Origin: a virus | Virus genome (UHGV): UHGV-0272533 | Direction: 5' to 3' (one strand) | DNA: 26,055 nt | Notes under the pieces: generated by a model | Told to the model about the DNA's origin: nothing | Database searches by the model: none | The model's input: the letters and a program-made list of their open reading frames with translations, nothing else | Part shown: positions 1 through 26,055 of the stretch, one piece after another | Layout: every line of letters starts with the position of its first letter | Position numbering within the stretch: position 1 is the first letter of the stretch | Made by a program: the position numbers and the translations under genes

Positions 1-23
1 TTTAATTATATTGTGAGGGCCGC

Positions 24-629
24 ATGATGAATAAAGCTGTATTAAATAGTGAACTCATTGCCATAAAAGCGGGAGACATTATCATTTATAATTATGATGG
101 CGAAACGCGGGAATATATTTCTACATCAACTGAATATCTCGCTGTCGGCGTCGGTATCCCGGCATGTTCCTGTCTGGATGCACCAGGTACACATAAAGCT
201 GGTTATGCAATCTGTCGCTCTGTAGATTTAAATTCATGGGAATATGTGCCAGACCATCGCGGTGAAGTTGTCTATAGTACCGAAACGGGAGATACCAAAG
301 AAATCACAGTTCCGGGTGATTACCCTGAAAATACAACCACTATCGCCCCATTAACGCCATACGATAAATGGGATGGTGAGAAATGGGTGACGGATACCGA
401 GGCACAGCATAGCGCCGCACTAGACGCGGCAGAAGCACAGCGCCAGTCACTGATTAATGCAGCAATGGCTTCCATTAGTCTGATTCAGCTGAAATTACAG
501 GCCGGACGGAAGTTGACGCAGGCAGAAACAACCCGACTTAACGCCGTGCTGGATTACATTGACGCGGTGACGGCAACAGATACCAGCACCGCGCCGGATG
601 TCATCTGGCCTGAACTGCCGGAGGCGTAG
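24..629 (+). CDS. Tail fibre assembly protein (Tfa-like), convergent with the minus-strand tfa
   Basis: 201 aa; ATG at 24 preceded by GAGGG. C-terminus (LNAVLDYIDAVTATDTSTAPDVIWPELP) is the typical Tfa C-terminal motif and is shared with the ORF at 601..1044. 3' ends of the two genes overlap at 601..629. Confidence 0.7.
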   Translation: MMNKAVLNSELIAIKAGDIIIYNYDGETREYISTSTEYLAVGVGIPACSCLDAPGTHKAGYAICRSVDLNSWEYVPDHRGEVVYSTETGDTKEITVPGDYPENTTTIAPLTPYDKWDGEKWVTDTEAQHSAALDAAEAQRQSLINAAMASISLIQLKLQAGRKLTQAETTRLNAVLDYIDAVTATDTSTAPDVIWPELPEA

Positions 630-1044
630 TCCATTCAATATCTGGCGCACTGGAAGTATCGACCATTTCCAGTGCGTCCAGATAATCCAGCCACAAATTA
701 TATTGCACCAGTTCCTCACCTTTCAGACGACCAATTGATGCTTTACCTGGCCATTGTTTACTGTTGATGTATTCGTTGGCCTGATTAATCAATTGCTGCT
801 TTTTAGTTTCGGCTGATGCAATTTGTTCTTCACGTGTTGGTGGAGGAATATCTGCCCATGCAGGCAGTCCATCCTCTCCGACACATCTGTATTTTCCTTC
901 TGGTGGTGTATCATAGAAATATTCCCTGAAAATTACTTCGTCTATATCAACACCTTTTTCTTCAGGCCACTCACCTTTTTCAACATAAAGAGACTGAAGT
1001 TCATAAGGATATGCTAGGTTGTTTACGTACAGATATTTCATCAT
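601..1044 (-). CDS. tfa: Tail fibre assembly protein (Tfa)
   Basis: 147 aa; start ATG overlaps the stop of the upstream tail fibre gene (TAATG at 1042..1046). C-terminal LWLDYLDALEMVDTSSAPDIEWTTPP motif is typical of lambda-type Tfa chaperones. Confidence 0.75.
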   Translation of the reverse strand: MMKYLYVNNLAYPYELQSLYVEKGEWPEEKGVDIDEVIFREYFYDTPPEGKYRCVGEDGLPAWADIPPPTREEQIASAETKKQQLINQANEYINSKQWPGKASIGRLKGEELVQYNLWLDYLDALEMVDTSSAPDIEWTTPPAVQAR

Positions 1045-1853
1045 TACCAGCCCTTAGCGAAAAACGCACCACCTTCAAGACCATAATTGCAGTGAGCTAT
1101 GAAGCCGGTAGTGCTCCAGTTGGTCGCCCCCCACATATTCCCGCCCCCGAAACCACCATCGAACACAATTACAATGCCCGGTGTATGTGTAAATGGAATC
1201 GGGAATGAAACATTGGCGGATACAGGCCCGAGTTCACCAGGAAAACTAATTCGTCCCCACTGTTCAATTGAACCATCTGGCATTTTTCGCCAGCCTGAAC
1301 CTGATGCATATGATGACATATCAGGTATCTGATTTTCCCCAGTTCCCACATTCCGTTTTGCCGCTTCTCCCAAACCAAGGTTTGTGCGAGCGTCTGCGGC
1401 ATTCGTTGCGCCGGTTCCGCCGTCTGCGACAGTAACCGCACCGTTGCTCCCTTTCTGTGCCAGTTTACCGATGCCAGGGATGGTTACGGTGGTCCCGTTG
1501 ATGGTAACGGTGATGGTCTGGTTTGCTGAGGTAGTGGCGAACGTCTCCCACGCGCCAATGTTCTCGTCATACTCTTTGATGAGCTGCGACATTGCCTGGG
1601 CCAGTCCGTCCACGGAGATAATGTCTGACACCAGAATGGCGTATTTCTGGCCGCTCAGCGCCGGGGAAGCGGCAGGCGTAACCGTCATTGACGTGGCGCT
1701 GTTCACGGATGAAATCTGGAACAGTTGCACCGGGTTAGACATCACGATAATTGTCTGGCCAGCGCGAACCTGGCTGGCCGGTGCCGTCCAGTTTGTACCC
1801 GTCCCGGTGGCGGTATTTCCATTAATGGCGATGGTGCCGGTGTTATAAAGCAT
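1044..1853 (-). CDS. Putative tail fibre protein (short, Gly/Thr/Asn-rich)
   Basis: ORF track begins at an alternative TTG at 1868. I prefer ATG at 1851..1853 ([12 protein letters not shown]...) with GGAG 5 nt upstream. Gly/Thr/Ser/Asn-rich composition and position directly upstream of, and coupled to, tfa. Confidence 0.55.
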
Positions 1854-1869
1854 ATTTTCTCCAGGCAAT

Positions 1870-1892
1870 AAAAAAACCCCGCCGGAGCGAGG
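1870..1892 (-). terminator. Rho-independent terminator downstream of the cor-like gene
   Basis: On the minus strand: CCUCGC-UCCG-GCGGGG stem-loop (6 bp including one G-U pair) followed by U7. Sits 22 nt after the lipoprotein stop at 1914. Confidence 0.5.
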
Positions 1893-1913
1893 TTTATGTT
1901 TAAGCGTAGTGGG

Positions 1914-2147
1914 TTATTTGCAGGTTGTTTCGGTAAATGTATTCGCACTTACCCAGCGCCAGCTGAAAGGATATCCAGCCCGGTACTGCGTCTGGTTGTT
2001 TTGTTTACGCACACCGTAAATCTGAACCGTAGTTTCCTGACCGCCAACGATTGCAGTGCCGCTGCAAACTGGTTCCTGTTTCTCAATTACGCCAGCGCAT
2101 CCTGTAAGCATGACAGCGCCTGCCATGCAGATAATCAGTTTTCTCAT
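1914..2147 (-). CDS. cor: Small lipoprotein, Cor-like (putative superinfection-exclusion protein)
   Basis: 77 aa; N-terminus MRKLIICMAGAVMLTGC has a basic n-region, hydrophobic core and lipobox L-T-G-C. Size and position downstream of J are as for Cor of phi80/N15-type phages (from memory; family assignment not verified). Confidence 0.55.
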   Translation of the reverse strand: MRKLIICMAGAVMLTGCAGVIEKQEPVCSGTAIVGGQETTVQIYGVRKQNNQTQYRAGYPFSWRWVSANTFTETTCK

Positions 2148-2204
2148 TTTGATAGTATCCAGAGGAATTCAGTATCTTAGACGATACCAATACAATTCTG
2201 GTGG

Positions 2205-2262
2205 GTATAATTGATTGGATAGATCAATATTATGTTATTGATCGCTAAAAACGATCAATCAA
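2205..2262 (-). promoter_or_regulatory. AT-rich regulatory region upstream of cor with palindromic ATTGATC/GATCAAT motifs and three GATC sites; candidate promoter
   Basis: GATC at 2222..2225, 2240..2243 and 2253..2256. Inverted repeat ATTGATCG(n7)CGATCAAT at 2237..2259 and TTGAT(n8)ATCAA at 2211..2228. On the minus strand, TTGATC (2253..2258), 18-nt spacer, CATAAT (2229..2234) resembles a sigma70 promoter. Confidence 0.3.
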
Positions 2263-2933
2263 TCATAGGCCGCTGTATTTATGGCGGTTAATGAAATGCC
2301 AGTATTCGTTCCCCCTACAGGTGAACCTGTCCCAGTGGAGGTCCCCCCTGCGTTTATCCTCGTATTGGCCCCGTCAAACCTGCATGAAGAATAAGCATTT
2401 ATCGTGTAGATAGTCGGAGGCTGGGTTGAATTATTCACAATGATGGTCTGACCCAACTGAGCAGGTGCAACGGCCCATGACCCGCTCAGCGTCTGGTCAA
2501 TATTTATCCCGCCGTTTGCACCAGGCGTGCCAACCGTCTGCAGGTCTGATAGCACACGGGACTCATTAGTTAACACAAGCTTTCCGCTCGCATCCCATAT
2601 TGCCAAACCCCATTTCGGTAATATCTGCGGGAATATGGCAAAAACGTACGCCGTTAAAGTGAAACTTTGGTTGTAGGGATTAACACCAACAACATACACA
2701 TTACCGCCGTTCCTGTAAGACATAACCGGAGTGGGCTGTGCTGTATTGGTGGTTTTGATAAAAACCATCACTGGGTAATCAGCGTTTAAAGCGATATTTT
2801 GAGCAACCTGCTGAGAACTGCCATTCGCGGATGAATTGAAGGTATACTTCCCGTAAAGACAGAAAGGCGTTGATTGTGGCGTTACAAAGGGATTCCCGTT
2901 ATCCATTAATATCATCGCGCCAAATTCGGCCAT
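2259..2933 (-). CDS. Hypothetical phage protein downstream of J (paralogous to the 2933..3235 product)
   Basis: 224 aa; ATG at 2933 overlaps the upstream stop (TAATG); GGAG 8 nt upstream. Contains AIWDASGKL, similar to IQTWDASGNP in the neighbouring ORF. Function unknown. Confidence 0.5.
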   Translation of the reverse strand: MAEFGAMILMDNGNPFVTPQSTPFCLYGKYTFNSSANGSSQQVAQNIALNADYPVMVFIKTTNTAQPTPVMSYRNGGNVYVVGVNPYNQSFTLTAYVFAIFPQILPKWGLAIWDASGKLVLTNESRVLSDLQTVGTPGANGGINIDQTLSGSWAVAPAQLGQTIIVNNSTQPPTIYTINAYSSCRFDGANTRINAGGTSTGTGSPVGGTNTGISLTAINTAAYD

Positions 2934-3235
2934 TATGCTTTCTCCATGAAAACGACCACCTCACATTTAGAGGCCGGGTAATTACCCAGGCCCACAGAAG
3001 AGGCTGCGGTTACGGTTATTGTGTTCCCTGACGCGACAATGCTCCTCCCTACGCTGTTACCTCCTTCATCAAGTGAGAGCGCAAAACCGACCTTCATTCC
3101 TGAGGGTACAGTGAAAGACCAGCTGCCGGAGTTTTGTCCGGCGGCAAGTTGTATACGTCCAACAACGGAAACGGGCTTGATTCCGTAGTTGTTGGGGTTT
3201 CCCGAAGCATCCCAGGTCTGTATTCCATAAGCCAT
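2933..3235 (-). CDS. Hypothetical phage protein downstream of J
   Basis: 100 aa; start ATG 2 nt after the J stop (TGATATG). Shares the WDASG motif with the next ORF. Function unknown. Confidence 0.5.
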   Translation of the reverse strand: MAYGIQTWDASGNPNNYGIKPVSVVGRIQLAAGQNSGSWSFTVPSGMKVGFALSLDEGGNSVGRSIVASGNTITVTAASSVGLGNYPASKCEVVVFMEKA

Positions 3236-3236
3236 A

Positions 3237-6200
3237 TCAGAACACCCCCGTTAATCGGCCAACCTGCACTCTCAGAACGTTGTTGCCATCCTTGACGCTG
3301 ATTGTCTGGTTGGTCTGCTTCATGGCTCCCTCCCCAGCTGTCGAACCGTAGTTCTCAAACGTCCCGGACTTATCCAGTTTCCAGCCAACAGAGCCGGCAA
3401 CATAATTGTTCGACTGGATGTAATTGCCAATTTTTGCATTGCTTATGGTCCCGTCGCCAATGACTGTATCCCTGATAATGGCCTGGCCATTCTGGATAAC
3501 GAACGGCAGTGTTACAGTCCCGCCGACCATAGTAGTCACGGCGAAACGGTCTGCCAGGAAGATTACCTGTGACTGCATGCCGGAGGGTGTATTTTGAACC
3601 CCAATACCCATCCCGGCAGCGTAATACTGCCCGTTACTGGACACCCCCACCTTGATGTTATACATCGCGCTGAGGTTACCGTTTACATCTGCTATAGCCT
3701 GTGCGTTGACGTTTATCGCTGCACTGTTTTCGCCTGATTTAACAGTCAGAGTGTTGATTTTTGTTGCCGAAGCCTGGGTGAAATCAGCAAGAGTTTCTGT
3801 CAGGTCCGTTGAGTTAGAGATATTGCCACCAGCTTCTGCATCCAGTGTGACCAGCGCGCGTGCGACCGCCTGGCTGGTATCGGCAATCGTAGTATCCACT
3901 CTGTCTATACTGGCACTGTTCCCGGCGTTTGTTGCTGTCTGGGAACGACGACTGACAACCTGCGCCAGCCCATTCTGGATTATCGCAATTGCCGAATTCT
4001 TCACGCCTCCTGTCATACCGTCCATTGAAACGGAAATCTCATCGATTTTTACCGCCGCCTGCGCCAGCCCGTCAGCGTTTTCCTGTATATCTTTCGCCTG
4101 CTGCTCCAGCTCGTCGGCATGGTTTTTGATTTCGTCAGCCATGCCAGCAATTTTTTCATTGCTGTCCACTGCGCTCTCAATCAGATCTTTAAACGTAGCG
4201 GAGTCTTTGATCTCCTCCAGGATCACATCGGTGATATCGGAAACATCGATGCTGGCCTGACCTCGCACCCAGTCGGTATACCCGGACTCGTTTCCCGTTC
4301 TGTCGACCAGTTGCGCGCGATACCAGAAAATCTGCCCTGCCTTAAGACCCATCTGCTGATATTTGCGCTGCGGATAAGGCACATCGGCCAGCAGCATTGC
4401 ATCATCTTCGCTACCGGTCAGGCTGTACTGAATTTCCGTCTTCAGCGTGTCTTCGGTATTCGCCGGGAATCCCCAGTTCAGCTCGATACCGAATACCACG
4501 TTTTCAGAAGCGATGAAGCCAACCGGCTTCGGTGGGTTTCCCACTTTACCCGTCAACGTTTTCTCTTCTGAATAGCCCCACCCAGATGAAATTTCGGCGG
4601 CATTGATGGCACGCACGCGAACCAGGTAGCGTCCTGCATAAATCCCCGGAACATCGAATGACGTGGTGGAGCTGCGCGGCACATTCACCCAGTTCCCGTC
4701 ATTGCGACGCCACTGTGCCTCATACGCGATAGCATTTTTCGCCTGGTCCCAGCTGACGCGCATGGTCTCAACGCTGATATTCTGCTGAACGACAGAAAAC
4801 GAACTGATCGCGATATTAGCTGGCGGGGACTGATTACCGGGCGGAATTACACTTATTGGCCGCTGGTCGACGATGGCGCCGGTATCGATACGGGCATACT
4901 TATCCGGATCGTGAAAAGCACCAGTAATAGAAAACGTGCCGTCGTTATTATCAGAGACGCTGATAACACGATATTGCTGTGCATAAAGCTCGTCGGATTC
5001 GACAATCCATACCGATTCGACTGCCGGTGTTTCGCTGTATGCCGTGGTCACGGTGACAGCCCGGCCGTTTACGCTCTGAATCGTCCTGCTCTGCGATGCG
5101 CCAGACGGCAGGTTAACCATAAGACGGCTTCCGGCAACGGCAGCGGAATCACGATCAAGCGTGATAACGCGACCATTAACCGCGCTGATACGCCCTCCCA
5201 TCACCTTTCCGGATAACAGCTCATCGGCAACCGCGATAATATAACCAGGCTGTGGAATGTTGCCGTCCAGACCAACATCAAACGATACGATGCGATCCTT
5301 GTTATTGGTCTGAATCCCCCAGCGCCCCTTACGGTTTGCCTCAGACTGCCGGGTACAGCCAATGGCTGTCATCTCGAGCTGGTTTGTGCCAAAGCGAGCG
5401 ACGAGCTCCTGTTCAAAAACCGGCTCCATCGCATCTGCGTAGGCATTACCCGGATCTGACCAGGAAACCAGCGCGGTGGTATAGCGGTTTTTAGTGGTGC
5501 TGCCAGAATAGGTAAAGCGGCCGTCAACCACGTTAGCGCGGGTGTAGCTGTAATCAACATCGCGGGGCATATCTGCCAGTGCAACGATTTGATTGCCGCC
5601 CCAGTACGTCATGCCACGGAATATCGCCGCAAAATCACGTAACACGGTATAGGCGTCATTCCTCTCCTGCACGTACACGTTACAGGTATAGCGAGGCTCG
5701 GTGCCGCTACCGCCTTTACCATCAGGAACCAGCTGATCGCAATATTGTGCGACCTGGTAAAGCGTCCATTTATCAATATTTGCCGCCGTCAGGCGGTCGC
5801 CAAGTCCAAAACGGTCGCTCACCACCAGATCGTAAAAAATCCACGCCGGATTGTCCGTCCATGCCCACTTAAACGCCCCCGTCCAGGTACCGCTATAGGT
5901 CCGGGTTTCCGGATCGTAAGTATCCGGCACGCGGATAACGCGCCCGCGCGGTTCACAGGAAATTTGCGGGATGGAGCCGTTAAACTGGCTTGAATCGAAT
6001 TCAATGTACAGCAGCGCGGTGTTTGGATAGCGCAGTTTGGCATCGATTACCTCCGTGTAGCTCTGCAGCGTCATCGTGTCGCCAATTTTCGCACTGTTCG
6101 CATCTGCGGTGAGCTTACGAAGACGTACCGTCCAGGTGCTTCCCGCCTGCGGTAAGTCGATACGGTGGCTGCGTTCGTAGCCTGACGTGGTTTTCCCGGT

Positions 6201-6692
6201 GACGCTGGTATTAAGCACGGTCTGCCAGGTACCGCCATCTGTCTGCAGATCGATAGCGTAATTAATCGAATAGCCGACCAGATCGCCGTCGTCCTCCTGT
6301 TTAAACAGTGATGGCCATTTGAGGCGCAGACGAATGGCTGACAGCTGGGTGTTGGTAAAGGTATGCGTCCAGGCCGTAGCGCTTGAAACTTCGGTACCTA
6401 CGCTGATTTCATTCTCGGTACCGGGGATGCCCTGAATATACTTTTGAGCCTGAGTCCCCGGGCGGAACTCCCATGCCACGCCGCTGAAGTTTTGCGATCC
6501 GTCTGCATTCTCCAGTGGCGTGCCGTCAAGATAGATATCTTTAGCCGTTAACTGCCCCGCAAATTCCCCTTCTCCCAGCGCAACAAGAATCTTGGCCTTC
6601 GCTACGGACTGGAGATCGTCTGGCTGTTCTGTAGGGGTACGGGAACTGGAACTGCCGCCCTTGCGGCCTCTAATCGGAGTGGAAGTAGCCAT
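3237..6692 (-). CDS. J: Tail tip / host specificity protein J
   Basis: 1151 aa, ATG at 6692. Central region has recognisable similarity to lambda gpJ (e.g. ...YTCNVYVQERNDAYTVLRDFAAIFRGMTYW...). The C-terminal end (...VLRVQVGRLTGVF) differs from lambda's. Confidence 0.9.
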   Translation of the reverse strand: MATSTPIRGRKGGSSSSRTPTEQPDDLQSVAKAKILVALGEGEFAGQLTAKDIYLDGTPLENADGSQNFSGVAWEFRPGTQAQKYIQGIPGTENEISVGTEVSSATAWTHTFTNTQLSAIRLRLKWPSLFKQEDDGDLVGYSINYAIDLQTDGGTWQTVLNTSVTGKTTSGYERSHRIDLPQAGSTWTVRLRKLTADANSAKIGDTMTLQSYTEVIDAKLRYPNTALLYIEFDSSQFNGSIPQISCEPRGRVIRVPDTYDPETRTYSGTWTGAFKWAWTDNPAWIFYDLVVSDRFGLGDRLTAANIDKWTLYQVAQYCDQLVPDGKGGSGTEPRYTCNVYVQERNDAYTVLRDFAAIFRGMTYWGGNQIVALADMPRDVDYSYTRANVVDGRFTYSGSTTKNRYTTALVSWSDPGNAYADAMEPVFEQELVARFGTNQLEMTAIGCTRQSEANRKGRWGIQTNNKDRIVSFDVGLDGNIPQPGYIIAVADELLSGKVMGGRISAVNGRVITLDRDSAAVAGSRLMVNLPSGASQSRTIQSVNGRAVTVTTAYSETPAVESVWIVESDELYAQQYRVISVSDNNDGTFSITGAFHDPDKYARIDTGAIVDQRPISVIPPGNQSPPANIAISSFSVVQQNISVETMRVSWDQAKNAIAYEAQWRRNDGNWVNVPRSSTTSFDVPGIYAGRYLVRVRAINAAEISSGWGYSEEKTLTGKVGNPPKPVGFIASENVVFGIELNWGFPANTEDTLKTEIQYSLTGSEDDAMLLADVPYPQRKYQQMGLKAGQIFWYRAQLVDRTGNESGYTDWVRGQASIDVSDITDVILEEIKDSATFKDLIESAVDSNEKIAGMADEIKNHADELEQQAKDIQENADGLAQAAVKIDEISVSMDGMTGGVKNSAIAIIQNGLAQVVSRRSQTATNAGNSASIDRVDTTIADTSQAVARALVTLDAEAGGNISNSTDLTETLADFTQASATKINTLTVKSGENSAAINVNAQAIADVNGNLSAMYNIKVGVSSNGQYYAAGMGIGVQNTPSGMQSQVIFLADRFAVTTMVGGTVTLPFVIQNGQAIIRDTVIGDGTISNAKIGNYIQSNNYVAGSVGWKLDKSGTFENYGSTAGEGAMKQTNQTISVKDGNNVLRVQVGRLTGVF

Positions 6693-6703
6693 ATTGCGCC
6701 CAT

Positions 6704-6726
6704 AAAAAAGCCACCCTGAGGTGGCC
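6704..6726 (-). terminator. Terminator-like hairpin between I and J
   Basis: Minus strand: GCCACC-UCAG-GGUGGC stem-loop followed by UUUUUU, 14 nt upstream of the J start codon. Confidence 0.4.
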
Positions 6727-6742
6727 TGAAAGAAGGTTTTAT

Positions 6743-7333
6743 TTACTGCTGATCTTCGACATATATCCCGGCAGAAATAATCGCACCGCCGATTCGCCGG
6801 CGACCATAAAGAAGTGGTACCGGGTAGCCCTGCGCAGCGGTGTTTGTGACCCCGCCAAACGCGTAGGAGGCGCGGTTATCAGAGCTTTGTTTGCTGGCCA
6901 GACCTGCTGGTTGAGGGGAAAGCATCTGGACAACGCCGCCCAGCATGACTGCGGCACCAAGTTTGTAGAAGAATGGTGAAGCCGCAGCCCAGGGCGTGAA
7001 ATTAAGAACCACACCGACAGCAACCAGAACCGCACCTAAAATAGTCTGTAGTACACCCGCTTTTTTACTCCCGATAATGACCGGGACAATGCGGATAACA
7101 TCGCCGGTGACCGGGAAGCCAAGGTCATCAACACCAATATTCTTTTTCCCTTTGAATACGGAATAAGTGAGCCCACGGCGCTGGCTGGAGATCATAAACT
7201 GCTCAAATCCCGGAACCGTCTTTGCCAGCGCAACACTCGCCTCGTTAACGCGGGAAATCAGGCGGTGGTGAACTTTACCGAACGTTTTGCCGAGCACGCC
7301 GCCAAGCTCAATGCGGCTCATGACTTCCTGCAT
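6743..7333 (-). CDS. I: Tail assembly protein I
   Basis: 196 aa; position between K and J; hydrophobic C-terminal half as in lambda gpI; start overlaps the K 3' end. Confidence 0.8.
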   Translation of the reverse strand: MQEVMSRIELGGVLGKTFGKVHHRLISRVNEASVALAKTVPGFEQFMISSQRRGLTYSVFKGKKNIGVDDLGFPVTGDVIRIVPVIIGSKKAGVLQTILGAVLVAVGVVLNFTPWAAASPFFYKLGAAVMLGGVVQMLSPQPAGLASKQSSDNRASYAFGGVTNTAAQGYPVPLLYGRRRIGGAIISAGIYVEDQQ

Positions 7334-8052
7334 GATTCATTCCCCCTTAAATCTTTATAGCGAACGATTTTCATCGTGCGCTCCTGCCAGTATCCGCCAT
7401 AAGGAACACGCTGACTCAGATGCCCGTAAAGATGGTGCAGCAGCATGTTACCCTCCAGTAAAATCCCGGCATGATTCCACTTATCGGCCTGCACCTGCAT
7501 GATGACCAGATCGCCTTCCTGAGGCGGGCCGTCAAACTCCCTGAATCCGCACTCGTACCAGCAGTCCTGATAGAAGTTGTCCGGATAGCTGTTCTCCCAC
7601 CAGGGATAATCGACGCGGTAATCATGGAGTTCGATGCCGTGGGTCTGCCGGAAATAGCTCATTACCAGCCCCCAGCAATCGAAGTGGCCAAGCACGAACG
7701 GGCGCTCCAGCAGCGGCAGTTCCCCGCGCGGCTGAATAGTGCGTAAATCCCCCTCCGGCCAGCTCACAATATGCCAGGGCAGCAGCGTTGCATCACATTG
7801 CGCCTTATCAAGCTCGCTGGCCTGCGTCGTCGCGTCAGGGTGGCTGTGAACAATGGCTACCACCGTCCCCCAGTCTTCGGCAGCTGCGTAGTCTTCGGGA
7901 GAAAGGTGAAAATGTTCTGTCGGCTCTTCAGAAAGGTTGCGGCAGGGGAAATAACGCTCAACCCGGCTTTTCTGCGCCACCACGCCGCAGCACTCTCGCG
8001 GGTATTCCGCAGCGGCATGCACCATGATGGCATCAATGGTTTTCTGACGCAT
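7318..8052 (-). CDS. K: Tail assembly protein K (JAB/MPN-like plus NlpC/P60-like)
   Basis: Start placed at ATG 8050..8052 (MRQKTIDAIMVHAAAEYPRECCGVV...), 1 nt after the L stop. The longer ORF back to 8115 would overlap L by 62 nt. Contains the HSHP motif. Confidence 0.85.
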   Translation of the reverse strand: MRQKTIDAIMVHAAAEYPRECCGVVAQKSRVERYFPCRNLSEEPTEHFHLSPEDYAAAEDWGTVVAIVHSHPDATTQASELDKAQCDATLLPWHIVSWPEGDLRTIQPRGELPLLERPFVLGHFDCWGLVMSYFRQTHGIELHDYRVDYPWWENSYPDNFYQDCWYECGFREFDGPPQEGDLVIMQVQADKWNHAGILLEGNMLLHHLYGHLSQRVPYGGYWQERTMKIVRYKDLRGNESCRKS

Positions 8053-8053
8053 A

Positions 8054-8809
8054 TCAGCTCCTGATAAGGGATGTACCGGGGAAGCCGCCGAACGGCAGCT
8101 CGTTGCTGTCTCCATGCCGGAGTTTGCAGGCCGTCAGCGTACCGTTGCATTCATCCCGCGAAGGATCGTCAACCGGATTATTGTGTTTATCGAAATAGAG
8201 CGTTCCGGCATAGTCGCAGCCGTCGCCGGTGCGGTACTTGTTCCGGATGCACCAGGAACACAGCGAATGCAGCTGCCGCGTCGGTATCATCCGGCCCTGT
8301 AAATCCATCGGACTGGAAAGCGTAAATTCAACAGCTTCATCCGTCTCGGTACTTCTGGCGTCGATATAAAAGACCTTCAGCTTTTCCTGTGACGGGTCTG
8401 CGGTGGGGTTGCCCTGCGGAAAATTTCTGGCGTCCAGATACTTAGCCAGCGTGTCGTGGATACTGACTTTCGCCTGCAGCAGATCGTCATACGCAAGACA
8501 GAGCGCTGAGATCGAGCTGTCCAGGTTCGCCACCGTCAATTTTGGCTGTGGGCTGGTACCGTCTGTGGTCGCCTCAATACCCTCCACCTGACATGGCCAG
8601 GCTTTATATTCCTCCCCCTGCCACCATATGGACTTCGCCGGAAGTTTATTCTCATCCCCGCCTGCGGCTTCAATCTCTTCCGGGGTGTGTGCGATATTGT
8701 GTGCGTGGAAGCGGAGCACATCTGACATACCGAACGCTGTACCATCGACAGAAAAAAGCCGGACTTCATTGCCCGGCTCAAGTTTTTGATAATCAGCATT
8801 AAGACTCAT
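8054..8809 (-). CDS. L: Tail tip protein L
   Basis: 251 aa; position and Cys-rich C-terminus consistent with lambda gpL; start overlaps the M stop. Confidence 0.85.
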   Translation of the reverse strand: MSLNADYQKLEPGNEVRLFSVDGTAFGMSDVLRFHAHNIAHTPEEIEAAGGDENKLPAKSIWWQGEEYKAWPCQVEGIEATTDGTSPQPKLTVANLDSSISALCLAYDDLLQAKVSIHDTLAKYLDARNFPQGNPTADPSQEKLKVFYIDARSTETDEAVEFTLSSPMDLQGRMIPTRQLHSLCSWCIRNKYRTGDGCDYAGTLYFDKHNNPVDDPSRDECNGTLTACKLRHGDSNELPFGGFPGTSLIRS

Positions 8810-9153
8810 GGTGCAAATGCCTGTTCAAACGTTGCGGTTACGGTTATCACTTTTACGTTTTTAACCACCTTTTTGAGCGTGTCAGCCTCGACACGCCACA
8901 GCGCGGTATCGCCGAAAGGCGGAGTGAAAATAAACGACTTCACTTTATGCCGCCGAAGGAAGGCATGAATTTCATTCGCTGTAGTCGGATCCCCTGAGAA
9001 GGAAAATTCATAGGTGCGAATTTCATCATTCAGACCTGAGCCGCTCACCTGTGCGTAACCGTCGCCGAACTGGACCTTCCTGACGGTGTCTTTGCTTCCC
9101 TCTGTGGGCTGGCTGGAGACCTTAATACCCCAGGAGAATGTTTCTATCGTCAT
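8806..9153 (-). CDS. M: Tail tip protein M
   Basis: 115 aa; KVQFGDGY motif comparable to lambda gpM (KVRFGDGY); immediately downstream of H. Confidence 0.8.
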   Translation of the reverse strand: MTIETFSWGIKVSSQPTEGSKDTVRKVQFGDGYAQVSGSGLNDEIRTYEFSFSGDPTTANEIHAFLRRHKVKSFIFTPPFGDTALWRVEADTLKKVVKNVKVITVTATFEQAFAP

Positions 9154-9158
9154 AACTG

Positions 9159-11675
9159 TTACCTGCGATTGTTCGCATTCCAGATAAGCCCACCGGGCTG
9201 GATTGCCCTGGCGATACCATCGTTGACAGATTTGTTAATCACCTGCTGATACGCCTTACCCAGCCTGTCTCCGTCATTTTGCTGCTGTGCGCCACCGGAG
9301 GCATTCTCGACGGTCACAGGCGCGTACACGCTCACCCCGAAAGGTGCTGCAGCGGGACCTGTGCCACTGCCCCCGACAAGCCCTCCTGTGGCGTACCCTT
9401 TCATCATCCGGTAAAGGTTGCCGACGCCGATCCGACTGGTAGCCTCTTTGGTGAAAACAAATTCGCCACGGTGAACGACACCTGCGGGTTCATATTTCCC
9501 ACCCGAACCGGTGAATCCCCCGCTGGCAAACCCCAGCGCCGTGGAGGCTGAATCTACCAGTCCGGTCATTGCCTGCTTCAGCAGAATTTGTGTCAGCATG
9601 GAGAGCGTGGAGCGGGTAAAGTCAGCCCAGTCAGCCTTTCCGCGTGTCAGCATGTCTGCCATATTCTGCCCGATGCCATCAAACGTACTGGTGGCAACCG
9701 ACTTCATCTGGCCATAAGCATCTGAAGCGGAATCAACATAATCTGCCCATGCGGATTTGGCCCCGGATTGCCAGTCGTCCCGCAGCTTATCCTGCTCGGC
9801 GTAATACGCCTGCAGCGCCTGCAGCTCATTCTGATAACCAGCGTCGTTCTCCGAACCGCCACCATTTTTCCAGCCCTGAAGAAGCTGGGCCTCCTCATTG
9901 CGGCGTTGTGCTGCACGACTGCTCATACCAGCACTTTCCGCAAGGGCTCGGGTTTTCTCGCCGATCTGCGTGACGTATTTTTGGGACGTATCCTGCAGGC
10001 GGTTAAGCCGCTCCTGCGCCACTATCTGATCGCCAAGCTTCGCGTTCAGCTCTGCACGGGAAAGCACCTCGCTTTTACTGGCCAGCAGGGATTTTTCCTC
10101 GGCAGAAAGCGTCCGGGTCTTCGCGGCTTCTTCCAGAACCGTAAACCGGGACTGTTGACGCCACAGCTCCTGACGCTGCTGGCTGATGGTGTCATTGATC
10201 CCCTTATGCTCCTGCAGGGTGCGCAGCTGTGCTTCCAGCTCCATCGTCTGGGCGCTGGCCGTATCGGTTGCACGGGTACCGGCAGGTGTCCTGACTGCAG
10301 GGGTTTTCTTCGGTTTTTTGAGGGTGTCTTCGTACTCTTTTTTCGCGGCGGCCAGGTTGATGTTGTAGTCAGCCTGGAGGATCCGCCCCTCTTTCAGAGC
10401 CTTATTGAGCTCGCTCTGCCTGGCCGTGTATTTCTCAAGGGCAGTTTGGGTTTTGGCATAGTTGGCCTGAGCCTGCGCGGCATATTTCTGACGATCGGAC
10501 TCTGCGACCGCTTCACGGGAAGCATTCTCTTCGTTCGCTTTGGCAATACCAGCCTGCTGCTGCGCCATATCCAGTGCCAGTCTGGCCGTTTCACGATCAT
10601 TCCAGAACCGGGCGCGGGCCTCATCATTCACATAATGATCGCCTTTACGCAGATTCCAGATTTCATCAGCCTTTTTAAACGCGGCCTGGGCTTTTGCCAC
10701 CATCTCCTGGGCGGTGTCAGGTCTGCCAATATCAAGTGCAGCATCCCACATCGACTTGAAGGCACGCTTCAGGGAATCCGCTGAAGACTCAATCGTCCCC
10801 ATATTGTCGCGGATGGCCTTGGTCTGATCGTTGAATCCGGCAGTAGCAGCCTGATTAGCCGCCTGCAGTGCGCCAGCCTCATCACCGGCACGCTGCAGCT
10901 GTGCCACATGGGCAATCTGTTCGGCCGTAACGTTGTGGAACTGCTGAGCCATCGCGATCAGGCCTGATGTAGGGTCAGTAGTGAGCTTGCCGTATGCGGC
11001 TGCGACTTTTTCCACCGGCACGCCGGAGGCATCAGTAAATCGCGCCACCGCCTGGCTCATTTCATCAAAGCGCGAACTCGCGCCCACCCCCGCGTTGATA
11101 AGCTCGCTCAGGGCTTCGCTGGTCTGATTGAACGTCAGCCCCGCTGCCTGGCCGTTTCGTGCCAGCGCCAACATACGATCGGCAGTCAATCCGGCCGTGT
11201 TCCCCGATAGTACCAGCGTTTTGTTGAAGTCAGATAGTGTGGATGAGCCCTGGTACCAGGCATAGAACAGCGTACCCGTTGCGGCGGACAGCGCACCGAT
11301 GCCGACCATCAACGGTGAGATCGTACCCAGTAAGGCCCGGAATGTTGGTATTATCCCGCCAAAGGAGTCCTTAACCTGACCGCCCTGCTGAAGCAGAATC
11401 AGCCATGGGTTCTGCCCGCCCGCTAGCTGCGTAGCTATATCGGTAAACTGCGCCGGAAGCATACGCATTGCTGCGTTATACTGGCCTATTGAAATACCCG
11501 CCTTGCGCGCGGCGTTCTCCTGGCGGCTAAAGGACTGCTGGATCCGTAGCGCTTCGTCGTTCGCCGCGCTGCCAGTCTGCTTTAATTCTTTTTTGACGTA
11601 GTTAAGCTGCTCGTTAAATTTCGTCGAGTTAACGTCAAGGTTAACGACCAGATCACCCACTGCCGTCTGGGCCAT
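9159..11675 (-). CDS. H: Tail tape measure protein H
   Basis: 838 aa; Ala/Gln-rich coiled-coil-like central region, Gly-rich C-terminus; position after G-T. Confidence 0.9.
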   Translation of the reverse strand: MAQTAVGDLVVNLDVNSTKFNEQLNYVKKELKQTGSAANDEALRIQQSFSRQENAARKAGISIGQYNAAMRMLPAQFTDIATQLAGGQNPWLILLQQGGQVKDSFGGIIPTFRALLGTISPLMVGIGALSAATGTLFYAWYQGSSTLSDFNKTLVLSGNTAGLTADRMLALARNGQAAGLTFNQTSEALSELINAGVGASSRFDEMSQAVARFTDASGVPVEKVAAAYGKLTTDPTSGLIAMAQQFHNVTAEQIAHVAQLQRAGDEAGALQAANQAATAGFNDQTKAIRDNMGTIESSADSLKRAFKSMWDAALDIGRPDTAQEMVAKAQAAFKKADEIWNLRKGDHYVNDEARARFWNDRETARLALDMAQQQAGIAKANEENASREAVAESDRQKYAAQAQANYAKTQTALEKYTARQSELNKALKEGRILQADYNINLAAAKKEYEDTLKKPKKTPAVRTPAGTRATDTASAQTMELEAQLRTLQEHKGINDTISQQRQELWRQQSRFTVLEEAAKTRTLSAEEKSLLASKSEVLSRAELNAKLGDQIVAQERLNRLQDTSQKYVTQIGEKTRALAESAGMSSRAAQRRNEEAQLLQGWKNGGGSENDAGYQNELQALQAYYAEQDKLRDDWQSGAKSAWADYVDSASDAYGQMKSVATSTFDGIGQNMADMLTRGKADWADFTRSTLSMLTQILLKQAMTGLVDSASTALGFASGGFTGSGGKYEPAGVVHRGEFVFTKEATSRIGVGNLYRMMKGYATGGLVGGSGTGPAAAPFGVSVYAPVTVENASGGAQQQNDGDRLGKAYQQVINKSVNDGIARAIQPGGLIWNANNRR

Positions 11676-12008
11676 AGCGCACGCCTCCTGAAATACCTGC
11701 AGCCTTCGCCATCAGCGTATCGTCATCCGGCTCATCAACGTCGATGCTTTCCGATACAGGGGAAAGGATGCTGAAACTGTCCGGTGTTAATTCCGGATCA
11801 GCAAAAAACAGGGTTGAGATGGTGTAGAGCAAACCGGAGAAATGAGCATCCAGCTGCGCATCATGAAAGTAATTGTCCTGGTAGAAGATTTTCCAGTCGC
11901 CGTATTCCGTTGAGGACATGCCAGCAAGCATGGCACGCCAGTCCGGGCGACCGAACTCACGCGCCAGTTTCATGGCAAACTTCAGCTCACTGGCGAGGGC
12001 TTTTCCGC
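11653..12008 (-). CDS. T: Tail assembly chaperone T frame, expected to be made only as a G-T fusion by -1 frameshift
   Basis: The -1 frame relative to G is open from just upstream of the G stop down to 11653. The T-frame stop constrains the shift site to about 12000..12018. Slippery-like run G-GAA-AAG at 12000..12006. Confidence 0.6.
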
Positions 12009-12404
12009 AGTAACAGGTTCAGCGGGTTCATTACGTTCTTCACCGGGCTCAGCCTGGTCATCAGTGACCGGCGCAATCATCCCGGACAGGAGTTTCACCT
12101 TATATTCGGCTTCGGCAACAAGTTCGGTCGGCCATGTCTGCATGACCTCATCCTGAATCTGCTCCACTTCCGCCGCCGCGTTTTCTCCCTGCGATCCTTT
12201 AAGCGCGTGGCCATGCCAGAGTGACATTGCCACCAGATATGCTCCACTCTTCACGGTAAGGGTAATGGCAGCCTGAAAATCACCAGCTTCAACCGCCTCA
12301 AGTTGTTTCAGGTATTCGAGGTATTCAATACGCTGCAGCGCCGACAGCTGGAACAATGTGACGCTGCTGCCGTTACTTTCAAGCAGCTCGCTCTTTAGAA
12401 ACAT
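11982..12404 (-). CDS. G: Tail assembly chaperone G
   Basis: 140 aa, same length as lambda gpG; ATG at 12404 with GGAG 6 nt upstream; similarity to lambda G (e.g. AMSLWH). Confidence 0.85.
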   Translation of the reverse strand: MFLKSELLESNGSSVTLFQLSALQRIEYLEYLKQLEAVEAGDFQAAITLTVKSGAYLVAMSLWHGHALKGSQGENAAAEVEQIQDEVMQTWPTELVAEAEYKVKLLSGMIAPVTDDQAEPGEERNEPAEPVTAEKPSPVS

Positions 12405-12440
12405 AATTACTCCGGGGGAACGGGGCTTTCGCCCCGGTTA

Positions 12441-13178
12441 TCAGGAAACAGTGACTTTGCAGATCGCCACAAAGTTACCGTCATTGCTCATTACGATGAT
12501 CTCGACGGTGCCTGCCGCCACGCCGGTAACAGTCAGGGTATTGCCGCTGACGGTGACCGTTGCTTTTGACGGATCAGAACTGGCTACGCGGAAAGACTTA
12601 TCTGAAGCACTTGCTGGCAGGACAGAAACAACCAGTTGCGTCGTGGCCGCGACAGCCACAGCCGCCGTGGATTTATCCAGGCTGATCCCCGTAACGGCAA
12701 TCGGCGCGGTACCACTGTCTTCGGCCAGCGATGGTTTGCCATTGTTGGTGATTTTTGCCGTGCGGGTCATGACCTCTTTAGACGAGATGGTCTTGCCGAG
12801 ACTGCTCACCCAGCCCTTAAAGACATCGACAACACCATTCGGATATTTGATTTTATACCCCTTCACGGTGCCTTCATCGAACCAGTTCACCAGGTCCTGC
12901 TGACCGGAATCCTCCGGCATCCATGCGAGCGTCAGGTTTGTTTCACCGGCTGATTTCTGCCCCTGCATCGTTGATGTCCAGTCGGCATTCTCATCATCGA
13001 TGTAGGTGTCATCTTCCGATTCAGCTGTCAGTTCTCCGGGCTGCAGGTCTTTAATCTTTGCCAGGCGCAGCCAGTCAACGTCTGAAAGCGGATTGGCGTA
13101 TGGATCACCAGTTCCGGTGTAAACCCAGAGGGTGGTACCAGCACCTTTTGTTGGTGCCAGCGGGTTTGGTGTGGCCAT
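12441..13178 (-). CDS. V: Major tail protein V (with C-terminal Ig-like domain)
   Basis: 245 aa; strong similarity to lambda gpV ([24 protein letters not shown]...). Confidence 0.9.
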
Positions 13179-13185
13179 AGGGTCC

Positions 13186-13584
13186 TCACATGTCGTAAGT
13201 AATGGAATATTTCAGGTCGGCAGAACTCCACAGCGCCATATCGTCATCGCGCTGGTAGTCATAGCCCTGCTGAACCATTGTGGTGATAAGAGATTCAAGC
13301 CCCGGAACCTCTGCGAGAACCGGATACACTCTCGTCTCCATCCAGTCATCCAGATCAGAATCAGGTACCTGAGCCTCAAGAAAGACTTCGATATGCAGAA
13401 TGGCCTGCCAGCTATCGGCGTCCAGTTCTTCCCCTGTGTATTCCGCATCTGTCAGGTAGACGGCAACAGCGGGAAAATCACCCTCTTCGAGCACTGCAGG
13501 TCTGCCGTCAAAATAAATGACATCAGTACCAATCGCGCTTTCCAGCGCGTCAATAATCACCTTGCGAATATCGCTGTGTTTCAT
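13186..13584 (-). CDS. U: Tail terminator protein U
   Basis: 132 aa; similarity to lambda gpU (FDGRPAV...[18 protein letters not shown]); start overlaps the Z stop (ATGA). Confidence 0.85.
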
Positions 13585-14135
13585 CGTGTCAGAATTAACC
13601 TGAGTTGGTTGGTAAGGGATGCCCGGAGCTCTTTGGGCATATCTGACTCCATGAGCTTCGGCAGTTCTTCTTTAAATGCCGTAGTTAATGGAGCTGCCAG
13701 CGGGATGCTGACCACTTCAATGGGGTAACGAGGTTTTGAAGTCCGCCTCATGACATGCCAGCGACCATTTTTAAGTTGCTGGATAAAGCCGCCCGGAAAA
13801 CGAAATGGCCCTATGCGCAGAACACTGTTGGCCCCTTTCTTGTCCCGTTTTCTGCGGGAAAGTCGCACGCTTGCGGTACCGAGTTTAATGGCCGGTAAAT
13901 TTCCCCGGTTTACCCGGATAAGTGCACGAGGTCTATTGACCGTCGCACGCTTCACCCTGGCGCGTTGCTTTACCAGTTTTCGCGGTACGCGCGTATCTTT
14001 TGATACGACTGCCACGCTGCGGCTGACGGCCCGGTTTGCCACGCGGTTAACGGCCTGCGCCGATGCCCGCGGAACAGCCGTTTTGCTGATGCTGTTAAGG
14101 TTTTCTATGGCCTGTTCAAGGCCTTTTATGGACAT
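13581..14135 (-). CDS. Z: Tail completion protein Z
   Basis: 184 aa; basic, Arg-rich; position between FII and U as in lambda. Confidence 0.8.
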   Translation of the reverse strand: MSIKGLEQAIENLNSISKTAVPRASAQAVNRVANRAVSRSVAVVSKDTRVPRKLVKQRARVKRATVNRPRALIRVNRGNLPAIKLGTASVRLSRRKRDKKGANSVLRIGPFRFPGGFIQQLKNGRWHVMRRTSKPRYPIEVVSIPLAAPLTTAFKEELPKLMESDMPKELRASLTNQLRLILTR

Positions 14136-14144
14136 ATGCGCTCC

Positions 14145-14498
14145 TTAACGGCGACGCGAAGATGCAGGTGGAGAGCCGTTACCCAGACAGATATGACAGG
14201 AGCCACAGTCATCCGGACCAATACGTTCAACCCAGAATTGCCGACCGTTAATCGTCAGCGTGTCCATACGCTGCAGCTGCCTGACAGTGGCGGTTTCCAC
14301 AAACAGGGTCGGGCTGGTTCCTTCAACACGAATCCCGGCACCGGCATATCCGATATTTTCTGGATCATCGAATACACCGACCAGGGTGGCACCTGACAAA
14401 GCGCCTGACATCACCTTTGCCTCTGTGCCCATCACACCACGGATAGCGCTATCAGCTCGCGACATAGCCTCGTCAAAGAGATTATCGAAATCAGCCAT
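14145..14498 (-). CDS. FII: Head-tail connector protein FII
   Basis: 117 aa, same length as lambda gpFII; N-terminus MADFDNLFD matches. Confidence 0.85.
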   Translation of the reverse strand: MADFDNLFDEAMSRADSAIRGVMGTEAKVMSGALSGATLVGVFDDPENIGYAGAGIRVEGTSPTLFVETATVRQLQRMDTLTINGRQFWVERIGPDDCGSCHICLGNGSPPASSRRR

Positions 14499-14508
14499 GT
14501 GGCCCCCT

Positions 14509-14916
14509 TCAGACTTCGAAAGCCAGCCCCTTTGCGATCAAGTCGTCGGCATCCTGTTCAGATACGCGGATAATCACACCAGGCTCTACGATAGATACCG
14601 GCTCGTTACGCGTGGCATGCAGAGCGTCAATATGCAGGGTGGCCAGCGTTTCTACTGATACCAGGTCACCCGTTGTGGCCGATTCCGTTTTTACTTTTGC
14701 CACGTTAGCAACATTGTTGTCGGTGCTGTCGGTGCTGTCGGAAGCATTCTGCACGCCGTTTTCACCGTCAACTGACCCGGCATTGCCATCCAGTTCCTCT
14801 TCAAGCTCAGCAATACGCATCGTCAGTTCCTGAATGGTGCCGCTGGTACTGACCTCGCGGTTAAGCTGGGTCCCAAGTTCATTCAGGCGGGCGACCAGCT
14901 TTTCTTTTTCTGTCAT
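14509..14916 (-). CDS. FI: DNA packaging protein FI
   Basis: Start chosen at internal ATG 14914..14916 (MTEKEKLVARL...) with GGAG 8 nt upstream. The longer ORF to 14952 lacks an RBS and would run into a stem-loop. Acidic middle region as in lambda FI. Confidence 0.7.
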   Translation of the reverse strand: MTEKEKLVARLNELGTQLNREVSTSGTIQELTMRIAELEEELDGNAGSVDGENGVQNASDSTDSTDNNVANVAKVKTESATTGDLVSVETLATLHIDALHATRNEPVSIVEPGVIIRVSEQDADDLIAKGLAFEV

Positions 14917-14961
14917 GGGAAATACTCCAGAAAGGTGGCCCGACAGGGCCACTGGGGGAAG

Positions 14962-15987
14962 TTATGCCAGTTTGACGGAGACGAATGCGTCAGGGTCTGG
15001 CAGCAGCATCAGCGGAGCTGACTGAATCATGGTGAATTCGCGCGCCGGATCCCCCGACTGCACCCAGTTTTTCGGGTAGCGTGTCGAGGCATTGATACCT
15101 TCGCGCTGGGCATCAGCATCAAGAATGCAGCCATAGGTACGCAGGCCACGAGCCTGGGTATTCCCCAGCACCATTGTCAGGTCCGGCAGATAATTCTTTT
15201 TGACGTCGTTTTCGACGTACTGGCCGGAGTACACCACGATGGCCACATCGCCAAACATCCCCTTGTATGAAACAGCCATACCCAGGTCTTTCACGGCAGT
15301 TTCCAGCTCAGAGTTAGAACCACGACGCGTATCCAGCTTCTTCTCAACAGCCTTGAAGGAACGGAACAGCGCCCAGCCTTTCGGATCGAACACAATGATG
15401 TTGACCACACCGCTGGCGTTGAGCGCGTAGGCTTCAATGTCATCGGTCGGGTCATACGTTTCTTTGTCGCGGGTTGACCATGCAGCCGCACCGGCCTGGA
15501 CAATGTTGTTACCAGCGCTGCGGCCCATATCGACTTCAACAGGCTCGAACGCTTCCCCGGTCATGGTGTATTTACCGCTGAGCACCGCCGAAACAGCCTG
15601 TTTCTCTTCGACCTGAGCAATCGCCAGCTCTTCATCCTTCATGTTCTGAAGGATAATGCGGCGACGGCGATAGACCGGGTCAGCGAGATTCTGCGGATCC
15701 TCATCCGGCAGGCGGCGGAGAGTCATCAGTGGGTTAACTTCGTGTTTCGGCTTCACATAACCCGGCGTGAATTCAGACGTGCTGCCGCCACGGGAGCGGA
15801 TCACTTTGCCGGAGACAATCGGCGAGACGTAAAGCGCCATATTGACCAGGCCAGGAATTTGCGACAGGTAAACCTTCTCTGTACTGAAGGGATAGGTTTC
15901 GCGGAAAAAGATACGCAGGAAAAGCGGATCGAATTTGAATTTCTTCTCATTGACCGCCAGCAGTTGGGCAGTGGTGTAAACGGACAT
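14962..15987 (-). CDS. E: Major capsid protein E
   Basis: 341 aa; near-collinear similarity to lambda gpE (MS.YTTAQLLA.NE.KFKFDPLFLR.FFRE.YPF.TEKVYLSQIPGLVNMALYVSPIVSG). Confidence 0.95.
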   Translation of the reverse strand: MSVYTTAQLLAVNEKKFKFDPLFLRIFFRETYPFSTEKVYLSQIPGLVNMALYVSPIVSGKVIRSRGGSTSEFTPGYVKPKHEVNPLMTLRRLPDEDPQNLADPVYRRRRIILQNMKDEELAIAQVEEKQAVSAVLSGKYTMTGEAFEPVEVDMGRSAGNNIVQAGAAAWSTRDKETYDPTDDIEAYALNASGVVNIIVFDPKGWALFRSFKAVEKKLDTRRGSNSELETAVKDLGMAVSYKGMFGDVAIVVYSGQYVENDVKKNYLPDLTMVLGNTQARGLRTYGCILDADAQREGINASTRYPKNWVQSGDPAREFTMIQSAPLMLLPDPDAFVSVKLA

Positions 15988-16000
15988 AGATTTTTCCCGT

Positions 16001-16024
16001 AAAAAAAGCCGCGCAAGCGGCTTT
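16001..16024 (-). terminator. Intrinsic terminator-like hairpin between D and E
   Basis: Minus strand: AGCCGC-UUGC-GCGGCU stem-loop followed by UUUUUUU, ending about 14 nt upstream of the E start. Confidence 0.45.
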
Positions 16025-16054
16025 TATGAATGATGATGGTTGTAGAAATGCGGA

Positions 16055-16387
16055 TTAAACGATGCTGATTGCAGTACCGGCGAACGCGTTACGTTTAATG
16101 TTGTCGTCGGTGACGGCAGATGGCCAGAGGACATCTTCAATACGGAAAGAGCCAGATTTGTAATATGCCAGTTCCGCGCTGTTCTGGTCTGCGGTTACAG
16201 CCAGGATGCCCATTGCCGCGCCAGCATGAGCACCATCCCAGACGGTCAGCTTGCCAGAAGTGGCATCCAGCATGAGCGGCGTCATGGCTGGAGTGGAAGC
16301 CGTCAGTTCGCCAGGACCATACGCAGTGTGCGCCGGGTCGCTGTTACCGAGCGGCTGGTTATGTGTGAAAACTTCAGTAATTGCCAT
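16055..16387 (-). CDS. D: Head decoration protein D
   Basis: 110 aa; similarity to lambda gpD (GNSDPAHTA...PAMTPLMLD...[10 protein letters not shown]). Confidence 0.9.
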
Positions 16388-16396
16388 GATAGCCTC

Positions 16397-17002
16397 TTAA
16401 ACGGGGGTGTTTAACAAATCGTCAGCGGCATCAGAAGATGCGCTACCTGCTGGGAGTGCACCGGGTGCTGTTTCCATCAAACGATCCAGCGCCGTATCGG
16501 TACGCGCCTGGGCACTTTGCGGTGCAGCAGCCAGAATGCGCTGTGCGCTCTCTACCGTCATACCCGGCGTTTCGGCCAGTGCTCGCGCCTGTGACTCACG
16601 CCCTTTAGCCTCATCGCAGTTCAGGATGCCCATGATGCGGCTATTCTCTGCAGCTACTGCTGCAGTAACCTGCGCACTGACATCTACAGGGGCCGCTACG
16701 GAAGCAATGGTCGTGTCAACGGTAGTGACCTGTTCAGCTGAGGCAGTTGTCTGAGTTGCTGCCTGGTCAACTGGCTTAGTGGTCACAGCTGAAGCAGAAG
16801 GTGATGGCATAGTTCCTCCAAGGGTTGTTTTTTTGCGTCTGTCGAGTGCTTCGCGCATCACGCCGAGCGCATCGGTATTGTTAACAAGTTCATCCGCCAG
16901 TCCGTTATCCAAAGACTCCTGGCCGGAGAATACTGCCGCTTCGGTGTCCAGCACGTCCTGAACAGACATGCCGGTATAAGCGGAAACCTTTTCGGCAAAC
17001 AT
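16397..17002 (-). CDS. nu3: Possible nested in-frame scaffold gene (Nu3-like), internal start in C
   Basis: Inference only. In lambda, Nu3 is translated in-frame from an internal Met of the C reading frame. The corresponding Met here is replaced (RIDATRQMF), so the candidate start is the next Met at 17000..17002. Confidence 0.3.
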   Translation of the reverse strand: MFAEKVSAYTGMSVQDVLDTEAAVFSGQESLDNGLADELVNNTDALGVMREALDRRKKTTLGGTMPSPSASAVTTKPVDQAATQTTASAEQVTTVDTTIASVAAPVDVSAQVTAAVAAENSRIMGILNCDEAKGRESQARALAETPGMTVESAQRILAAAPQSAQARTDTALDRLMETAPGALPAGSASSDAADDLLNTPV

Positions 17003-17740
17003 CTGACGAGTGGCATCGATACGCGTCTGGAAATCAGCACGCACATCTTTCGGAAGCTTTTCGTAAGGGTTGCCGTCGACCTTGCGATCGCCGCTGTAAA
17101 TCAGCGTGACCTCAACGCCGTTAGTTTTGAGCGCAGCGCCATAGTTGCTGTGCGCCATCATGACCCCAATGGAGCCGGTTCTGGCCGTTTGTGTGACCAG
17201 CCGTCGCGATGCCGAACTGGCTATAAGCTGCCCTGCACTGCAGTTCATGTCATTGGCCAGCGCCCAGATGGGTTTGATATCGCGCATACGGGCTATAATG
17301 TCGGCGCAGTCAAACGCCCCGGACACCATTCCACCCGGCGTATCCATATCCAGAAGAATGCCGTCAACGCCGGGGTCACTGATTGCCTGCTGCAGGCGAG
17401 CAATGATCCCGTTGTAACCCGTCATGCCGGAATAAGGCTGAAGCGCACGGGTTTTACTGACCAGCGTGCCGGAAACCGGCAAGACCGCGATACCATTTGC
17501 CACCTGATAGCTGCGTGATGGACGGGGATCCATGTCATCATCCTCACCAAACAGCGCCAGCGGTTCGGCTATTTGTCCGGCATCAAGCGTGATGCCAGAG
17601 ACGGTATCTGTCAGCCGGGTGATGCCCAACTGGCCAGCCAGCGCGCAAAAGAAAACCCGCGCATAGGCGGGTTCAAGCATCAGCGGCTCATTAAAGGCCA
17701 TACTGGCAATATGCGGAAGATTACGCAGCTCGTGCGCCAT
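16397..17740 (-). CDS. C: Head maturation protease C (ClpP/S49-like) with in-frame scaffold domain
   Basis: 447 aa; strong similarity to lambda gpC ([37 protein letters not shown]...); overlaps the B 3' end. Confidence 0.9.
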   Translation of the reverse strand: MAHELRNLPHIASMAFNEPLMLEPAYARVFFCALAGQLGITRLTDTVSGITLDAGQIAEPLALFGEDDDMDPRPSRSYQVANGIAVLPVSGTLVSKTRALQPYSGMTGYNGIIARLQQAISDPGVDGILLDMDTPGGMVSGAFDCADIIARMRDIKPIWALANDMNCSAGQLIASSASRRLVTQTARTGSIGVMMAHSNYGAALKTNGVEVTLIYSGDRKVDGNPYEKLPKDVRADFQTRIDATRQMFAEKVSAYTGMSVQDVLDTEAAVFSGQESLDNGLADELVNNTDALGVMREALDRRKKTTLGGTMPSPSASAVTTKPVDQAATQTTASAEQVTTVDTTIASVAAPVDVSAQVTAAVAAENSRIMGILNCDEAKGRESQARALAETPGMTVESAQRILAAAPQSAQARTDTALDRLMETAPGALPAGSASSDAADDLLNTPV

Positions 17741-19313
17741 CTTGCTCCTCCTCGTTTGATTTTTTCACTCCGGCCTCAAAAGCTGCAGCGGCCCATGCCG
17801 GTGGTTTCAGACCCGCAGCACGACGCTCCATGGTTTCCCGGACCTGCTGGGCAAAAATCTCCTGATAATCATCACCGCGTTTGGCGCACTCTTTTTCATA
17901 CGTGCTGAGACCTGCCTCAATGAGCATGACGGCCTCCTGTACCTCTTTCAGCCCGTCAATTGCCATTCGACCAGAGCCAATCCAGTTGGCATTCCCCCAG
18001 GCTGTTCTCGCCTCCTGGAAACTGAACCGGGCTTTCGAAGGAAGCGTGACCACGCGGCGGACAATCGCCTCTTCAAGCCAGCAAAGAAACATCTGACAGG
18101 CCTGTCGGGATGCCACAAACTTGCGACGCCCCATAAAGTACGCCCAGGACTCGTTAGCACTTGCGCGTGCGGTCGAGTAGCTCATCTGCGAATAGTTTCG
18201 CGAAAGCTGCTCATACGACACACCAAGCCCAGCGGCAATATAACGCAGCAGGGACTGTTCAAAAGTCGAGTAGCCGTTATCGGTATCCTGCGCCGACTGA
18301 AGGTTGAGAGAATCACCCGGCAACAGGTGTGGAACCCTTGCCCCACCCAGGCGAACAGGCGCAGCTGAGTAATAGGACGCCATTTCACCGAGCCAGCCCG
18401 TAAGTTTGCTCTGCTGCTCTTTATTATCCGCGCCGAGAATAAAGTCCATCGCCGATTGGGTATCCAGTTCACTCTCGATGGTAGCGGCATACATAGCCTT
18501 CACTATCGCGCTCTGGAGCTGGGTATTTTGCAGGGTATCGAGCATTTTCATCTGCTCCATCACGCTGTAAAACGCATTGGCCCCACGGGTCTGTCCATCC
18601 TCCATCGGTTCGAATACATGGATAAATGAAGGTCGACCGCCGGGTAGTTCGCGAGGAATGTAGGTCCAGTTCTGCGCCATCCAGCCGGGATAACCATCGT
18701 CGCTGACGTAATATCCCAGCGCAGCACCGCTATCATTTATTTTCACACCGGCGCGACAGTTCCGGGTATCACCGATATTATTCGGATTGCTGACGCGCTT
18801 CGGACTGACCATTTTGAACTGAGTACGGAAAAGACGCGTTGAATCGCTGTCCCAGGTCGCCTGCGTGCATAATTCACCGTTAAACGCGTGCATGGCCACA
18901 CCTTCTCGGATCATCATCGTAAACGTTCGCTTACGCTCGGCATCAATCCCGCAAAAGTCGTCCTCGGCATACTCATTCCATGCAGCTTCCACATCCCGCG
19001 AGAATGCCCGTGAATCCTCCTCATTTATTCCCAGATAACGCCAGCTTGGTCGATAACTGAGTCTGAAAAATGACCCGACGATGTGGTCCTGGTGGAGCTG
19101 CACGGCGTTTGCCGCGTAGCCATTATTTCGCACCAGATCGTCAGCGCGGGCATTTCCGCGAGAATAGTTGGGTAGGAGTGCGGCATCTGCACTTTCACTC
19201 GGCGGATTCCAGCCTCGCAGCTGCCCACCAAACCCGCCTCCACCGCCATGATATCCTGCGTATTCCCGAAGGGATGTTTTCCCGTCAGGTCCCACCAAAG
19301 ATGGTATTTTCAT
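17721..19313 (-). CDS. B: Portal protein B
   Basis: 530 aa; strong similarity to lambda gpB across the length; start ATG overlaps the W stop (ATGA). Confidence 0.95.
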
Positions 19314-19516
19314 ACGTAAAACCCTGCTGGCCCCCGGCGTCGTGATGTGGTGCCAACCTGAGATTCAAGGTCAGCAATATATTTTTTGAGATCGCTGACT
19401 GAAGTGGCTGTAAATTCCACTCTTCGACCGTCTTTCTGTACCGTCGCCACGCGCTTTCCCATCATCAGGTCATGTAACGCAGCGCGCGCGGCATCCAGTT
19501 CAGTCTGTGTTGCCAT
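19310..19516 (-). CDS. W: Head-tail joining protein W
   Basis: 68 aa, same length as lambda gpW ([41 protein letters not shown]); start overlaps the A stop (TAATG). Confidence 0.9.
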
Positions 19517-21438
19517 TATTCATCTCCAGATAATGCCCGCGCGTAATCCGCCAGGGTCTTGTTATTGTTACGGCTGCCTTCTTCCTCCAGCAGGCTGGCC
19601 AGAAGTGAATCAAGATTTAGCTGCCAGCGGGATATGCTTATACGCAGCGCCGCCAGTGCATAAACAAAGCAATCGAGCGCCTCATTTCGTCGTTTTTTGC
19701 TGTCCCAGACGATCTTTTTCTTTCCGTCTACCCATTTTTCCACCTGCTCTTCAGCTGTTAGTTGTTGGGCCTCTGTTAGATCGTAGATTTCTGGGTTATT
19801 CGGGAAATGAACCGCTCCCGCCAGCGGCTCGTCTCTTTGCGCCACCAGCGTGAAACGGTTATAAATCTGCTCTTTTGCGGTGTCTGTTCCTACCTCTGTG
19901 AGGTAAACACCATTCTTGTTACGCTTGCGTGGCATGTTCGCCACTGGCTTTCCATAAACCGACGCCCCCTTTATAGGGATCACACGAAACAGACCGTGTT
20001 TTTTTGAGCGGTTGTAGACGATGGTGGGATCAATGCCGCCAATATCCCAGCAAGTGCGGGATATAACCATTTCGAGACCGTTCTGGCGCTTATACGTCCT
20101 GTTGATCGCTTCATCAACTCGAGCGAGAGTCGACTCATCATCATGACGACCCATAATGATAATTTTGTCGATAAGCCAGCTTTCCTCTCCCGGCCCCCAT
20201 CCCCAAACACGCATTTCGTAACGGTCAAGCTGGGAGTCAATACCCGCTGTCAGATATGCCACTCGCTCCGGCACAGACGCTTCAAAGTGCTCTTTTCGTT
20301 CCGCTAAAACTTCAGCATCGGGTCGTTCACCTATTTTCGGTTCCCACGTTTCGCCCAGGGTCGTGTTAACGAAAGTTTTTCGCTTACCCGTATCACCTTT
20401 TGTTTTTATCCAGTCCTTGACGATCTGCACCCAGGTTGTGAACGGGCTATATGCGGTCCAGATGTGGAATGTAACGCTGTCAGGAGGTTCAATTTCGGTA
20501 CCGGATGAAGAAAACCAGTTAAGGCCGTCTCGTGTCCAGATACCTGTTTCATCACAAATATACCTGGCCTCCAGAAATTCCAGCTCCTGTTGTTTAATCA
20601 CACAGGCATTGTGTTCACAGAGGTAGTAAACGCTGGCAGGTTCTCCCGGAGACCATTTGAAGCCAAATGGTGTCTCTTTATCACCGAATTTCAGATACTG
20701 CTCTTCCCCACAGTGTGGGCATGGAACATGGAACCGAAGAAAATGTTCAGACTCCTTAGCAGCTCTTTCTATCTGGCACGTACCTTTGACTTTCGGTGTA
20801 GATCCGCGAATGGATTTCGGCCATACAGAACCCTCAATACGCTTATCACCCAGAAAGGTGGGAGAACCTTCTTTCTCGATGTCATCATCGAAAGCGGCGA
20901 GCTCGTCGTAGCCAGCCACATCAACTGATTTTTCACGGTAGTTTTTTGCAGCCTTACCGCCCAGGCACCAGAAACCACGACCATTCGAGAAACGCTTCAT
21001 GCTCAGCGTATTGTCCCGGTGTTTTTTACCGTACCAGGGAGCAAGCGCCAGCAACGTCGGAATATCACGAATGGTCGGTTCTACATGAGACTTCATGAAG
21101 TTTTCAGCATCACCGTCGGTTGGTAACCATATTAGGGAGTTACGCTGTTTATGTTGGATGAAATATGCGTAAACGCCGAGCAACATTTTTGAGTAGCCGA
21201 CACGAGCCGATTTAACGACATTCACCTCGCGAATATAGTCATTACCCATCGCATTCATAATTGCACGCTGAAATGGCAGTGTTTCCCAGCGCCCTTCCTG
21301 GTAGGCAGACTCTTTCGGGAGATAATAATTCTCATCTGCCCATTCAACTGCTGTTTGCGGTTGCGGCCGGTACAGCGAACGTAACCCCGCCCGCGCAGAG
21401 TGCTGCAGCCCCTTAACCTGACTGTTCGATATATTCAC
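19516..21438 (-). CDS. A: Terminase large subunit A
   Basis: 640 aa (lambda gpA is 641); N-terminus MNISNSQV...[23 protein letters not shown] as in lambda; GTG start at 21438. Confidence 0.95.
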
Positions 21439-21958
21439 TCAGCAACCCCGGTATCATTTCATCCAGCGCAGCTGCCTTGTTCATGGCCTTAATGATGTCC
21501 TTCTTGAGGAAATCAATATGTCGGTTCTCCAGCTCCGGGAAGCGCCGCTGAACCGACAGAGGTATTCCATCGAGAATGCTGGCGATTTCTCCGGCTACCC
21601 GCGACAGCACGAACGTGCAGAATGCGGTCTCCACCACTTCAGCGGACTCTTTTGCATTTTTTAATTCCTGAGCGTCAGCCTGAGCTCGCGTAAGTCGGTG
21701 TCGCTCATATTCAATCGTGCCAGGTTGAAGATCGGACTCAGAAGCGATACGGAGATCTTCAACTTCCTTCCGCAACTTTTCATTTTCTATAGCTGCATCG
21801 CGCGCACTGTACCATTCGATTGCAGCAGCAGATTCAAAGAGAACCTCATTACCTTTGCCACCACCGCGGACAACCGGCATACCTTGCTCCTGCCAGTTCT
21901 GAATCGTTCGGACGCTTACCCCGAAAATTTCGGATAAGCGTTTTTTGTTAACCTCCAT
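21413..21958 (-). CDS. nu1: Terminase small subunit Nu1
   Basis: 181 aa; near-identical to lambda Nu1 (MEVNKK...IRTIQNWQEQGMPV.RGGGKGNEVL); overlaps A by 26 nt as in lambda; GGAG 7 nt upstream. Confidence 0.95.
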   Translation of the reverse strand: MEVNKKRLSEIFGVSVRTIQNWQEQGMPVVRGGGKGNEVLFESAAAIEWYSARDAAIENEKLRKEVEDLRIASESDLQPGTIEYERHRLTRAQADAQELKNAKESAEVVETAFCTFVLSRVAGEIASILDGIPLSVQRRFPELENRHIDFLKKDIIKAMNKAAALDEMIPGLLSEYIEQSG

Positions 21959-22059
21959 GGCTTACTCCTGGCAAAAAACAGAGAAAGGAAACAATCAACG
22001 GTAAACTTCCGTTTTCCTTGCTCAGCATTTCCTTTCTGGAGAGAGGACGTTTTTAACAA

Positions 22060-22190
22060 AAACAATGAGTAAACAAGAAGAAGAACGGAAATGGCATAAA
22101 CCAGAAAATTTTCATAAATAGCGAGAATCTGCGCGGACGCCGCCCCGTGGTAGGCCACCCCGCCGGGAGGACCCATCAGAATATGAGATG
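22060..22190 (-). other. cos: cos region: cosN cohesive-end site (about 22133..22144) with flanking cosB/cosQ-like sequence
   Basis: Minus strand reads ACGGGGCGGCGTCCGCGCAGATTCTCGCTATTTATGAAAATTTTCTGG, versus recalled lambda ACGGGGCGGCGACCTCGCGGGTTTTCGCTATTTATGAAAATTTTCCGG. Lies immediately upstream of Nu1. Confidence 0.6.
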
Positions 22191-22271
22191 AATATCCGAG
22201 GCTTATAAACACCCTCGAAGAGTTATTGTCAGCTGGATCTACAAAAGAGAATAAAGGTAAGTACTAGCTAT

Positions 22272-22294
22272 AAAAAAACCCCGCAAGAGCGAGG
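22272..22294 (-). terminator. Rho-independent terminator ending the kinase-phosphatase operon
   Basis: Minus strand: CCUCGC-UCUU-GCGGGG stem-loop followed by U7, 18 nt after the phosphatase stop. Nearly identical to the terminator at 1870..1892. Confidence 0.55.
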
Positions 22295-22311
22295 TTTTAG
22301 CACTTATGGGG

Positions 22312-23049
22312 TTAACTAACTTTGAATTGAGCAGCTATCAATGAATAATCATCGGTGGGTGTTTTCTTTAAAATACGTTTATACAAACTTGCAGTGAAGC
22401 TACTAACATTACCAAGCGTATTCAAAGAAAAACGAGGTCGATGCTCCCAGAAATGATGTGCACCATCAGACATAATGAAAAGTGTAAGCACTCCGTTATC
22501 GTCTACTATATCAGCCAGTGGCAAAACTACATGCTGATACCGTATCGTCAAACTGCGAGTTAACGCCGCAGTAAGAGTATTCTTTCCTGGCAATTGCTCA
22601 AGCTCTTTTTTAGTATAAAGGCCGTCGTCCAAAAGTTCTTGATGCTGAGTATGGTCCTTTGTGACAAGATTAAGTTTGCCGCCCTTCTTAATGTAAACTC
22701 TGGTATCGCCAACATGAATCACATTCAATTCTTTAGCTGTTAAGAAACAATAAGAAAGAGTTGTTGCCGCTTTAAAATATTCATTATTTAAATTAGACAA
22801 TGCAATAATGTTATTTTGTATTAGCTCCAATGTGAGCTGTGGGTTTAACAATTTTTCTTTATTGAGTTCAGCAAGTTGACTAGTTGCTATATTCGCAGCA
22901 TCTTTGGCTCCAGGATAAGAACCAACGCCATCCGCAACAGCAAAAACAAATGCCCCATCCACTTGCCGAGGTAGCAATATCGCATCTTGATTGTCATGCT
23001 CTACATTTTTTGAGCATGAGAATGCTGCGCAACTCAACAAATTAATCAT
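22312..23049 (-). CDS. PP2C-family (PPM) Ser/Thr protein phosphatase
   Basis: 245 aa; acidic metal-ligand motifs in PP2C order: ED (17-18), AVADGVGS (DG 40-41), GDTR (114-117), SDG (194-196), TDD (232-234). Start ATG overlaps the kinase stop (ATGA). AT-rich codon usage. Confidence 0.7.
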   Translation of the reverse strand: MINLLSCAAFSCSKNVEHDNQDAILLPRQVDGAFVFAVADGVGSYPGAKDAANIATSQLAELNKEKLLNPQLTLELIQNNIIALSNLNNEYFKAATTLSYCFLTAKELNVIHVGDTRVYIKKGGKLNLVTKDHTQHQELLDDGLYTKKELEQLPGKNTLTAALTRSLTIRYQHVVLPLADIVDDNGVLTLFIMSDGAHHFWEHRPRFSLNTLGNVSSFTASLYKRILKKTPTDDYSLIAAQFKVS

Positions 23050-23825
23050 TGCATTGTCCTCGCTATAACACTGTCTAAATCACTGAGCATCTGAGTGACT
23101 GAATCGAATCTAGCATTTGGGACATATGCTGTAGATCTATCCACAATTGCCCCAATCCCGGGAGCATCTTTTAGGTTTAATTCATTTATAATTACACCCA
23201 AAGCATAAATATCTGATTTTTCGGTATATGTCCCACGCTGTGCTTCTGGTGACATGTATTCAGGTGTGCCTATGCCAATTGAACGATCCTGCAAAATATT
23301 TGAAAGAAATGCTGATTGAGCTTCAGAGTTAATTGTCTTAACAAGCCCAAAATCTGAGATTTTATAGCAACCATCAGGGTACATGAGAATATTTTCCGGT
23401 TTCAAATCTCGATGCAAGTAACCATTCCTATGTATGTATTCAACTCCCTTTAGGACCATCCTGAGCATTTCAAGCTTATCGCGTTCAGTCAACACACCTT
23501 CGTTCATCTGTTTACGGAGGTCACATTCAGCTAGTTCCATAACAAACCATGGGTTATCGATGCTAAGATGATGTATGCATACAGGTACAACATTGTCATG
23601 CGTACACTCAGCTTGATACCTGACTTCACGTTCAAATCTTCGCTTCCAATCGTCCAAAGAAAAGAGGTGGTTGATAAGCTTGGGATTCACAGAAAGGACC
23701 TTCCTTGCGTAGAAGCCGCTGAAATGGCCTAACGTATTATAGACTTCAACCTTTTCAACCCGTCCAAAGGTTCCTTGACCCAATTCATCAATCGGTTTGA
23801 TTAAATAATTCCCTCTAGGATCCAT
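23046..23825 (-). CDS. Hanks-type (eukaryotic-like) Ser/Thr protein kinase, minimal catalytic domain
   Basis: 259 aa; Gly-rich loop GQGTFG (16-21), AxK Lys42, catalytic loop HRDLKPEN (138-145), DFG (158-160), activation segment GTPEYMSPE (186-194), DIYALG (205-210). AT-rich relative to flanking genes. Confidence 0.8.
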   Translation of the reverse strand: MDPRGNYLIKPIDELGQGTFGRVEKVEVYNTLGHFSGFYARKVLSVNPKLINHLFSLDDWKRRFEREVRYQAECTHDNVVPVCIHHLSIDNPWFVMELAECDLRKQMNEGVLTERDKLEMLRMVLKGVEYIHRNGYLHRDLKPENILMYPDGCYKISDFGLVKTINSEAQSAFLSNILQDRSIGIGTPEYMSPEAQRGTYTEKSDIYALGVIINELNLKDAPGIGAIVDRSTAYVPNARFDSVTQMLSDLDSVIARTMQ

Positions 23826-23862
23826 AGCTCGCTCTCATCACTGATGTATAGAGCGAATTTAC

Positions 23863-23890
23863 ACCCTAGCAACGAAACTTTCCATGTCAA
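23863..23890 (-). promoter_or_regulatory. Candidate sigma70 promoter for the kinase-phosphatase operon
   Basis: Minus strand: TTGACA (23885..23890), 16-nt spacer, TAGGGT (23863..23868). Downstream, a 7-bp inverted repeat (23829..23835 and 23850..23856) could sequester the ribosome-binding region 3 nt before the kinase ATG. Confidence 0.3.
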
Positions 23891-23936
23891 TGAGATAAAT
23901 CTGTCTATGCAAGAGAATCACTAATGCTGAACATTT

Positions 23937-24428
23937 TTAATCTCTTAAAGAGTTGTAGATACGCTCACATATCATTCCTGCGCGGTAGCTGTCATCAGAT
24001 CGCCCAGCATAGTATCTAGCTTCTTCTGCAATGCTTCCGAGCATGTCGGCGAGCATTGCGGAGTTAGCGCTGGTTGTTTTGCTTCCGACGGCAGCGGCAA
24101 GACCTGCGGTGTGCTTTGCGGCGTCCAGGCGGGTGGCAAGTTTTGTTGCTTCGGTGCGCAGCTGGCTAACAGTGGCAGACAGGCCAGCAGCATTCGCAGC
24201 CGCTTTTGCAGCCTGTTCTTGTGCATTTTTAACAGCCTCATCGCGAGCGATTACTCGCCCTTGTTCAATCATACGAGCTGCGGTCTGTGCATTCGCTTCC
24301 TGTGAAGATTCCGCGCTATCCCGGTCAGCCCACTTTATTTTCCAGCTGCGGTTCGTCCACTCACTGCCAGCGAGAAACGAACCTACCAACGCAACAATCA
24401 CAATGATGCAGATGCCACCCGGCTTCAC
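23937..24428 (-). CDS. Rz: Rz-like inner-membrane spanin (i-spanin)
   Basis: Start placed at GTG 24426..24428 overlapping the endolysin stop (GTGA), with GGGGGA upstream. The ORF is open back to 24521, so the start is uncertain. N-terminal TM segment ([16 protein letters not shown]), then Ala/Gln-rich coiled-coil region. Confidence 0.55.
23972..24241 (-). CDS. Rz1: Rz1-like outer-membrane lipoprotein spanin embedded in Rz in another frame
   Basis: Embedded ORF; lipoprotein signal with lipobox LASC (...[15 protein letters not shown]), followed by a Pro-rich mature region. True start may be the Met at 24224..24226. Confidence 0.55.
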
Positions 24429-24973
24429 TGGTCTATCCCCCAGCACGTCAGTGCGCTTTCCTGGTCCCGCCGTTCTACCTGCCCATAACATCCATCCTTC
24501 TGGCCCTTGGTCAGGCGGCAATCGCGGCCACCGTCTTTAATCCACCAGCGGATAGCTTCACAGGCTCCTTTCGTATCGCCAGCATTAATTCGCTTATAGA
24601 ACGTAGACGGGAAACATTTTCCGGGGCCGATGTTATATGGGCAGAAAGAAGCGATACCCGCTTTCTGTGGTTCGGTCAGTGGTACTTTGATATTTCGGTC
24701 AACCCACGCCAGCGCCTTGTCGCGTTCAATGGCGTTTACCTGGGCGCATTTCTCAGCTGACAGCTTCATGCCCTGTACTACTGGCTTGCCATCAACCATT
24801 GTTGCACCACGGCAAATGGTCCAGAGTCCGCCGCCGTCGCGATATGCTGTCAAGCTGTTACCCTCTTTCTCATCCAGAAACTGATCGAGAATCACGGGTG
24901 CGGAAGCCCCGGCAAGAATCAAACCAACGACCGCTGCGCTCAATTTATTCTTCAGCTTTAGAGACATAGCCAT
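24425..24973 (-). CDS. R: SAR endolysin (T4-lysozyme-family muramidase with N-terminal signal-anchor-release domain)
   Basis: 182 aa; N-terminal Gly/Ala-rich weakly hydrophobic segment ([19 protein letters not shown]); E...D...T catalytic spacing in [25 protein letters not shown]; overlaps the holin 3' end. Confidence 0.8.
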
Positions 24974-25223
24974 TGCGCCGATCCTCCCGTTCTTTCCAGC
25001 GGAAATACCAGTTCACTGCACAGGTGATTACCGTGCATGCGATACCGACAATAATTGCCCAGTCGCTCAGGCTTAACCCTGCAATTCTGTCGGCCAACAT
25101 CCAGGACACCTCTTTTGCTGTTTTAGCTGTTTCGGCATATGCCTTCGCTGATACACCGCAGCCGGTCAGCGTGGTTCCTGTTCCATATGAAAGTCTGCTG
25201 TAAATGGTGCTCATTCTGGTCAT
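24945..25223 (-). CDS. S: Putative holin
   Basis: 92 aa; ATG at 25223 with strong SD GGAGGTG; two hydrophobic segments and a charged C-terminus (KEREDRRNG); first gene of the lysis cassette. Confidence 0.6.
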   Translation of the reverse strand: MTRMSTIYSRLSYGTGTTLTGCGVSAKAYAETAKTAKEVSWMLADRIAGLSLSDWAIIVGIACTVITCAVNWYFRWKEREDRRNGYVSKAEE

Positions 25224-25467
25224 AGCCTCACCTCCGATTTTTCGGATGGCGCTGTGCGTGTATGAAAAGGCTCAGGCTTCACGGGCTGGATTTATCAACA
25301 AAGCACGTAGCGGATGATTCCCGTGAGCCTGAAATGAAAAAGGCCGCCAAGCGGCAGCCAACAGTCGATTCAATACCGGGATATTTATCCACGCCCGGCG
25401 CGTGGTTTCCCTGCTTTCCACAGACAAAGGAAATTGCTAAATTGGTCATTCCACAGACAATTAGGGA

Positions 25468-25884
25468 ATGACCATGGATGTAGGATTACTTATCGCGTCC
25501 CTTAAAAACGGGATCGGCGCGCTTTCTGCTGTGCAAAGTAACGAGGTCCTGCGCGAGCGCATCGCTTTCATTGGAGAGCAGATCGACGTACTTCAAAAAG
25601 CCCATGCTGCCACCATAGCAGAACTTGCCGAGGCGAAAGCCAAGAACGTAGAACTTGAGAAGGAAATAGCGGCTTATCGGGCAAAGGATGAGTTTGTCGA
25701 GCACATGGGTGCGGCCTTTAGAAAAAATCCCGCGGGTGGGTATATCAGCGCGGTTTATTGCCCCAACTGTCTTAAACAGGTCGGTAGCGGGTTCGATGAC
25801 TTTCCTTACCATTGCGGCTCCTGCGGCTGGACTTCAAGATTTGAAGGAAGGGAGATTGATAGCGTAATGAAAACCCTCCCTTAA
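25468..25884 (+). CDS. Hypothetical coiled-coil / zinc-ribbon protein, antisense to late transcription
   Basis: 138 aa; N-terminal heptad-like region, C-terminal CPNC...CGSC four-Cys motif. Start may be the second ATG at 25474 (AGGGA 7 nt upstream). Followed by a hairpin at 25891..25910. Confidence 0.45.
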   Translation: MTMDVGLLIASLKNGIGALSAVQSNEVLRERIAFIGEQIDVLQKAHAATIAELAEAKAKNVELEKEIAAYRAKDEFVEHMGAAFRKNPAGGYISAVYCPNCLKQVGSGFDDFPYHCGSCGWTSRFEGREIDSVMKTLP

Positions 25885-25920
25885 TGTTAAGGCGAGGGTA
25901 GCGCCTCGCCGTTACCTCCA

Positions 25921-25956
25921 GAAACGCAAAAGCCCCACGGTGTTATCCGCGGGGCT
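25921..25956 (-). terminator. tR'-like intrinsic terminator just downstream of the late promoter
   Basis: Minus strand: AGCCCCGCGG-AUAACA-CCGUGGGGCU stem-loop (one mismatch) followed by UUUUGCGUUUC. Confidence 0.5.
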
Positions 25957-25976
25957 TGAAACGAAGGCATTAACCC

Positions 25977-26016
25977 ATCGTTGGGATAAAATTAACACAG
26001 ATTCGGGAAAAGTAAA
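25977..26016 (-). promoter_or_regulatory. pR'-like late promoter with sigma70 pause element (Q-utilisation region)
   Basis: Minus strand: TTTACT (26011..26016), 16 nt, TAATTT (25989..25994), 6 nt, then AACGATGGGTTAAT (25977..25982 onward). This matches the recalled lambda pR' layout TTGACT-17-TAAATT-TGACTC-AACGATGGGTTAAT. Confidence 0.55.
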
Positions 26017-26055
26017 TAGCTGGAATTAACTTCCATAGCCGTTATCGTGTTATTT

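Follow-up and report, generated by a model that had tools for sequence, protein, structure and literature searches.

How does a single phage fibre gene come to be accompanied by two tail fibre assembly (tfa) genes placed end to end on opposite strands? The left end of the 26,055-nt viral sequence analysed here (UHGV virus genome UHGV-0272533; the whole stretch is referred to as the window) raises this question, since a fibre gene and its tfa on the minus strand face a second tfa-like gene on the plus strand. The earlier note compared this layout with the invertible segments of Mu, P1 and e14, and offered a recombination remnant as the alternative. We consider it about 85% probable that the locus forms an invertible tail-fibre switch of the Gin/Pin type with two states, like the e14 P segment, placed where a phi80/mEp237-like lambdoid prophage of E. 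coli ends beside yciI. The prophage, which belongs to the mEp237/phi80/N15/HK225-like backbone group, is apparently complete.

Fibre and chaperone genes at the start of the window

The features of the window discussed in this section are as follows.

1..27, plus strand: end of the silent alternative fibre tip (last 8 codons and the stop TGA at 25..27), Collar-domain, StfE/HK97-Stf-like
24..629, plus strand: tfa', the tail fibre assembly protein (chaperone) gene of the silent tip, TfaE-like; Pfam Caudo_TAP, E 1.6e-31
601..1044, minus strand: tfa, the chaperone gene of the currently expressed tip, 147 aa; Pfam Caudo_TAP, E 2e-31
1044..1853, minus strand: fibre gene, 269 aa from ATG; Gp53-like_C, E 2.5e-6, and PHROG tail-fibre families
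1044..1364, minus strand: variable, currently expressed fibre tip (residues 164-269) with the gp53-like C-terminal domain, inside the proposed invertible segment
1365..1390, no strand assigned: fibre-side crossover site, 26 bp, gix/pix-type
1391..1853, minus strand: constant N-terminal part of the fibre, outside the segment (residues 1-163, counting the crossover site)
1874..1895, minus strand: hairpin resembling a terminator, located between the cor and fibre genes; in mEp237 the element carries the annotation of a rho-independent terminator
1914..2147, minus strand: cor, encoding an exclusion lipoprotein, immediately next to the fibre gene on its upstream side; NCBIfam lamb_exclu_cor, 9e-42
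22312..23049, minus strand: PP2C-type phosphatase gene, overlapping the kinase gene
23046..23825, minus strand: Ser/Thr protein kinase gene; PADLOC mad6 6.5e-44, PD-T4-6 3e-35, Stk2 6e-26

The open reading frames and the Pfam matches, which span the full Caudo_TAP model in both tfa ORFs, confirm that the minus-strand fibre gene and tfa face a plus-strand tfa, with convergent 3' ends overlapping by 29 nt (601..629). An identical 29-nt overlap is found in the RefSeq annotation of E. coli TOK-001 and between tfaP and tfaE of e14 (K-12), and its recurrence therefore marks it as a conserved feature rather than a product of chance. In its C-terminal part, tfa agrees with e14 TfaP at 62.6% of 91 aligned residues, and tfa' shares 90.5% identity with e14 TfaE. 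The product of tfa' has a length of 201 aa, or 200 aa if the ATG at 27 is taken, as gene callers do; exact look-up of the 201-aa form in the protein collection gave no match because the callers begin the gene one codon later. On the plus strand, frame 1 runs without a stop from the first base to the TGA at 25..27, so that the window begins inside another gene, whose stop codon overlaps the start of tfa' (ATGA/TGATG). While the layout read from the sequence alone has stood, that reading had missed both this silent-tip end and the crossover site at 1365..1390.

The Gp53-like_C match covers residues 195-262 of the fibre, and a longer start at a TTG (1868) is probably spurious. The identity of the fibre region to other prophages and phages ends at 1365-1390. 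The constant part of the fibre shares 97-99% identity with mEp237 and with sister prophages bearing other tips, and displays PHROG tail-fibre N-terminal matches. As the strong hairpin lies just upstream of the fibre gene, expression of the fibre presumably depends on antiterminated late transcription.

Towards the other end of the window, the phosphatase and kinase genes are placed between terminase Nu1 and the Rz, lysozyme and holin genes. Judged by its sequence matches, the pair is a candidate prophage-borne exclusion or defence moron.

The silent tip, the invertase and two crossover sites

The sequence to the left of the window was taken from L002, a 69-kb ENA contig found by exact-protein look-up of the fibre. 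L002 differs from window positions 1..1900 by one mismatch, and its lambdoid surroundings agree with those in the window (tape measure, L, K, I, J, two small ORFs and cor). From this near-identity over 1,900 nt we infer that the second crossover site, the invertase and most of the silent tip are present in the source genome as well. Reading leftward, L002 carries a Collar ORF, an opposite-strand 182-aa recombinase, yciI, tonB, yciABC, ompW and trpA. Both the alternate fibre segment and the invertase expected to the left of position 1 are thus found there. The former is a 170-aa Collar-domain ORF ending in FNYIVRAA*, the last codons of which are window positions 1..27; it matches the PHROG 'tail collar fiber protein' at 2.9e-76, with 64% identity to e14 StfE and ∼69% to the C-terminus of HK97 Stf. 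The latter is given below.

L002 12395..12943 (window-relative -541..-1089), minus strand: Gin-like serine invertase, 182 aa, Resolvase and HTH_7 domains

The invertase aligns end to end with the Mu Gin structures 3UJ3 and 4M6F (181 residues, E 1.7e-55), and conserves the catalytic Ser9, R7, D64-R65, R68, the KLDRxGR motif, GGRRPK (GGRxPK) and the STLYKK recognition helix. As in the Gin/Hin/Cin/Pin (Din) switches, whose recombinases have about 180-190 aa with an N-terminal catalytic domain and a C-terminal HTH, it is a small serine recombinase, and its gene adjoins the segment on L002, outside the window. Its identity to the invertase annotated in the lambdoid phage mEp237 is 99.5%, while towards Gin, Cin, PinE and three further E. 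coli prophage invertases it is only 49-54%. This enzyme would be the predicted catalyst of the inversion.

The anticipated inverted crossover sites of about 26 bp are also present, one within the fibre gene and the other beside the invertase. The fibre-side site reads TTCTCCCAAACC AA GGTTTGTGCGAG on the plus strand, with the core dinucleotide at 1377..1378, and CTCGCACAAACC TT GGTTTGGGAGAA in the fibre sense (window 1390..1365), and it encodes NLGLGE within the fibre protein. The motif AAACCAAGGTTT, the core of hix/gix-type sites, lies within it at 1372..1383 and has its sole exact match in the 26-kb window there. The invertase-side site, in the fibre sense TTATAAAAAAGG TT GGTTTGGGAGAA, lies 456-481 nt to the left of the window in inverted orientation. 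Common to both is TTGGTTTGGGAGAAG, and the pair AAACCTTGGTTTGGGAGAAG / CTTCTCCCAAACCAACCTTT is the top-scoring inverted repeat of the region. The outer half-sites are weak, that on the invertase side having GG as against the consensus CC, and the identity shared by the two arms is confined to 15 nt, comprising the inner half and the core. Exactly two sites were found in the 4.2 kb scanned, inverted and with an identical TT core, as is typical of two-site Din switches, in which each 26-bp site has two 12-bp half-sites flanking a 2-bp core. A multi-site system of the Min or shufflon-like type was ruled out, there being two sites only.

When the 1,846 bp between the cores was inverted in silico, the reading frame was kept and the 269-aa fibre became a 323-aa fibre followed by tfa'. 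Residues 164-269 are replaced in this fusion by a 160-residue Collar tip, and each tip is trailed by its own Caudo_TAP gene; tip and chaperone are thereby exchanged together and in frame, as in the Mu G and e14 P segments. The two tips belong to unrelated folds (Gp53-like_C and Collar).

In the proposed mechanism, window positions 1..1390 would form the larger part of the 1,846-bp invertible segment. The constant part of the fibre (residues 1-163) ends in the 26-bp site, and the segment consists of a tip with its Tfa, followed by the opposed second chaperone and tip. The serine invertase, whose gene adjoins the segment on its outer side, would attach to both inverted sites and cleave at the TT in their centre, after which the ends would be rotated and rejoined. 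Such a flip would swap, without loss of the reading frame, the gp53-like tip and the 147-aa Tfa for the Collar-type tip and the TfaE-like Tfa. The phage set free by a population of lysogens would thus have one or the other fibre, and may adsorb to different hosts.

These observations bear directly on the alternative in which the plus-strand tfa would be a dead relic of recombination that takes no part in switching. Prophage tail-fibre regions are often mosaic, and stfE of the K-12 e14 element is annotated as a pseudogene, which would fit such a reading. However, tfa' is untruncated, matches the whole of the Pfam model and has the 90.5% identity to TfaE noted above. It is also translationally coupled to an intact upstream tip, which starts at a crossover site and keeps the frame of the constant part. 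Furthermore, the fused 323-aa protein is found in nature and has 82% full-length identity to the functional tail fibre of HK97. We therefore give the remnant explanation almost no weight.

The invertase belongs to a subfamily that is large in Enterobacterales and has an invariant helix E, GRYNFRNILSAAQYESDLNSERT, as compared to GRFFFHVMGALAEMERELIxERT in Gin, Pin and Cin. The residues conserved in Fis-dependent invertases have been described by McLean et al. 2013 (PMC3798978). The equivalents of the Fis-contact patch (Hin Q151/R154/L155) are E/E/R in the present enzyme, and the basic residues 47/48 are kept, but 51 is not. A scan with the Fis consensus GNNYANNNNNTRNNC at 48-bp spacing located a pair in gin at +46/+94, of which the homologous positions in the 5' end of the invertase gene keep a part only; the same scan of that 5' end gave no convincing Fis-site pair, its matches being too degenerate to tell either way. 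Dependence on Fis, bound in Din switches to an enhancer in cis within the 5' part of the invertase gene, would be expected of a Gin-like enzyme. We suggest separately, as a rather doubtful proposal, that the subfamily is regulated differently, possibly without Fis.

Forward and flipped orientations in public sequence

Both orientations, as the earlier note had recommended looking for, are present in public data. The forward orientation is seen in five contigs (L002-L006). The predicted flipped ORF on the invertase side (MVIKKVGLGE + AAKRNVG..., 116 aa) has an exact match in the public protein collection, and a Logan contig (L008, SRR5216311) carries yciI, the invertase and the flipped segment. 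L008 and the sequence inverted in silico agree at 100% identity throughout their 1,479-nt overlap, whereas L008 matches the forward sequence in two pieces overlapping by the 15-nt repeat. On the fibre side, exact look-up of the 323-aa flipped-state fibre found none in the protein collection, and a homology search revealed a 323-aa E. coli protein (P0166) identical to the predicted fibre at 322 of 323 residues. This protein is encoded on L019 (GCA_048129175.1), a contig that matches window positions 6853..1364 at 100% identity and, beyond 1364, continues into the Collar tip for 378 nt more without mismatch, giving a fibre-side junction that is 100% identical over 5,867 nt. Both flipped junctions therefore exist in public assemblies, and the two orientations that characterize Din switches are seen across samples, the forward and flipped contigs (L002-L006 as against L008 and L019) coming from different ones and no one sample having yielded both states.

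A clean reciprocal inversion at homologous sites is displayed by the complete E. coli genomes MB06232 and VREC0761 (L011/L012 2156..4970), which harbour in opposite orientations a sister prophage at yecD, 98.9% identical to the constant region of the window. In these genomes the inner half-site is polymorphic (GGTTTGG-G/T-AGATA), and the G/T difference travels with the segment, which places the exchange at the core. The cassette of MB06232 and VREC0761 is a different one, with 184-aa 'tail fiber domain' partners of the tips replacing the Caudo_TAP genes and with a PinE-like invertase. The constant part and the present cassette occur together in no complete E. coli genome of the collection, in either orientation; the orientation evidence for this lineage is therefore drawn from draft and metagenome assemblies. 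An exact scan of species-representative genomes with a 28-mer spanning the constant part and the site gave no match, and the metagenome scan returned only two diverged relatives, one with the Collar-type tip expressed (L016) and one with the gp53-type tip (L017). These two are supportive, though outside the exact lineage. A further metagenome contig, L009, was set aside as flipped-junction evidence because it is chimeric, its ends being unrelated sequence.

It may be argued that the two public orientations are assembly artefacts, or products of RecA recombination in which no invertase took part. L009 is visibly chimeric, and in L019 the lambdoid fibre is followed by the cassette and then by a P2-like H gene, where a mis-join via the repeated cassette is possible. 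However, the 15 nt identical between the arms is shorter than the assembler k-mers (megahit-style contig names point to k111/k141, and Logan assemblies presumably use k=31), and reads must therefore span each flipped junction. The flipped junctions also sit exactly at the core dinucleotide, and the G/T polymorphism moves with the segment; moreover, RecA needs far more than 15 bp to recombine efficiently. An origin of both orientations in assembly or RecA activity is thus very improbable.

The switch could also be a fossil, which flipped in the past and is now locked in the strain by the G134W invertase or by its degenerate outer half-sites, so that the gp53-like tip alone is made. The invertase of this lineage has W134, a minority allele found in 3 of the 120 cluster representatives, the other 117 having G; Gly134 is also present in the invertases of mEp237 and strain 1094. 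The nearest isolated phage, mEp237, has a degenerate version of the switch, with cores TC vs TT and a 62-nt tip remnant, and K-12 carries inactive pin relics. On the other hand, W134 contigs are found in both orientations and are otherwise unchanged, the overlap of L002 (forward) and L008 (flipped) being 100% identical, and the invertase is intact, as are all four ORFs of the cassette. The recurrence of W134 in three separate 90%-identity clusters suggests that it is tolerated, and other invertases of the same cell, for example from a P2-like prophage, could act in trans. We regard a locked switch as unlikely, and a two-state switch with ongoing activity in the strain as the more probable condition.

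Known switches and the movement of tip cassettes

Inversion of the e14 segment, for which PinE is the invertase, has been documented in culture (PMC4272514). The present locus has the same gene order as the e14 P segment, namely the ycfK/stfP constant part and tip, tfaP, convergent tfaE, stfE and divergent pinE, and the same inner half-site and TT core as the e14 pix sites (…AAACC TT GGTTTGGGAGAA); together with the shared 29-nt overlap, this supports the earlier comparison with e14. It differs from e14 in an invertase only 54.7% identical to PinE, with another helix E, and in a constant part and expressed tip unrelated to StfP (33.7% over 92 aa). Whereas e14 is a defective remnant at icd, the present prophage appears complete and lies at yciI.

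The G segment of Mu (S-U / U'-S', Gin) and the C segment of P1 (Cin) show the same two-state swap of fibre C-terminus and chaperone, with the invertase just outside the segment and transcribed away from it, and the present invertase aligns with Gin end to end. The crossover also falls at a homologous point of the fibre, in the same position as gixL, where Mu S has NLGLQE and the present fibre NLGLGE. The invertase is, however, ∼51-52% identical to Gin and Cin. The sites of Mu are perfect 26-bp repeats with the core TC (gix, TTATCCAAAACC TC GGTTTACAGGAA), while only the inner half and the core are shared here, and the tfa genes overlap, unlike U and U'. The fibres of Mu and P1 are those of myoviruses, whereas the present one is a siphovirus side fibre.

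Among lambdoid phages, mEp237 (JQ182730) is 97.2% identical to window positions 1372..21958, the match ending at the crossover site, and has the same order of J, two small ORFs, cor, terminator, fibre, invertase and attP (phi80-type, kch-yciI). It differs in a 467-aa fibre, the lack of tfa genes and the presence of msgA where the cassette would be. Both crossover sites and the invertase are kept in mEp237 (L010 6922..6937 and 8868..8934), with the cores TC vs TT, and its segment consists of a long fibre C-terminus, msgA and a 62-nt gp53-like tip remnant, this remnant lying in the flipped orientation. On account of the differing cores and the tip remnant, its switch looks degenerate, and its invertase, as far as the sequence tells, looks like an orphan. 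HK97 Stf (321 aa) and the 323-aa fibre predicted for the flipped state share 82% identity from end to end. To our knowledge, HK97 itself is without an invertase, crossover sites or a second cassette. Two opposed fibre genes and an invertase have been described in another lambdoid phage, LLS, for which the same switch was inferred in 2025 (PMC12315714).

Segments of this type are also carried by P2-like prophages of E. coli, for example that of strain TOK-001 and EPEC prophages (PMC4272514). The segment of TOK-001 is nearly identical to the present one, with 1 mismatch in ∼1,836 nt between the cores (window 1..1381 vs L001 6001..7381). Its neighbours, however, are the constant part of a P2 H gene and the gene of a 188-aa invertase resembling PinE, and identity falls to 51-71% exactly at both cores. 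These sequences point to a recent exchange of the cassette at the crossover sites between a lambdoid and a P2-like prophage. When window positions 1..2400 were compared by megablast with 5,426 complete E. coli genomes, 2,649 matched, and nearly all of the best 30 alignments stop at 1378-1390. Strain 1094 carries the same prophage at the same yciI site with flanks 99% identical, and a different cassette between the same two sites. The near-identical cassette in TOK-001 and the swapped cassette in strain 1094 therefore make the sites joints for the exchange of tip cassettes as well. That tips move between unrelated phages at such boundaries is an idea familiar from the literature on tail-fibre evolution. 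Invertase-mediated recombination between two prophages in one cell could swap whole tip-plus-chaperone cassettes, through an intermediate in which the chromosome is inverted between the prophages. A general role of the crossover sites as universal joints between phages, beyond inversion, is put forward here only as a speculative possibility.

The contig with the flipped fibre junction (L019 5001..8272, contig DBFXKT010000010.1) has a constant part 100% identical to the window, the tip/tfa/tfa/tip cassette, and then P2-like H and baseplate genes, the H gene standing where the invertase and yciI are expected. It represents either a real site-specific recombinant between prophages, that is, a chromosomal inversion, or a short-read mis-join through the shared cassette.

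Switches of the Gin, Cin and Pin type are a long-known mode of phage host change, and the present locus is an ordinary case which leaves the understanding of the mechanism unchanged. What it adds is an intact, apparently working classical host-range switch on a phi80/mEp237-type lambdoid prophage. For annotation, it suggests that ORFs termed 'hypothetical' or 'phage tail protein' beside such invertases may be read as silent cassettes, and the adjoining fibre genes as genes with two products, which would be of use in predicting the host range of prophages. The sharp boundaries of the cassette at the crossover sites further illustrate how tips may move between unrelated phages.

Follow-up and report, generated by a model that had tools for sequence, protein, structure and literature searches.

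The window analysed here, a stretch of 26,055 nucleotides of the virus genome UHGV-0272533, is the late region of a lambdoid prophage of the phi80/HK type, in which essentially all genes are on the minus strand, this single strand carrying everything from the holin gene to tfa. In the direction of transcription, the window encodes the end of Q, a terminator at the position of tR', a holin, a lysozyme, an Rz-like protein, a Ser/Thr protein kinase and a PP2C-family phosphatase, followed by a terminator (site 2), cosN, the terminase genes Nu1 and A, the head and tail genes including a J-like gene (3237-6692, minus strand), homologues of phi80 gp22 and gp23, cor, a second terminator (site 1), stf and tfa. 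Nu1, the small terminase subunit (21413-21958, minus strand; PF07471, E = 1.6e-95), is the first structural-operon gene downstream of site 2, and cosN lies at approximately 22137-22150, where the minus strand reads GGGCGGCGTCCG, about 120 nt downstream of the same terminator. The right end of the window consists of the last bases of Q and a terminator, 100% identical to phage HK225, in whose record both are annotated. This terminator (25930-25957, minus strand), located just 3' of the Q stop codon, is at what we read as the position expected of tR', and it marks where the late transcription unit with sites 1 and 2 begins; indeed, it is from their place in the gene order that both sites are assigned to this long unit. 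The late unit of lambdoid phages is read by a Q-modified RNA polymerase, as known from lambda.

Two other features of the window were recorded. An ORF on the opposite strand (25468-25884, plus strand; phrog_1244, of unknown function, HK225_067 in HK225) is present between the tR'-position terminator and the holin gene, within the late leader region. At the other end, two tfa genes (24-629, plus strand; 601-1044, minus strand) are arranged tail to tail with overlapping 3' ends, downstream of an stf gene whose homology with HK140 ends at about 1342; the pair and stf together resemble one half of an invertible tail-fibre segment of the Mu/P1 type, whose second half, with any invertase, would be outside the window. 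An Rfam scan of the whole window found no family at the gathering score.

A search with the pattern AAACCTCGCTCNNGCGGGGTTTTTTTAT found two minus-strand matches and no others in the window, at 1868-1895 and at 22270-22297, each reading AAACCTCGC-TCNN-GCGGGGTTTTTTTAT. In brief, (i) terminator 1 (AAACCTCGCTCCGGCGGGGTTTTTTTAT) is composed of the stem sequence AAACCTCGC (1895-1887), the loop TCCG (1886-1883) and a 3' half made of GCGGGG and seven T (1882-1870), the first three T finishing the stem, followed by AT (1869-1868), and (ii) terminator 2 (AAACCTCGCTCTTGCGGGGTTTTTTTAT) is composed of the same stem sequence (22297-22289), the loop TCTT (22288-22285) and an identical 3' half (22284-22272), the first three T again finishing the stem, followed by AT (22271-22270). 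Both sites fold into a 9-bp stem (AAACCUCGC/GCGGGGUUU) with the same U.G (T.G) wobble, a tetraloop and then U7, with folding energies of -15.4 kcal/mol (z = -2.6) at site 1 and -16.2 kcal/mol (z = -4.0) at site 2. The hairpin begins 18 nt past the cor stop codon at site 1 and 14 nt past the PP2C stop codon at site 2. Each site thus combines a GC-rich hairpin and an immediate U-tract on the transcribed strand with a position just past a stop codon, where a transcription unit ends, and to judge from sequence and fold the two are textbook intrinsic (rho-independent) terminators.

The first-pass annotation had described the two terminators as near-identical over about 25 of 28 positions and as differing mainly in the loop, which is accurate: they are identical at 26 of 28 positions, both differences being at loop positions 3-4 (TCCG vs TCTT), and the coordinates that it gave (1870-1892 and 22272-22294) are those of the hairpin cores. 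Stretched to 31 nt, the pair is still identical at 28 positions (90%) and is the closest match (family D2) among the direct-repeat families listed for the window. Pairwise alignment of the two regions, proposed as a check in that annotation, returned the 26/28 block and no similarity beyond it in the 70 nt on either side. No match to the pattern was found in 100 dinucleotide-preserving shuffles of the sequence, with up to three mismatches allowed. Once it is granted that both elements are terminators with an A-tract, a hairpin and a T-tract, the independent information shrinks to about six stem positions including the wobble, two loop positions and the geometry; under that condition, and with a handful of terminators on the strand, we estimate the chance of such a resemblance at still roughly 1e-4.

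Several other candidates and readings were set aside at this stage. A third copy (12398-12428, 65% identity) was rejected, as it is without hairpin or T-tract and looks like a chance match. Bidirectional termination was rejected as well: read on the opposite strand, the hairpins have no more than TTTATG or TTTTAG after them, and neither is approached by a convergent plus-strand gene. A pairing of the loop (CUCCGG) with the downstream Shine-Dalgarno sequence (CCGGAG) was also rejected, since AG, TT and TG loops occur without a matching change in the Shine-Dalgarno sequence. An unrelated intergenic hairpin served as a control (6708-6727, minus strand); it is strong, is followed by T6 and lies within the 50-nt gap between an I-like gene and J, with no accessory gene. 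Another hairpin (8756-8779) was rejected as a control as it falls inside an ORF (8054-8809). The consensus terminator scan listed site 1 and missed the near-identical site 2; our guess is that the stem of site 2 was extended into the A4/T run, so that not enough T remained in the tail window. The blind spot of the scan is worth bearing in mind.

Site 1 follows cor (1914-2147, minus strand; phrog_1119, E = 7e-37), a superinfection-exclusion lipoprotein gene, which is the cargo of the first cassette. The GC content of the cor region is about 47%, against 51-55% for its neighbours. The slot is occupied in lambda by lom, and in one of the contigs retrieved (L028) by a different, unannotated cargo ORF of 371 aa. 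A sigma-70-like promoter candidate is present upstream of cor (2229-2258, minus strand; TTGATC-18-CATAAT, 9/12), identified by consensus match only. Immediately 3' of the terminator lies the side tail fibre gene stf (1044-1853, minus strand), which matches tail-fibre PHROGs from residue 1. Its Shine-Dalgarno region, TGCCTGGAGAAAAT followed by the ATG start codon (1851-1867, minus strand), is part of an island of about 41 nt, made of terminator and ribosome-binding site, that is common to otherwise unrelated loci. Site 1 itself is already known from public records: the homologous site is annotated as a rho-independent terminator in HK140 and phi80, the match in mEp237, mEp043 and mEp213 is listed as 'terminator', and the element and its position are the same in all of these phages (GenBank records for these phages and for ES18, discussed below: JX871397, FN582354, JQ086370, JQ182730, AY736146). 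In phi80 the sequence is identical up to and including the following ATTGCCTGGAGAAAATATG that starts stf. The lom-stf junction of lambda is alike in having an outer-membrane accessory gene after J, then a hairpin with a T-run, a ribosome-binding site and stf, whereas its hairpin sequence (AGCCCGCCGGAACCGGTGGGCTTTTTT) is different; the architecture is therefore shared and the sequence family is not.

Site 2 follows a two-gene cassette between the lysis genes and cos (22312-23825, minus strand). The first gene (23046-23825, minus strand) codes for a Ser/Thr protein kinase identified by Pfam match, which resembles the defence kinases PD-T4-6, Stk2 and mad6. The second (22312-23049, minus strand) codes for a PP2C-family Ser/Thr phosphatase (PF13672, E = 1.8e-14), an annotation also found in the RefSeq record of a 99.9% identical copy. 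Carried on the prophage, the pair probably acts as a defence or toxin-antidote module. With 39-41% GC it stands out from its surroundings (48-56%), and both genes and the terminator are missing from the Rz-cos interval of phages Eeyore and HK225. Among 5426 complete E. coli genomes, only 2 have the cassette, and the copy examined there adjoins different packaging genes; the cassette is also present in a Buttiauxella MAG (L125). The scan listed no sigma-70 promoter before the kinase gene, and the candidates found there by eye (TTGACA-16-TAGGGT and TTGCTA-16-TATACA) are weak; because no good sigma-70 promoter precedes the kinase gene, the cassette may be expressed only within the late transcript. 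Homology with phages that carry other packaging modules breaks at cosN, about 120 nt past the terminator. None of the phage records searched was found to annotate a terminator at this location. Site 2 adds a new member to the terminator family: it differs from the annotated terminators of phi80, HK140, the mEp phages and ES18 in that it follows kinase/PP2C genes upstream of cos, has a TCTT loop and is without the GCCYGGAGA extension.

That both elements directly follow the final gene of an accessory cassette, as proposed in the first-pass annotation, is thus borne out by the phrog_1119 match of Cor, by the Pfam matches of the kinase and the phosphatase and by the absence of the second cassette from Eeyore and HK225. 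In HK97 and HK022, a moron is an inserted late-operon gene that brings its own promoter and terminator, and HK97 gene 15, the first named moron, lies in the slot between the tail chaperone and tape-measure genes (PMC3594210). The cassettes of the window are alike in that their accessory genes are set among essential late genes, are missing at this place in relatives (Eeyore and HK225 for the kinase/PP2C pair; lom or the L028 cargo instead of cor), deviate in base composition (clearly for kinase/PP2C, with only about 47% GC to go by for cor) and have their own 3' terminator, which at site 2 is missing where the cassette is missing. They are unlike in that cor has only a weak candidate for an own promoter and the kinase cassette no evident one, and in that the terminator also ends host genes and occurs at tR' positions.

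The exact pattern was found in 111 IMG/VR contigs, with 53 types of upstream flank. Across these 53 contexts, the gap between stop codon and hairpin is typically 14-21 nt and the next gene typically starts about 17 nt past the T-run, preceded by AT(T)GCCYGGAGA. The genes downstream code for tape measure proteins (51 contigs), phi80-type Stf (22 contigs), Neck1/tail completion proteins, another tail fibre, a baseplate hub and a baseplate wedge; those upstream code mostly for small lipoproteins or membrane proteins of unknown function, Cor and PP2C being among them. The commonest context is the chaperone/tape-measure slot, i.e. that of HK97 gene 15. In ES18, the motif (T6, then ATTGCCCGGAGA) lies between gp20 and the tape-measure gene, and the record annotates it as a putative terminator of gp20, a 'possible moron'. 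The loop variants are constant within cassettes: a TT loop accompanies kinase/PP2C in the three loci concerned (L003, L075, L125) and a CG loop accompanies all 20 cor-stf contexts of the phi80 type. The search of related prophages for the motif at moron boundaries, which the first-pass annotation had suggested, thus found it at accessory-gene boundaries, and also at tR' positions: in L011/L082 it lies 71 nt downstream of a Phage_antitermQ gene, and a Q gene is just upstream in L047 as well, the upstream flank of which is shared by L067 and L111.

The control hairpin gave a similar picture on a smaller scale. Its 26-mer is present in eight IMG/VR contigs with six different upstream flanks and is followed by GGGCGCAAT(A/TC)ATG. 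Since this unrelated terminator also recurs with several flanks, the reuse of short terminators at late-operon boundaries is a general tendency, of which the main motif is the most successful example seen here; and since it separates an essential I-like gene from J without a cassette, late-operon terminators are not confined to accessory cassettes. In two contigs (L021, L115) the main motif is followed by the same ribosome-binding site as the control, ATGGGCGCAATTCATG, which suggests that one junction makes use of different terminators.

In the chaperone/tape-measure slot, several cargo genes (L007, L050, L083, L100, L114 and others) share, ahead of the cargo ATG, a conserved 5' leader of about 70 nt that ends in GGGGATAGGGATATG, and another terminator-like hairpin precedes the leader in L050, L100, L113 and L114. 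Because the leader is shared, the slot provides constant 5' and 3' frames around a variable lipoprotein cargo. One upstream cluster (cluster 0) was rejected as an artefact, the ORF caller having run unrelated cargo genes into the shared 5' leader. Furthermore, a Cor-like lipoprotein gene is present in this slot, and not in the J/stf slot, in L008 (8747-8983), the one contig inspected from a flank group of nine; the same terminator follows about 165 nt after the gene (9148-9173).

The motif is also widespread on host chromosomes. A blastn search found it in 5424 of 5426 complete E. coli genomes, the median genome having it at three places. The 25-mer AAACCTCGCTCCGGCGGGGTTTTTT is identical (25/25) at istR and rpmG and matches at 24 of 25 positions at rplY. 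Indeed, (i) at istR the 25-mer is the 3' end of a full-length match to the Rfam family of the IstR sRNA (IstR-1/2; RF01400, positions 1-130 of 130), which ends exactly on the T-run, (ii) in the rpmBG operon it lies directly after rpmG, ahead of mutM, and (iii) at rplY it lies directly after the gene, the single change being a C-G pair in place of the T.G wobble. Three unrelated core loci (L134, L136, L141; 1201-1225 in each) thus end in one terminator sequence. What the window shares with IstR is the terminator only, the covariance model finding no IstR match in the window. The exact T7 form is present in only 19 of 185,579 species-representative genomes, mostly Enterobacterales, and four of these hits are again in rpmG contexts; a few exact matches are in distant taxa (Flavobacteriaceae, Bacteroidia, Burkholderiaceae, Moraxellaceae and other MAGs).

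Because the identical 25-mer terminates unrelated core genes of the host, the motif is a common enterobacterial terminator and not a moron-specific mark; occurrence at unrelated host genes, seen here at IstR and rpmBG and, at 24/25, at rplY, is the very finding that the first-pass annotation had set against its own reading. Of the common modular moron architecture that it had proposed, one part stands, as the same terminator closes many accessory genes in the late operons of other phages, including ES18 gp20; the other part does not, as the motif is generic and creates no link between the two cassettes. The pairing in the window is ordinary.

Taken as a whole, these observations are, with good confidence, explained by two independently placed copies of a widespread enterobacterial terminator (AAACCTCGC-TCNN-GCGGGG-U7) inside a Q-antiterminated late operon. 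In the lysogen, a polymerase without Q modification would start at the promoters of the cassettes or at stray upstream promoters, transcribe cor, or the kinase and PP2C genes, and be released at the hairpin and U-tract. Release at site 1 would shield the tail-fibre genes (stf/tfa) from transcription, and release at site 2 would shield cos and the terminase genes Nu1 and A; this insulating role is less clear for site 2, because the second cassette is perhaps expressed only from the late transcript. After induction, a Q-modified polymerase would pass both sites, and the downstream genes could be translated from a Shine-Dalgarno sequence directly after the U-tract. Read-through of this hairpin by Q-type antitermination is plausible because the same motif sits at tR' positions (L011/L082 and L047). 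The near-identity of the two sites would reflect the circulation of one terminator sequence, often joined to an AT(T)GCCYGGAGA ribosome-binding site, between the chromosomes of enterobacteria and the late operons of phages, with its copies at module boundaries; judged from their flanks and loops, the two sites are independent members of this family that met in one mosaic genome.

A further role at the DNA level, compatible with this explanation and adding to it, would be that of an active recombination linker, in which recombinases of the phage or the host would exchange accessory cargo and structural modules by crossing over at the terminator, with or without its ribosome-binding site (26-41 nt of identity); we regard this as possible, and clearly less probable than the explanation above. 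Homology blocks between loci do start or stop at the element. Gapped comparison shows that the sequence shared by L056 and L072 begins 3 nt before the hairpin and that the sequence shared by L005 with L074 and L097 ends 11-12 nt after the T-run, while site 1 of the window shares with L010 only the 41-nt island (97.6%) and with L004 cor and the terminator, and not the downstream fibre gene. Only joint pairs confirmed by gapped BLAST were used, and some pairs that seemed to share the upstream and differ in the downstream sequence were dropped, as their offsets came from differences in T-run length. A given cargo occurs next to different tape-measure genes, and a given tape-measure gene next to different cargos; the information content is about 0 bits immediately 5' of the hairpin and falls to about 0 within some 15 nt on its 3' side. 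The element therefore fits a module boundary, and by analogy may be a crossover point.

A precedent is provided by the promoter-early stem-loop (PeSL) mobile regulatory cassettes of T4-type phages (Arbiol et al. 2010, PMC2839356), in which short conserved terminator-forming stem-loops likewise flank non-essential genes and coincide with the joints of modular shuffling. PeSLs have a strong promoter and many copies per genome, in hyperplastic regions, whereas the island described here is a hairpin, a U-tract and, where present, a ribosome-binding site of about 12 nt, without promoter (the promoter scans listed no promoter-like site at either terminator) and with one or two copies per genome: two in the window, and two in none of the 111 IMG/VR contigs, so that no genome other than the window was found with two copies able to recombine. 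Mosaic joints of phages fall at gene boundaries anyway, and abutment would be expected without any causal role of the terminator; at site 2, the homology break is at cosN and not at the hairpin. It is also doubtful that 26-41 bp of identity suffices for efficient homologous recombination.

A bolder form of the linker reading holds that the unit of about 40 nt (AAACCTCGC-TCNN-GCGGGG-U7-AT(T)GCCYGGAGA) is a portable linker, perhaps captured from a host junction such as rpmG-mutM, which swaps late-operon cargo by short-homology recombination, restores translation of the downstream structural gene and is the lambdoid/Mu-like counterpart of the PeSL cassettes; this we consider rather improbable, and slightly more so than a crossover role as such. 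The ribosome-binding region of mutM after the host rpmG terminator (L121, L126, L136) reads CCCGGAGGAG or CCTGGAGA, and its CCYGGAG resembles the GCCYGGAGA of the phage unit, a likeness too weak to build on; it is at most a hint that the phage unit could have been derived from that junction.

Copies that arose independently, under selection for a strong and compact terminator optimum (a GC-rich stem, a UNCG-type loop, an A-tract and a U-tract), are an unlikely source of the resemblance. This convergence would be in keeping with the TCCG loop, which, closed by a C-G pair, we take to be a stable tetraloop of the UNCG type, with the exact matches in distant phyla, with the recurrence of the control terminator in several flanks and with the small effective information of the motif, which is far less than that of 26 independent nt because the hairpin is self-complementary and the A/T tracts are generic. 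The stem and the loops point the other way. Among the phage contigs, the less stable stem with the T.G wobble (111 contigs) is 6.5 times commoner than the perfect C-G stem (17 contigs) and about 100 times commoner than the T-A stem (1 contig), and non-UNCG loops (TCAG, TCTT, TCTG) are common. Because several C-G and T-A variants are found in the same slots as the wobble form, they look like point mutations that preserve the pair.

The sequence 3' of the hairpin is conserved as well: in phages, some 12 nt beyond the U-tract (AT(T)GCCYGGAGA) recur ahead of downstream genes from five different families, and the three chromosomal copies of E. coli share extra 3' bases of their own, GTTAYCTGC or GTCTCTGC. 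The two sets are different, the IstR, rpmBG and rplY terminators having T6 and then GTTAYCTGC and the phage copies T7 and then AT(T)GCC. The dominance of the wobble, the common non-UNCG loops, the 3' conservation and the concentration of the rare exact T7 form in Enterobacterales argue for shared descent of most enterobacterial and phage copies, though not necessarily of every copy; an independent origin of some copies is possible because exact matches exist in distant taxa.

A direct duplication or gene conversion between the two cassettes in this phage lineage, the recombination that the first-pass annotation had envisaged, is very improbable: the two copies are on the same strand of one genome and form its closest listed direct-repeat pair, but their flanks are unrelated right up to the hairpin, each loop variant stays with its own cassette across other genomes, the cor copy is present in many phages without the kinase cassette, and a second copy was found in none of the 111 IMG/VR contigs.

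For the window, the result is mainly a tidier annotation of a feature that is real, functional-looking and largely known, with two credible terminators delimiting, in the late operon, the Cor exclusion cassette and a rare kinase/phosphatase cassette that is probably a defence module. More generally, one particular hairpin is found again and again, at more than 50 late-operon module boundaries, at tR' positions and at core host genes, even though its variants with a perfect stem are stronger. Should it be a circulating terminator-RBS unit and not a product of convergence, it would offer a sequence handle on how morons slot between virion genes while late expression remains unbroken, and a simple marker for accessory cargo in enterobacterial prophages. 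A full-text search for the motif (as DNA, RNA and reverse complement) found no paper, and the literature retrieved with moron, terminator and mosaic terms held nothing specific to the element; the breadth of its reuse, including the identity to the IstR and rpmBG terminators, is a modest side result, of which the literature searched gave no description.

Two further terminators are close to the family in sequence. The phi80 terminator after Rz1 (L002, 610-632) has the same CCTCGC/GCGGGG core including the T.G wobble, and the annotated T1 terminator before terS (L154, 1503-1525) has the family sequence minus the wobble pair, followed by ATGCCTG.

Follow-up and report, generated by a model that had tools for sequence, protein, structure and literature searches.

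The gp22/gp23 gene pair downstream of J in virus genome UHGV-0272533, a probable FhuA-binding module of the phage tail tip

The two genes that follow J in the window (the whole stretch of 26,055 nucleotides from virus genome UHGV-0272533 analysed here) probably encode a two-chain FhuA-binding module at the tip of the J fibre. We give this reading a probability of roughly 75%, on the basis of sequence comparisons and predicted structures. At the nucleotide level the locus is a near-identical copy of a catalogued FhuA-type 'bona fide RBP locus' (receptor-binding protein locus) and is hence already known. The first-pass annotation had suggested tail-tip accessory or receptor-binding proteins, and this is supported, the pair being the catalogued gp22/gp23 of phi80, a proposed FhuA RBP locus. 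No phage receptor has been known for longer than FhuA (TonA), yet we know of no experimental proof for the FhuA-recognising protein of T1, phi80, N15 or HK022.

All genes of the region are found on the minus strand, in the order J, 100-aa ORF, 224-aa ORF, cor and then stf/tfa:

3237..6692, minus strand: J-like central tail fibre or tip attachment protein, 1151 aa (Pfam)
2933..3235, minus strand: gp22-like small subunit, 100 aa (phi80/N15 gp22, T1 gp32, PHROG 557)
3200..3226, minus strand: gp22 hairpin motif GIQTWDASG, residues 4-12
2259..2933, minus strand: gp23-like large subunit, 224 aa (phi80/N15 gp23, T1 gp31, PHROG 425)
2625..2933, minus strand: predicted gp23 domain 1, residues 1-103, an N-terminal hairpin segment and a beta-sandwich
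2262..2624, minus strand: predicted gp23 domain 2, residues 104-224, with the WDASG hairpin at its start and the variable segment 161-215
2583..2609, minus strand: gp23 hairpin motif GLAIWDASG, residues 109-117
2258..2229, minus strand: promoter-like site upstream of cor
1914..2147, minus strand: cor, FhuA-blocking superinfection-exclusion lipoprotein, 77 aa (NCBIfam, PHROG)
1895..1874, minus strand: terminator-like hairpin after cor
1044..1868, minus strand: stf, side tail fibre gene, beyond the cor terminator (Pfam)
601..1044, minus strand: tfa, tail fibre assembly gene, beyond stf (Pfam)

The first-pass annotation had placed two coupled ORFs downstream of J at 2259-3235, with no strand given, and had described their overlap as TAATG; both statements were confirmed, on the minus strand. 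A single base separates the J stop codon TGA (3239..3237) from the ATG of the 100-aa ORF (TGA-N-ATG), and the stop codon TAA of the 100-aa ORF (2935..2933) has one base in common with the ATG of the 224-aa ORF (2933..2931). There is a gap of 111 nt between the 224-aa gene and cor, and a promoter-like site was seen only upstream of cor and not of gp22/gp23. As read from the sequence, translation of gp22 and gp23 is coupled to that of J, and all three are part of the late structural operon.

Positions 1800-3400 of the window are 99.7% identical in nucleotide sequence to phage mEp237, 99.2-99.9% identical to HK140/HK225 and 88.7% identical to phi80, whose record names the two genes gp22 (100 aa) and gp23 (224 aa) and leaves their function blank. 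Both proteins are labelled 'hypothetical' in RefSeq. Many mEp phages have been reported as cor+ and FhuA-dependent. The HMM searches proposed in the first-pass annotation gave full-length matches of the 100-aa protein to PHROG 557 (E 3e-36) and of the 224-aa protein to PHROG 425 (E 3e-80). Neither protein had a match in Pfam at E<=0.1, in NCBIfam or in PADLOC, and comparisons with PDB sequences by phmmer and hmmsearch rendered nothing meaningful. Identity to the T1 proteins is 57% for gp22 (ST32, 101 aa) and 55% for gp23 (ST31, 229 aa), and gp22 is also 57% identical to gp23 of Klebsiella phage Call.

In T1 and in Klebsiella phage Call the J homologue is likewise followed by this pair. Its absence from any related prophage had been allowed for; related phages and prophages do carry it, among them 36 IMG/VR loci which share the small-then-large gene order with T1, Call and phi80. 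According to tblastn searches, 350 phage records contain the large protein, among them N15, HK022, Dhillonvirus, T1-like phages and Klebsiella Webervirus; the pair itself was found, for example, in Teewinot, Envy and bob, Dhillonvirus phages that depend on FhuA. Of 5,426 complete E. coli genomes, 49 have the pair at a nucleotide identity of at least 80%. Only 155 relatives of the large protein, nearly all with a length of 200-240 aa, came out of a profile search that covered 1.84 billion cluster representatives. No genuine natural fusion of gp22 and gp23 was found among these 155, and the apparent fusions (P0262, P0181, P0221, P0171 and P0166) are chimeras from decayed prophages. A scan with the J protein of T1 gave only 17 loci, all of them close T1 relatives.

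A pair of this type, encoded after gpJ, has previously been proposed as the RBP locus with specificity for FhuA in Drexlerviridae and related siphoviruses (PMC8594841; bioRxiv 10.64898/2026.04.02.716166), and the association of the cassette with FhuA is stated both there and in PMC13164509. The locus was noted by Wietzorrek et al. 2006 in T1, HK022, N15, ES18 and phi80, according to the account in PMC13164509. Phages phi80, T1, N15 and HK022 are FhuA phages (PMC13164509; PMC10373560). They have the same two genes in the same order after J, with the same sizes (100/101 and 224/229 aa) and with cor adjacent, and nothing essential differs from the window. In T1, however, a terminator is annotated between J and gp32, and cor has the opposite orientation, whereas J, gp22 and gp23 of the window are coupled and share their strand with cor. 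The coupling of the pair to J is thus not universal.

Comparison with lambda confirmed that the genes are positioned where lambda carries lom and stf. An identity with Lom or Stf themselves, which was assessed by looking for an Ail/Lom outer-membrane barrel or a fibre with collagen-like or tail-fibre repeats, was rejected on the empty Pfam result, the beta-sandwich models and the presence of the real stf/tfa genes further downstream.

The cor gene was recognised both by NCBIfam (lamb_exclu_cor, E 9e-42) and as PHROG 1119. In the phi80 record it is labelled moron, with its own promoter and a mapped transcription start site. Judged by gene content and signals, cor identifies the cassette as an FhuA-specific one, but it is transcribed as a unit of its own. 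The pair adjoins cor in FhuA phages, and a 2026 paper suggests it as part of the Cor exclusion system (PMC13164509), in which gp22 and gp23 would be accessory parts of superinfection exclusion, located in the cell envelope and acting with Cor against FhuA. This is hardly credible in view of several observations. No signal peptide, lipobox or hydrophobic segment was found in gp22 or gp23 (maximum Kyte-Doolittle 19-residue mean 1.14 and 1.18; N-termini MAYGIQTWD... and MAEFGAMIL...), so that they have no route to the envelope. In the late operon the pair is coupled to J; cor, by contrast, is a lysogen-expressed moron with its own promoter and terminator, and the T1 cor gene even has the opposite orientation. 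Klebsiella phage Call and three IMG/VR loci (L052, L099 and L104) have the pair but no cor, PADLOC gave no match, and the predicted fold of gp23 is that of a virion RBP. The lack of signal peptides and membrane segments together with the coupling to J argues for a tail-tip module and not for membrane or exclusion proteins. [quoted passage not shown]

The J protein of lambda is the RBP for LamB, and J has been treated as the RBP of FhuA phages as well (PMC10373560). FhuA-predictive k-mers have moreover been found in the C-terminal tip of J (bioRxiv 10.64898/2026.04.02.716166). If J bound FhuA, gp22 and gp23 would be decorations that the phage can do without, or they would act in another step, such as outer-membrane penetration or a TonB-dependent trigger. 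The domain composition of J makes this very unlikely. The Pfam matches in the window J are FNIII-A_GpJ (residues 92-218), Phage-tail_3 (343-505) and Phage_Tail_Tip (993-1128), and the protein ends 23 residues past the last of these. Lambda J has PF09327 at 845-972 followed by PF12421 (Ig_GpJ_C) at 1001-1132, but the J proteins of the window, T1 and Rtp all stop after PF09327, and a Pfam search for PF12421 found it missing from them. By domain content, the window J is without the lambda-type C-terminal receptor-binding domain.

Comparison of 80 IMG/VR loci, in which J is 74-98% identical to the window J, shows what takes the place downstream of J. A gp22-like ORF was found in 36 of them and gp23 in 35 of these (locus L061 runs off the contig end), and 32 of the 36 loci with the pair also have cor. 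Other loci have a BtuB-type pair of 100 and 213 aa with a lipoprotein on the opposite strand (8 of 80), a single Rtp44-like protein of ~320 aa (about 18) or a different protein of 321 aa (2). In the remaining loci there is no cassette and J is extended to 1260-1382 aa, with 100-230 extra C-terminal residues, which also speaks against a window-type J that binds the receptor on its own. The last 14 residues of J are specific to the cassette at every cassette-bearing locus, with the patterns LRVQ[IV]G.[IL]TG.., LRVRMGLW, GGGRIVLG.W. and GRLAAVMGQRV, and the J tail NVLRVQVGRLTGVF is specific to loci with the gp22/gp23 cassette. This one-to-one matching of J tail and cassette supports a direct contact between the two. 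The sorting of J tails by cassette type also accounts for predictive k-mers in the tip of J without J binding the receptor.

The WDASG motif is situated at residues 8-12 of the 100-aa protein (GIQTWDASGN) and residues 113-117 of the 224-aa protein (GLAIWDASGK). It had been described as (I/Q)xWDASG(N/K); the WDASG core is found in both proteins but the flank fits only loosely, the isoleucine of the 224-aa protein being at position -1 and not -2. In this pair alone the motif is only suggestive, because an exact common 5-mer was found in 3.2% of composition-preserving shuffles and BLASTP between gp22 and gp23 gave only a 10-aa match over the motif with E=0.028. Within the families, G4, W8, D9 and G12 are kept in 100, 100, 93 and 99% of gp22 sequences (n=120), and G109, W113, D114 and G117 in 99, 99, 98 and 95% of gp23 sequences (n=128). 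The small protein of an unrelated-looking cassette in phage IsaakIselin is also headed by the same motif (MPGLQAWDASGNL).

Profile comparisons extend the similarity beyond the motif. Shallow gp22 and gp23 profiles aligned over 12 columns only in HHalign. With a diverse gp23-family alignment rebuilt from the cluster-representative search (131 sequences below 70% identity), the gp22 family matched residues 2-99 of gp23 over its entire length (HHalign probability 93.3%, E 2.8e-7, 91 columns). A match was also seen between the first 32 residues of gp23 domain 1 and the beginning of domain 2 (92%, E 6.8e-7, 32 columns). These E-values apply to single comparisons, and the conclusion is unchanged by the number of comparisons run, about 30. 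According to the profiles, gp22 is a paralogue of gp23 domain 1 and not of the whole gp23. The two genes had been called paralogous at first sight, with pairwise alignment as the proposed check: BLASTP finds nothing beyond the 10-residue motif, whereas the diverse-profile alignment relates gp22 to the first half of gp23, and the claim has to be restricted to that half. On the combined evidence of profiles and models, the WDASG-type hairpin with the consensus G-x7-G marks the start of each unit of ~100 residues. A Foldseek search of BFVD with the gp22 model gave zero matches at E<=1e-3 and missed even the gp22 family itself, and is for that reason unusable as a structural test of paralogy.

The AlphaFold2 (AF2) model of gp22 has a pLDDT of 85 overall but only 53-59 for residues 1-20, and consists of a seven-stranded beta-sandwich at residues 21-100. 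The gp23 model (pLDDT 91.3, pTM 0.88) has two beta-sandwich domains. Residues 1-103 of gp23 have a strand pattern like that of gp22, again with low confidence for residues 1-20, and the second sandwich opens with the WDASG hairpin, formed by strands 111-113 and 119-122. Compared by strand layout, the models agree in outline with the proposed kinship between gp22 and gp23 domain 1. Both proteins are rich in G, S, T, N and A as the first-pass annotation stated, but the term fibre-like does not suit them, as the models are compact beta-sandwiches.

The structure search that had likewise been proposed gave an informative result for gp23. Its model has the small-siphophage RBP fold of the Oekolampad RBP (PDB 9RPT chain C) and Rtp44, at ~10% identity, and thus matches a proven RBP. 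A fold match at 10% identity to a binder of LptD supports an RBP-like nature of gp23 and not FhuA binding as such. The Oekolampad RBP is monomeric and encoded beside a J homologue, and its C-terminal part inserts into the receptor, where the C-terminal Gln299 contacts loop EL4 of LptD; the tail-proximal part is disordered (PMC12685063). Because this homologous RBP binds via its C-terminal part, domain 2 of gp23 with its variable segment 161-215 is by analogy the likely receptor-facing end.

Entropy in gp23 is low at residues 96-160 and 216-224 and high at 161-215. The N-terminal ~20-26 residues are the most conserved part of both gp22 and gp23. The low confidence of the first ~20 residues, in chains that were modelled singly, is as expected for segments that bind a partner. 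Conservation is higher in gp22 than in gp23 at 29 of 34 paired loci, which fits an adaptor and a receptor-facing subunit.

The small size of gp22, its position immediately upstream of gp23, the coupling and the higher conservation would also suit a non-structural assembly chaperone, comparable to tail fibre assembly proteins, that is released after gp23 has folded and attached, leaving gp23 as the only receptor binder in the virion. The LptD-type cassette manages with one chain, and the locus has been worded as an 'RBP plus one or two accessory proteins' (bioRxiv 10.64898/2026.04.02.716166). We regard a chaperone role as unlikely. A paralogue of gp23 domain 1 is a better fit to a structural repeat, and Pfam shows no similarity of gp22 to Caudo_TAP or other chaperone families. 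The beta-sandwich of gp22 is also confidently folded on its own in the AF2 model, and the arrangement of a small and a large protein is kept in the BtuB-type cassette of very different phages.

With gp22 and gp23 both taken as parts of the FhuA-binding module, a course of events can be proposed. J is a fibre that ends after the 'tail tip fibre' domain and does not carry a receptor-binding domain. Translational coupling on the late message of J would give gp22, made up of one hairpin-led beta-sandwich, and gp23, made up of two such units. Both would dock on the tip of J via their conserved N-terminal hairpin segments, which may be intrinsically unfolded, with gp22 serving as adaptor or partner of gp23. 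Conservation, low pLDDT and co-variation make the hairpin segments the best candidates for docking. Through its C-terminal domain, in which the variable segment 161-215 lies, gp23 might then engage the extracellular face of FhuA, and this would lead to TonB-dependent irreversible adsorption. Cor, from the adjacent gene with its own promoter, would shut FhuA from the periplasmic side. TonB-dependent irreversible adsorption is known for phi80 and T1 (PMC10373560). The presence of the two proteins in the virion, gp23 as the chain in contact with FhuA and the stoichiometry are what we infer from sequences and models; a literature search found no proteomic or other experimental record of gp22 or gp23 in virions. 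In the cryo-EM study of the T1 tail tip the distal region of J is unresolved and gp31/gp32 are unmentioned (PMC11945409).

Other tail tips of siphoviruses offer several likenesses. T5 pb5 is a separate monomeric protein which binds FhuA. It and the PF12421 domain of lambda J, each of which binds an outer-membrane protein at the tip of the central fibre in a siphovirus, are functional analogues of the window pair.

The LptD-type RBPs (the Bas18 RBP of Oekolampad and Rtp44) are, like the window pair, encoded beside a J homologue, and they are paired with a periplasmic exclusion lipoprotein as the window pair is with Cor. Their N-terminus is similar to that of gp23 (M-x-x-G-I/L-x-I-...-G-x-P), and residues 53-164 of gp23 align with residues 153-258 of Rtp44 in HHalign (92.0-94.3%, E 1e-7 to 6.4e-7, 77-97 columns). 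They differ in being a single chain of 311-327 aa in place of 100 and 224 aa, with the ~10% identity mentioned above, and their receptor is LptDE whereas that of a window-type pair would, by analogy with its relatives, be FhuA. In Rtp, the RBP gene and its exclusion gene are transcribed from the other strand. Profile tests at the sequence level detected no correspondence between gp22 and the N-terminal third of Rtp44, and none of three internal repeats in Rtp44.

The BtuB-type cassette (bas10_0026/0025 of IsaakIselin, HK639 and 'Module B' of the IMG/VR loci) has the same arrangement beside J, with proteins of ~100 and ~213-217 aa. The small protein begins with the same motif, MPGLQAWDASGN in IsaakIselin, and its family aligns with gp23 domain 1 over 93 columns (HHalign probability 94.7%); for the large subunit against gp23 the probability was 32%. 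In the second pair found in IMG/VR, the large protein shares 50% identity with its IsaakIselin counterpart. The J tail of these loci is related to the window J tail (...VLRVRMGLW/F), but the exclusion lipoprotein is another than Cor. The receptor of this type is BtuB (bioRxiv 10.64898/2026.04.02.716166).

It is possible, though on balance doubtful, that the FhuA-, BtuB- and LptD-type cassettes are divergent versions of one device: three units of ~100 residues, each a hairpin and a beta-sandwich, forming a pseudo-threefold cap with the G-x7-G hairpins docked on the J trimer, at its three C-terminal strands. The units would be divided as one and two between two chains in the FhuA and BtuB types, and possibly all three would be in one chain in the LptD type. 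If true, such a pseudo-threefold cap would reconcile the trimeric symmetry of the fibre with a receptor that is a monomer. The three cassette types have been regarded as separate, unrelated families, with the FhuA and LptD types entered as such in bioRxiv 10.64898/2026.04.02.716166, and the comparisons made here suggest a common origin for several 'unrelated' RBP families of small siphoviruses.

Three points appear to go beyond PMC8594841 and the preprint. These are the domain duplication that relates gp22, gp23 domain 1 and the small BtuB-type protein, the link in fold and profile between FhuA-type and LptD-type proteins, and the strict pairing of cassette and J tail in lambdoid prophages. 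The basic picture of the BASEL papers is unchanged, and the gain is a refinement and not a discovery. The RBP fold of gp23, gp22 as a duplicate of gp23 domain 1 and the J tail that matches the cassette nevertheless provide handles for direct tests and for receptor-swap engineering. The same portable pair of a small and a large protein was also observed in an N4-like Acinetobacter podovirus.

The region following J, the gene for the 1151-aa tail tip attachment protein, displays considerable diversity when its close relatives are compared. IMG/VR loci L025-L104, in which J is 74-98% identical to that of the window (3237..6692), show at least five alternative arrangements after this gene, and the last 14 residues of J are found in a cassette-specific version in every cassette-carrying locus.

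Arrangements following J in IMG/VR loci L025-L104
1: FhuA-type pair (gp22 and gp23 in the window)
2: BtuB-type pair
3: single Rtp44-like protein
4: 321-aa protein starting 'MQTFIAG...'
5: J itself longer by 100-230 residues

The FhuA-type pair also has a divergent sub-type (L040, L042-L044, L047, L048, L050, L057, L063-L065, L067, L068, L074, L075, L091, L093 and L096), with identities of 42-45% for the small protein and 34-38% for the large one. In these loci cor, the downstream superinfection-exclusion gene, is retained with 74-78% identity and the J C-terminus is 70-86% identical. The lower identity of the pair shows that either recombination exchanges the FhuA-type cassette or its evolution far outpaces that of the adjacent genes.

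The same small + large gene pair, with products of about 100 aa ('MSQGLQCFDENGK...') and about 220 aa ('MSGFEV...'), follows the giant tail protein of the N4-like podovirus Acinetobacter phage Presley (NC_023581; locus L136, 381-1375), and it is also present in unrelated 65-kb phages; the small + large cassette is therefore portable well beyond the J-bearing siphoviruses.

Further loci with the small + large pair
L133: Pantoea TacPo2
L134: Cronobacter ENT39118
L135: E. coli PJNS034

Five database proteins from bacterial genome and metagenome records (P0262, P0181, P0221, P0171 and P0166) are chimeric: the C-terminal two-thirds of gp23 are joined without a break to a preceding part of J or to an unrelated ORF. 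Deletions in decaying prophages apparently gave rise to them, and such records can pass for domain fusions. The database names of PHROG 557 and 425, the families of gp22 and gp23 (2259..3235), already lie behind one paper's membrane-or-exclusion proposal.

A stem-loop directly follows the stop codon of gp23:

2238..2258, minus: 7-bp stem, 7-nt loop (TTGATCG-TTTTTAG-CGATCAA)

This hairpin and the -35-like hexamer of a promoter-like site upstream of cor overlap. The hairpin could be a weak terminator or operator that parts late transcription from cor expression.

Below about 1860 the stf region of the window is unlike that of both mEp237 and HK225. It contains two convergent genes overlapping by 29 nt:

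24..629, plus: tail fibre assembly gene (Caudo_TAP, E about 1e-31)
601..1044, minus: tail fibre assembly gene (Caudo_TAP, E about 1e-31)

Because their 3' ends are homologous, a short inverted repeat is present at 548-565 and 674-691. In mEp237 a DNA invertase is encoded nearby, pointing to a tail-fibre tip system that is invertible or has alternative forms.

Follow-up and report, generated by a model that had tools for sequence, protein, structure and literature searches.

The window analyzed here, the whole 26,055-nucleotide stretch of viral DNA designated UHGV virus genome UHGV-0272533, carries on its minus strand a gene for the tail tip protein J, followed by two small genes (ORF100 and ORF224), the lipoprotein gene cor and the start of a side tail fibre gene. 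The features of this region are the following:

3237..6692, minus strand: J, tail tip or central fibre protein, 1151 aa, from the open reading frame and its translation
4269..4325, minus strand: recombination junction within J, at residues ~790-808, with a change from N15-like to phi80-like DNA, located by blastn
3309..3716, minus strand: Phage_Tail_Tip (PF09327), the conserved central straight-fibre domain, J residues 993-1128 (Pfam, E 8e-48)
3237..3700, minus strand: J residues ~998-1151 and the stop codon (PHROG 31, 'central tail fiber J')
3240..3458, minus strand: terminal tip, J residues 1079-1151 (...GTFENYGSTAGEGAMKQTNQTISVKDGNNVLRVQVGRLTGVF), predicted docking platform, from homology to phi80/T1-type tips and DEV gp56
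2933..3235, minus strand: ORF100 (100 aa), homologous to gp22 of phi80 and gp22 of N15 (PHROG 557), predicted small beta-sandwich
2259..2933, minus strand: ORF224 (224 aa), homologous to gp23 of phi80 and gp23 of N15 (PHROG 425), candidate FhuA-binding protein
2229..2258, minus strand: promoter-like site before cor, TTGATC-18-CATAAT, a consensus match only, the count of such sites being no higher than expected in shuffled sequence
1914..2147, minus strand: cor, outer-membrane lipoprotein with lipobox LTGC (NCBIfam NF047972, PHROG 1119, signal peptide)
1874..1895, minus strand: intrinsic terminator after cor, a 9-bp GC-rich stem and T run, also annotated in phi80 and mEp237
1438..4325, minus strand: phi80-type host-range cassette, comprising the C-terminal ~360 aa of J, ORF100, ORF224, cor and the beginning of the gene for the side tail fibre (blastn, gene order, aa identity)

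The J protein shares with lambda J (PDB 8iyk, 8xcj) a homologous tail-tip hub, FNIII domains and a central straight fibre, and contains the Pfam domains FNIII-A_GpJ (PF24801), Phage-tail_3 (PF13550) and Phage_Tail_Tip (PF09327). Positions 3237-3700 encode its last 154 residues; the C-terminal end reads ...VLRVQVGRLTGVF, and the 1151-aa translation closes with ...NVLRVQVGRLTGVF. An earlier note on this DNA, made from the sequence, had claimed that this end differs from that of lambda J, and the alignments bear this out. When the last 300 residues were compared with lambda J by BLASTP, only J 988-1078 could be aligned (lambda 840-930, 26% identity), and the same lambda stretch was recovered by phmmer from the lambda J chains in the PDB; within the C-terminal third of J, this only lambda-alignable part falls in the central straight-fibre domain. 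The NCBIfam model lambda_TipJ (NF049904) aligned J 13-1078 with model positions 4-956 of 1163, so that the last ~200 positions of the model (957-1163) are unmatched, and J scored 529 bits where the cut-off is 1950. No fused lambda-type LamB-binding C-terminal domain is present, that is, BLASTP, phmmer and the lambda_TipJ model yielded no counterpart in J of lambda J residues ~931-1132. The last 250 residues are instead 100% identical to J of mEp237, 92.8% to phi80 gp21 and 72% to J of HK022. The two loci also differ downstream: in lambda J is followed by lom, whereas in the window ORF100, ORF224 and cor occupy this place and no lom is found there.

The description of the J body as lambda-like, also made in the earlier note, has to be revised because the homology to lambda is only distant (aa identity of 16-58% in bins of 50 residues) and the body is N15/HK97-like; no nucleotide match to lambda was detected within window 1-8000. 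In 50-residue bins, residues 1-800 are mostly 90-100% identical to J of N15, HK022 and HK97, with a few lower bins, the identity to N15 J dropping to 68-82% over residues 701-800. The same residues are only 38-68% identical to the J body of phi80. At the nucleotide level, blastn matched window 4269-8000 to N15 at 90.6% and window 1438-4325 to phi80 at 87.5%. Thus, J is a mosaic, with a hub and proximal fibre of the N15/HK022/HK97 type in residues 1-~800 and a distal fibre of the phi80 type in residues ~800-1151.

The phi80-type block spans ~2.9 kb, with the J end as its first element, and its proteins are 93-100% identical in amino acid sequence to those of phi80. In phi80 (JX871397), ORF100, ORF224 and Cor have counterparts with 94%, 93% and 100% identity, respectively; in mEp237 (JQ182730), the corresponding values are 100%, 99% and 100%. 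The gene order J - gp22 - gp23 - cor is common to the window, phi80, mEp237 and N15. The mEp237 genome is 97% identical at the nucleotide level over window 1372-21958, and the distal part of its side tail fibre diverges leftwards from ~1370; an inverted-repeat search detected no second crossover site of a tail-fibre inversion segment inside the window. All three sequence marks of the phi80/T1-type FhuA cassette are found here, namely a short J tip, genes of PHROGs 557 and 425, and an adjacent cor.

The start codon of ORF100 lies 1 nt past the J stop codon, and that of ORF224 overlaps the ORF100 stop codon (TAATG). In RefSeq and most phage records the two products are labelled 'hypothetical protein', and in PHROGs and some records 'outer membrane / membrane associated protein'. 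The protein sequences do not bear out these labels. No signal peptide or membrane segment was predicted in either ORF100 or ORF224, the maximum Kyte-Doolittle 19-residue mean is 1.14-1.18 compared with 2.02 for Cor, and both look like soluble virion-type proteins. The AlphaFold2 models have a pLDDT of 81 for ORF100 and 90.6 for ORF224, the latter being a confidently predicted all-beta fold. Foldseek found no PDB match at E<=0.001 for the ORF100 model, its weak top matches being to the C-terminal sandwich of the Sf6 tailspike (TM 0.37-0.41), and no PDB relative of the ORF224 model, which in BFVD matched only uncharacterised phage proteins. The ORF100-type protein has been claimed to resemble the lambda J receptor-binding domain (PMC12309495); we did not retain ORF100 as a lambda-J-like Ig domain, no lambda J domain being present among the Foldseek top 50. 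The possibility that ORF100 is a duplicated domain of ORF224 was rejected as well, since hhalign gave only a shared 12-residue motif and not domain homology. Phmmer and profile searches with ORF100, ORF224, Cor and Litunavirus gp54 yielded nothing among PDB sequences. ORF224 did show a relationship to a 204-aa protein from FritzSarasin, which uses BtuB (hhalign probability 90%).

The presence of cor, already proposed in the earlier note, is confirmed: the product is identical to phi80 Cor in 77 of 77 residues and scores 140.9 bits against NF047972, with a cut-off of 31. For phi80 Cor it is established that the protein inactivates FhuA as a phage receptor, and full exclusion by cloned cor alone has been reported in the literature. 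The 111-nt spacer between ORF224 and cor holds the promoter-like site. In lytic FhuA phages, cor is found on the opposite strand, and the homologues of ORF100 and ORF224 stay co-oriented with J.

The suggestion that the receptor may be FhuA rather than LamB was assessed by comparing 15 phages, of which 7 depend on FhuA and 7 use other receptors, the remaining one being mEp237, with receptor assignments taken from the BASEL S5 table, PMC13164509 and PMC3594210. ORF100, ORF224 and Cor occur together in all seven FhuA phages (phi80, N15, HK022, T1, JulesPiccard, JakobBernoulli and GeorgBuechner) and in mEp237, for which no receptor was found in the open-text literature. They are present in none of the seven phages with other receptors, namely lambda and HK97 (LamB), AugustePiccard and TheodorHerzl (LptD), FritzSarasin (BtuB), IsaakIselin (YncD) and DanielBernoulli (TolC). 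Given this distribution, FhuA, not LamB, is the likely receptor of this uncharacterised E. coli prophage, a call made from sequence that agrees with the earlier suggestion. That the cassette goes with FhuA use had been published before (PMC8594841; PMC13164509). The same tip (72-78% identity), genes for ~100-aa and ~224-aa proteins and a Cor lipoprotein make up the FhuA type of what is termed the 'bona fide RBP locus' in T1 and the BASEL phages (Wietzorrek 2006; Maffei 2021, PMC8594841; PMC13164509); in these lytic phages cor is inverted, the two ORFs are 53-73% identical to the window proteins and Cor is 34-40% identical.

Which protein of the cassette touches FhuA depends on the role of the J tip. 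J ends, with no further domain, in a short tip of the form ...GTFENYG...LRVQ(V/I)GR(L/I)TG. The best PDB match of the J end is T1 gp33 (E 1.7e-53), and no match to the J ends of lambda, HK97 or the TolC type was detected for the tip. The tip is 93% identical in phi80 and HK022, 72-77% in T1, JulesPiccard and JakobBernoulli, and still 69% in FritzSarasin, which uses BtuB. Over the last 45-73 residues, J of the YncD phage is 51-59% identical to that of the prophage, and JakobBernoulli (FhuA) and the related FritzSarasin are 67-83% identical to each other. Altogether, the tip turned up in 1293 phage records, those of phages of Pseudomonas, Burkholderia and Ralstonia among them, and ORF100 and ORF224 in ~350. 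This spread across receptors and hosts speaks against the claim in the earlier note that the C-terminal end of J is the receptor-binding part, and also against the explanation, which we consider improbable, that the tip itself binds FhuA and ORF100 and ORF224 are assembly chaperones or accessory factors. In favour of that explanation, homologues of J are annotated as 'host specificity protein', and the J proteins of GeorgBuechner (FhuA) and TheodorHerzl (LptD) share 98-100% identity up to the last ~60 aa, which track the receptor class; JulesPiccard and AugustePiccard show the same switch, and HK022 and HK97 an analogous one. Because these residues switch together with the downstream module, the tip may share directly in receptor contact. 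A tip-FhuA loop interface has also been modelled, albeit with low confidence, high PAE and an implausible geometry (PMC12309495). Taken together with the suppressor mutations of phage DEV described below, which lie outside the fibre, the spread of the tip indicates that the J end is probably not the receptor-binding part; we propose that the tip would serve as a docking platform for the downstream proteins rather than as a lambda-type receptor-binding domain, and receptor specificity more likely resides in the 224-aa, and possibly also the 100-aa, protein.

A module of similar organization, gp56-gp55-gp54, is known from the Pseudomonas phage DEV (PMC12892993; PDB 9ze4), whose J-like beta-helical fibre end is homologous to the J tip of the window (9ze4_N residues 369-427, E 4.5e-6; 46.6% identity for the Litunavirus matches). 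In the Litunavirus operon the fibre gene is followed by genes for 99 aa and 223 aa, compared with 100 and 224 aa in the window, and in DEV the stop and start codons overlap as they do here. Unlike the prophage, DEV is a podovirus with a laterally mounted 429-aa fibre, has no cor and uses LptD, bound by gp54, instead of FhuA; its small proteins are only ~15-26% identical to those of the window. Using small family alignments, hhalign linked the ORF224 family to gp54-like proteins (probability 84.5%, E 6.9e-6, 138 columns) and the ORF100 family to gp55-like proteins (73%, E 3.1e-5); comparisons with single Litunavirus sequences were uninformative, and phmmer and Foldseek gave no support for gp54/gp55 homology, both proteins being absent from the PDB. 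With moderate confidence, ORF100 and ORF224 may be regarded as remote homologues of gp55 and gp54, respectively. The DEV virion contains gp54, which is, according to suppressor genetics, the receptor-binding protein, the suppressor mutations mapping to gp54 and not to the fibre; the genes for gp56, gp55 and gp54 are all essential (PMC12892993).

The reading that we favour, with a probability of roughly 70%, combines a mosaic J with a phi80-type tip, an FhuA cassette in which ORF224 and ORF100 on the tip bind FhuA, and Cor, which shuts FhuA. The trimeric J tip would be the docking platform; ORF224, aided by ORF100, would attach to it and bind the FhuA outer-membrane transporter, as we infer from the homology to DEV gp56-gp55-gp54 and from published AlphaFold models of homologues; and in the lysogen Cor, from its own promoter-terminator unit, would close FhuA to phages belonging to its own receptor class. 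The best candidate for the FhuA binder is the 224-aa protein docked on the J tip. AlphaFold2-Multimer favours a 23-kDa 'hand-like' homologue that caps the J trimer and binds FhuA (PMC12309495), the models being of the Dhillonvirus JLBYU60 homologues.

A quite different role for the small proteins has been proposed in PMC13164509, with ORF100 and ORF224 as envelope proteins that aid Cor in superinfection exclusion and FhuA recognition located elsewhere. The membrane-protein names and 'moron' category of PHROGs 557 and 425 fit this proposal, as does the constant company of the three genes, which together track FhuA use. It is nevertheless hard to reconcile with the lack of signal peptides and hydrophobic segments in both proteins, with the low membrane affinity computed for homologues (PMC12309495) and with the translational coupling of both ORFs to J and not to cor, a gene set apart by a spacer and a terminator of its own and inverted in lytic phages, where the ORFs stay with J. 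Together with the presence of DEV gp54 in the virion and the need for both DEV genes in plaque formation, this makes the proposal quite improbable. We assign even less weight to a drift of the cassette, despite its phi80 ancestry, to another receptor, such as a different TonB-dependent transporter or OmpC. ORF224 and phi80 gp23 do differ at ~7% of residues, FritzSarasin uses a homologous scaffold to bind BtuB, and OmpC is used by some lambdoid phages of the mEp series. However, no residue differs between Cor and its FhuA-specific counterpart in phi80, and ORF224 homologues with as little as 53-66% identity (T1, N15, BASEL) are still found in FhuA phages, so such a drift appears very improbable.

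The preferred reading, with ORF224 and ORF100 on the J tip, can be extended beyond this prophage, at what we regard as about even odds. The ORF224-type 'hand' might be the true receptor binder in phages of the phi80/T1/N15/HK022 type, one copy together with an ORF100 adaptor capping the J trimer; binders of FhuA, BtuB and perhaps YncD would be variants of one scaffold on a shared tip, and the same three-gene module would extend to Pseudomonas N4-like podoviruses. If so, receptor recognition in phi80 does not lie with the 'host specificity protein J' itself. The name is a probable misnomer in this very common class of siphophages, and the two small genes that follow J are the ones to consult in predicting or engineering host range.

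Since the J tip belongs to a well-known FhuA-marking cassette, the deviation of the J end from lambda is a correct but ordinary finding, confirmed and already known, with nothing new to specialists: the link between cassette and FhuA appeared in papers of 2006, 2021 and 2026, and the idea of a separate binder in papers of 2021, 2025 and 2026. A comparable arrangement is seen in T5, where, as reported in PMC9586334, a separate monomeric protein, pb5, on the tip of the trimeric central fibre pb4 binds FhuA, and the small lipoprotein Llp blocks FhuA afterwards. The T5 system works like the proposed combination of J tip, ORF224 and Cor; in PDB searches neither ORF224 nor ORF100 showed similarity to pb5 in sequence or fold. 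The lysogen is predicted to resist, through Cor, infection by T1, phi80 and T5-class phages as well as colicin M, and to take up less ferrichrome.

The window corresponds to the late genes of an E. coli lambdoid prophage. mEp237 shares 97% DNA identity with positions 1372-21958. The block 1900-4200 is matched in 62 of 5426 genomes, and the complete E. coli genomes that match best carry it in chromosomal prophages at 98-99.9% identity. Given the Pfam domains FNIII-A_GpJ, Phage-tail_3 and Phage_Tail_Tip in its 1151-aa product, the long ORF of this region encodes the J-type tail-tip or central-fibre protein; its C-terminus, ...NVLRVQVGRLTGVF, reads as the earlier note had it. The genes considered here are:

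3237..6692, minus strand: J, 1151 aa
2933..3235, minus strand: ORF100 (100 aa), 94% identity to phi80 gp22
2259..2933, minus strand: ORF224 (224 aa), 93% identity to phi80 gp23
1914..2147, minus strand: cor, lipoprotein with lipobox LTGC, identical to phi80 Cor at 77/77 residues (NCBIfam equivalog, 140.9 bits)

The departure of the J C-terminus from lambda, claimed previously, is borne out. A BLASTP comparison of the last 300 residues aligned a single stretch, lambda J 840-930 with J 988-1078 (26% identity), and a phmmer search of lambda J chains with solved structures recovered the same lambda segment. In the NCBIfam model lambda_TipJ, positions 4-956 (of 1163) align with J 13-1078 at 529 bits, where the cut-off is 1950, so that J lacks a counterpart of lambda's last ~200 residues, in which the LamB-binding domain lies; in their place J has 73 residues (1079-1151, hereafter the tip). 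The accompanying description of a lambda-like body holds only for a distant homologue (16-58% identity per 50-residue bin); to N15, HK022 and HK97, residues 1-800 are mostly 90-100% identical, with a few bins lower (N15 drops to 68-82% over residues 701-800). Window 1-8000 has no nucleotide match to lambda.

The last 250 residues of J are 100% identical to mEp237, 92.8% to phi80 gp21, about 92% to HK140, mEpX2, HK446 and mEp234, and 72% to HK022. Phi80-like DNA (1438 to 4325, 87.5% identity) meets N15-like DNA (4269 to 8000, 90.6%), which locates a recombination junction within J, at residues ~790-808. The phi80-like block also contains everything downstream of J, namely ORF100, ORF224, cor and the terminator after cor, in the gene order of phi80, mEp237 and N15. 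Among close relatives J varies most in the distal fibre's predicted helical shaft (residues ~850-1000, 3690-4145; identity 98-100% to phi80, 40-64% to HK022 and HK97, 10-32% to N15). Side fibres attach at the equivalent shaft in F-type pyocin (PMC13455828); the variability might track side-fibre type.

Among 15 phages compared, with receptors assigned from the BASEL S5 table, PMC13164509 and PMC3594210, homologues of ORF100, ORF224 and Cor were found in the published FhuA-dependent phages phi80, N15, HK022, T1, JulesPiccard, JakobBernoulli and GeorgBuechner, and also in mEp237; they were absent from lambda and HK97 (LamB), AugustePiccard and TheodorHerzl (LptD), FritzSarasin (BtuB), IsaakIselin (YncD) and DanielBernoulli (TolC). 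This reproduces published associations (PMC8594841; PMC13164509). Cor of phi80, N15 and HK022 inactivates FhuA (PMC3594210), and FhuA use predominates in the mEp lambdoid collection. Given the association and the identical Cor, the receptor is expected to be FhuA and is very unlikely to be LamB; the cassette is very probably of the FhuA rather than the LamB type. Of the earlier suggestion that the receptor is FhuA or another protein instead of LamB, the FhuA part is thus favored, and drift of the receptor to another protein appears highly improbable.

The J end itself is probably not the receptor-binding part, contrary to what had been assumed, as the tip is common to FhuA, BtuB and YncD phages. 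Its last 75 residues turn up in 1293 phage records, among them phages of Klebsiella, Pseudomonas, Ralstonia, Burkholderia and Vibrio, compared with 346 for ORF100 and 350 for ORF224. Tip identity is 93% in phi80 and HK022, 72-77% in T1, N15, JulesPiccard and JakobBernoulli, 69% in FritzSarasin and 59% in IsaakIselin; J of JakobBernoulli and FritzSarasin are 90% identical despite different receptors (FhuA vs BtuB), with only scattered differences in the tip. The last ~60 residues and the genes downstream nevertheless change in concert: between GeorgBuechner (FhuA) and TheodorHerzl (LptD), J identity is 98-100% up to this segment and 26-32% within it, and JulesPiccard and AugustePiccard show the same late switch. 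Direct binding of FhuA by the tip is an unlikely reading; on the simplest one, the tip offers a docking surface that fits one class of binder, encoded by a gene of its own. HK022 (FhuA) and HK97 (LamB) J are about 100% identical up to ~residue 1140, after which a ~155-residue extension replaces the short tip in HK97, which lacks ORF100, ORF224 and cor; the pair is a natural example of separately encoded vs fused receptor modules on the same fibre.

In the Pseudomonas phage DEV, gp56 ends in a homologue of the tip (PDB 9ze4_N, E 4.5e-6). Litunaviruses have genes of 99 aa and 223 aa after that of the fibre (429 aa, E 3.6e-279 to 9ze4_N), their stop and start codons overlapping, and in Pseudomonas siphophages J is likewise followed by ~95-120 aa and ~220 aa genes. 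Profile-profile comparison links the ORF224 family to gp54-like proteins (probability 84.5%, E 6.9e-6, 138 collinear columns) and the ORF100 family to gp55-like proteins (73%, E 3.1e-5, 76 columns); the controls came out as expected, in that crossed pairs share a 12-16-residue motif alone, and the LptD-type 311-aa protein scores 0.3%, by which it is unrelated to the ORF224-type family. In DEV, each of the genes for gp56, gp55 and gp54 is essential; gp54 is a virion protein and its mutations suppress a receptor (LptD) defect, from which it follows that the gp56 fibre carries gp54 as its receptor-binding protein (PMC12892993). In independent work, AlphaFold2-Multimer favored an arrangement in which the 23-kDa 'hand-like' homologue caps the J trimer and binds FhuA, and a related phage has a ~21-kDa virion band (PMC12309495). 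The BtuB-type locus encodes a 204-aa protein (FritzSarasin 4882-5496, minus strand) that is homologous to the ORF224 family over its whole length (90%, E 1.6e-6, 197 columns), consistent with the common tip of FhuA and BtuB phages. The binders for the TonB-dependent transporters FhuA, BtuB and YncD may thus be one diverged family.

We therefore favor, with a probability of about 0.6, ORF224 as the binder and the tip as its dock. Trimeric J would combine a hub of N15/HK97 type with a distal fibre of phi80 type presenting the conserved tip, on which ORF224, with ORF100, would dock and bind FhuA; Cor would block FhuA after lysogenisation. The proposal that ORF100 and ORF224 are exclusion factors (PMC13164509) seems improbable. 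Both are translationally coupled to J (junctions TGA-T-ATG for J/ORF100 and TAATG for ORF100/ORF224); cor is set apart by a 111-nt spacer that includes a promoter-like site, and ends in a terminator of its own. In lytic FhuA phages the homologues stay with J and cor is on the opposite strand. Unlike Cor, neither ORF100 nor ORF224 has a signal peptide or hydrophobic segment, which is at odds with the names 'outer membrane' and 'membrane associated' protein that databases give them.

AlphaFold2 models ORF100 as a small beta-sandwich (pLDDT 81) and ORF224 as a confident all-beta fold (90.6); neither has a relative in the PDB, and in BFVD ORF224 resembles only uncharacterised phage proteins, one from an N4-like Pseudomonas phage. 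The two share a 12-residue motif, (Y/W)G(I/L)xxWDAxG(N/K) (hhalign E 7.9e-5), at ORF100 residues 2-13 (3197-3232) and ORF224 residues 107-118 (2578-2613). It recurs, identically placed, in the gp55-like and gp54-like proteins of Pseudomonas phages and in those of the BtuB and YncD loci, the latter a 101-aa then 217-aa pair (IsaakIselin 5506-6473, minus strand). Model confidence is low around the ORF100 copy (pLDDT 53-61), and the ORF224 copy coincides with the only internal dip of its model (81-88). The motif may form the strand docking on the J tip.

The window itself holds nothing new, as the J end is identical to that of a sequenced phage and the cassette is that of phi80; its link to FhuA has already been published, as has the idea of a separate binder. 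The apparent remote homologies of phi80 gp22/gp23 to DEV gp55/gp54, and of the 'hand' proteins of FhuA and BtuB type to each other, are modest additions to these suggestions.

Other features of the window are:

24-629, plus strand, and 601-1044, minus strand: tfa genes (Caudo_TAP tail-fibre-assembly) facing each other, the plus copy 93% identical to HK97 tfa
1372-1383: hix-like core AAACCAAGGTTT, single copy (0.04 expected by chance)
22312-23825, minus strand: eukaryote-like Ser/Thr protein kinase (259 aa, Pkinase E 1.9e-36) and PP2C phosphatase (245 aa), overlapping stop/start codons
23937-24521, 24425-24973 and 24945-25223: lysis cassette (DUF2514, lysozyme and holin, respectively)

The side tail fibre region (1-1870) looks like a Gin/Hin/Pin-type invertible segment, the hix-like core lying inside the fibre gene exactly where mEp237 similarity ends. 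The second crossover site would be located to the left of the window, as would any invertase; a pin-type invertase lies nearby in phi80 and mEp237. The kinase/phosphatase pair, between the lysis cassette and the Nu1 terminase gene, is moron-like.

What the first reader, a model, noticed from the sequence alone, without database searches (positions are those of the whole stretch)
22272..23890. Low-GC Ser/Thr kinase plus PP2C phosphatase operon inserted between the lysis cassette and cos
Two translationally coupled genes (ATGA overlap) encode a minimal Hanks-type kinase with all catalytic motifs and a PP2C-like phosphatase. The cassette is markedly more AT-rich than the flanking phage genes (by eye), has its own promoter-like -35/-10 and an intrinsic terminator, and occupies the position where lambda carries bor. 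From established knowledge, prophage-encoded Hanks kinases can act in phage exclusion or abortive infection. By inference, a kinase paired with an antagonising phosphatase could be a toxin/antidote-like defence or a lysogenic-conversion signalling module. I cannot assign it to a named system.
Basis: partly seen in the sequence, partly recalled or inferred. Interest (0 to 1): 0.85.

Follow-up and report, generated by a model that had tools for sequence, protein, structure and literature searches.

The report
Prophage kinase-phosphatase pair, toxin-antidote candidate
A dormant virus in an E. coli-type genome carries an imported two-gene cassette, a protein kinase plus the phosphatase that reverses it; it most likely works as a poison-and-antidote switch against other viruses, a known idea in a new, smaller form that has not been tested.

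Summary
On the minus strand, a 259-aa Hanks-type Ser/Thr kinase (23825..23046) overlaps by ATGA a 245-aa PP2C phosphatase (23049..22312). Both have intact, family-invariant catalytic residues and confident kinase and PP2C folds. The 1.8-kb unit (22149..23954) has 39.9% GC against 53% for the rest of the window. It ends in a hairpin plus U7 terminator and sits between the Rz-like spanin gene and cosN. Near-identical prophages carry other genes in this slot. The claimed promoter is not established.

The pair is a conserved mobile module of temperate phages of Gammaproteobacteria. PP2C directly follows the kinase in 79 of 79 evaluable viral contigs. The module occupies three accessory slots: Q to holin, Rz to terminase, and the cI/N immunity region.

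Eight independent events inactivate the kinase, and none cleanly inactivates the phosphatase. This fits a toxic kinase held in check by its phosphatase.

The closest characterised system is the prophage KKP module (2024), a kinase-kinase-phosphatase toxin-antitoxin and defence system. This module fails KKP's defining architecture: it has one bare kinase, no FHA or CSD domain, and reversed gene order. Verdict: a new variant of a known kind, function untested, moderate interest.

The parts
23046..23825 (-). Stand-alone Hanks-type Ser/Thr protein kinase, 259 aa, the proposed toxin. Motifs: G16xG18xFG21xV, K42, E67, H138-R-D140-L-K-P-E-N145, D158-F-G160, G186-T187...E194, D205, R239.
   Evidence: Pfam Pkinase 1.9e-36. 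Residues invariant over 48 homologues. AF2 pLDDT 88, pTM 0.86, with a disordered activation loop at 165-184. Foldseek PDB top hits are FGFR2, PknB and Stk1, TM 0.67-0.78.
22312..23049 (-). PP2C/PPM-family Ser/Thr phosphatase, 245 aa, the proposed antidote. Metal-site motifs: D22, D40-G-V-G43, G114-D115, D132-H133, S194-D195-G196, D233-D234.
   Evidence: Pfam PP2C_2 1.8e-14. Residues invariant over 46 homologues. AF2 pLDDT 92, pTM 0.89. Foldseek top hit PstP 1txo, TM 0.80, then Stp1, tPphA and PppA.
23046..23049 (-). ATGA overlap: the PP2C start codon overlaps the kinase stop codon, giving translational coupling.
   Evidence: Sequence. The same 4-nt overlap occurs in 67 of 79 viral loci.
22272..22297 (-). 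Intrinsic-terminator-like hairpin (9-bp stem, UCUU loop) followed by U7, 15 nt after the PP2C stop codon.
   Evidence: Fold -20.9 kcal/mol, z=-3.8. All sub-threshold Rfam hits in the region pile onto this hairpin. Not listed by the consensus scan.
23826..23954 (-). Upstream intergenic region that travels with the cassette. It holds the candidate promoters TTGACA(23890..23885)-N16-TAGGGT(23868..23863) and TGGAAA(23884..23879)-N17-TAAATT(23861..23856), and the SD-like GAGAG at 23836..23832.
   Evidence: Read from the sequence. The scan finds no qualifying promoter. TAnnnT recurs in 7 loci. The promoter is unproven.
22149..23954 (.). The exchangeable cargo unit (1806 bp, 39.9% GC), replaced by unrelated genes in near-identical prophages.
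   Evidence: blastn against L002: flanks 99.9% identical up to 22148 and 95.7% identical from 23955. GC statistics. Window 22138-24137 is about 100% identical to a different prophage in two Basel wastewater E. coli strains, while the adjacent lysis genes are only 81-91% identical.
22134..22145 (-). cosN cohesive-end sequence GGGCGGCGTCCG. It forms the downstream boundary of the slot and is context, not part of the module.
   Evidence: Alignment to base 1 of the phi80 and N15 records, which are annotated as the 12-nt 5' extension. Sequence.
23937..24521 (-). Rz-like i-spanin (DUF2514) with an embedded lipoprotein ORF (24241..23972). It forms the upstream boundary of the slot and is context.
   Evidence: Pfam DUF2514 2.8e-46. 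The embedded ORF carries an LLASC lipobox.

Best explanation
The cassette is a mobile accessory module ('moron') of temperate phages that encodes a two-enzyme phosphorylation switch.

Proposed mechanism:
1. The bare Ser/Thr kinase is the harmful component. Once auto-activated on its activation loop, it phosphorylates host proteins, and possibly proteins of an incoming phage, and arrests growth.
2. The translationally coupled PP2C is made whenever the kinase is made. It keeps the kinase and its substrates dephosphorylated, so it acts as an enzymatic (type VII-like) antidote.
3. In a lysogen, anything that lowers phosphatase activity relative to kinase activity releases the kinase. By analogy with KKP, that could be a protein of a superinfecting phage that inhibits the phosphatase.
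4. The released kinase aborts or excludes the infection, which protects the prophage's host population.

Shown here by computation: the enzyme identities and intact active sites, the strict kinase-then-PP2C coupling, mobility between phages, residence in accessory and exclusion slots, and loss of the kinase but not the phosphatase.

Inferred: kinase toxicity, the substrates, the trigger, expression in the lysogen, and the defence phenotype.
For: (1) Both enzymes look active. All Hanks subdomain residues and all PP2C metal-site aspartates are invariant over 46-48 homologues at a mean of 43-58% identity. The predicted folds are confident.

(2) The partnership is obligate. PP2C lies immediately downstream of the kinase in 79 of 79 evaluable IMG/VR loci, which fall into 38 kinase clusters at 90% identity. 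The 4-nt overlap is present in 67 of them. The same arrangement holds in every genome locus inspected, from Cronobacter, Enterobacter, Photorhabdus, Aeromonas and Vibrio, and in the isolated phages phiES15 and Flotzy.

(3) The module sits in accessory slots:
- Q to holin in at least 29 of 80 loci.
- Rz to terminase in at least 13 of 80 loci.
- Directly downstream of, and co-oriented with, a cI-like repressor (L063). CI/HTH-type repressor domains occur in 3-4 distinct upstream neighbours. It also lies next to SieB (L055) or downstream of an N-peptide protein.
- The cI-operon position is where lambda rexAB (established knowledge) and 933W stk sit.

(4) Decay is asymmetric. There are eight independent kinase-inactivating events: two nonsense mutations, two frameshifts, three different deletions of 605-740 bp, and one IS3 insertion in E. 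coli ABW_S38. No locus has a nonsense, frameshift, IS or deletion knock-out of PP2C beside an intact kinase. One rearranged lineage (L171/L178) alters both genes, and there PP2C keeps a continuous ORF. If hits were proportional to gene length, P=(780/1518)^8=0.005. Fisher's test on 6/80 against 0/79 gives p=0.028.

(5) Transfer is recent. A 2-kb block is about 100% identical between two otherwise different prophages, and its GC is 13 points below that of the host phage.

(6) There are experimental precedents. KKP is a prophage PP2C plus two kinases that forms a toxin-antitoxin system. It defends against T4 and T-odd phages, and T4 Gp59 inhibits its phosphatase (PMC11341870). From established knowledge, 933W Stk excludes HK97, Stk2 causes abortive infection in staphylococci, and PD-T4-6 is a single kinase that defends against phage.
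Against: - No experiment exists on this family in the held literature.
- PADLOC matches are generic kinase-domain similarity: mad6, PD-T4-6 and Stk2 score at about the same E-value as Pfam Pkinase. The PP2C matches only a candidate model, at 3e-6.
- The alternative cargo in this slot in sister prophages has no known defence hit, so there is no support from neighbouring genes at this slot.
- The module's own promoter is unproven. The module is co-oriented with the late operon in two of its three slots, so it may be expressed mainly during lytic growth.
- The kinase has no sensor domain, so the trigger is unexplained.
- The decay asymmetry shows only that the kinase is more dispensable or more costly than the phosphatase. 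Some disruptions could be sequencing errors, and the loci are partly related to each other.
Confidence: 0.45

Rival explanations
1. The kinase/phosphatase pair is a regulatory or lysogenic-conversion signalling module. It tunes phosphorylation of a host regulator, such as a nucleoid protein, to control prophage induction or host physiology. This is what KKP does through MvaU. Killing would not be its main role.
For: KKP has this second function. Some relatives sit directly behind a cI-like repressor gene. Reversible chemistry and 1:1 translational coupling suit a set-point device. The module also occurs outside dsDNA prophages, in an Aeromonas chromosomal islet and next to a Vibrio filamentous prophage.
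Against: No candidate substrate or regulator is linked to the module. It moves between unrelated phage backbones and host genera, which argues against dependence on a specific host regulator. Repeated loss of the kinase alone is more typical of a costly toxin.
Confidence: 0.2
2. The module acts in the lytic cycle for the carrying phage. It would be transcribed from the Q-dependent late promoter, and the kinase would re-programme or shut off host functions, as T7 gp0.7 does (established knowledge). The phosphatase would limit or time that activity.
For: In most loci the module lies inside the late transcription unit and is co-oriented with it, either Q to holin or Rz to terminase. No convincing promoter of its own was found.
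Against: Late expression, simultaneous with lysis genes, is a poor time for host take-over. The module ends in a strong terminator and has foreign GC, as lysogen-expressed morons do. It also occurs in cI/N immunity-region slots and in non-prophage islets. Sister phages do without it.
Confidence: 0.15
3. The module is a pure addiction (stabilisation) toxin-antitoxin system. The pair would penalise loss of the prophage or the DNA segment, with no role against other phages.
For: The same toxin/antidote logic and decay asymmetry apply. The module is mobile and has low GC.
Against: Post-segregational killing needs an unstable antidote, and nothing suggests that PP2C is less stable than the kinase. 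Integrated prophages are not easily lost. Related kinase systems have been shown to defend against phage.
Confidence: 0.1
4. The module is an anti-defence device. The phage PP2C would erase phosphorylation laid down by host kinase-based immunity (Stk2-, PD-T4-6- or KKP-like systems), with the kinase as an accessory.
For: The PP2C is the component always retained, even when the kinase is deleted. KKP shows that phosphatase activity decides the outcome of kinase immunity.
Against: This does not explain why an active, conserved kinase is coupled upstream in nearly all loci. Host kinase defence systems are not known to be common in these hosts. This rival has not been tested.
Confidence: 0.05

Closest known systems
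KKP (PfpC-PfkB-PfkA) kinase-kinase-phosphatase module of Pf6, P2, P4 and Mu-like prophages (Guo et al., Nat Commun 2024, PMC11341870)
   Same: Both are prophage-borne. Both combine a PF13672 PP2C with PF00069 Ser/Thr kinase(s) in one operon. In KKP the phosphatase antagonises toxic kinase activity, and the proposed toxin-antitoxin and abortive-infection logic is the same. Both occur in Gram-negative hosts.
   Different: KKP is defined by three genes in the order PP2C, kinase, kinase, each 900-1300 bp. PfkB carries an FHA domain and PfkA a cold-shock domain, both are needed for toxicity, and neither kinase is toxic alone. Here there is one 259-aa bare kinase, a 245-aa PP2C, the order kinase then PP2C, a 4-nt overlap, and lambdoid slots. 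I could not obtain KKP sequences, so sequence relatedness beyond the shared Pfam domains was not measured.
933W Stk (Shiga-toxin phage kinase; excludes HK97, from established knowledge)
   Same: It is a kinase encoded by a lambdoid prophage. Both proteins fall in PHROG 2361, at 3e-142 and 6e-75. Some relatives of the present module occupy the same cI-operon position.
   Different: Only 25% identity over 229 aa, E=9e-13. 933W Stk is 348 aa with a C-terminal extension and HFD in place of HRD. It has no phosphatase neighbour and does not appear among tblastn hits at 1e-8.
PD-T4-6 (single-gene Ser/Thr kinase defence from the E. coli pangenome, Vassallo et al. 2022) and MADS Mad6
   Same: The kinase matches PADLOC models for PD-T4-6 (best 3.4e-35) and mad6 (6.5e-44). 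[quoted passage not shown]
   Different: The matches cover only the generic catalytic core, at about the same E-value as Pfam Pkinase. The models are 292-659 positions long. PD-T4-6 is a single-gene system with no phosphatase, and Mad6 belongs to a multi-gene methylation-associated system. The NCBIfam MAD6 model scores 74 bits against a cut-off of 460.
Stk2 of Staphylococcus epidermidis (abortive-infection kinase, Depardieu et al. 2016)
   Same: It is a Hanks-type kinase that is activated on phage infection and kills or arrests the cell (established knowledge). The PADLOC Stk2 model matches at 5.6e-26.
   Different: Stk2 is host-encoded, from a Gram-positive organism, 500 positions long with extra domains, and has no dedicated phosphatase partner in the system.
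Housekeeping bacterial kinase/PP2C pairs (PknB-PstP, Stk1-Stp1, PpkA-PppA)
   Same: These are the best structural and sequence matches to both proteins. From established knowledge, the PP2C dephosphorylates the kinase activation loop and its substrates.
   Different: Those kinases carry transmembrane plus PASTA, FHA or other sensor domains and are chromosomal core genes. NCBIfam scores are far below cut-off: 119 against 450 and 86 against 230. The present kinase is a bare catalytic domain on a mobile phage cassette.
TerY-P triad (vWA TerY + PP2C + Ser/Thr kinase; mobile, reported as a defence system by Gao et al. 2020, from memory)
   Same: It is a mobile operon that pairs a PP2C with a Hanks-type kinase.
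   Different: It requires a TerY/vWA gene. No such gene lies in or beside this cassette, whose flanks are the Rz-like gene and cos. No TerY-P model appears among the PADLOC matches shown for the PP2C.
Lambdoid 'morons' such as lambda/933W bor
   Same: The slot is the same, between Rz and terminase/cos. The cassette also shows foreign base composition, a terminator at its end, and presence or absence among sister phages.
   Different: bor is a single lipoprotein gene on the opposite strand. Here there are two enzymes co-oriented with the late operon, and the promoter is unproven.

Membership tests
Hanks-type (eukaryotic-like) Ser/Thr protein kinase, Pfam PF00069 | Glycine-rich loop, beta3 Lys, alphaC Glu, HRDxKxxN catalytic loop, DFG, P+1/APE-like motif, alphaF Asp, subdomain XI Arg | tested here: met
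   G16xG18xFG21xV, K42, E67, H138RDLKPEN145, D158FG, G186T...E194, D205 and R239 are all present and invariant or nearly invariant in 48 homologues. Pfam E=1.9e-36.
Hanks-type (eukaryotic-like) Ser/Thr protein kinase, Pfam PF00069 | Bilobal protein-kinase fold | tested here: met
   AF2 pLDDT 88, pTM 0.86. Foldseek PDB hits PknB, Stk1 and FGFR2 with probability 1.00, TM 0.67-0.78.
PP2C/PPM phosphatase, Pfam PF13672/PF00481 | Conserved metal-coordinating Asp motifs (xxD, DGxG, GD, DG, DD/DN) and the PPM beta-sandwich fold | tested here: met
   D22, D40GVG43, G114D115, D195G196 and D233D234 are invariant in 46 homologues. PP2C_2 E=1.8e-14. Foldseek PstP TM 0.80.
KKP module (PMC11341870) | Three adjacent genes in the order PP2C, kinase, kinase, each 900-1300 bp | tested here: not met
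   There are two genes in the order kinase then PP2C, of 780 and 738 bp.
KKP module (PMC11341870) | PfkA-like kinase fused to a cold-shock domain (PF00313) and PfkB-like kinase fused to FHA (PF00498) | tested here: not met
   Pfam finds only kinase-family models on the 259-aa protein. The AF2 model is a single kinase domain from residue 1 to 259.
KKP module (PMC11341870) | Located in prophages or other mobile elements | tested here: met
   The window is a lambdoid prophage late region. Relatives occur in IMG/VR contigs and in isolated phages.
KKP module / type VII toxin-antitoxin | Kinase toxicity neutralised enzymatically by the phosphatase | not testable with these tools
   The evidence is indirect only: 8 independent kinase knock-outs against no clean PP2C knock-out.
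PD-T4-6 (PADLOC/DefenseFinder single-gene kinase system) | Match to a PD-T4-6 profile over most of its length; single-gene system | tested here: inconclusive
   Best hit is PDLC04042 at 3.4e-35, covering profile positions 35-214 of 292 and query residues 44-225. No curated cut-off is available. Similarity is no better than to generic Pkinase. The gene here has an obligate partner.
933W Stk family | Close homology to 933W Stk and location in the cI (pM) operon | tested here: not met
   25% identity, E=9e-13. The PHROG is shared. In this window the gene lies between Rz and cos, not in the immunity operon.
TerY-P triad | Adjacent TerY/vWA-domain gene | tested here: not met
   There is no third gene in the 1.8-kb unit. 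The flanks are the DUF2514 spanin gene and cos/Nu1.
Phage 'moron' (Hendrix/Juhala concept) | Discrete insertion between conserved phage genes, absent from sister phages, with atypical base composition | tested here: met
   The unit is replaced by other genes in prophages that are 99% identical in the flanks. GC is 39.9% against 53%.
Phage 'moron' (Hendrix/Juhala concept) | Own promoter and own terminator, allowing expression from the repressed prophage | tested here: inconclusive
   The terminator is met. For the promoter, no site passes the scan, and only weak or overlapping candidates and a recurrent TAnnnT are seen.

The most novel reading that the evidence does not exclude
This may be the minimal form of phosphorylation-based immunity: one bare Hanks kinase (toxin) and one PP2C (enzymatic antidote), translationally coupled. 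Temperate phages of Enterobacterales, Vibrio, Aeromonas and Pasteurellaceae would carry it as a plug-in cassette in three classic accessory slots (behind Q, behind Rz, behind cI/N). Invading phages that perturb the phosphatase would trigger it. If so, KKP's FHA and CSD accessory domains and its second kinase are dispensable for kinase-based abortive infection. It would also define a two-gene family that current defence finders mislabel as generic PD-T4-6 or mad6 hits, or miss altogether.
Probability: 0.4. Interest if true: 0.65.

Novelty: new variant of a known kind. Interest (0 to 1): 0.55.

Why it matters
Kinase-based phage defence is known from only a few systems: Stk2, 933W Stk, PD-T4-6 and KKP. 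Only in KKP has the role of a partner phosphatase been worked out. This module is a smaller two-gene version. It is easy to clone (1.8 kb) and is native to E. coli phages. It has natural kinase-null alleles and natural sister prophages without the cassette, which makes the toxin/antidote and defence hypotheses directly testable in a model host.

If the hypotheses hold, three things follow. The module would show which parts of KKP are essential. It would add a family to defence annotation. It would also show that the Q-holin, Rz-cos and cI-N slots of lambdoid phages exchange the same immunity cargo. If they fail, the module is still a widespread phage-borne Ser/Thr signalling pair of unknown purpose.

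Tried and rejected
- Consensus promoter/terminator scan. It found no minus-strand promoter and missed the terminator that folding shows clearly. The promoter claim was therefore downgraded.
- Support from neighbouring genes at this slot. Alternative cargo in sister prophages (L002, L003) and third genes next to the pair in other loci gave no PADLOC defence hits. Pfam gave only weak matches: Phage_Tail_Tip, DUF4760, and terminase fusions.
- Mobile-element signatures. There are no flanking direct or inverted repeats or IS ends around the cassette. The cassette appears to move by recombination in flanking phage sequence (Rz 3' end and cos).
- RNA elements. Nothing in Rfam reaches threshold, and the sub-threshold hits are the terminator hairpin.
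- A sequence link to KKP. I could not obtain PfpC, PfkA or PfkB sequences. The one long PP2C relative (P0132, 366 aa, Yersinia) turned out to be a rearranged copy of this same family, with a fragmented kinase and an internally duplicated PP2C. It is not a KKP cluster.
- PD-T4-6. The main text of the source paper gives no details beyond 'eukaryotic-like Ser/Thr kinase', so membership stays inconclusive.
- TerY-P, BREX PglW, lanthionine-synthetase kinases, Bud32 and UbiB. These are only far-below-cut-off NCBIfam similarities and were rejected.
- Literature. Seven full-text searches found no study of a two-gene kinase/PP2C module of lambdoid phages. This is limited to the held library.
Full report
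WHAT IS THERE

The window is the late region of a lambdoid prophage, read on the minus strand. In order it holds: holin (25223..24945), lysozyme (24973..24425), a DUF2514 Rz-like spanin (24521..23937) with an embedded lipoprotein ORF, the two genes of the finding, cos, a Nu1-type small terminase (21958..21413), the large terminase, and then head and tail genes down to J and the tail-fibre genes.

The first gene (23825..23046, 259 aa) matches Pfam Pkinase at 1.9e-36. The second (23049..22312, 245 aa) matches PP2C_2 at 1.8e-14. The PP2C start codon overlaps the kinase stop codon in ATGA.

Alignment with 47 and 45 homologues shows every catalytic element to be invariant or nearly so.
- Kinase: G16xG18xFG21xV, K42, E67, H138-R-D-L-K-P-E-N145 (the Ser/Thr-type catalytic loop), D158-F-G, G186-T187...E194, D205 and R239.
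- Phosphatase: D22, D40-G-V-G43, G114-D115, D132-H133, S194-D195-G196 and D233-D234.

AlphaFold models are confident. The kinase has pLDDT 88 and only the activation loop (165-184) is disordered. The PP2C has pLDDT 92. The models superpose on PknB, Stk1 and FGFR2, and on PstP, Stp1, tPphA and PppA.

THE CASSETTE AS A UNIT

A prophage in E. coli NZ_LT883142 is 99.4% identical to the window overall. It is 99.9% identical up to window position 22148 and 95.7% identical again from 23955, but carries four unrelated hypothetical genes in between. ECONIH4 carries yet another set. The exchangeable unit is therefore 22149..23954.

Its GC content is 39.9% against 53.0% for the rest of the window. That is the lowest of all 1806-bp windows, and GC3 is 0.31-0.37 against 0.49-0.56 next door.

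Fifteen bases after the PP2C stop codon lies a 9-bp hairpin followed by U7 (22297..22272; -20.9 kcal/mol, z=-3.8).

The downstream boundary is cos. Base 1 of the phi80 and N15 records, annotated as the 12-nt cohesive end, aligns to window 22145, giving GGGCGGCGTCCG at 22145..22134. In 933W, bor occupies the same Rz-to-terminase interval.

The promoter is the weak point. The scan finds none on this strand. A perfect TTGACA (23890..23885) has only TAGGGT at 16 nt. An overlapping TGGAAA-N17-TAAATT is also possible. A TAnnnT element recurs 30-45 nt upstream of the start codon in seven divergent loci. That is suggestive, not proof.

HOW COMMON IT IS, AND WHERE

At the DNA level the cassette occurs in only 2 of 5426 complete E. 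coli genomes, both from Basel wastewater. There it sits in a different prophage, with a DUF1441/GpA terminase and a ClpP-capsid fusion, but in the same Rz-to-cos slot. Window 22138-24137 is essentially 100% identical to that prophage, while the adjoining lysis genes are 81-91% identical and the terminase side is unrelated. This indicates a very recent transfer of a 2-kb block.

At the protein level the family is broad but well delimited.
- Kinases of about 250-265 aa occur across Enterobacterales, Vibrio, Aeromonas and Pasteurellaceae.
- PP2Cs of about 245 aa occur in the same groups, and also in Acinetobacter and Pseudomonas.
- The PP2C clade comprises about 20 clusters at 50% identity with E<=1e-30 among 1.84 billion representatives, before similarity drops to generic PP2C.
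- No NCBIfam model reaches its cut-off.

The pairing is strict. In 80 kinase-anchored IMG/VR loci (38 kinase clusters at 90% identity), PP2C follows immediately in 79. The remaining locus is cut by the contig end. The 4-nt overlap is present in 67. Every genome locus inspected shows the same arrangement. So do the isolated phages Cronobacter phiES15 (gp21/gp22) and Escherichia phage Flotzy.

The module occupies three positions.
- Between antiterminator Q and the holin, which is the stx slot, in at least 29 of 80 loci.
- Between Rz and the small terminase, which is this window's slot, in at least 13 of 80 loci.
- In the immunity region, directly downstream of and co-oriented with a cI-like repressor (L063), with CI/HTH-type repressor domains in 3-4 distinct upstream neighbours, next to SieB (L055), or downstream of an N-peptide protein.

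It also occurs in an Aeromonas chromosomal islet with a DUF4760 gene, and beside a Vibrio filamentous prophage.

A CLUE TO MECHANISM: ASYMMETRIC DECAY

I looked for damaged copies in the kinase-anchored set and in a PP2C-anchored set of 80 loci. I found eight independent events that inactivate the kinase:
- W93* nonsense (L042, same contig as L149; the 99%-identical L136 is intact).
- Nonsense at codon 3 (L092).
- A frameshift near residue 218 (L087).
- A frameshift near residue 44 (L100).
- A 684-bp deletion (L151/L152, against L157).
- A 605-bp deletion (L155, against L157).
- A 740-bp deletion (L162, against L161).
- An ISSen4 insertion that leaves 191 aa in E. coli ABW_S38. Its sister strain 027_SK3 has the intact gene.

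In all eight cases the PP2C ORF is intact. No locus shows a nonsense, frameshift, IS or deletion knock-out of PP2C beside an intact kinase. The only PP2C truncations are contig ends. One rearranged lineage (L171, and Yersinia L178) has a fragmented kinase and an internally duplicated but continuous PP2C.

If hits fell in proportion to gene length, eight of eight in the kinase has P of about 0.005. Fisher's test on 6/80 against 0/79 gives p=0.028.

The caveats are that the loci are partly related, that some disruptions may be sequencing errors, and that the asymmetry shows differential cost rather than mechanism. It is nevertheless what a toxin/antidote pair predicts: the toxin can be lost, but the antidote cannot be lost first.

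COMPARISON WITH KNOWN SYSTEMS

The closest characterised system is KKP (Guo et al. 2024, PMC11341870). It is a prophage-borne PF13672 phosphatase followed by two kinases.
- The two kinases are toxic together, and the phosphatase's catalytic activity neutralises them.
- KKP protects against T4 and T-odd phages.
- T4 Gp59 binds and inhibits the phosphatase.
- KKP also controls Pf prophage induction through MvaU phosphorylation.

KKP is defined by the PP2C-kinase-kinase order, genes of 900-1300 bp, an FHA domain on PfkB and a cold-shock domain on PfkA. Both accessory domains are required for toxicity, and neither kinase is toxic alone. The present module fails each architectural criterion. It may work like KKP, but it is not a KKP.

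933W Stk shares PHROG 2361 with this kinase. It is only 25% identical, is 348 aa long, has no phosphatase partner, and lies in the cI operon.

PADLOC hits to mad6, PD-T4-6 and Stk2 are at the level of the generic kinase core. The PP2C matches only a candidate model, at 3e-6. TerY-P is excluded because there is no vWA gene. The best structural relatives are housekeeping pairs such as PknB/PstP and Stk1/Stp1. Their established logic, in which the phosphatase resets the kinase activation loop and its substrates, is the biochemical model I adopt.

MOST LIKELY MECHANISM AND ITS RIVALS

Best explanation (0.45): the module is a two-enzyme toxin/antidote switch, expressed in the lysogen, that aborts or excludes superinfecting phages when the kinase escapes phosphatase control.

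Rivals:
- A regulatory or lysogenic-conversion module in the manner of KKP's second function (0.2).
- A late-expressed host-reprogramming function for the phage itself (0.15). This is favoured by the module's co-orientation within the late operon and by the unproven promoter.
- A pure addiction module (0.1).
- A PP2C-centred anti-defence device (0.05).

None is excluded by computation. The experiments listed above separate them.

NOVELTY AND SCORE

The genes have been annotated before, for example as 'putative protein kinase' and 'putative serine/threonine phosphatase' in phiES15. I found no functional study in the held library after seven searches. Since 2024 the general idea of a prophage kinase plus PP2C acting as a toxin-antitoxin and defence system has been known. 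The finding is therefore a new variant of a known kind, not a new category.

A specialist would be interested rather than astonished. The value lies in four points:
- The architecture is minimal.
- The module resides in three classic lambdoid accessory slots.
- It is tractable in E. coli.
- It shows the natural 8:0 decay asymmetry.

Interest: 0.55.

Noticed in passing
window 22134-22148: The homology breakpoints of two different relatives meet within cosN. Prophages sharing the terminase/head side stop matching at 22148. The Basel prophage that shares the cassette and lysis side starts matching at 22138. The cos site, by cohesive-end joining or by recombination in the conserved 11 bp, looks like the mosaic joint that brought this right arm onto a different left arm.
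   Followed up: partly
L102 (E. coli ABW_S38, NZ_CP067265.1) 2668-4413, compared with L001 (strain 027_SK3): Two near-identical wastewater isolates differ by an IS3-family ISSen4 insertion in the kinase gene, which is truncated to 191 aa. The PP2C is intact in both. This is a ready-made natural kinase-null control.
   Followed up: yes
window 24-629 (+) and 601-1044 (-): Two tail-fibre assembly (Caudo_TAP) genes face each other at the window edge, next to a tail-fibre C-terminal gene (1868..1044). This may be an invertible or alternative tail-fibre host-range segment. No invertase lies within the window.
   Followed up: no
window 25468-25884 (+): A 138-aa ORF lies on the strand opposite to the late genes, in the Q-to-holin interval. 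It has a coiled-coil-like N-terminal half and CxxC...CxxC zinc-ribbon motifs. It has no Pfam or PADLOC match. The region is conserved at 98% in the ECONIH4 prophage. It is another unexplained accessory gene.
   Followed up: partly
window 23972-24241 (-): An ORF embedded in another frame of the DUF2514 Rz-like gene encodes a short protein with an LLASC lipobox. This is an Rz1-type o-spanin, as expected for an embedded two-component spanin.
   Followed up: no
L012-L014 (Aeromonas veronii) 6001-8237: Outside prophages, the kinase-PP2C pair is followed 7 nt later by a third co-oriented gene, a DUF4760 protein with predicted membrane character. It sits between housekeeping genes. This may be a three-gene variant of the module.
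   Followed up: partly
L171 (IMG/VR) and L178 (Yersinia enterocolitica, next to smpB) 3568-6101: One lineage has the kinase split into three overlapping fragments and a 366-aa PP2C with an internal duplication of roughly residues 32-150. This is either a real tandem rearrangement or a recurrent assembly artefact.
   Followed up: partly
L004 (Cronobacter prophage) 934-2840: The prophage carrying the module also carries a reverse transcriptase (RVT_1) plus a SLATT_5 gene pair on the opposite strand. This architecture resembles retron or Abi-type defence gene pairs. L010 and L011 carry HicAB between Q and the methylase. These prophages therefore accumulate defence-type cargo.
   Followed up: no
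PHROG 5650: The PP2C matches only positions 273-519 of a 565-position PHROG profile, and the N-terminal half of that profile is not matched by the kinase. What the extra 270 positions represent is unknown.
   Followed up: no
L002 3126-3854 and L003 26789-27253 (alternative cargo in the same slot): The genes that replace the cassette in sister prophages include proteins with a weak Phage_Tail_Tip-like segment and no defence-database match. Their function is unknown.
   Followed up: partly

Follow-up and report, generated by a model that had tools for sequence, protein, structure and literature searches.

A P22-type compact late leader at the pR'-like promoter adjoining the Q gene of a lambdoid prophage

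Introduction

The leader RNA made from the late promoter pR' of phage lambda, the 6S RNA, is 194 nt long. Late-gene control cassettes of this kind have been defined as comprising a Q gene, the promoter PR', a sigma-dependent pause element, a terminator and the late genes (PMC9388147). Q-lambda binds its site, the Q-binding element (QBE) located between −35 and −10, loads onto the polymerase at the pause and forms, together with NusA, a nozzle on the RNA exit channel, through which the RNA threads at 14–16 nt; the zinc 'arm' of the protein touches the QBE and sigma region 4 (PMC9388147). In lambda, sigma-70 engages the −10-like hexamer once 13 nt of RNA have been made, after which the complex scrunches to +16, and the position of the pause is set by the G/C-rich segment following the hexamer; in phage 82 the pause is at +25 (PMC5001585). 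The Q21 (PF06530) and Q82 (PF06323) cassettes follow the same logic, with a Q gene, pR', a sigma-dependent pause, a terminator and late genes, and their Q proteins are unrelated to Q-lambda (PMC9388147).

A compact version of the late leader is annotated in phage P22. Its curated RefSeq record marks 'P late or P R'' together with a qut-like site and places the 5' nucleotide of the RNA on the first A of an AACGAT hexamer; 't late or t R'; antiterminated by gene 23 protein' spans +31 to +59. In Stx phages, the pR'-tR' leader RNA StxS is constitutive in lysogens, has a length of 258 nt and is processed to 74 nt, and its Hfq binding and targets have been demonstrated (PMC7547250).

Here we compare these systems with the right end of a stretch of 26,055 nucleotides of viral DNA (UHGV-0272533), the whole of which is called the window. 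An earlier reading of this sequence, the original prediction, had proposed a pR'-like late promoter with an unusually short distance to its terminator.

Late promoter and pause element

Window positions 25200–26055 are 100% identical to phage HK225 (JQ086371 / NC_019717). The HK225 record annotates 'late gene regulator Q', a 'rho-independent terminator' on the hairpin described below, a convergent hypothetical gene, holin, lysozyme and Rz, and leaves the promoter and the pause element unannotated. The same arrangement is present in a prophage of E. coli HH107 (NZ_CP116405), the chromosome of which is 100% identical to window 25900–26055; of 5426 complete E. coli genomes, only 47 carry the stretch. 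Elsewhere the window consists of lambdoid late sequence closest to mEp237 (97%; HK225, 93.5%), and it is therefore a mosaic related to both phages and not HK225 itself. The promoter, the pause element and the hairpin are all read from the minus strand (Table 1).

Table 1. Features at the right end of the window and in the adjoining late region
Feature	Position	Strand	Basis
Q antiterminator gene, final 14 nt (..ATA ACA CGA TAA; I T R stop)	26055-26042	-	100% identity to HK225
-35, TTTACT	26016-26011	-	read from sequence; lambda/P22 counterpart TTGACT in alignment
Promoter spacer TTTCCCGAATCTGTGT, 16 nt, candidate Q-binding element for HK225-type Q	26010-25995	-	position of lambda QBE
Extended -10, TGtTAATTT (TG 25997-25996, TAATTT 25994-25989)	25997-25989	-	read from sequence
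Pause element AACGATGGGTTAAT with predicted RNA start (+1 = 25982)	25982-25969	-	14/14 exact match to lambda
Small 5' leader hairpin, +1 to +23, AACGA with UCGUU (~+19 to +23)	25982-25960	-	predicted fold
tR' intrinsic terminator hairpin, +26 to +53	25957-25930	-	scan, folding; rho-independent terminator in HK225 record
U-rich tail TTGCGTTTCT, extends TT closing the stem	25929-25920	-	terminator scan
Convergent 138-aa gene	25468-25884	+	phrog_1244 (unknown function)
Second terminator-like hairpin	25342-25359	-	terminator scan; fold −14 kcal/mol, z = −3.3
Holin	24945-25223	-	PF16080/PF04971
Lysozyme	24425-24973	-	PF00959
Rz-like ORF	23937-24521	-	PF10721 (DUF2514) only; 'lysis protein Rz' is the HK225 record's name

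A scan for the exact 14-mer of the pause element gave 122 matches, namely 120 IMG/VR stretches, HK225 and phage Louie. A filter for promoter context kept 51 of these; the other 71 were discarded as apparently unrelated sequence, no −10-like hexamer being located 6 nt ahead of the 14-mer. Conservation was measured in a set of 51 distinct relatives, in which the −35 hexamer is 94–100% conserved and each position of the spacer carries the majority base in 80–100%. The −35 and −10 elements taken together are 90–100% conserved and align with those of lambda and P22 pR'. The −10 is separated from AACGAT by 6 nt, and the lambda −10 (TAAATT) lies at the identical distance. A generic sigma-70 consensus scan called no promoter in 24000–26055, since TAATTT agrees with TATAAT at only three of six positions, and the promoter assignment therefore rests on homology and conservation. 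From its sequence, the element reads as a pR'-type late promoter with a −10 that is weak by consensus. The spacer differs in sequence from that of lambda and, judging by its position, is a candidate Q-binding element.

The pause element contains AACGAT as a −10-like hexamer at +1 to +6, directly followed by GGG as discriminator. The window contains no second match, even at a tolerance of two mismatches, for which 0.12 matches are expected by chance; for the exact 14-mer the expectation is about 2e-4 in 2 x 26 kb (52,110/4^14). A four-way alignment shows that the block shared with lambda begins just before +1, is identical from +1 to +14, continues as partial similarity to +23 (TCGTT) and is lost beyond about +23. 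A comparison with lambda pR' had been proposed as a check, and a pR'-type late promoter with a lambda-type pause element is supported. Both the hexamer and the GGG agree with lambda, as does the C at +16, while +15 and +17 are changed (+15 to +17 is TCG in lambda versus GCC here). A sigma-70-dependent pause is expected near +16 (about 25967), although its exact position could differ because of these changes. In the P22 record, the annotated 5' end of the RNA coincides with the first A of this hexamer.

Terminator and leader RNA

The hairpin downstream of the pause element has 11 pairs, eight of them G-C, with a 6-nt loop and a G-C core from +28 to +51. Folded alone it reaches −21.7 kcal/mol (z = −4.9; none of 200 shuffles was as good), and the 68-nt leader as a whole reaches −29.2 kcal/mol (z = −3.75; none of 200 shuffles was as stable). 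The U-tract behind the stem is interrupted (UUUUGCGUUU). The terminator scan calls the hairpin on the minus strand only, as no U-tract follows the stem on the plus strand. Release of the RNA is predicted at about +57 to +61, which would give a terminated RNA of about 57–61 nt. A candidate tR' hairpin about 25–55 nt downstream, as claimed originally, is indeed present if the first A of AACGAT is taken as +1, and the expectation of a terminated RNA much shorter than the 6S RNA agrees with the predicted size.

In an alignment of 43 distinct sequences, 99.6% of the cells of the tR' helix are paired. The changes seen are G-C to G-U and U-A, with one double change. The covariation test is weak, with the observed value reached in 32 of 500 shuffles, because the sequences compared are close. 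P22 has A-U where one pair of the present stem is C-G, so that pairing is kept.

The small hairpin at the 5' end of the leader is predicted in 11 of 15 different leaders of the Q-lambda family, including those of lambda, P22 and SfV, compared with 5–27% of shuffled leaders that pair their 5' end. In ES18, AACAG and UUGUU stand at the matching places, a possible compensatory change; the minimum-energy fold of that leader is without this pairing. A search against Rfam returned nothing above threshold, the SpF01 match on the leader having 24 bits versus a gathering score of 55. This match, like the sub-threshold isrK match further downstream, was treated as noise or terminator-driven.

The adjoining Q gene

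The right edge of the window cuts the end of the Q gene. The body of the gene lies outside the window and is known through identical records. In HK225 the 271-aa Q gene (L001, 1699–2514) ends at record position 42846, which corresponds to window 26042, and the Q gene of E. coli HH107 ends at the same window-equivalent position. A Q gene just past the right edge had been anticipated, and these two records supply it. HK225 Q matches the Q-lambda family PF03589 (E = 3e-47) and the Q-lambda structure PDB 7UBM (E = 1.6e-49), and shows no match to the Pfam families of Q21 (PF06530) or Q82 (PF06323). Its identity to Louie's lambda-type Q is 34%, and relative to lambda Q it carries a 66-aa insertion in the zinc-ribbon region. 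We observed that this insertion gives four CxxCxGxG-like motifs with a sub-threshold match to the DnaJ zinc domain, and that the insertion, located in the zinc 'arm', co-occurs with a different promoter spacer.

Many relatives (L126–L202) have a hairpin about 1–40 nt past the Q stop codon, directly upstream of −35, the T-rich tail of which is the −35 region itself (e.g. GCTCACGG..CCGTGAGC followed by TATTTACTTTT). This hairpin might halt read-out from Q ahead of pR'. The window itself has no more than a weak GGAA..TTCC stem (26021–26033).

Comparison with described late leaders

The locus has the same architecture as that of P22 and a homologous leader. P22 has AACGATGG at +1, a small AACGA/UCGUU 5' stem and a GCCC..GGGC hairpin with a U-tract, and takes the same two-hairpin fold; lysis genes lie downstream and the antiterminator is of the Q-lambda family (tblastn, 33.8% identity to HK225 Q over the whole protein). 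Unlike the window, P22 has a lambda-type spacer (QBE) and a Q of 207 aa instead of 271 aa. The hairpin of the window starts 3 nt nearer to +1 than that of P22 and differs at some stem positions, with pairing kept. Alignment, annotation and fold together place the locus among the P22-type short late leaders, with tR' ending about 50–60 nt from +1. The feature is therefore an already known P22-type compact late leader, and the compact layout is annotated in both P22 and HK225.

Lambda shares with the window the Q family, the identical sequence from +1 to +14 and the −10 distance. In contrast, its hairpin ends at about +186, its spacer is different and its Q is without the 66-aa insertion. Homology to the lambda 6S leader (+15 to +194) is absent in the alignment beyond about +23. 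At the sequence level the locus agrees with the general cassette in its adjoining PF03589 Q gene, pause element, intrinsic terminator and same-strand late genes, with a candidate promoter of the pR' type ahead of the pause element. PF03589 is the only Q family matched, which sets the locus apart from the Q82 and Q21 cassettes; an alignment with phages 82 and 21, as originally suggested, has no bearing on it, their Q proteins being of other families (PMC9388147). The predicted leader resembles StxS in that it would be made from pR' and terminated at tR' in lysogens; StxS differs in its demonstrated Hfq binding and targets. StxS was ruled out as a precedent for the short distance, as its primary transcript is 258 nt long.

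Conservation and exchange of the leader

The distance between promoter and terminator had been called unusually short. This holds against lambda only and not in general, given that the P22 tR' lies at +31 to +59. In SfV, ES18 and mEp460, an annotated or evident terminator likewise implies leaders of about 60–70 nt. We further examined the 80 Q genes in IMG/VR most closely related to that of HK225 (tblastn, 76–100% identical) and found the same hairpin at the same place in 63 of them; in most of the others another terminator occupies about +34 to +65. In a set of 97 distinct promoter-plus-leader sequences, the hairpin ends at +49 to +51 in 56 of the 71 with an HK225-type promoter and at +183 to +186 in 23 of the 24 with a lambda-type promoter. 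These ends were called with a fold-based terminator finder, adopted since a simpler one missed the imperfect tR' of lambda; it misses a few near terminators, e.g. that of L126. The long leader of lambda is thus the less common layout among the Q-lambda-family phages sampled, in which compact leaders of about 55–70 nt are common, and the 194-nt 6S leader is not typical. In mEp460 (L207, ~1662–1740) a tRNA-like gene was seen by eye directly downstream of the short tR'.

In the 51 distinct relatives the fraction of the majority base is 0.88–0.98 from −35 to about +56 and drops to 0.39–0.54 right after the U-tract. This sharp drop indicates that promoter, pause element and terminator form one conserved unit, the right edge of which is a mosaic boundary. 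Two natural recombinants complete a 2x2 table of these parts. Phage Louie combines a lambda-identical Q, promoter and spacer with a short leader of the present type, and the IMG/VR contig L168 combines an HK225-type Q and spacer with the long leader of lambda. The two are reciprocal, and therefore the spacer travels with the type of Q, whereas leader and terminator are an independent module. The recombinant join lies within or just after the shared pause element, and this element acts as a shared joint for the natural exchange of Q/promoter and leader/terminator modules.

Proposed mode of action and alternative explanations

Taken together, the locus very probably represents the compact version, typified by P22, of the Q-dependent cassette that controls the late genes of lambdoid prophages. 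The known mechanism of the family suggests the following course of initiation, pausing, termination and Q-dependent read-through. RNA polymerase with sigma-70 would initiate at pR' (+1 = window 25982, minus strand), sigma-70 would bind again at the −10-like AACGAT within the initially transcribed DNA, and the polymerase would pause near +16. Without Q, the polymerase would escape from the pause and terminate at the hairpin and U-tract (+26 to about +61), so that a two-hairpin RNA of about 57–61 nt would be released and the late genes would stay off. With Q present, this 271-aa protein of the Q-lambda family, encoded directly upstream, would bind the promoter spacer and load on the paused polymerase, which would become terminator-resistant. 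The antiterminated polymerase would then cross tR', the convergent gene and the second hairpin and proceed into the lysis genes and about 20 kb of head and tail genes. As the first arm of the terminator starts at +26 and would be made wholly after loading, the compact leader should pose no mechanistic difficulty. The late operon begins at this feature, the value of which lies mostly in annotating the region correctly.

It could be argued that the hairpin mainly ends other transcripts and is not primarily a Q-regulated tR'. It lies 85 nt past the Q stop codon, where any transcript leaving Q, such as early pR-to-Q read-through, would meet it too, and the convergent 138-aa gene ends at 25884 and points towards it, with an A-run ahead of the hairpin stem on the plus strand, so that the hairpin might stop transcripts from both directions. 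However, the plus strand has GAAACGAAGG after the stem instead of a U-tract, which agrees with the scan calling the minus strand only. Moreover, the hairpin is conserved as a unit with promoter and pause element in relatives without the convergent gene (mEp237, P22), and the curated P22 record labels the homologous hairpin tR'. Stopping of transcripts that read through from Q is compatible with the Q-dependent cassette and is no alternative to it, and we regard a primary role in ending other transcripts as very improbable. The negative promoter scan and the end of the window before the Q gene might suggest that the locus resembles lambda pR' by chance, or that it is a dead relic within a prophage that is defective. 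The low chance expectation of the pause element, both exact and with up to two mismatches, and the −10 spacing shared with lambda speak against this reading. Likewise, the identical sequence in HK225, deposited as a phage genome, the 98.3% identity downstream of −35 in Louie, a phage from sewage inflow, and the conservation of the block in dozens of relatives count against it. It is already effectively refuted and its probability is negligible.

The short two-hairpin RNA, which would be made constantly in lysogens, might also act in trans as a regulatory small RNA like StxS, which demonstrates that pR'-tR' leader RNAs can acquire Hfq-dependent regulatory roles (PMC7547250). Its predicted form would suit such a role, as a stem-loop at the 5' end is joined by a brief unpaired linker to the terminator stem and its U-tail, and the leader is highly conserved. 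This conservation is, however, fully explained by the pausing and termination signals in DNA and RNA, almost no unpaired sequence is left as a seed, and no Rfam family exceeds its threshold, so that we consider a StxS-like function in addition to the Q-dependent switch quite unlikely. More broadly, there is a small chance that the short leader is more than a stop signal, either through a 5' hairpin that is a selected RNA element or as a ~58-nt RNA acting in trans like StxS. Were this true, the 5' hairpin could, for example, lock the RNA outside the Q nozzle or stabilise the late transcript.

Late region downstream of the leader

The protein encoded by the convergent gene consists of a coiled-coil followed by CxxC..CxxC; it matches phrog_1244 only, with no hit in Pfam or PADLOC. 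A direct repeat of TTCCACAGACAA is located just upstream of this gene (25416–25460) and might be a regulatory site. At the site of the gene, mEp237 has about 1 kb of unrelated DNA, which indicates that the interval between tR' and holin is a swap site. The second hairpin coincides with the right edge of this site. It reads GGCUGCC..GGCGGCC followed by UUUUUCAUUU, and the late transcript would cross it about 120 nt ahead of holin. The isrK match overlapping it (25337–25414) has 21 bits, below the Rfam threshold of 50.

Terminase, portal and tail genes follow the lysis genes on the same strand. A Ser/Thr protein kinase (PF00069; PADLOC models PD-T4-6 and mad6) followed by a PP2C phosphatase (22312–23825, minus strand) separates the Rz gene from the packaging genes. 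This kinase and phosphatase could be a prophage-borne anti-phage defence pair.
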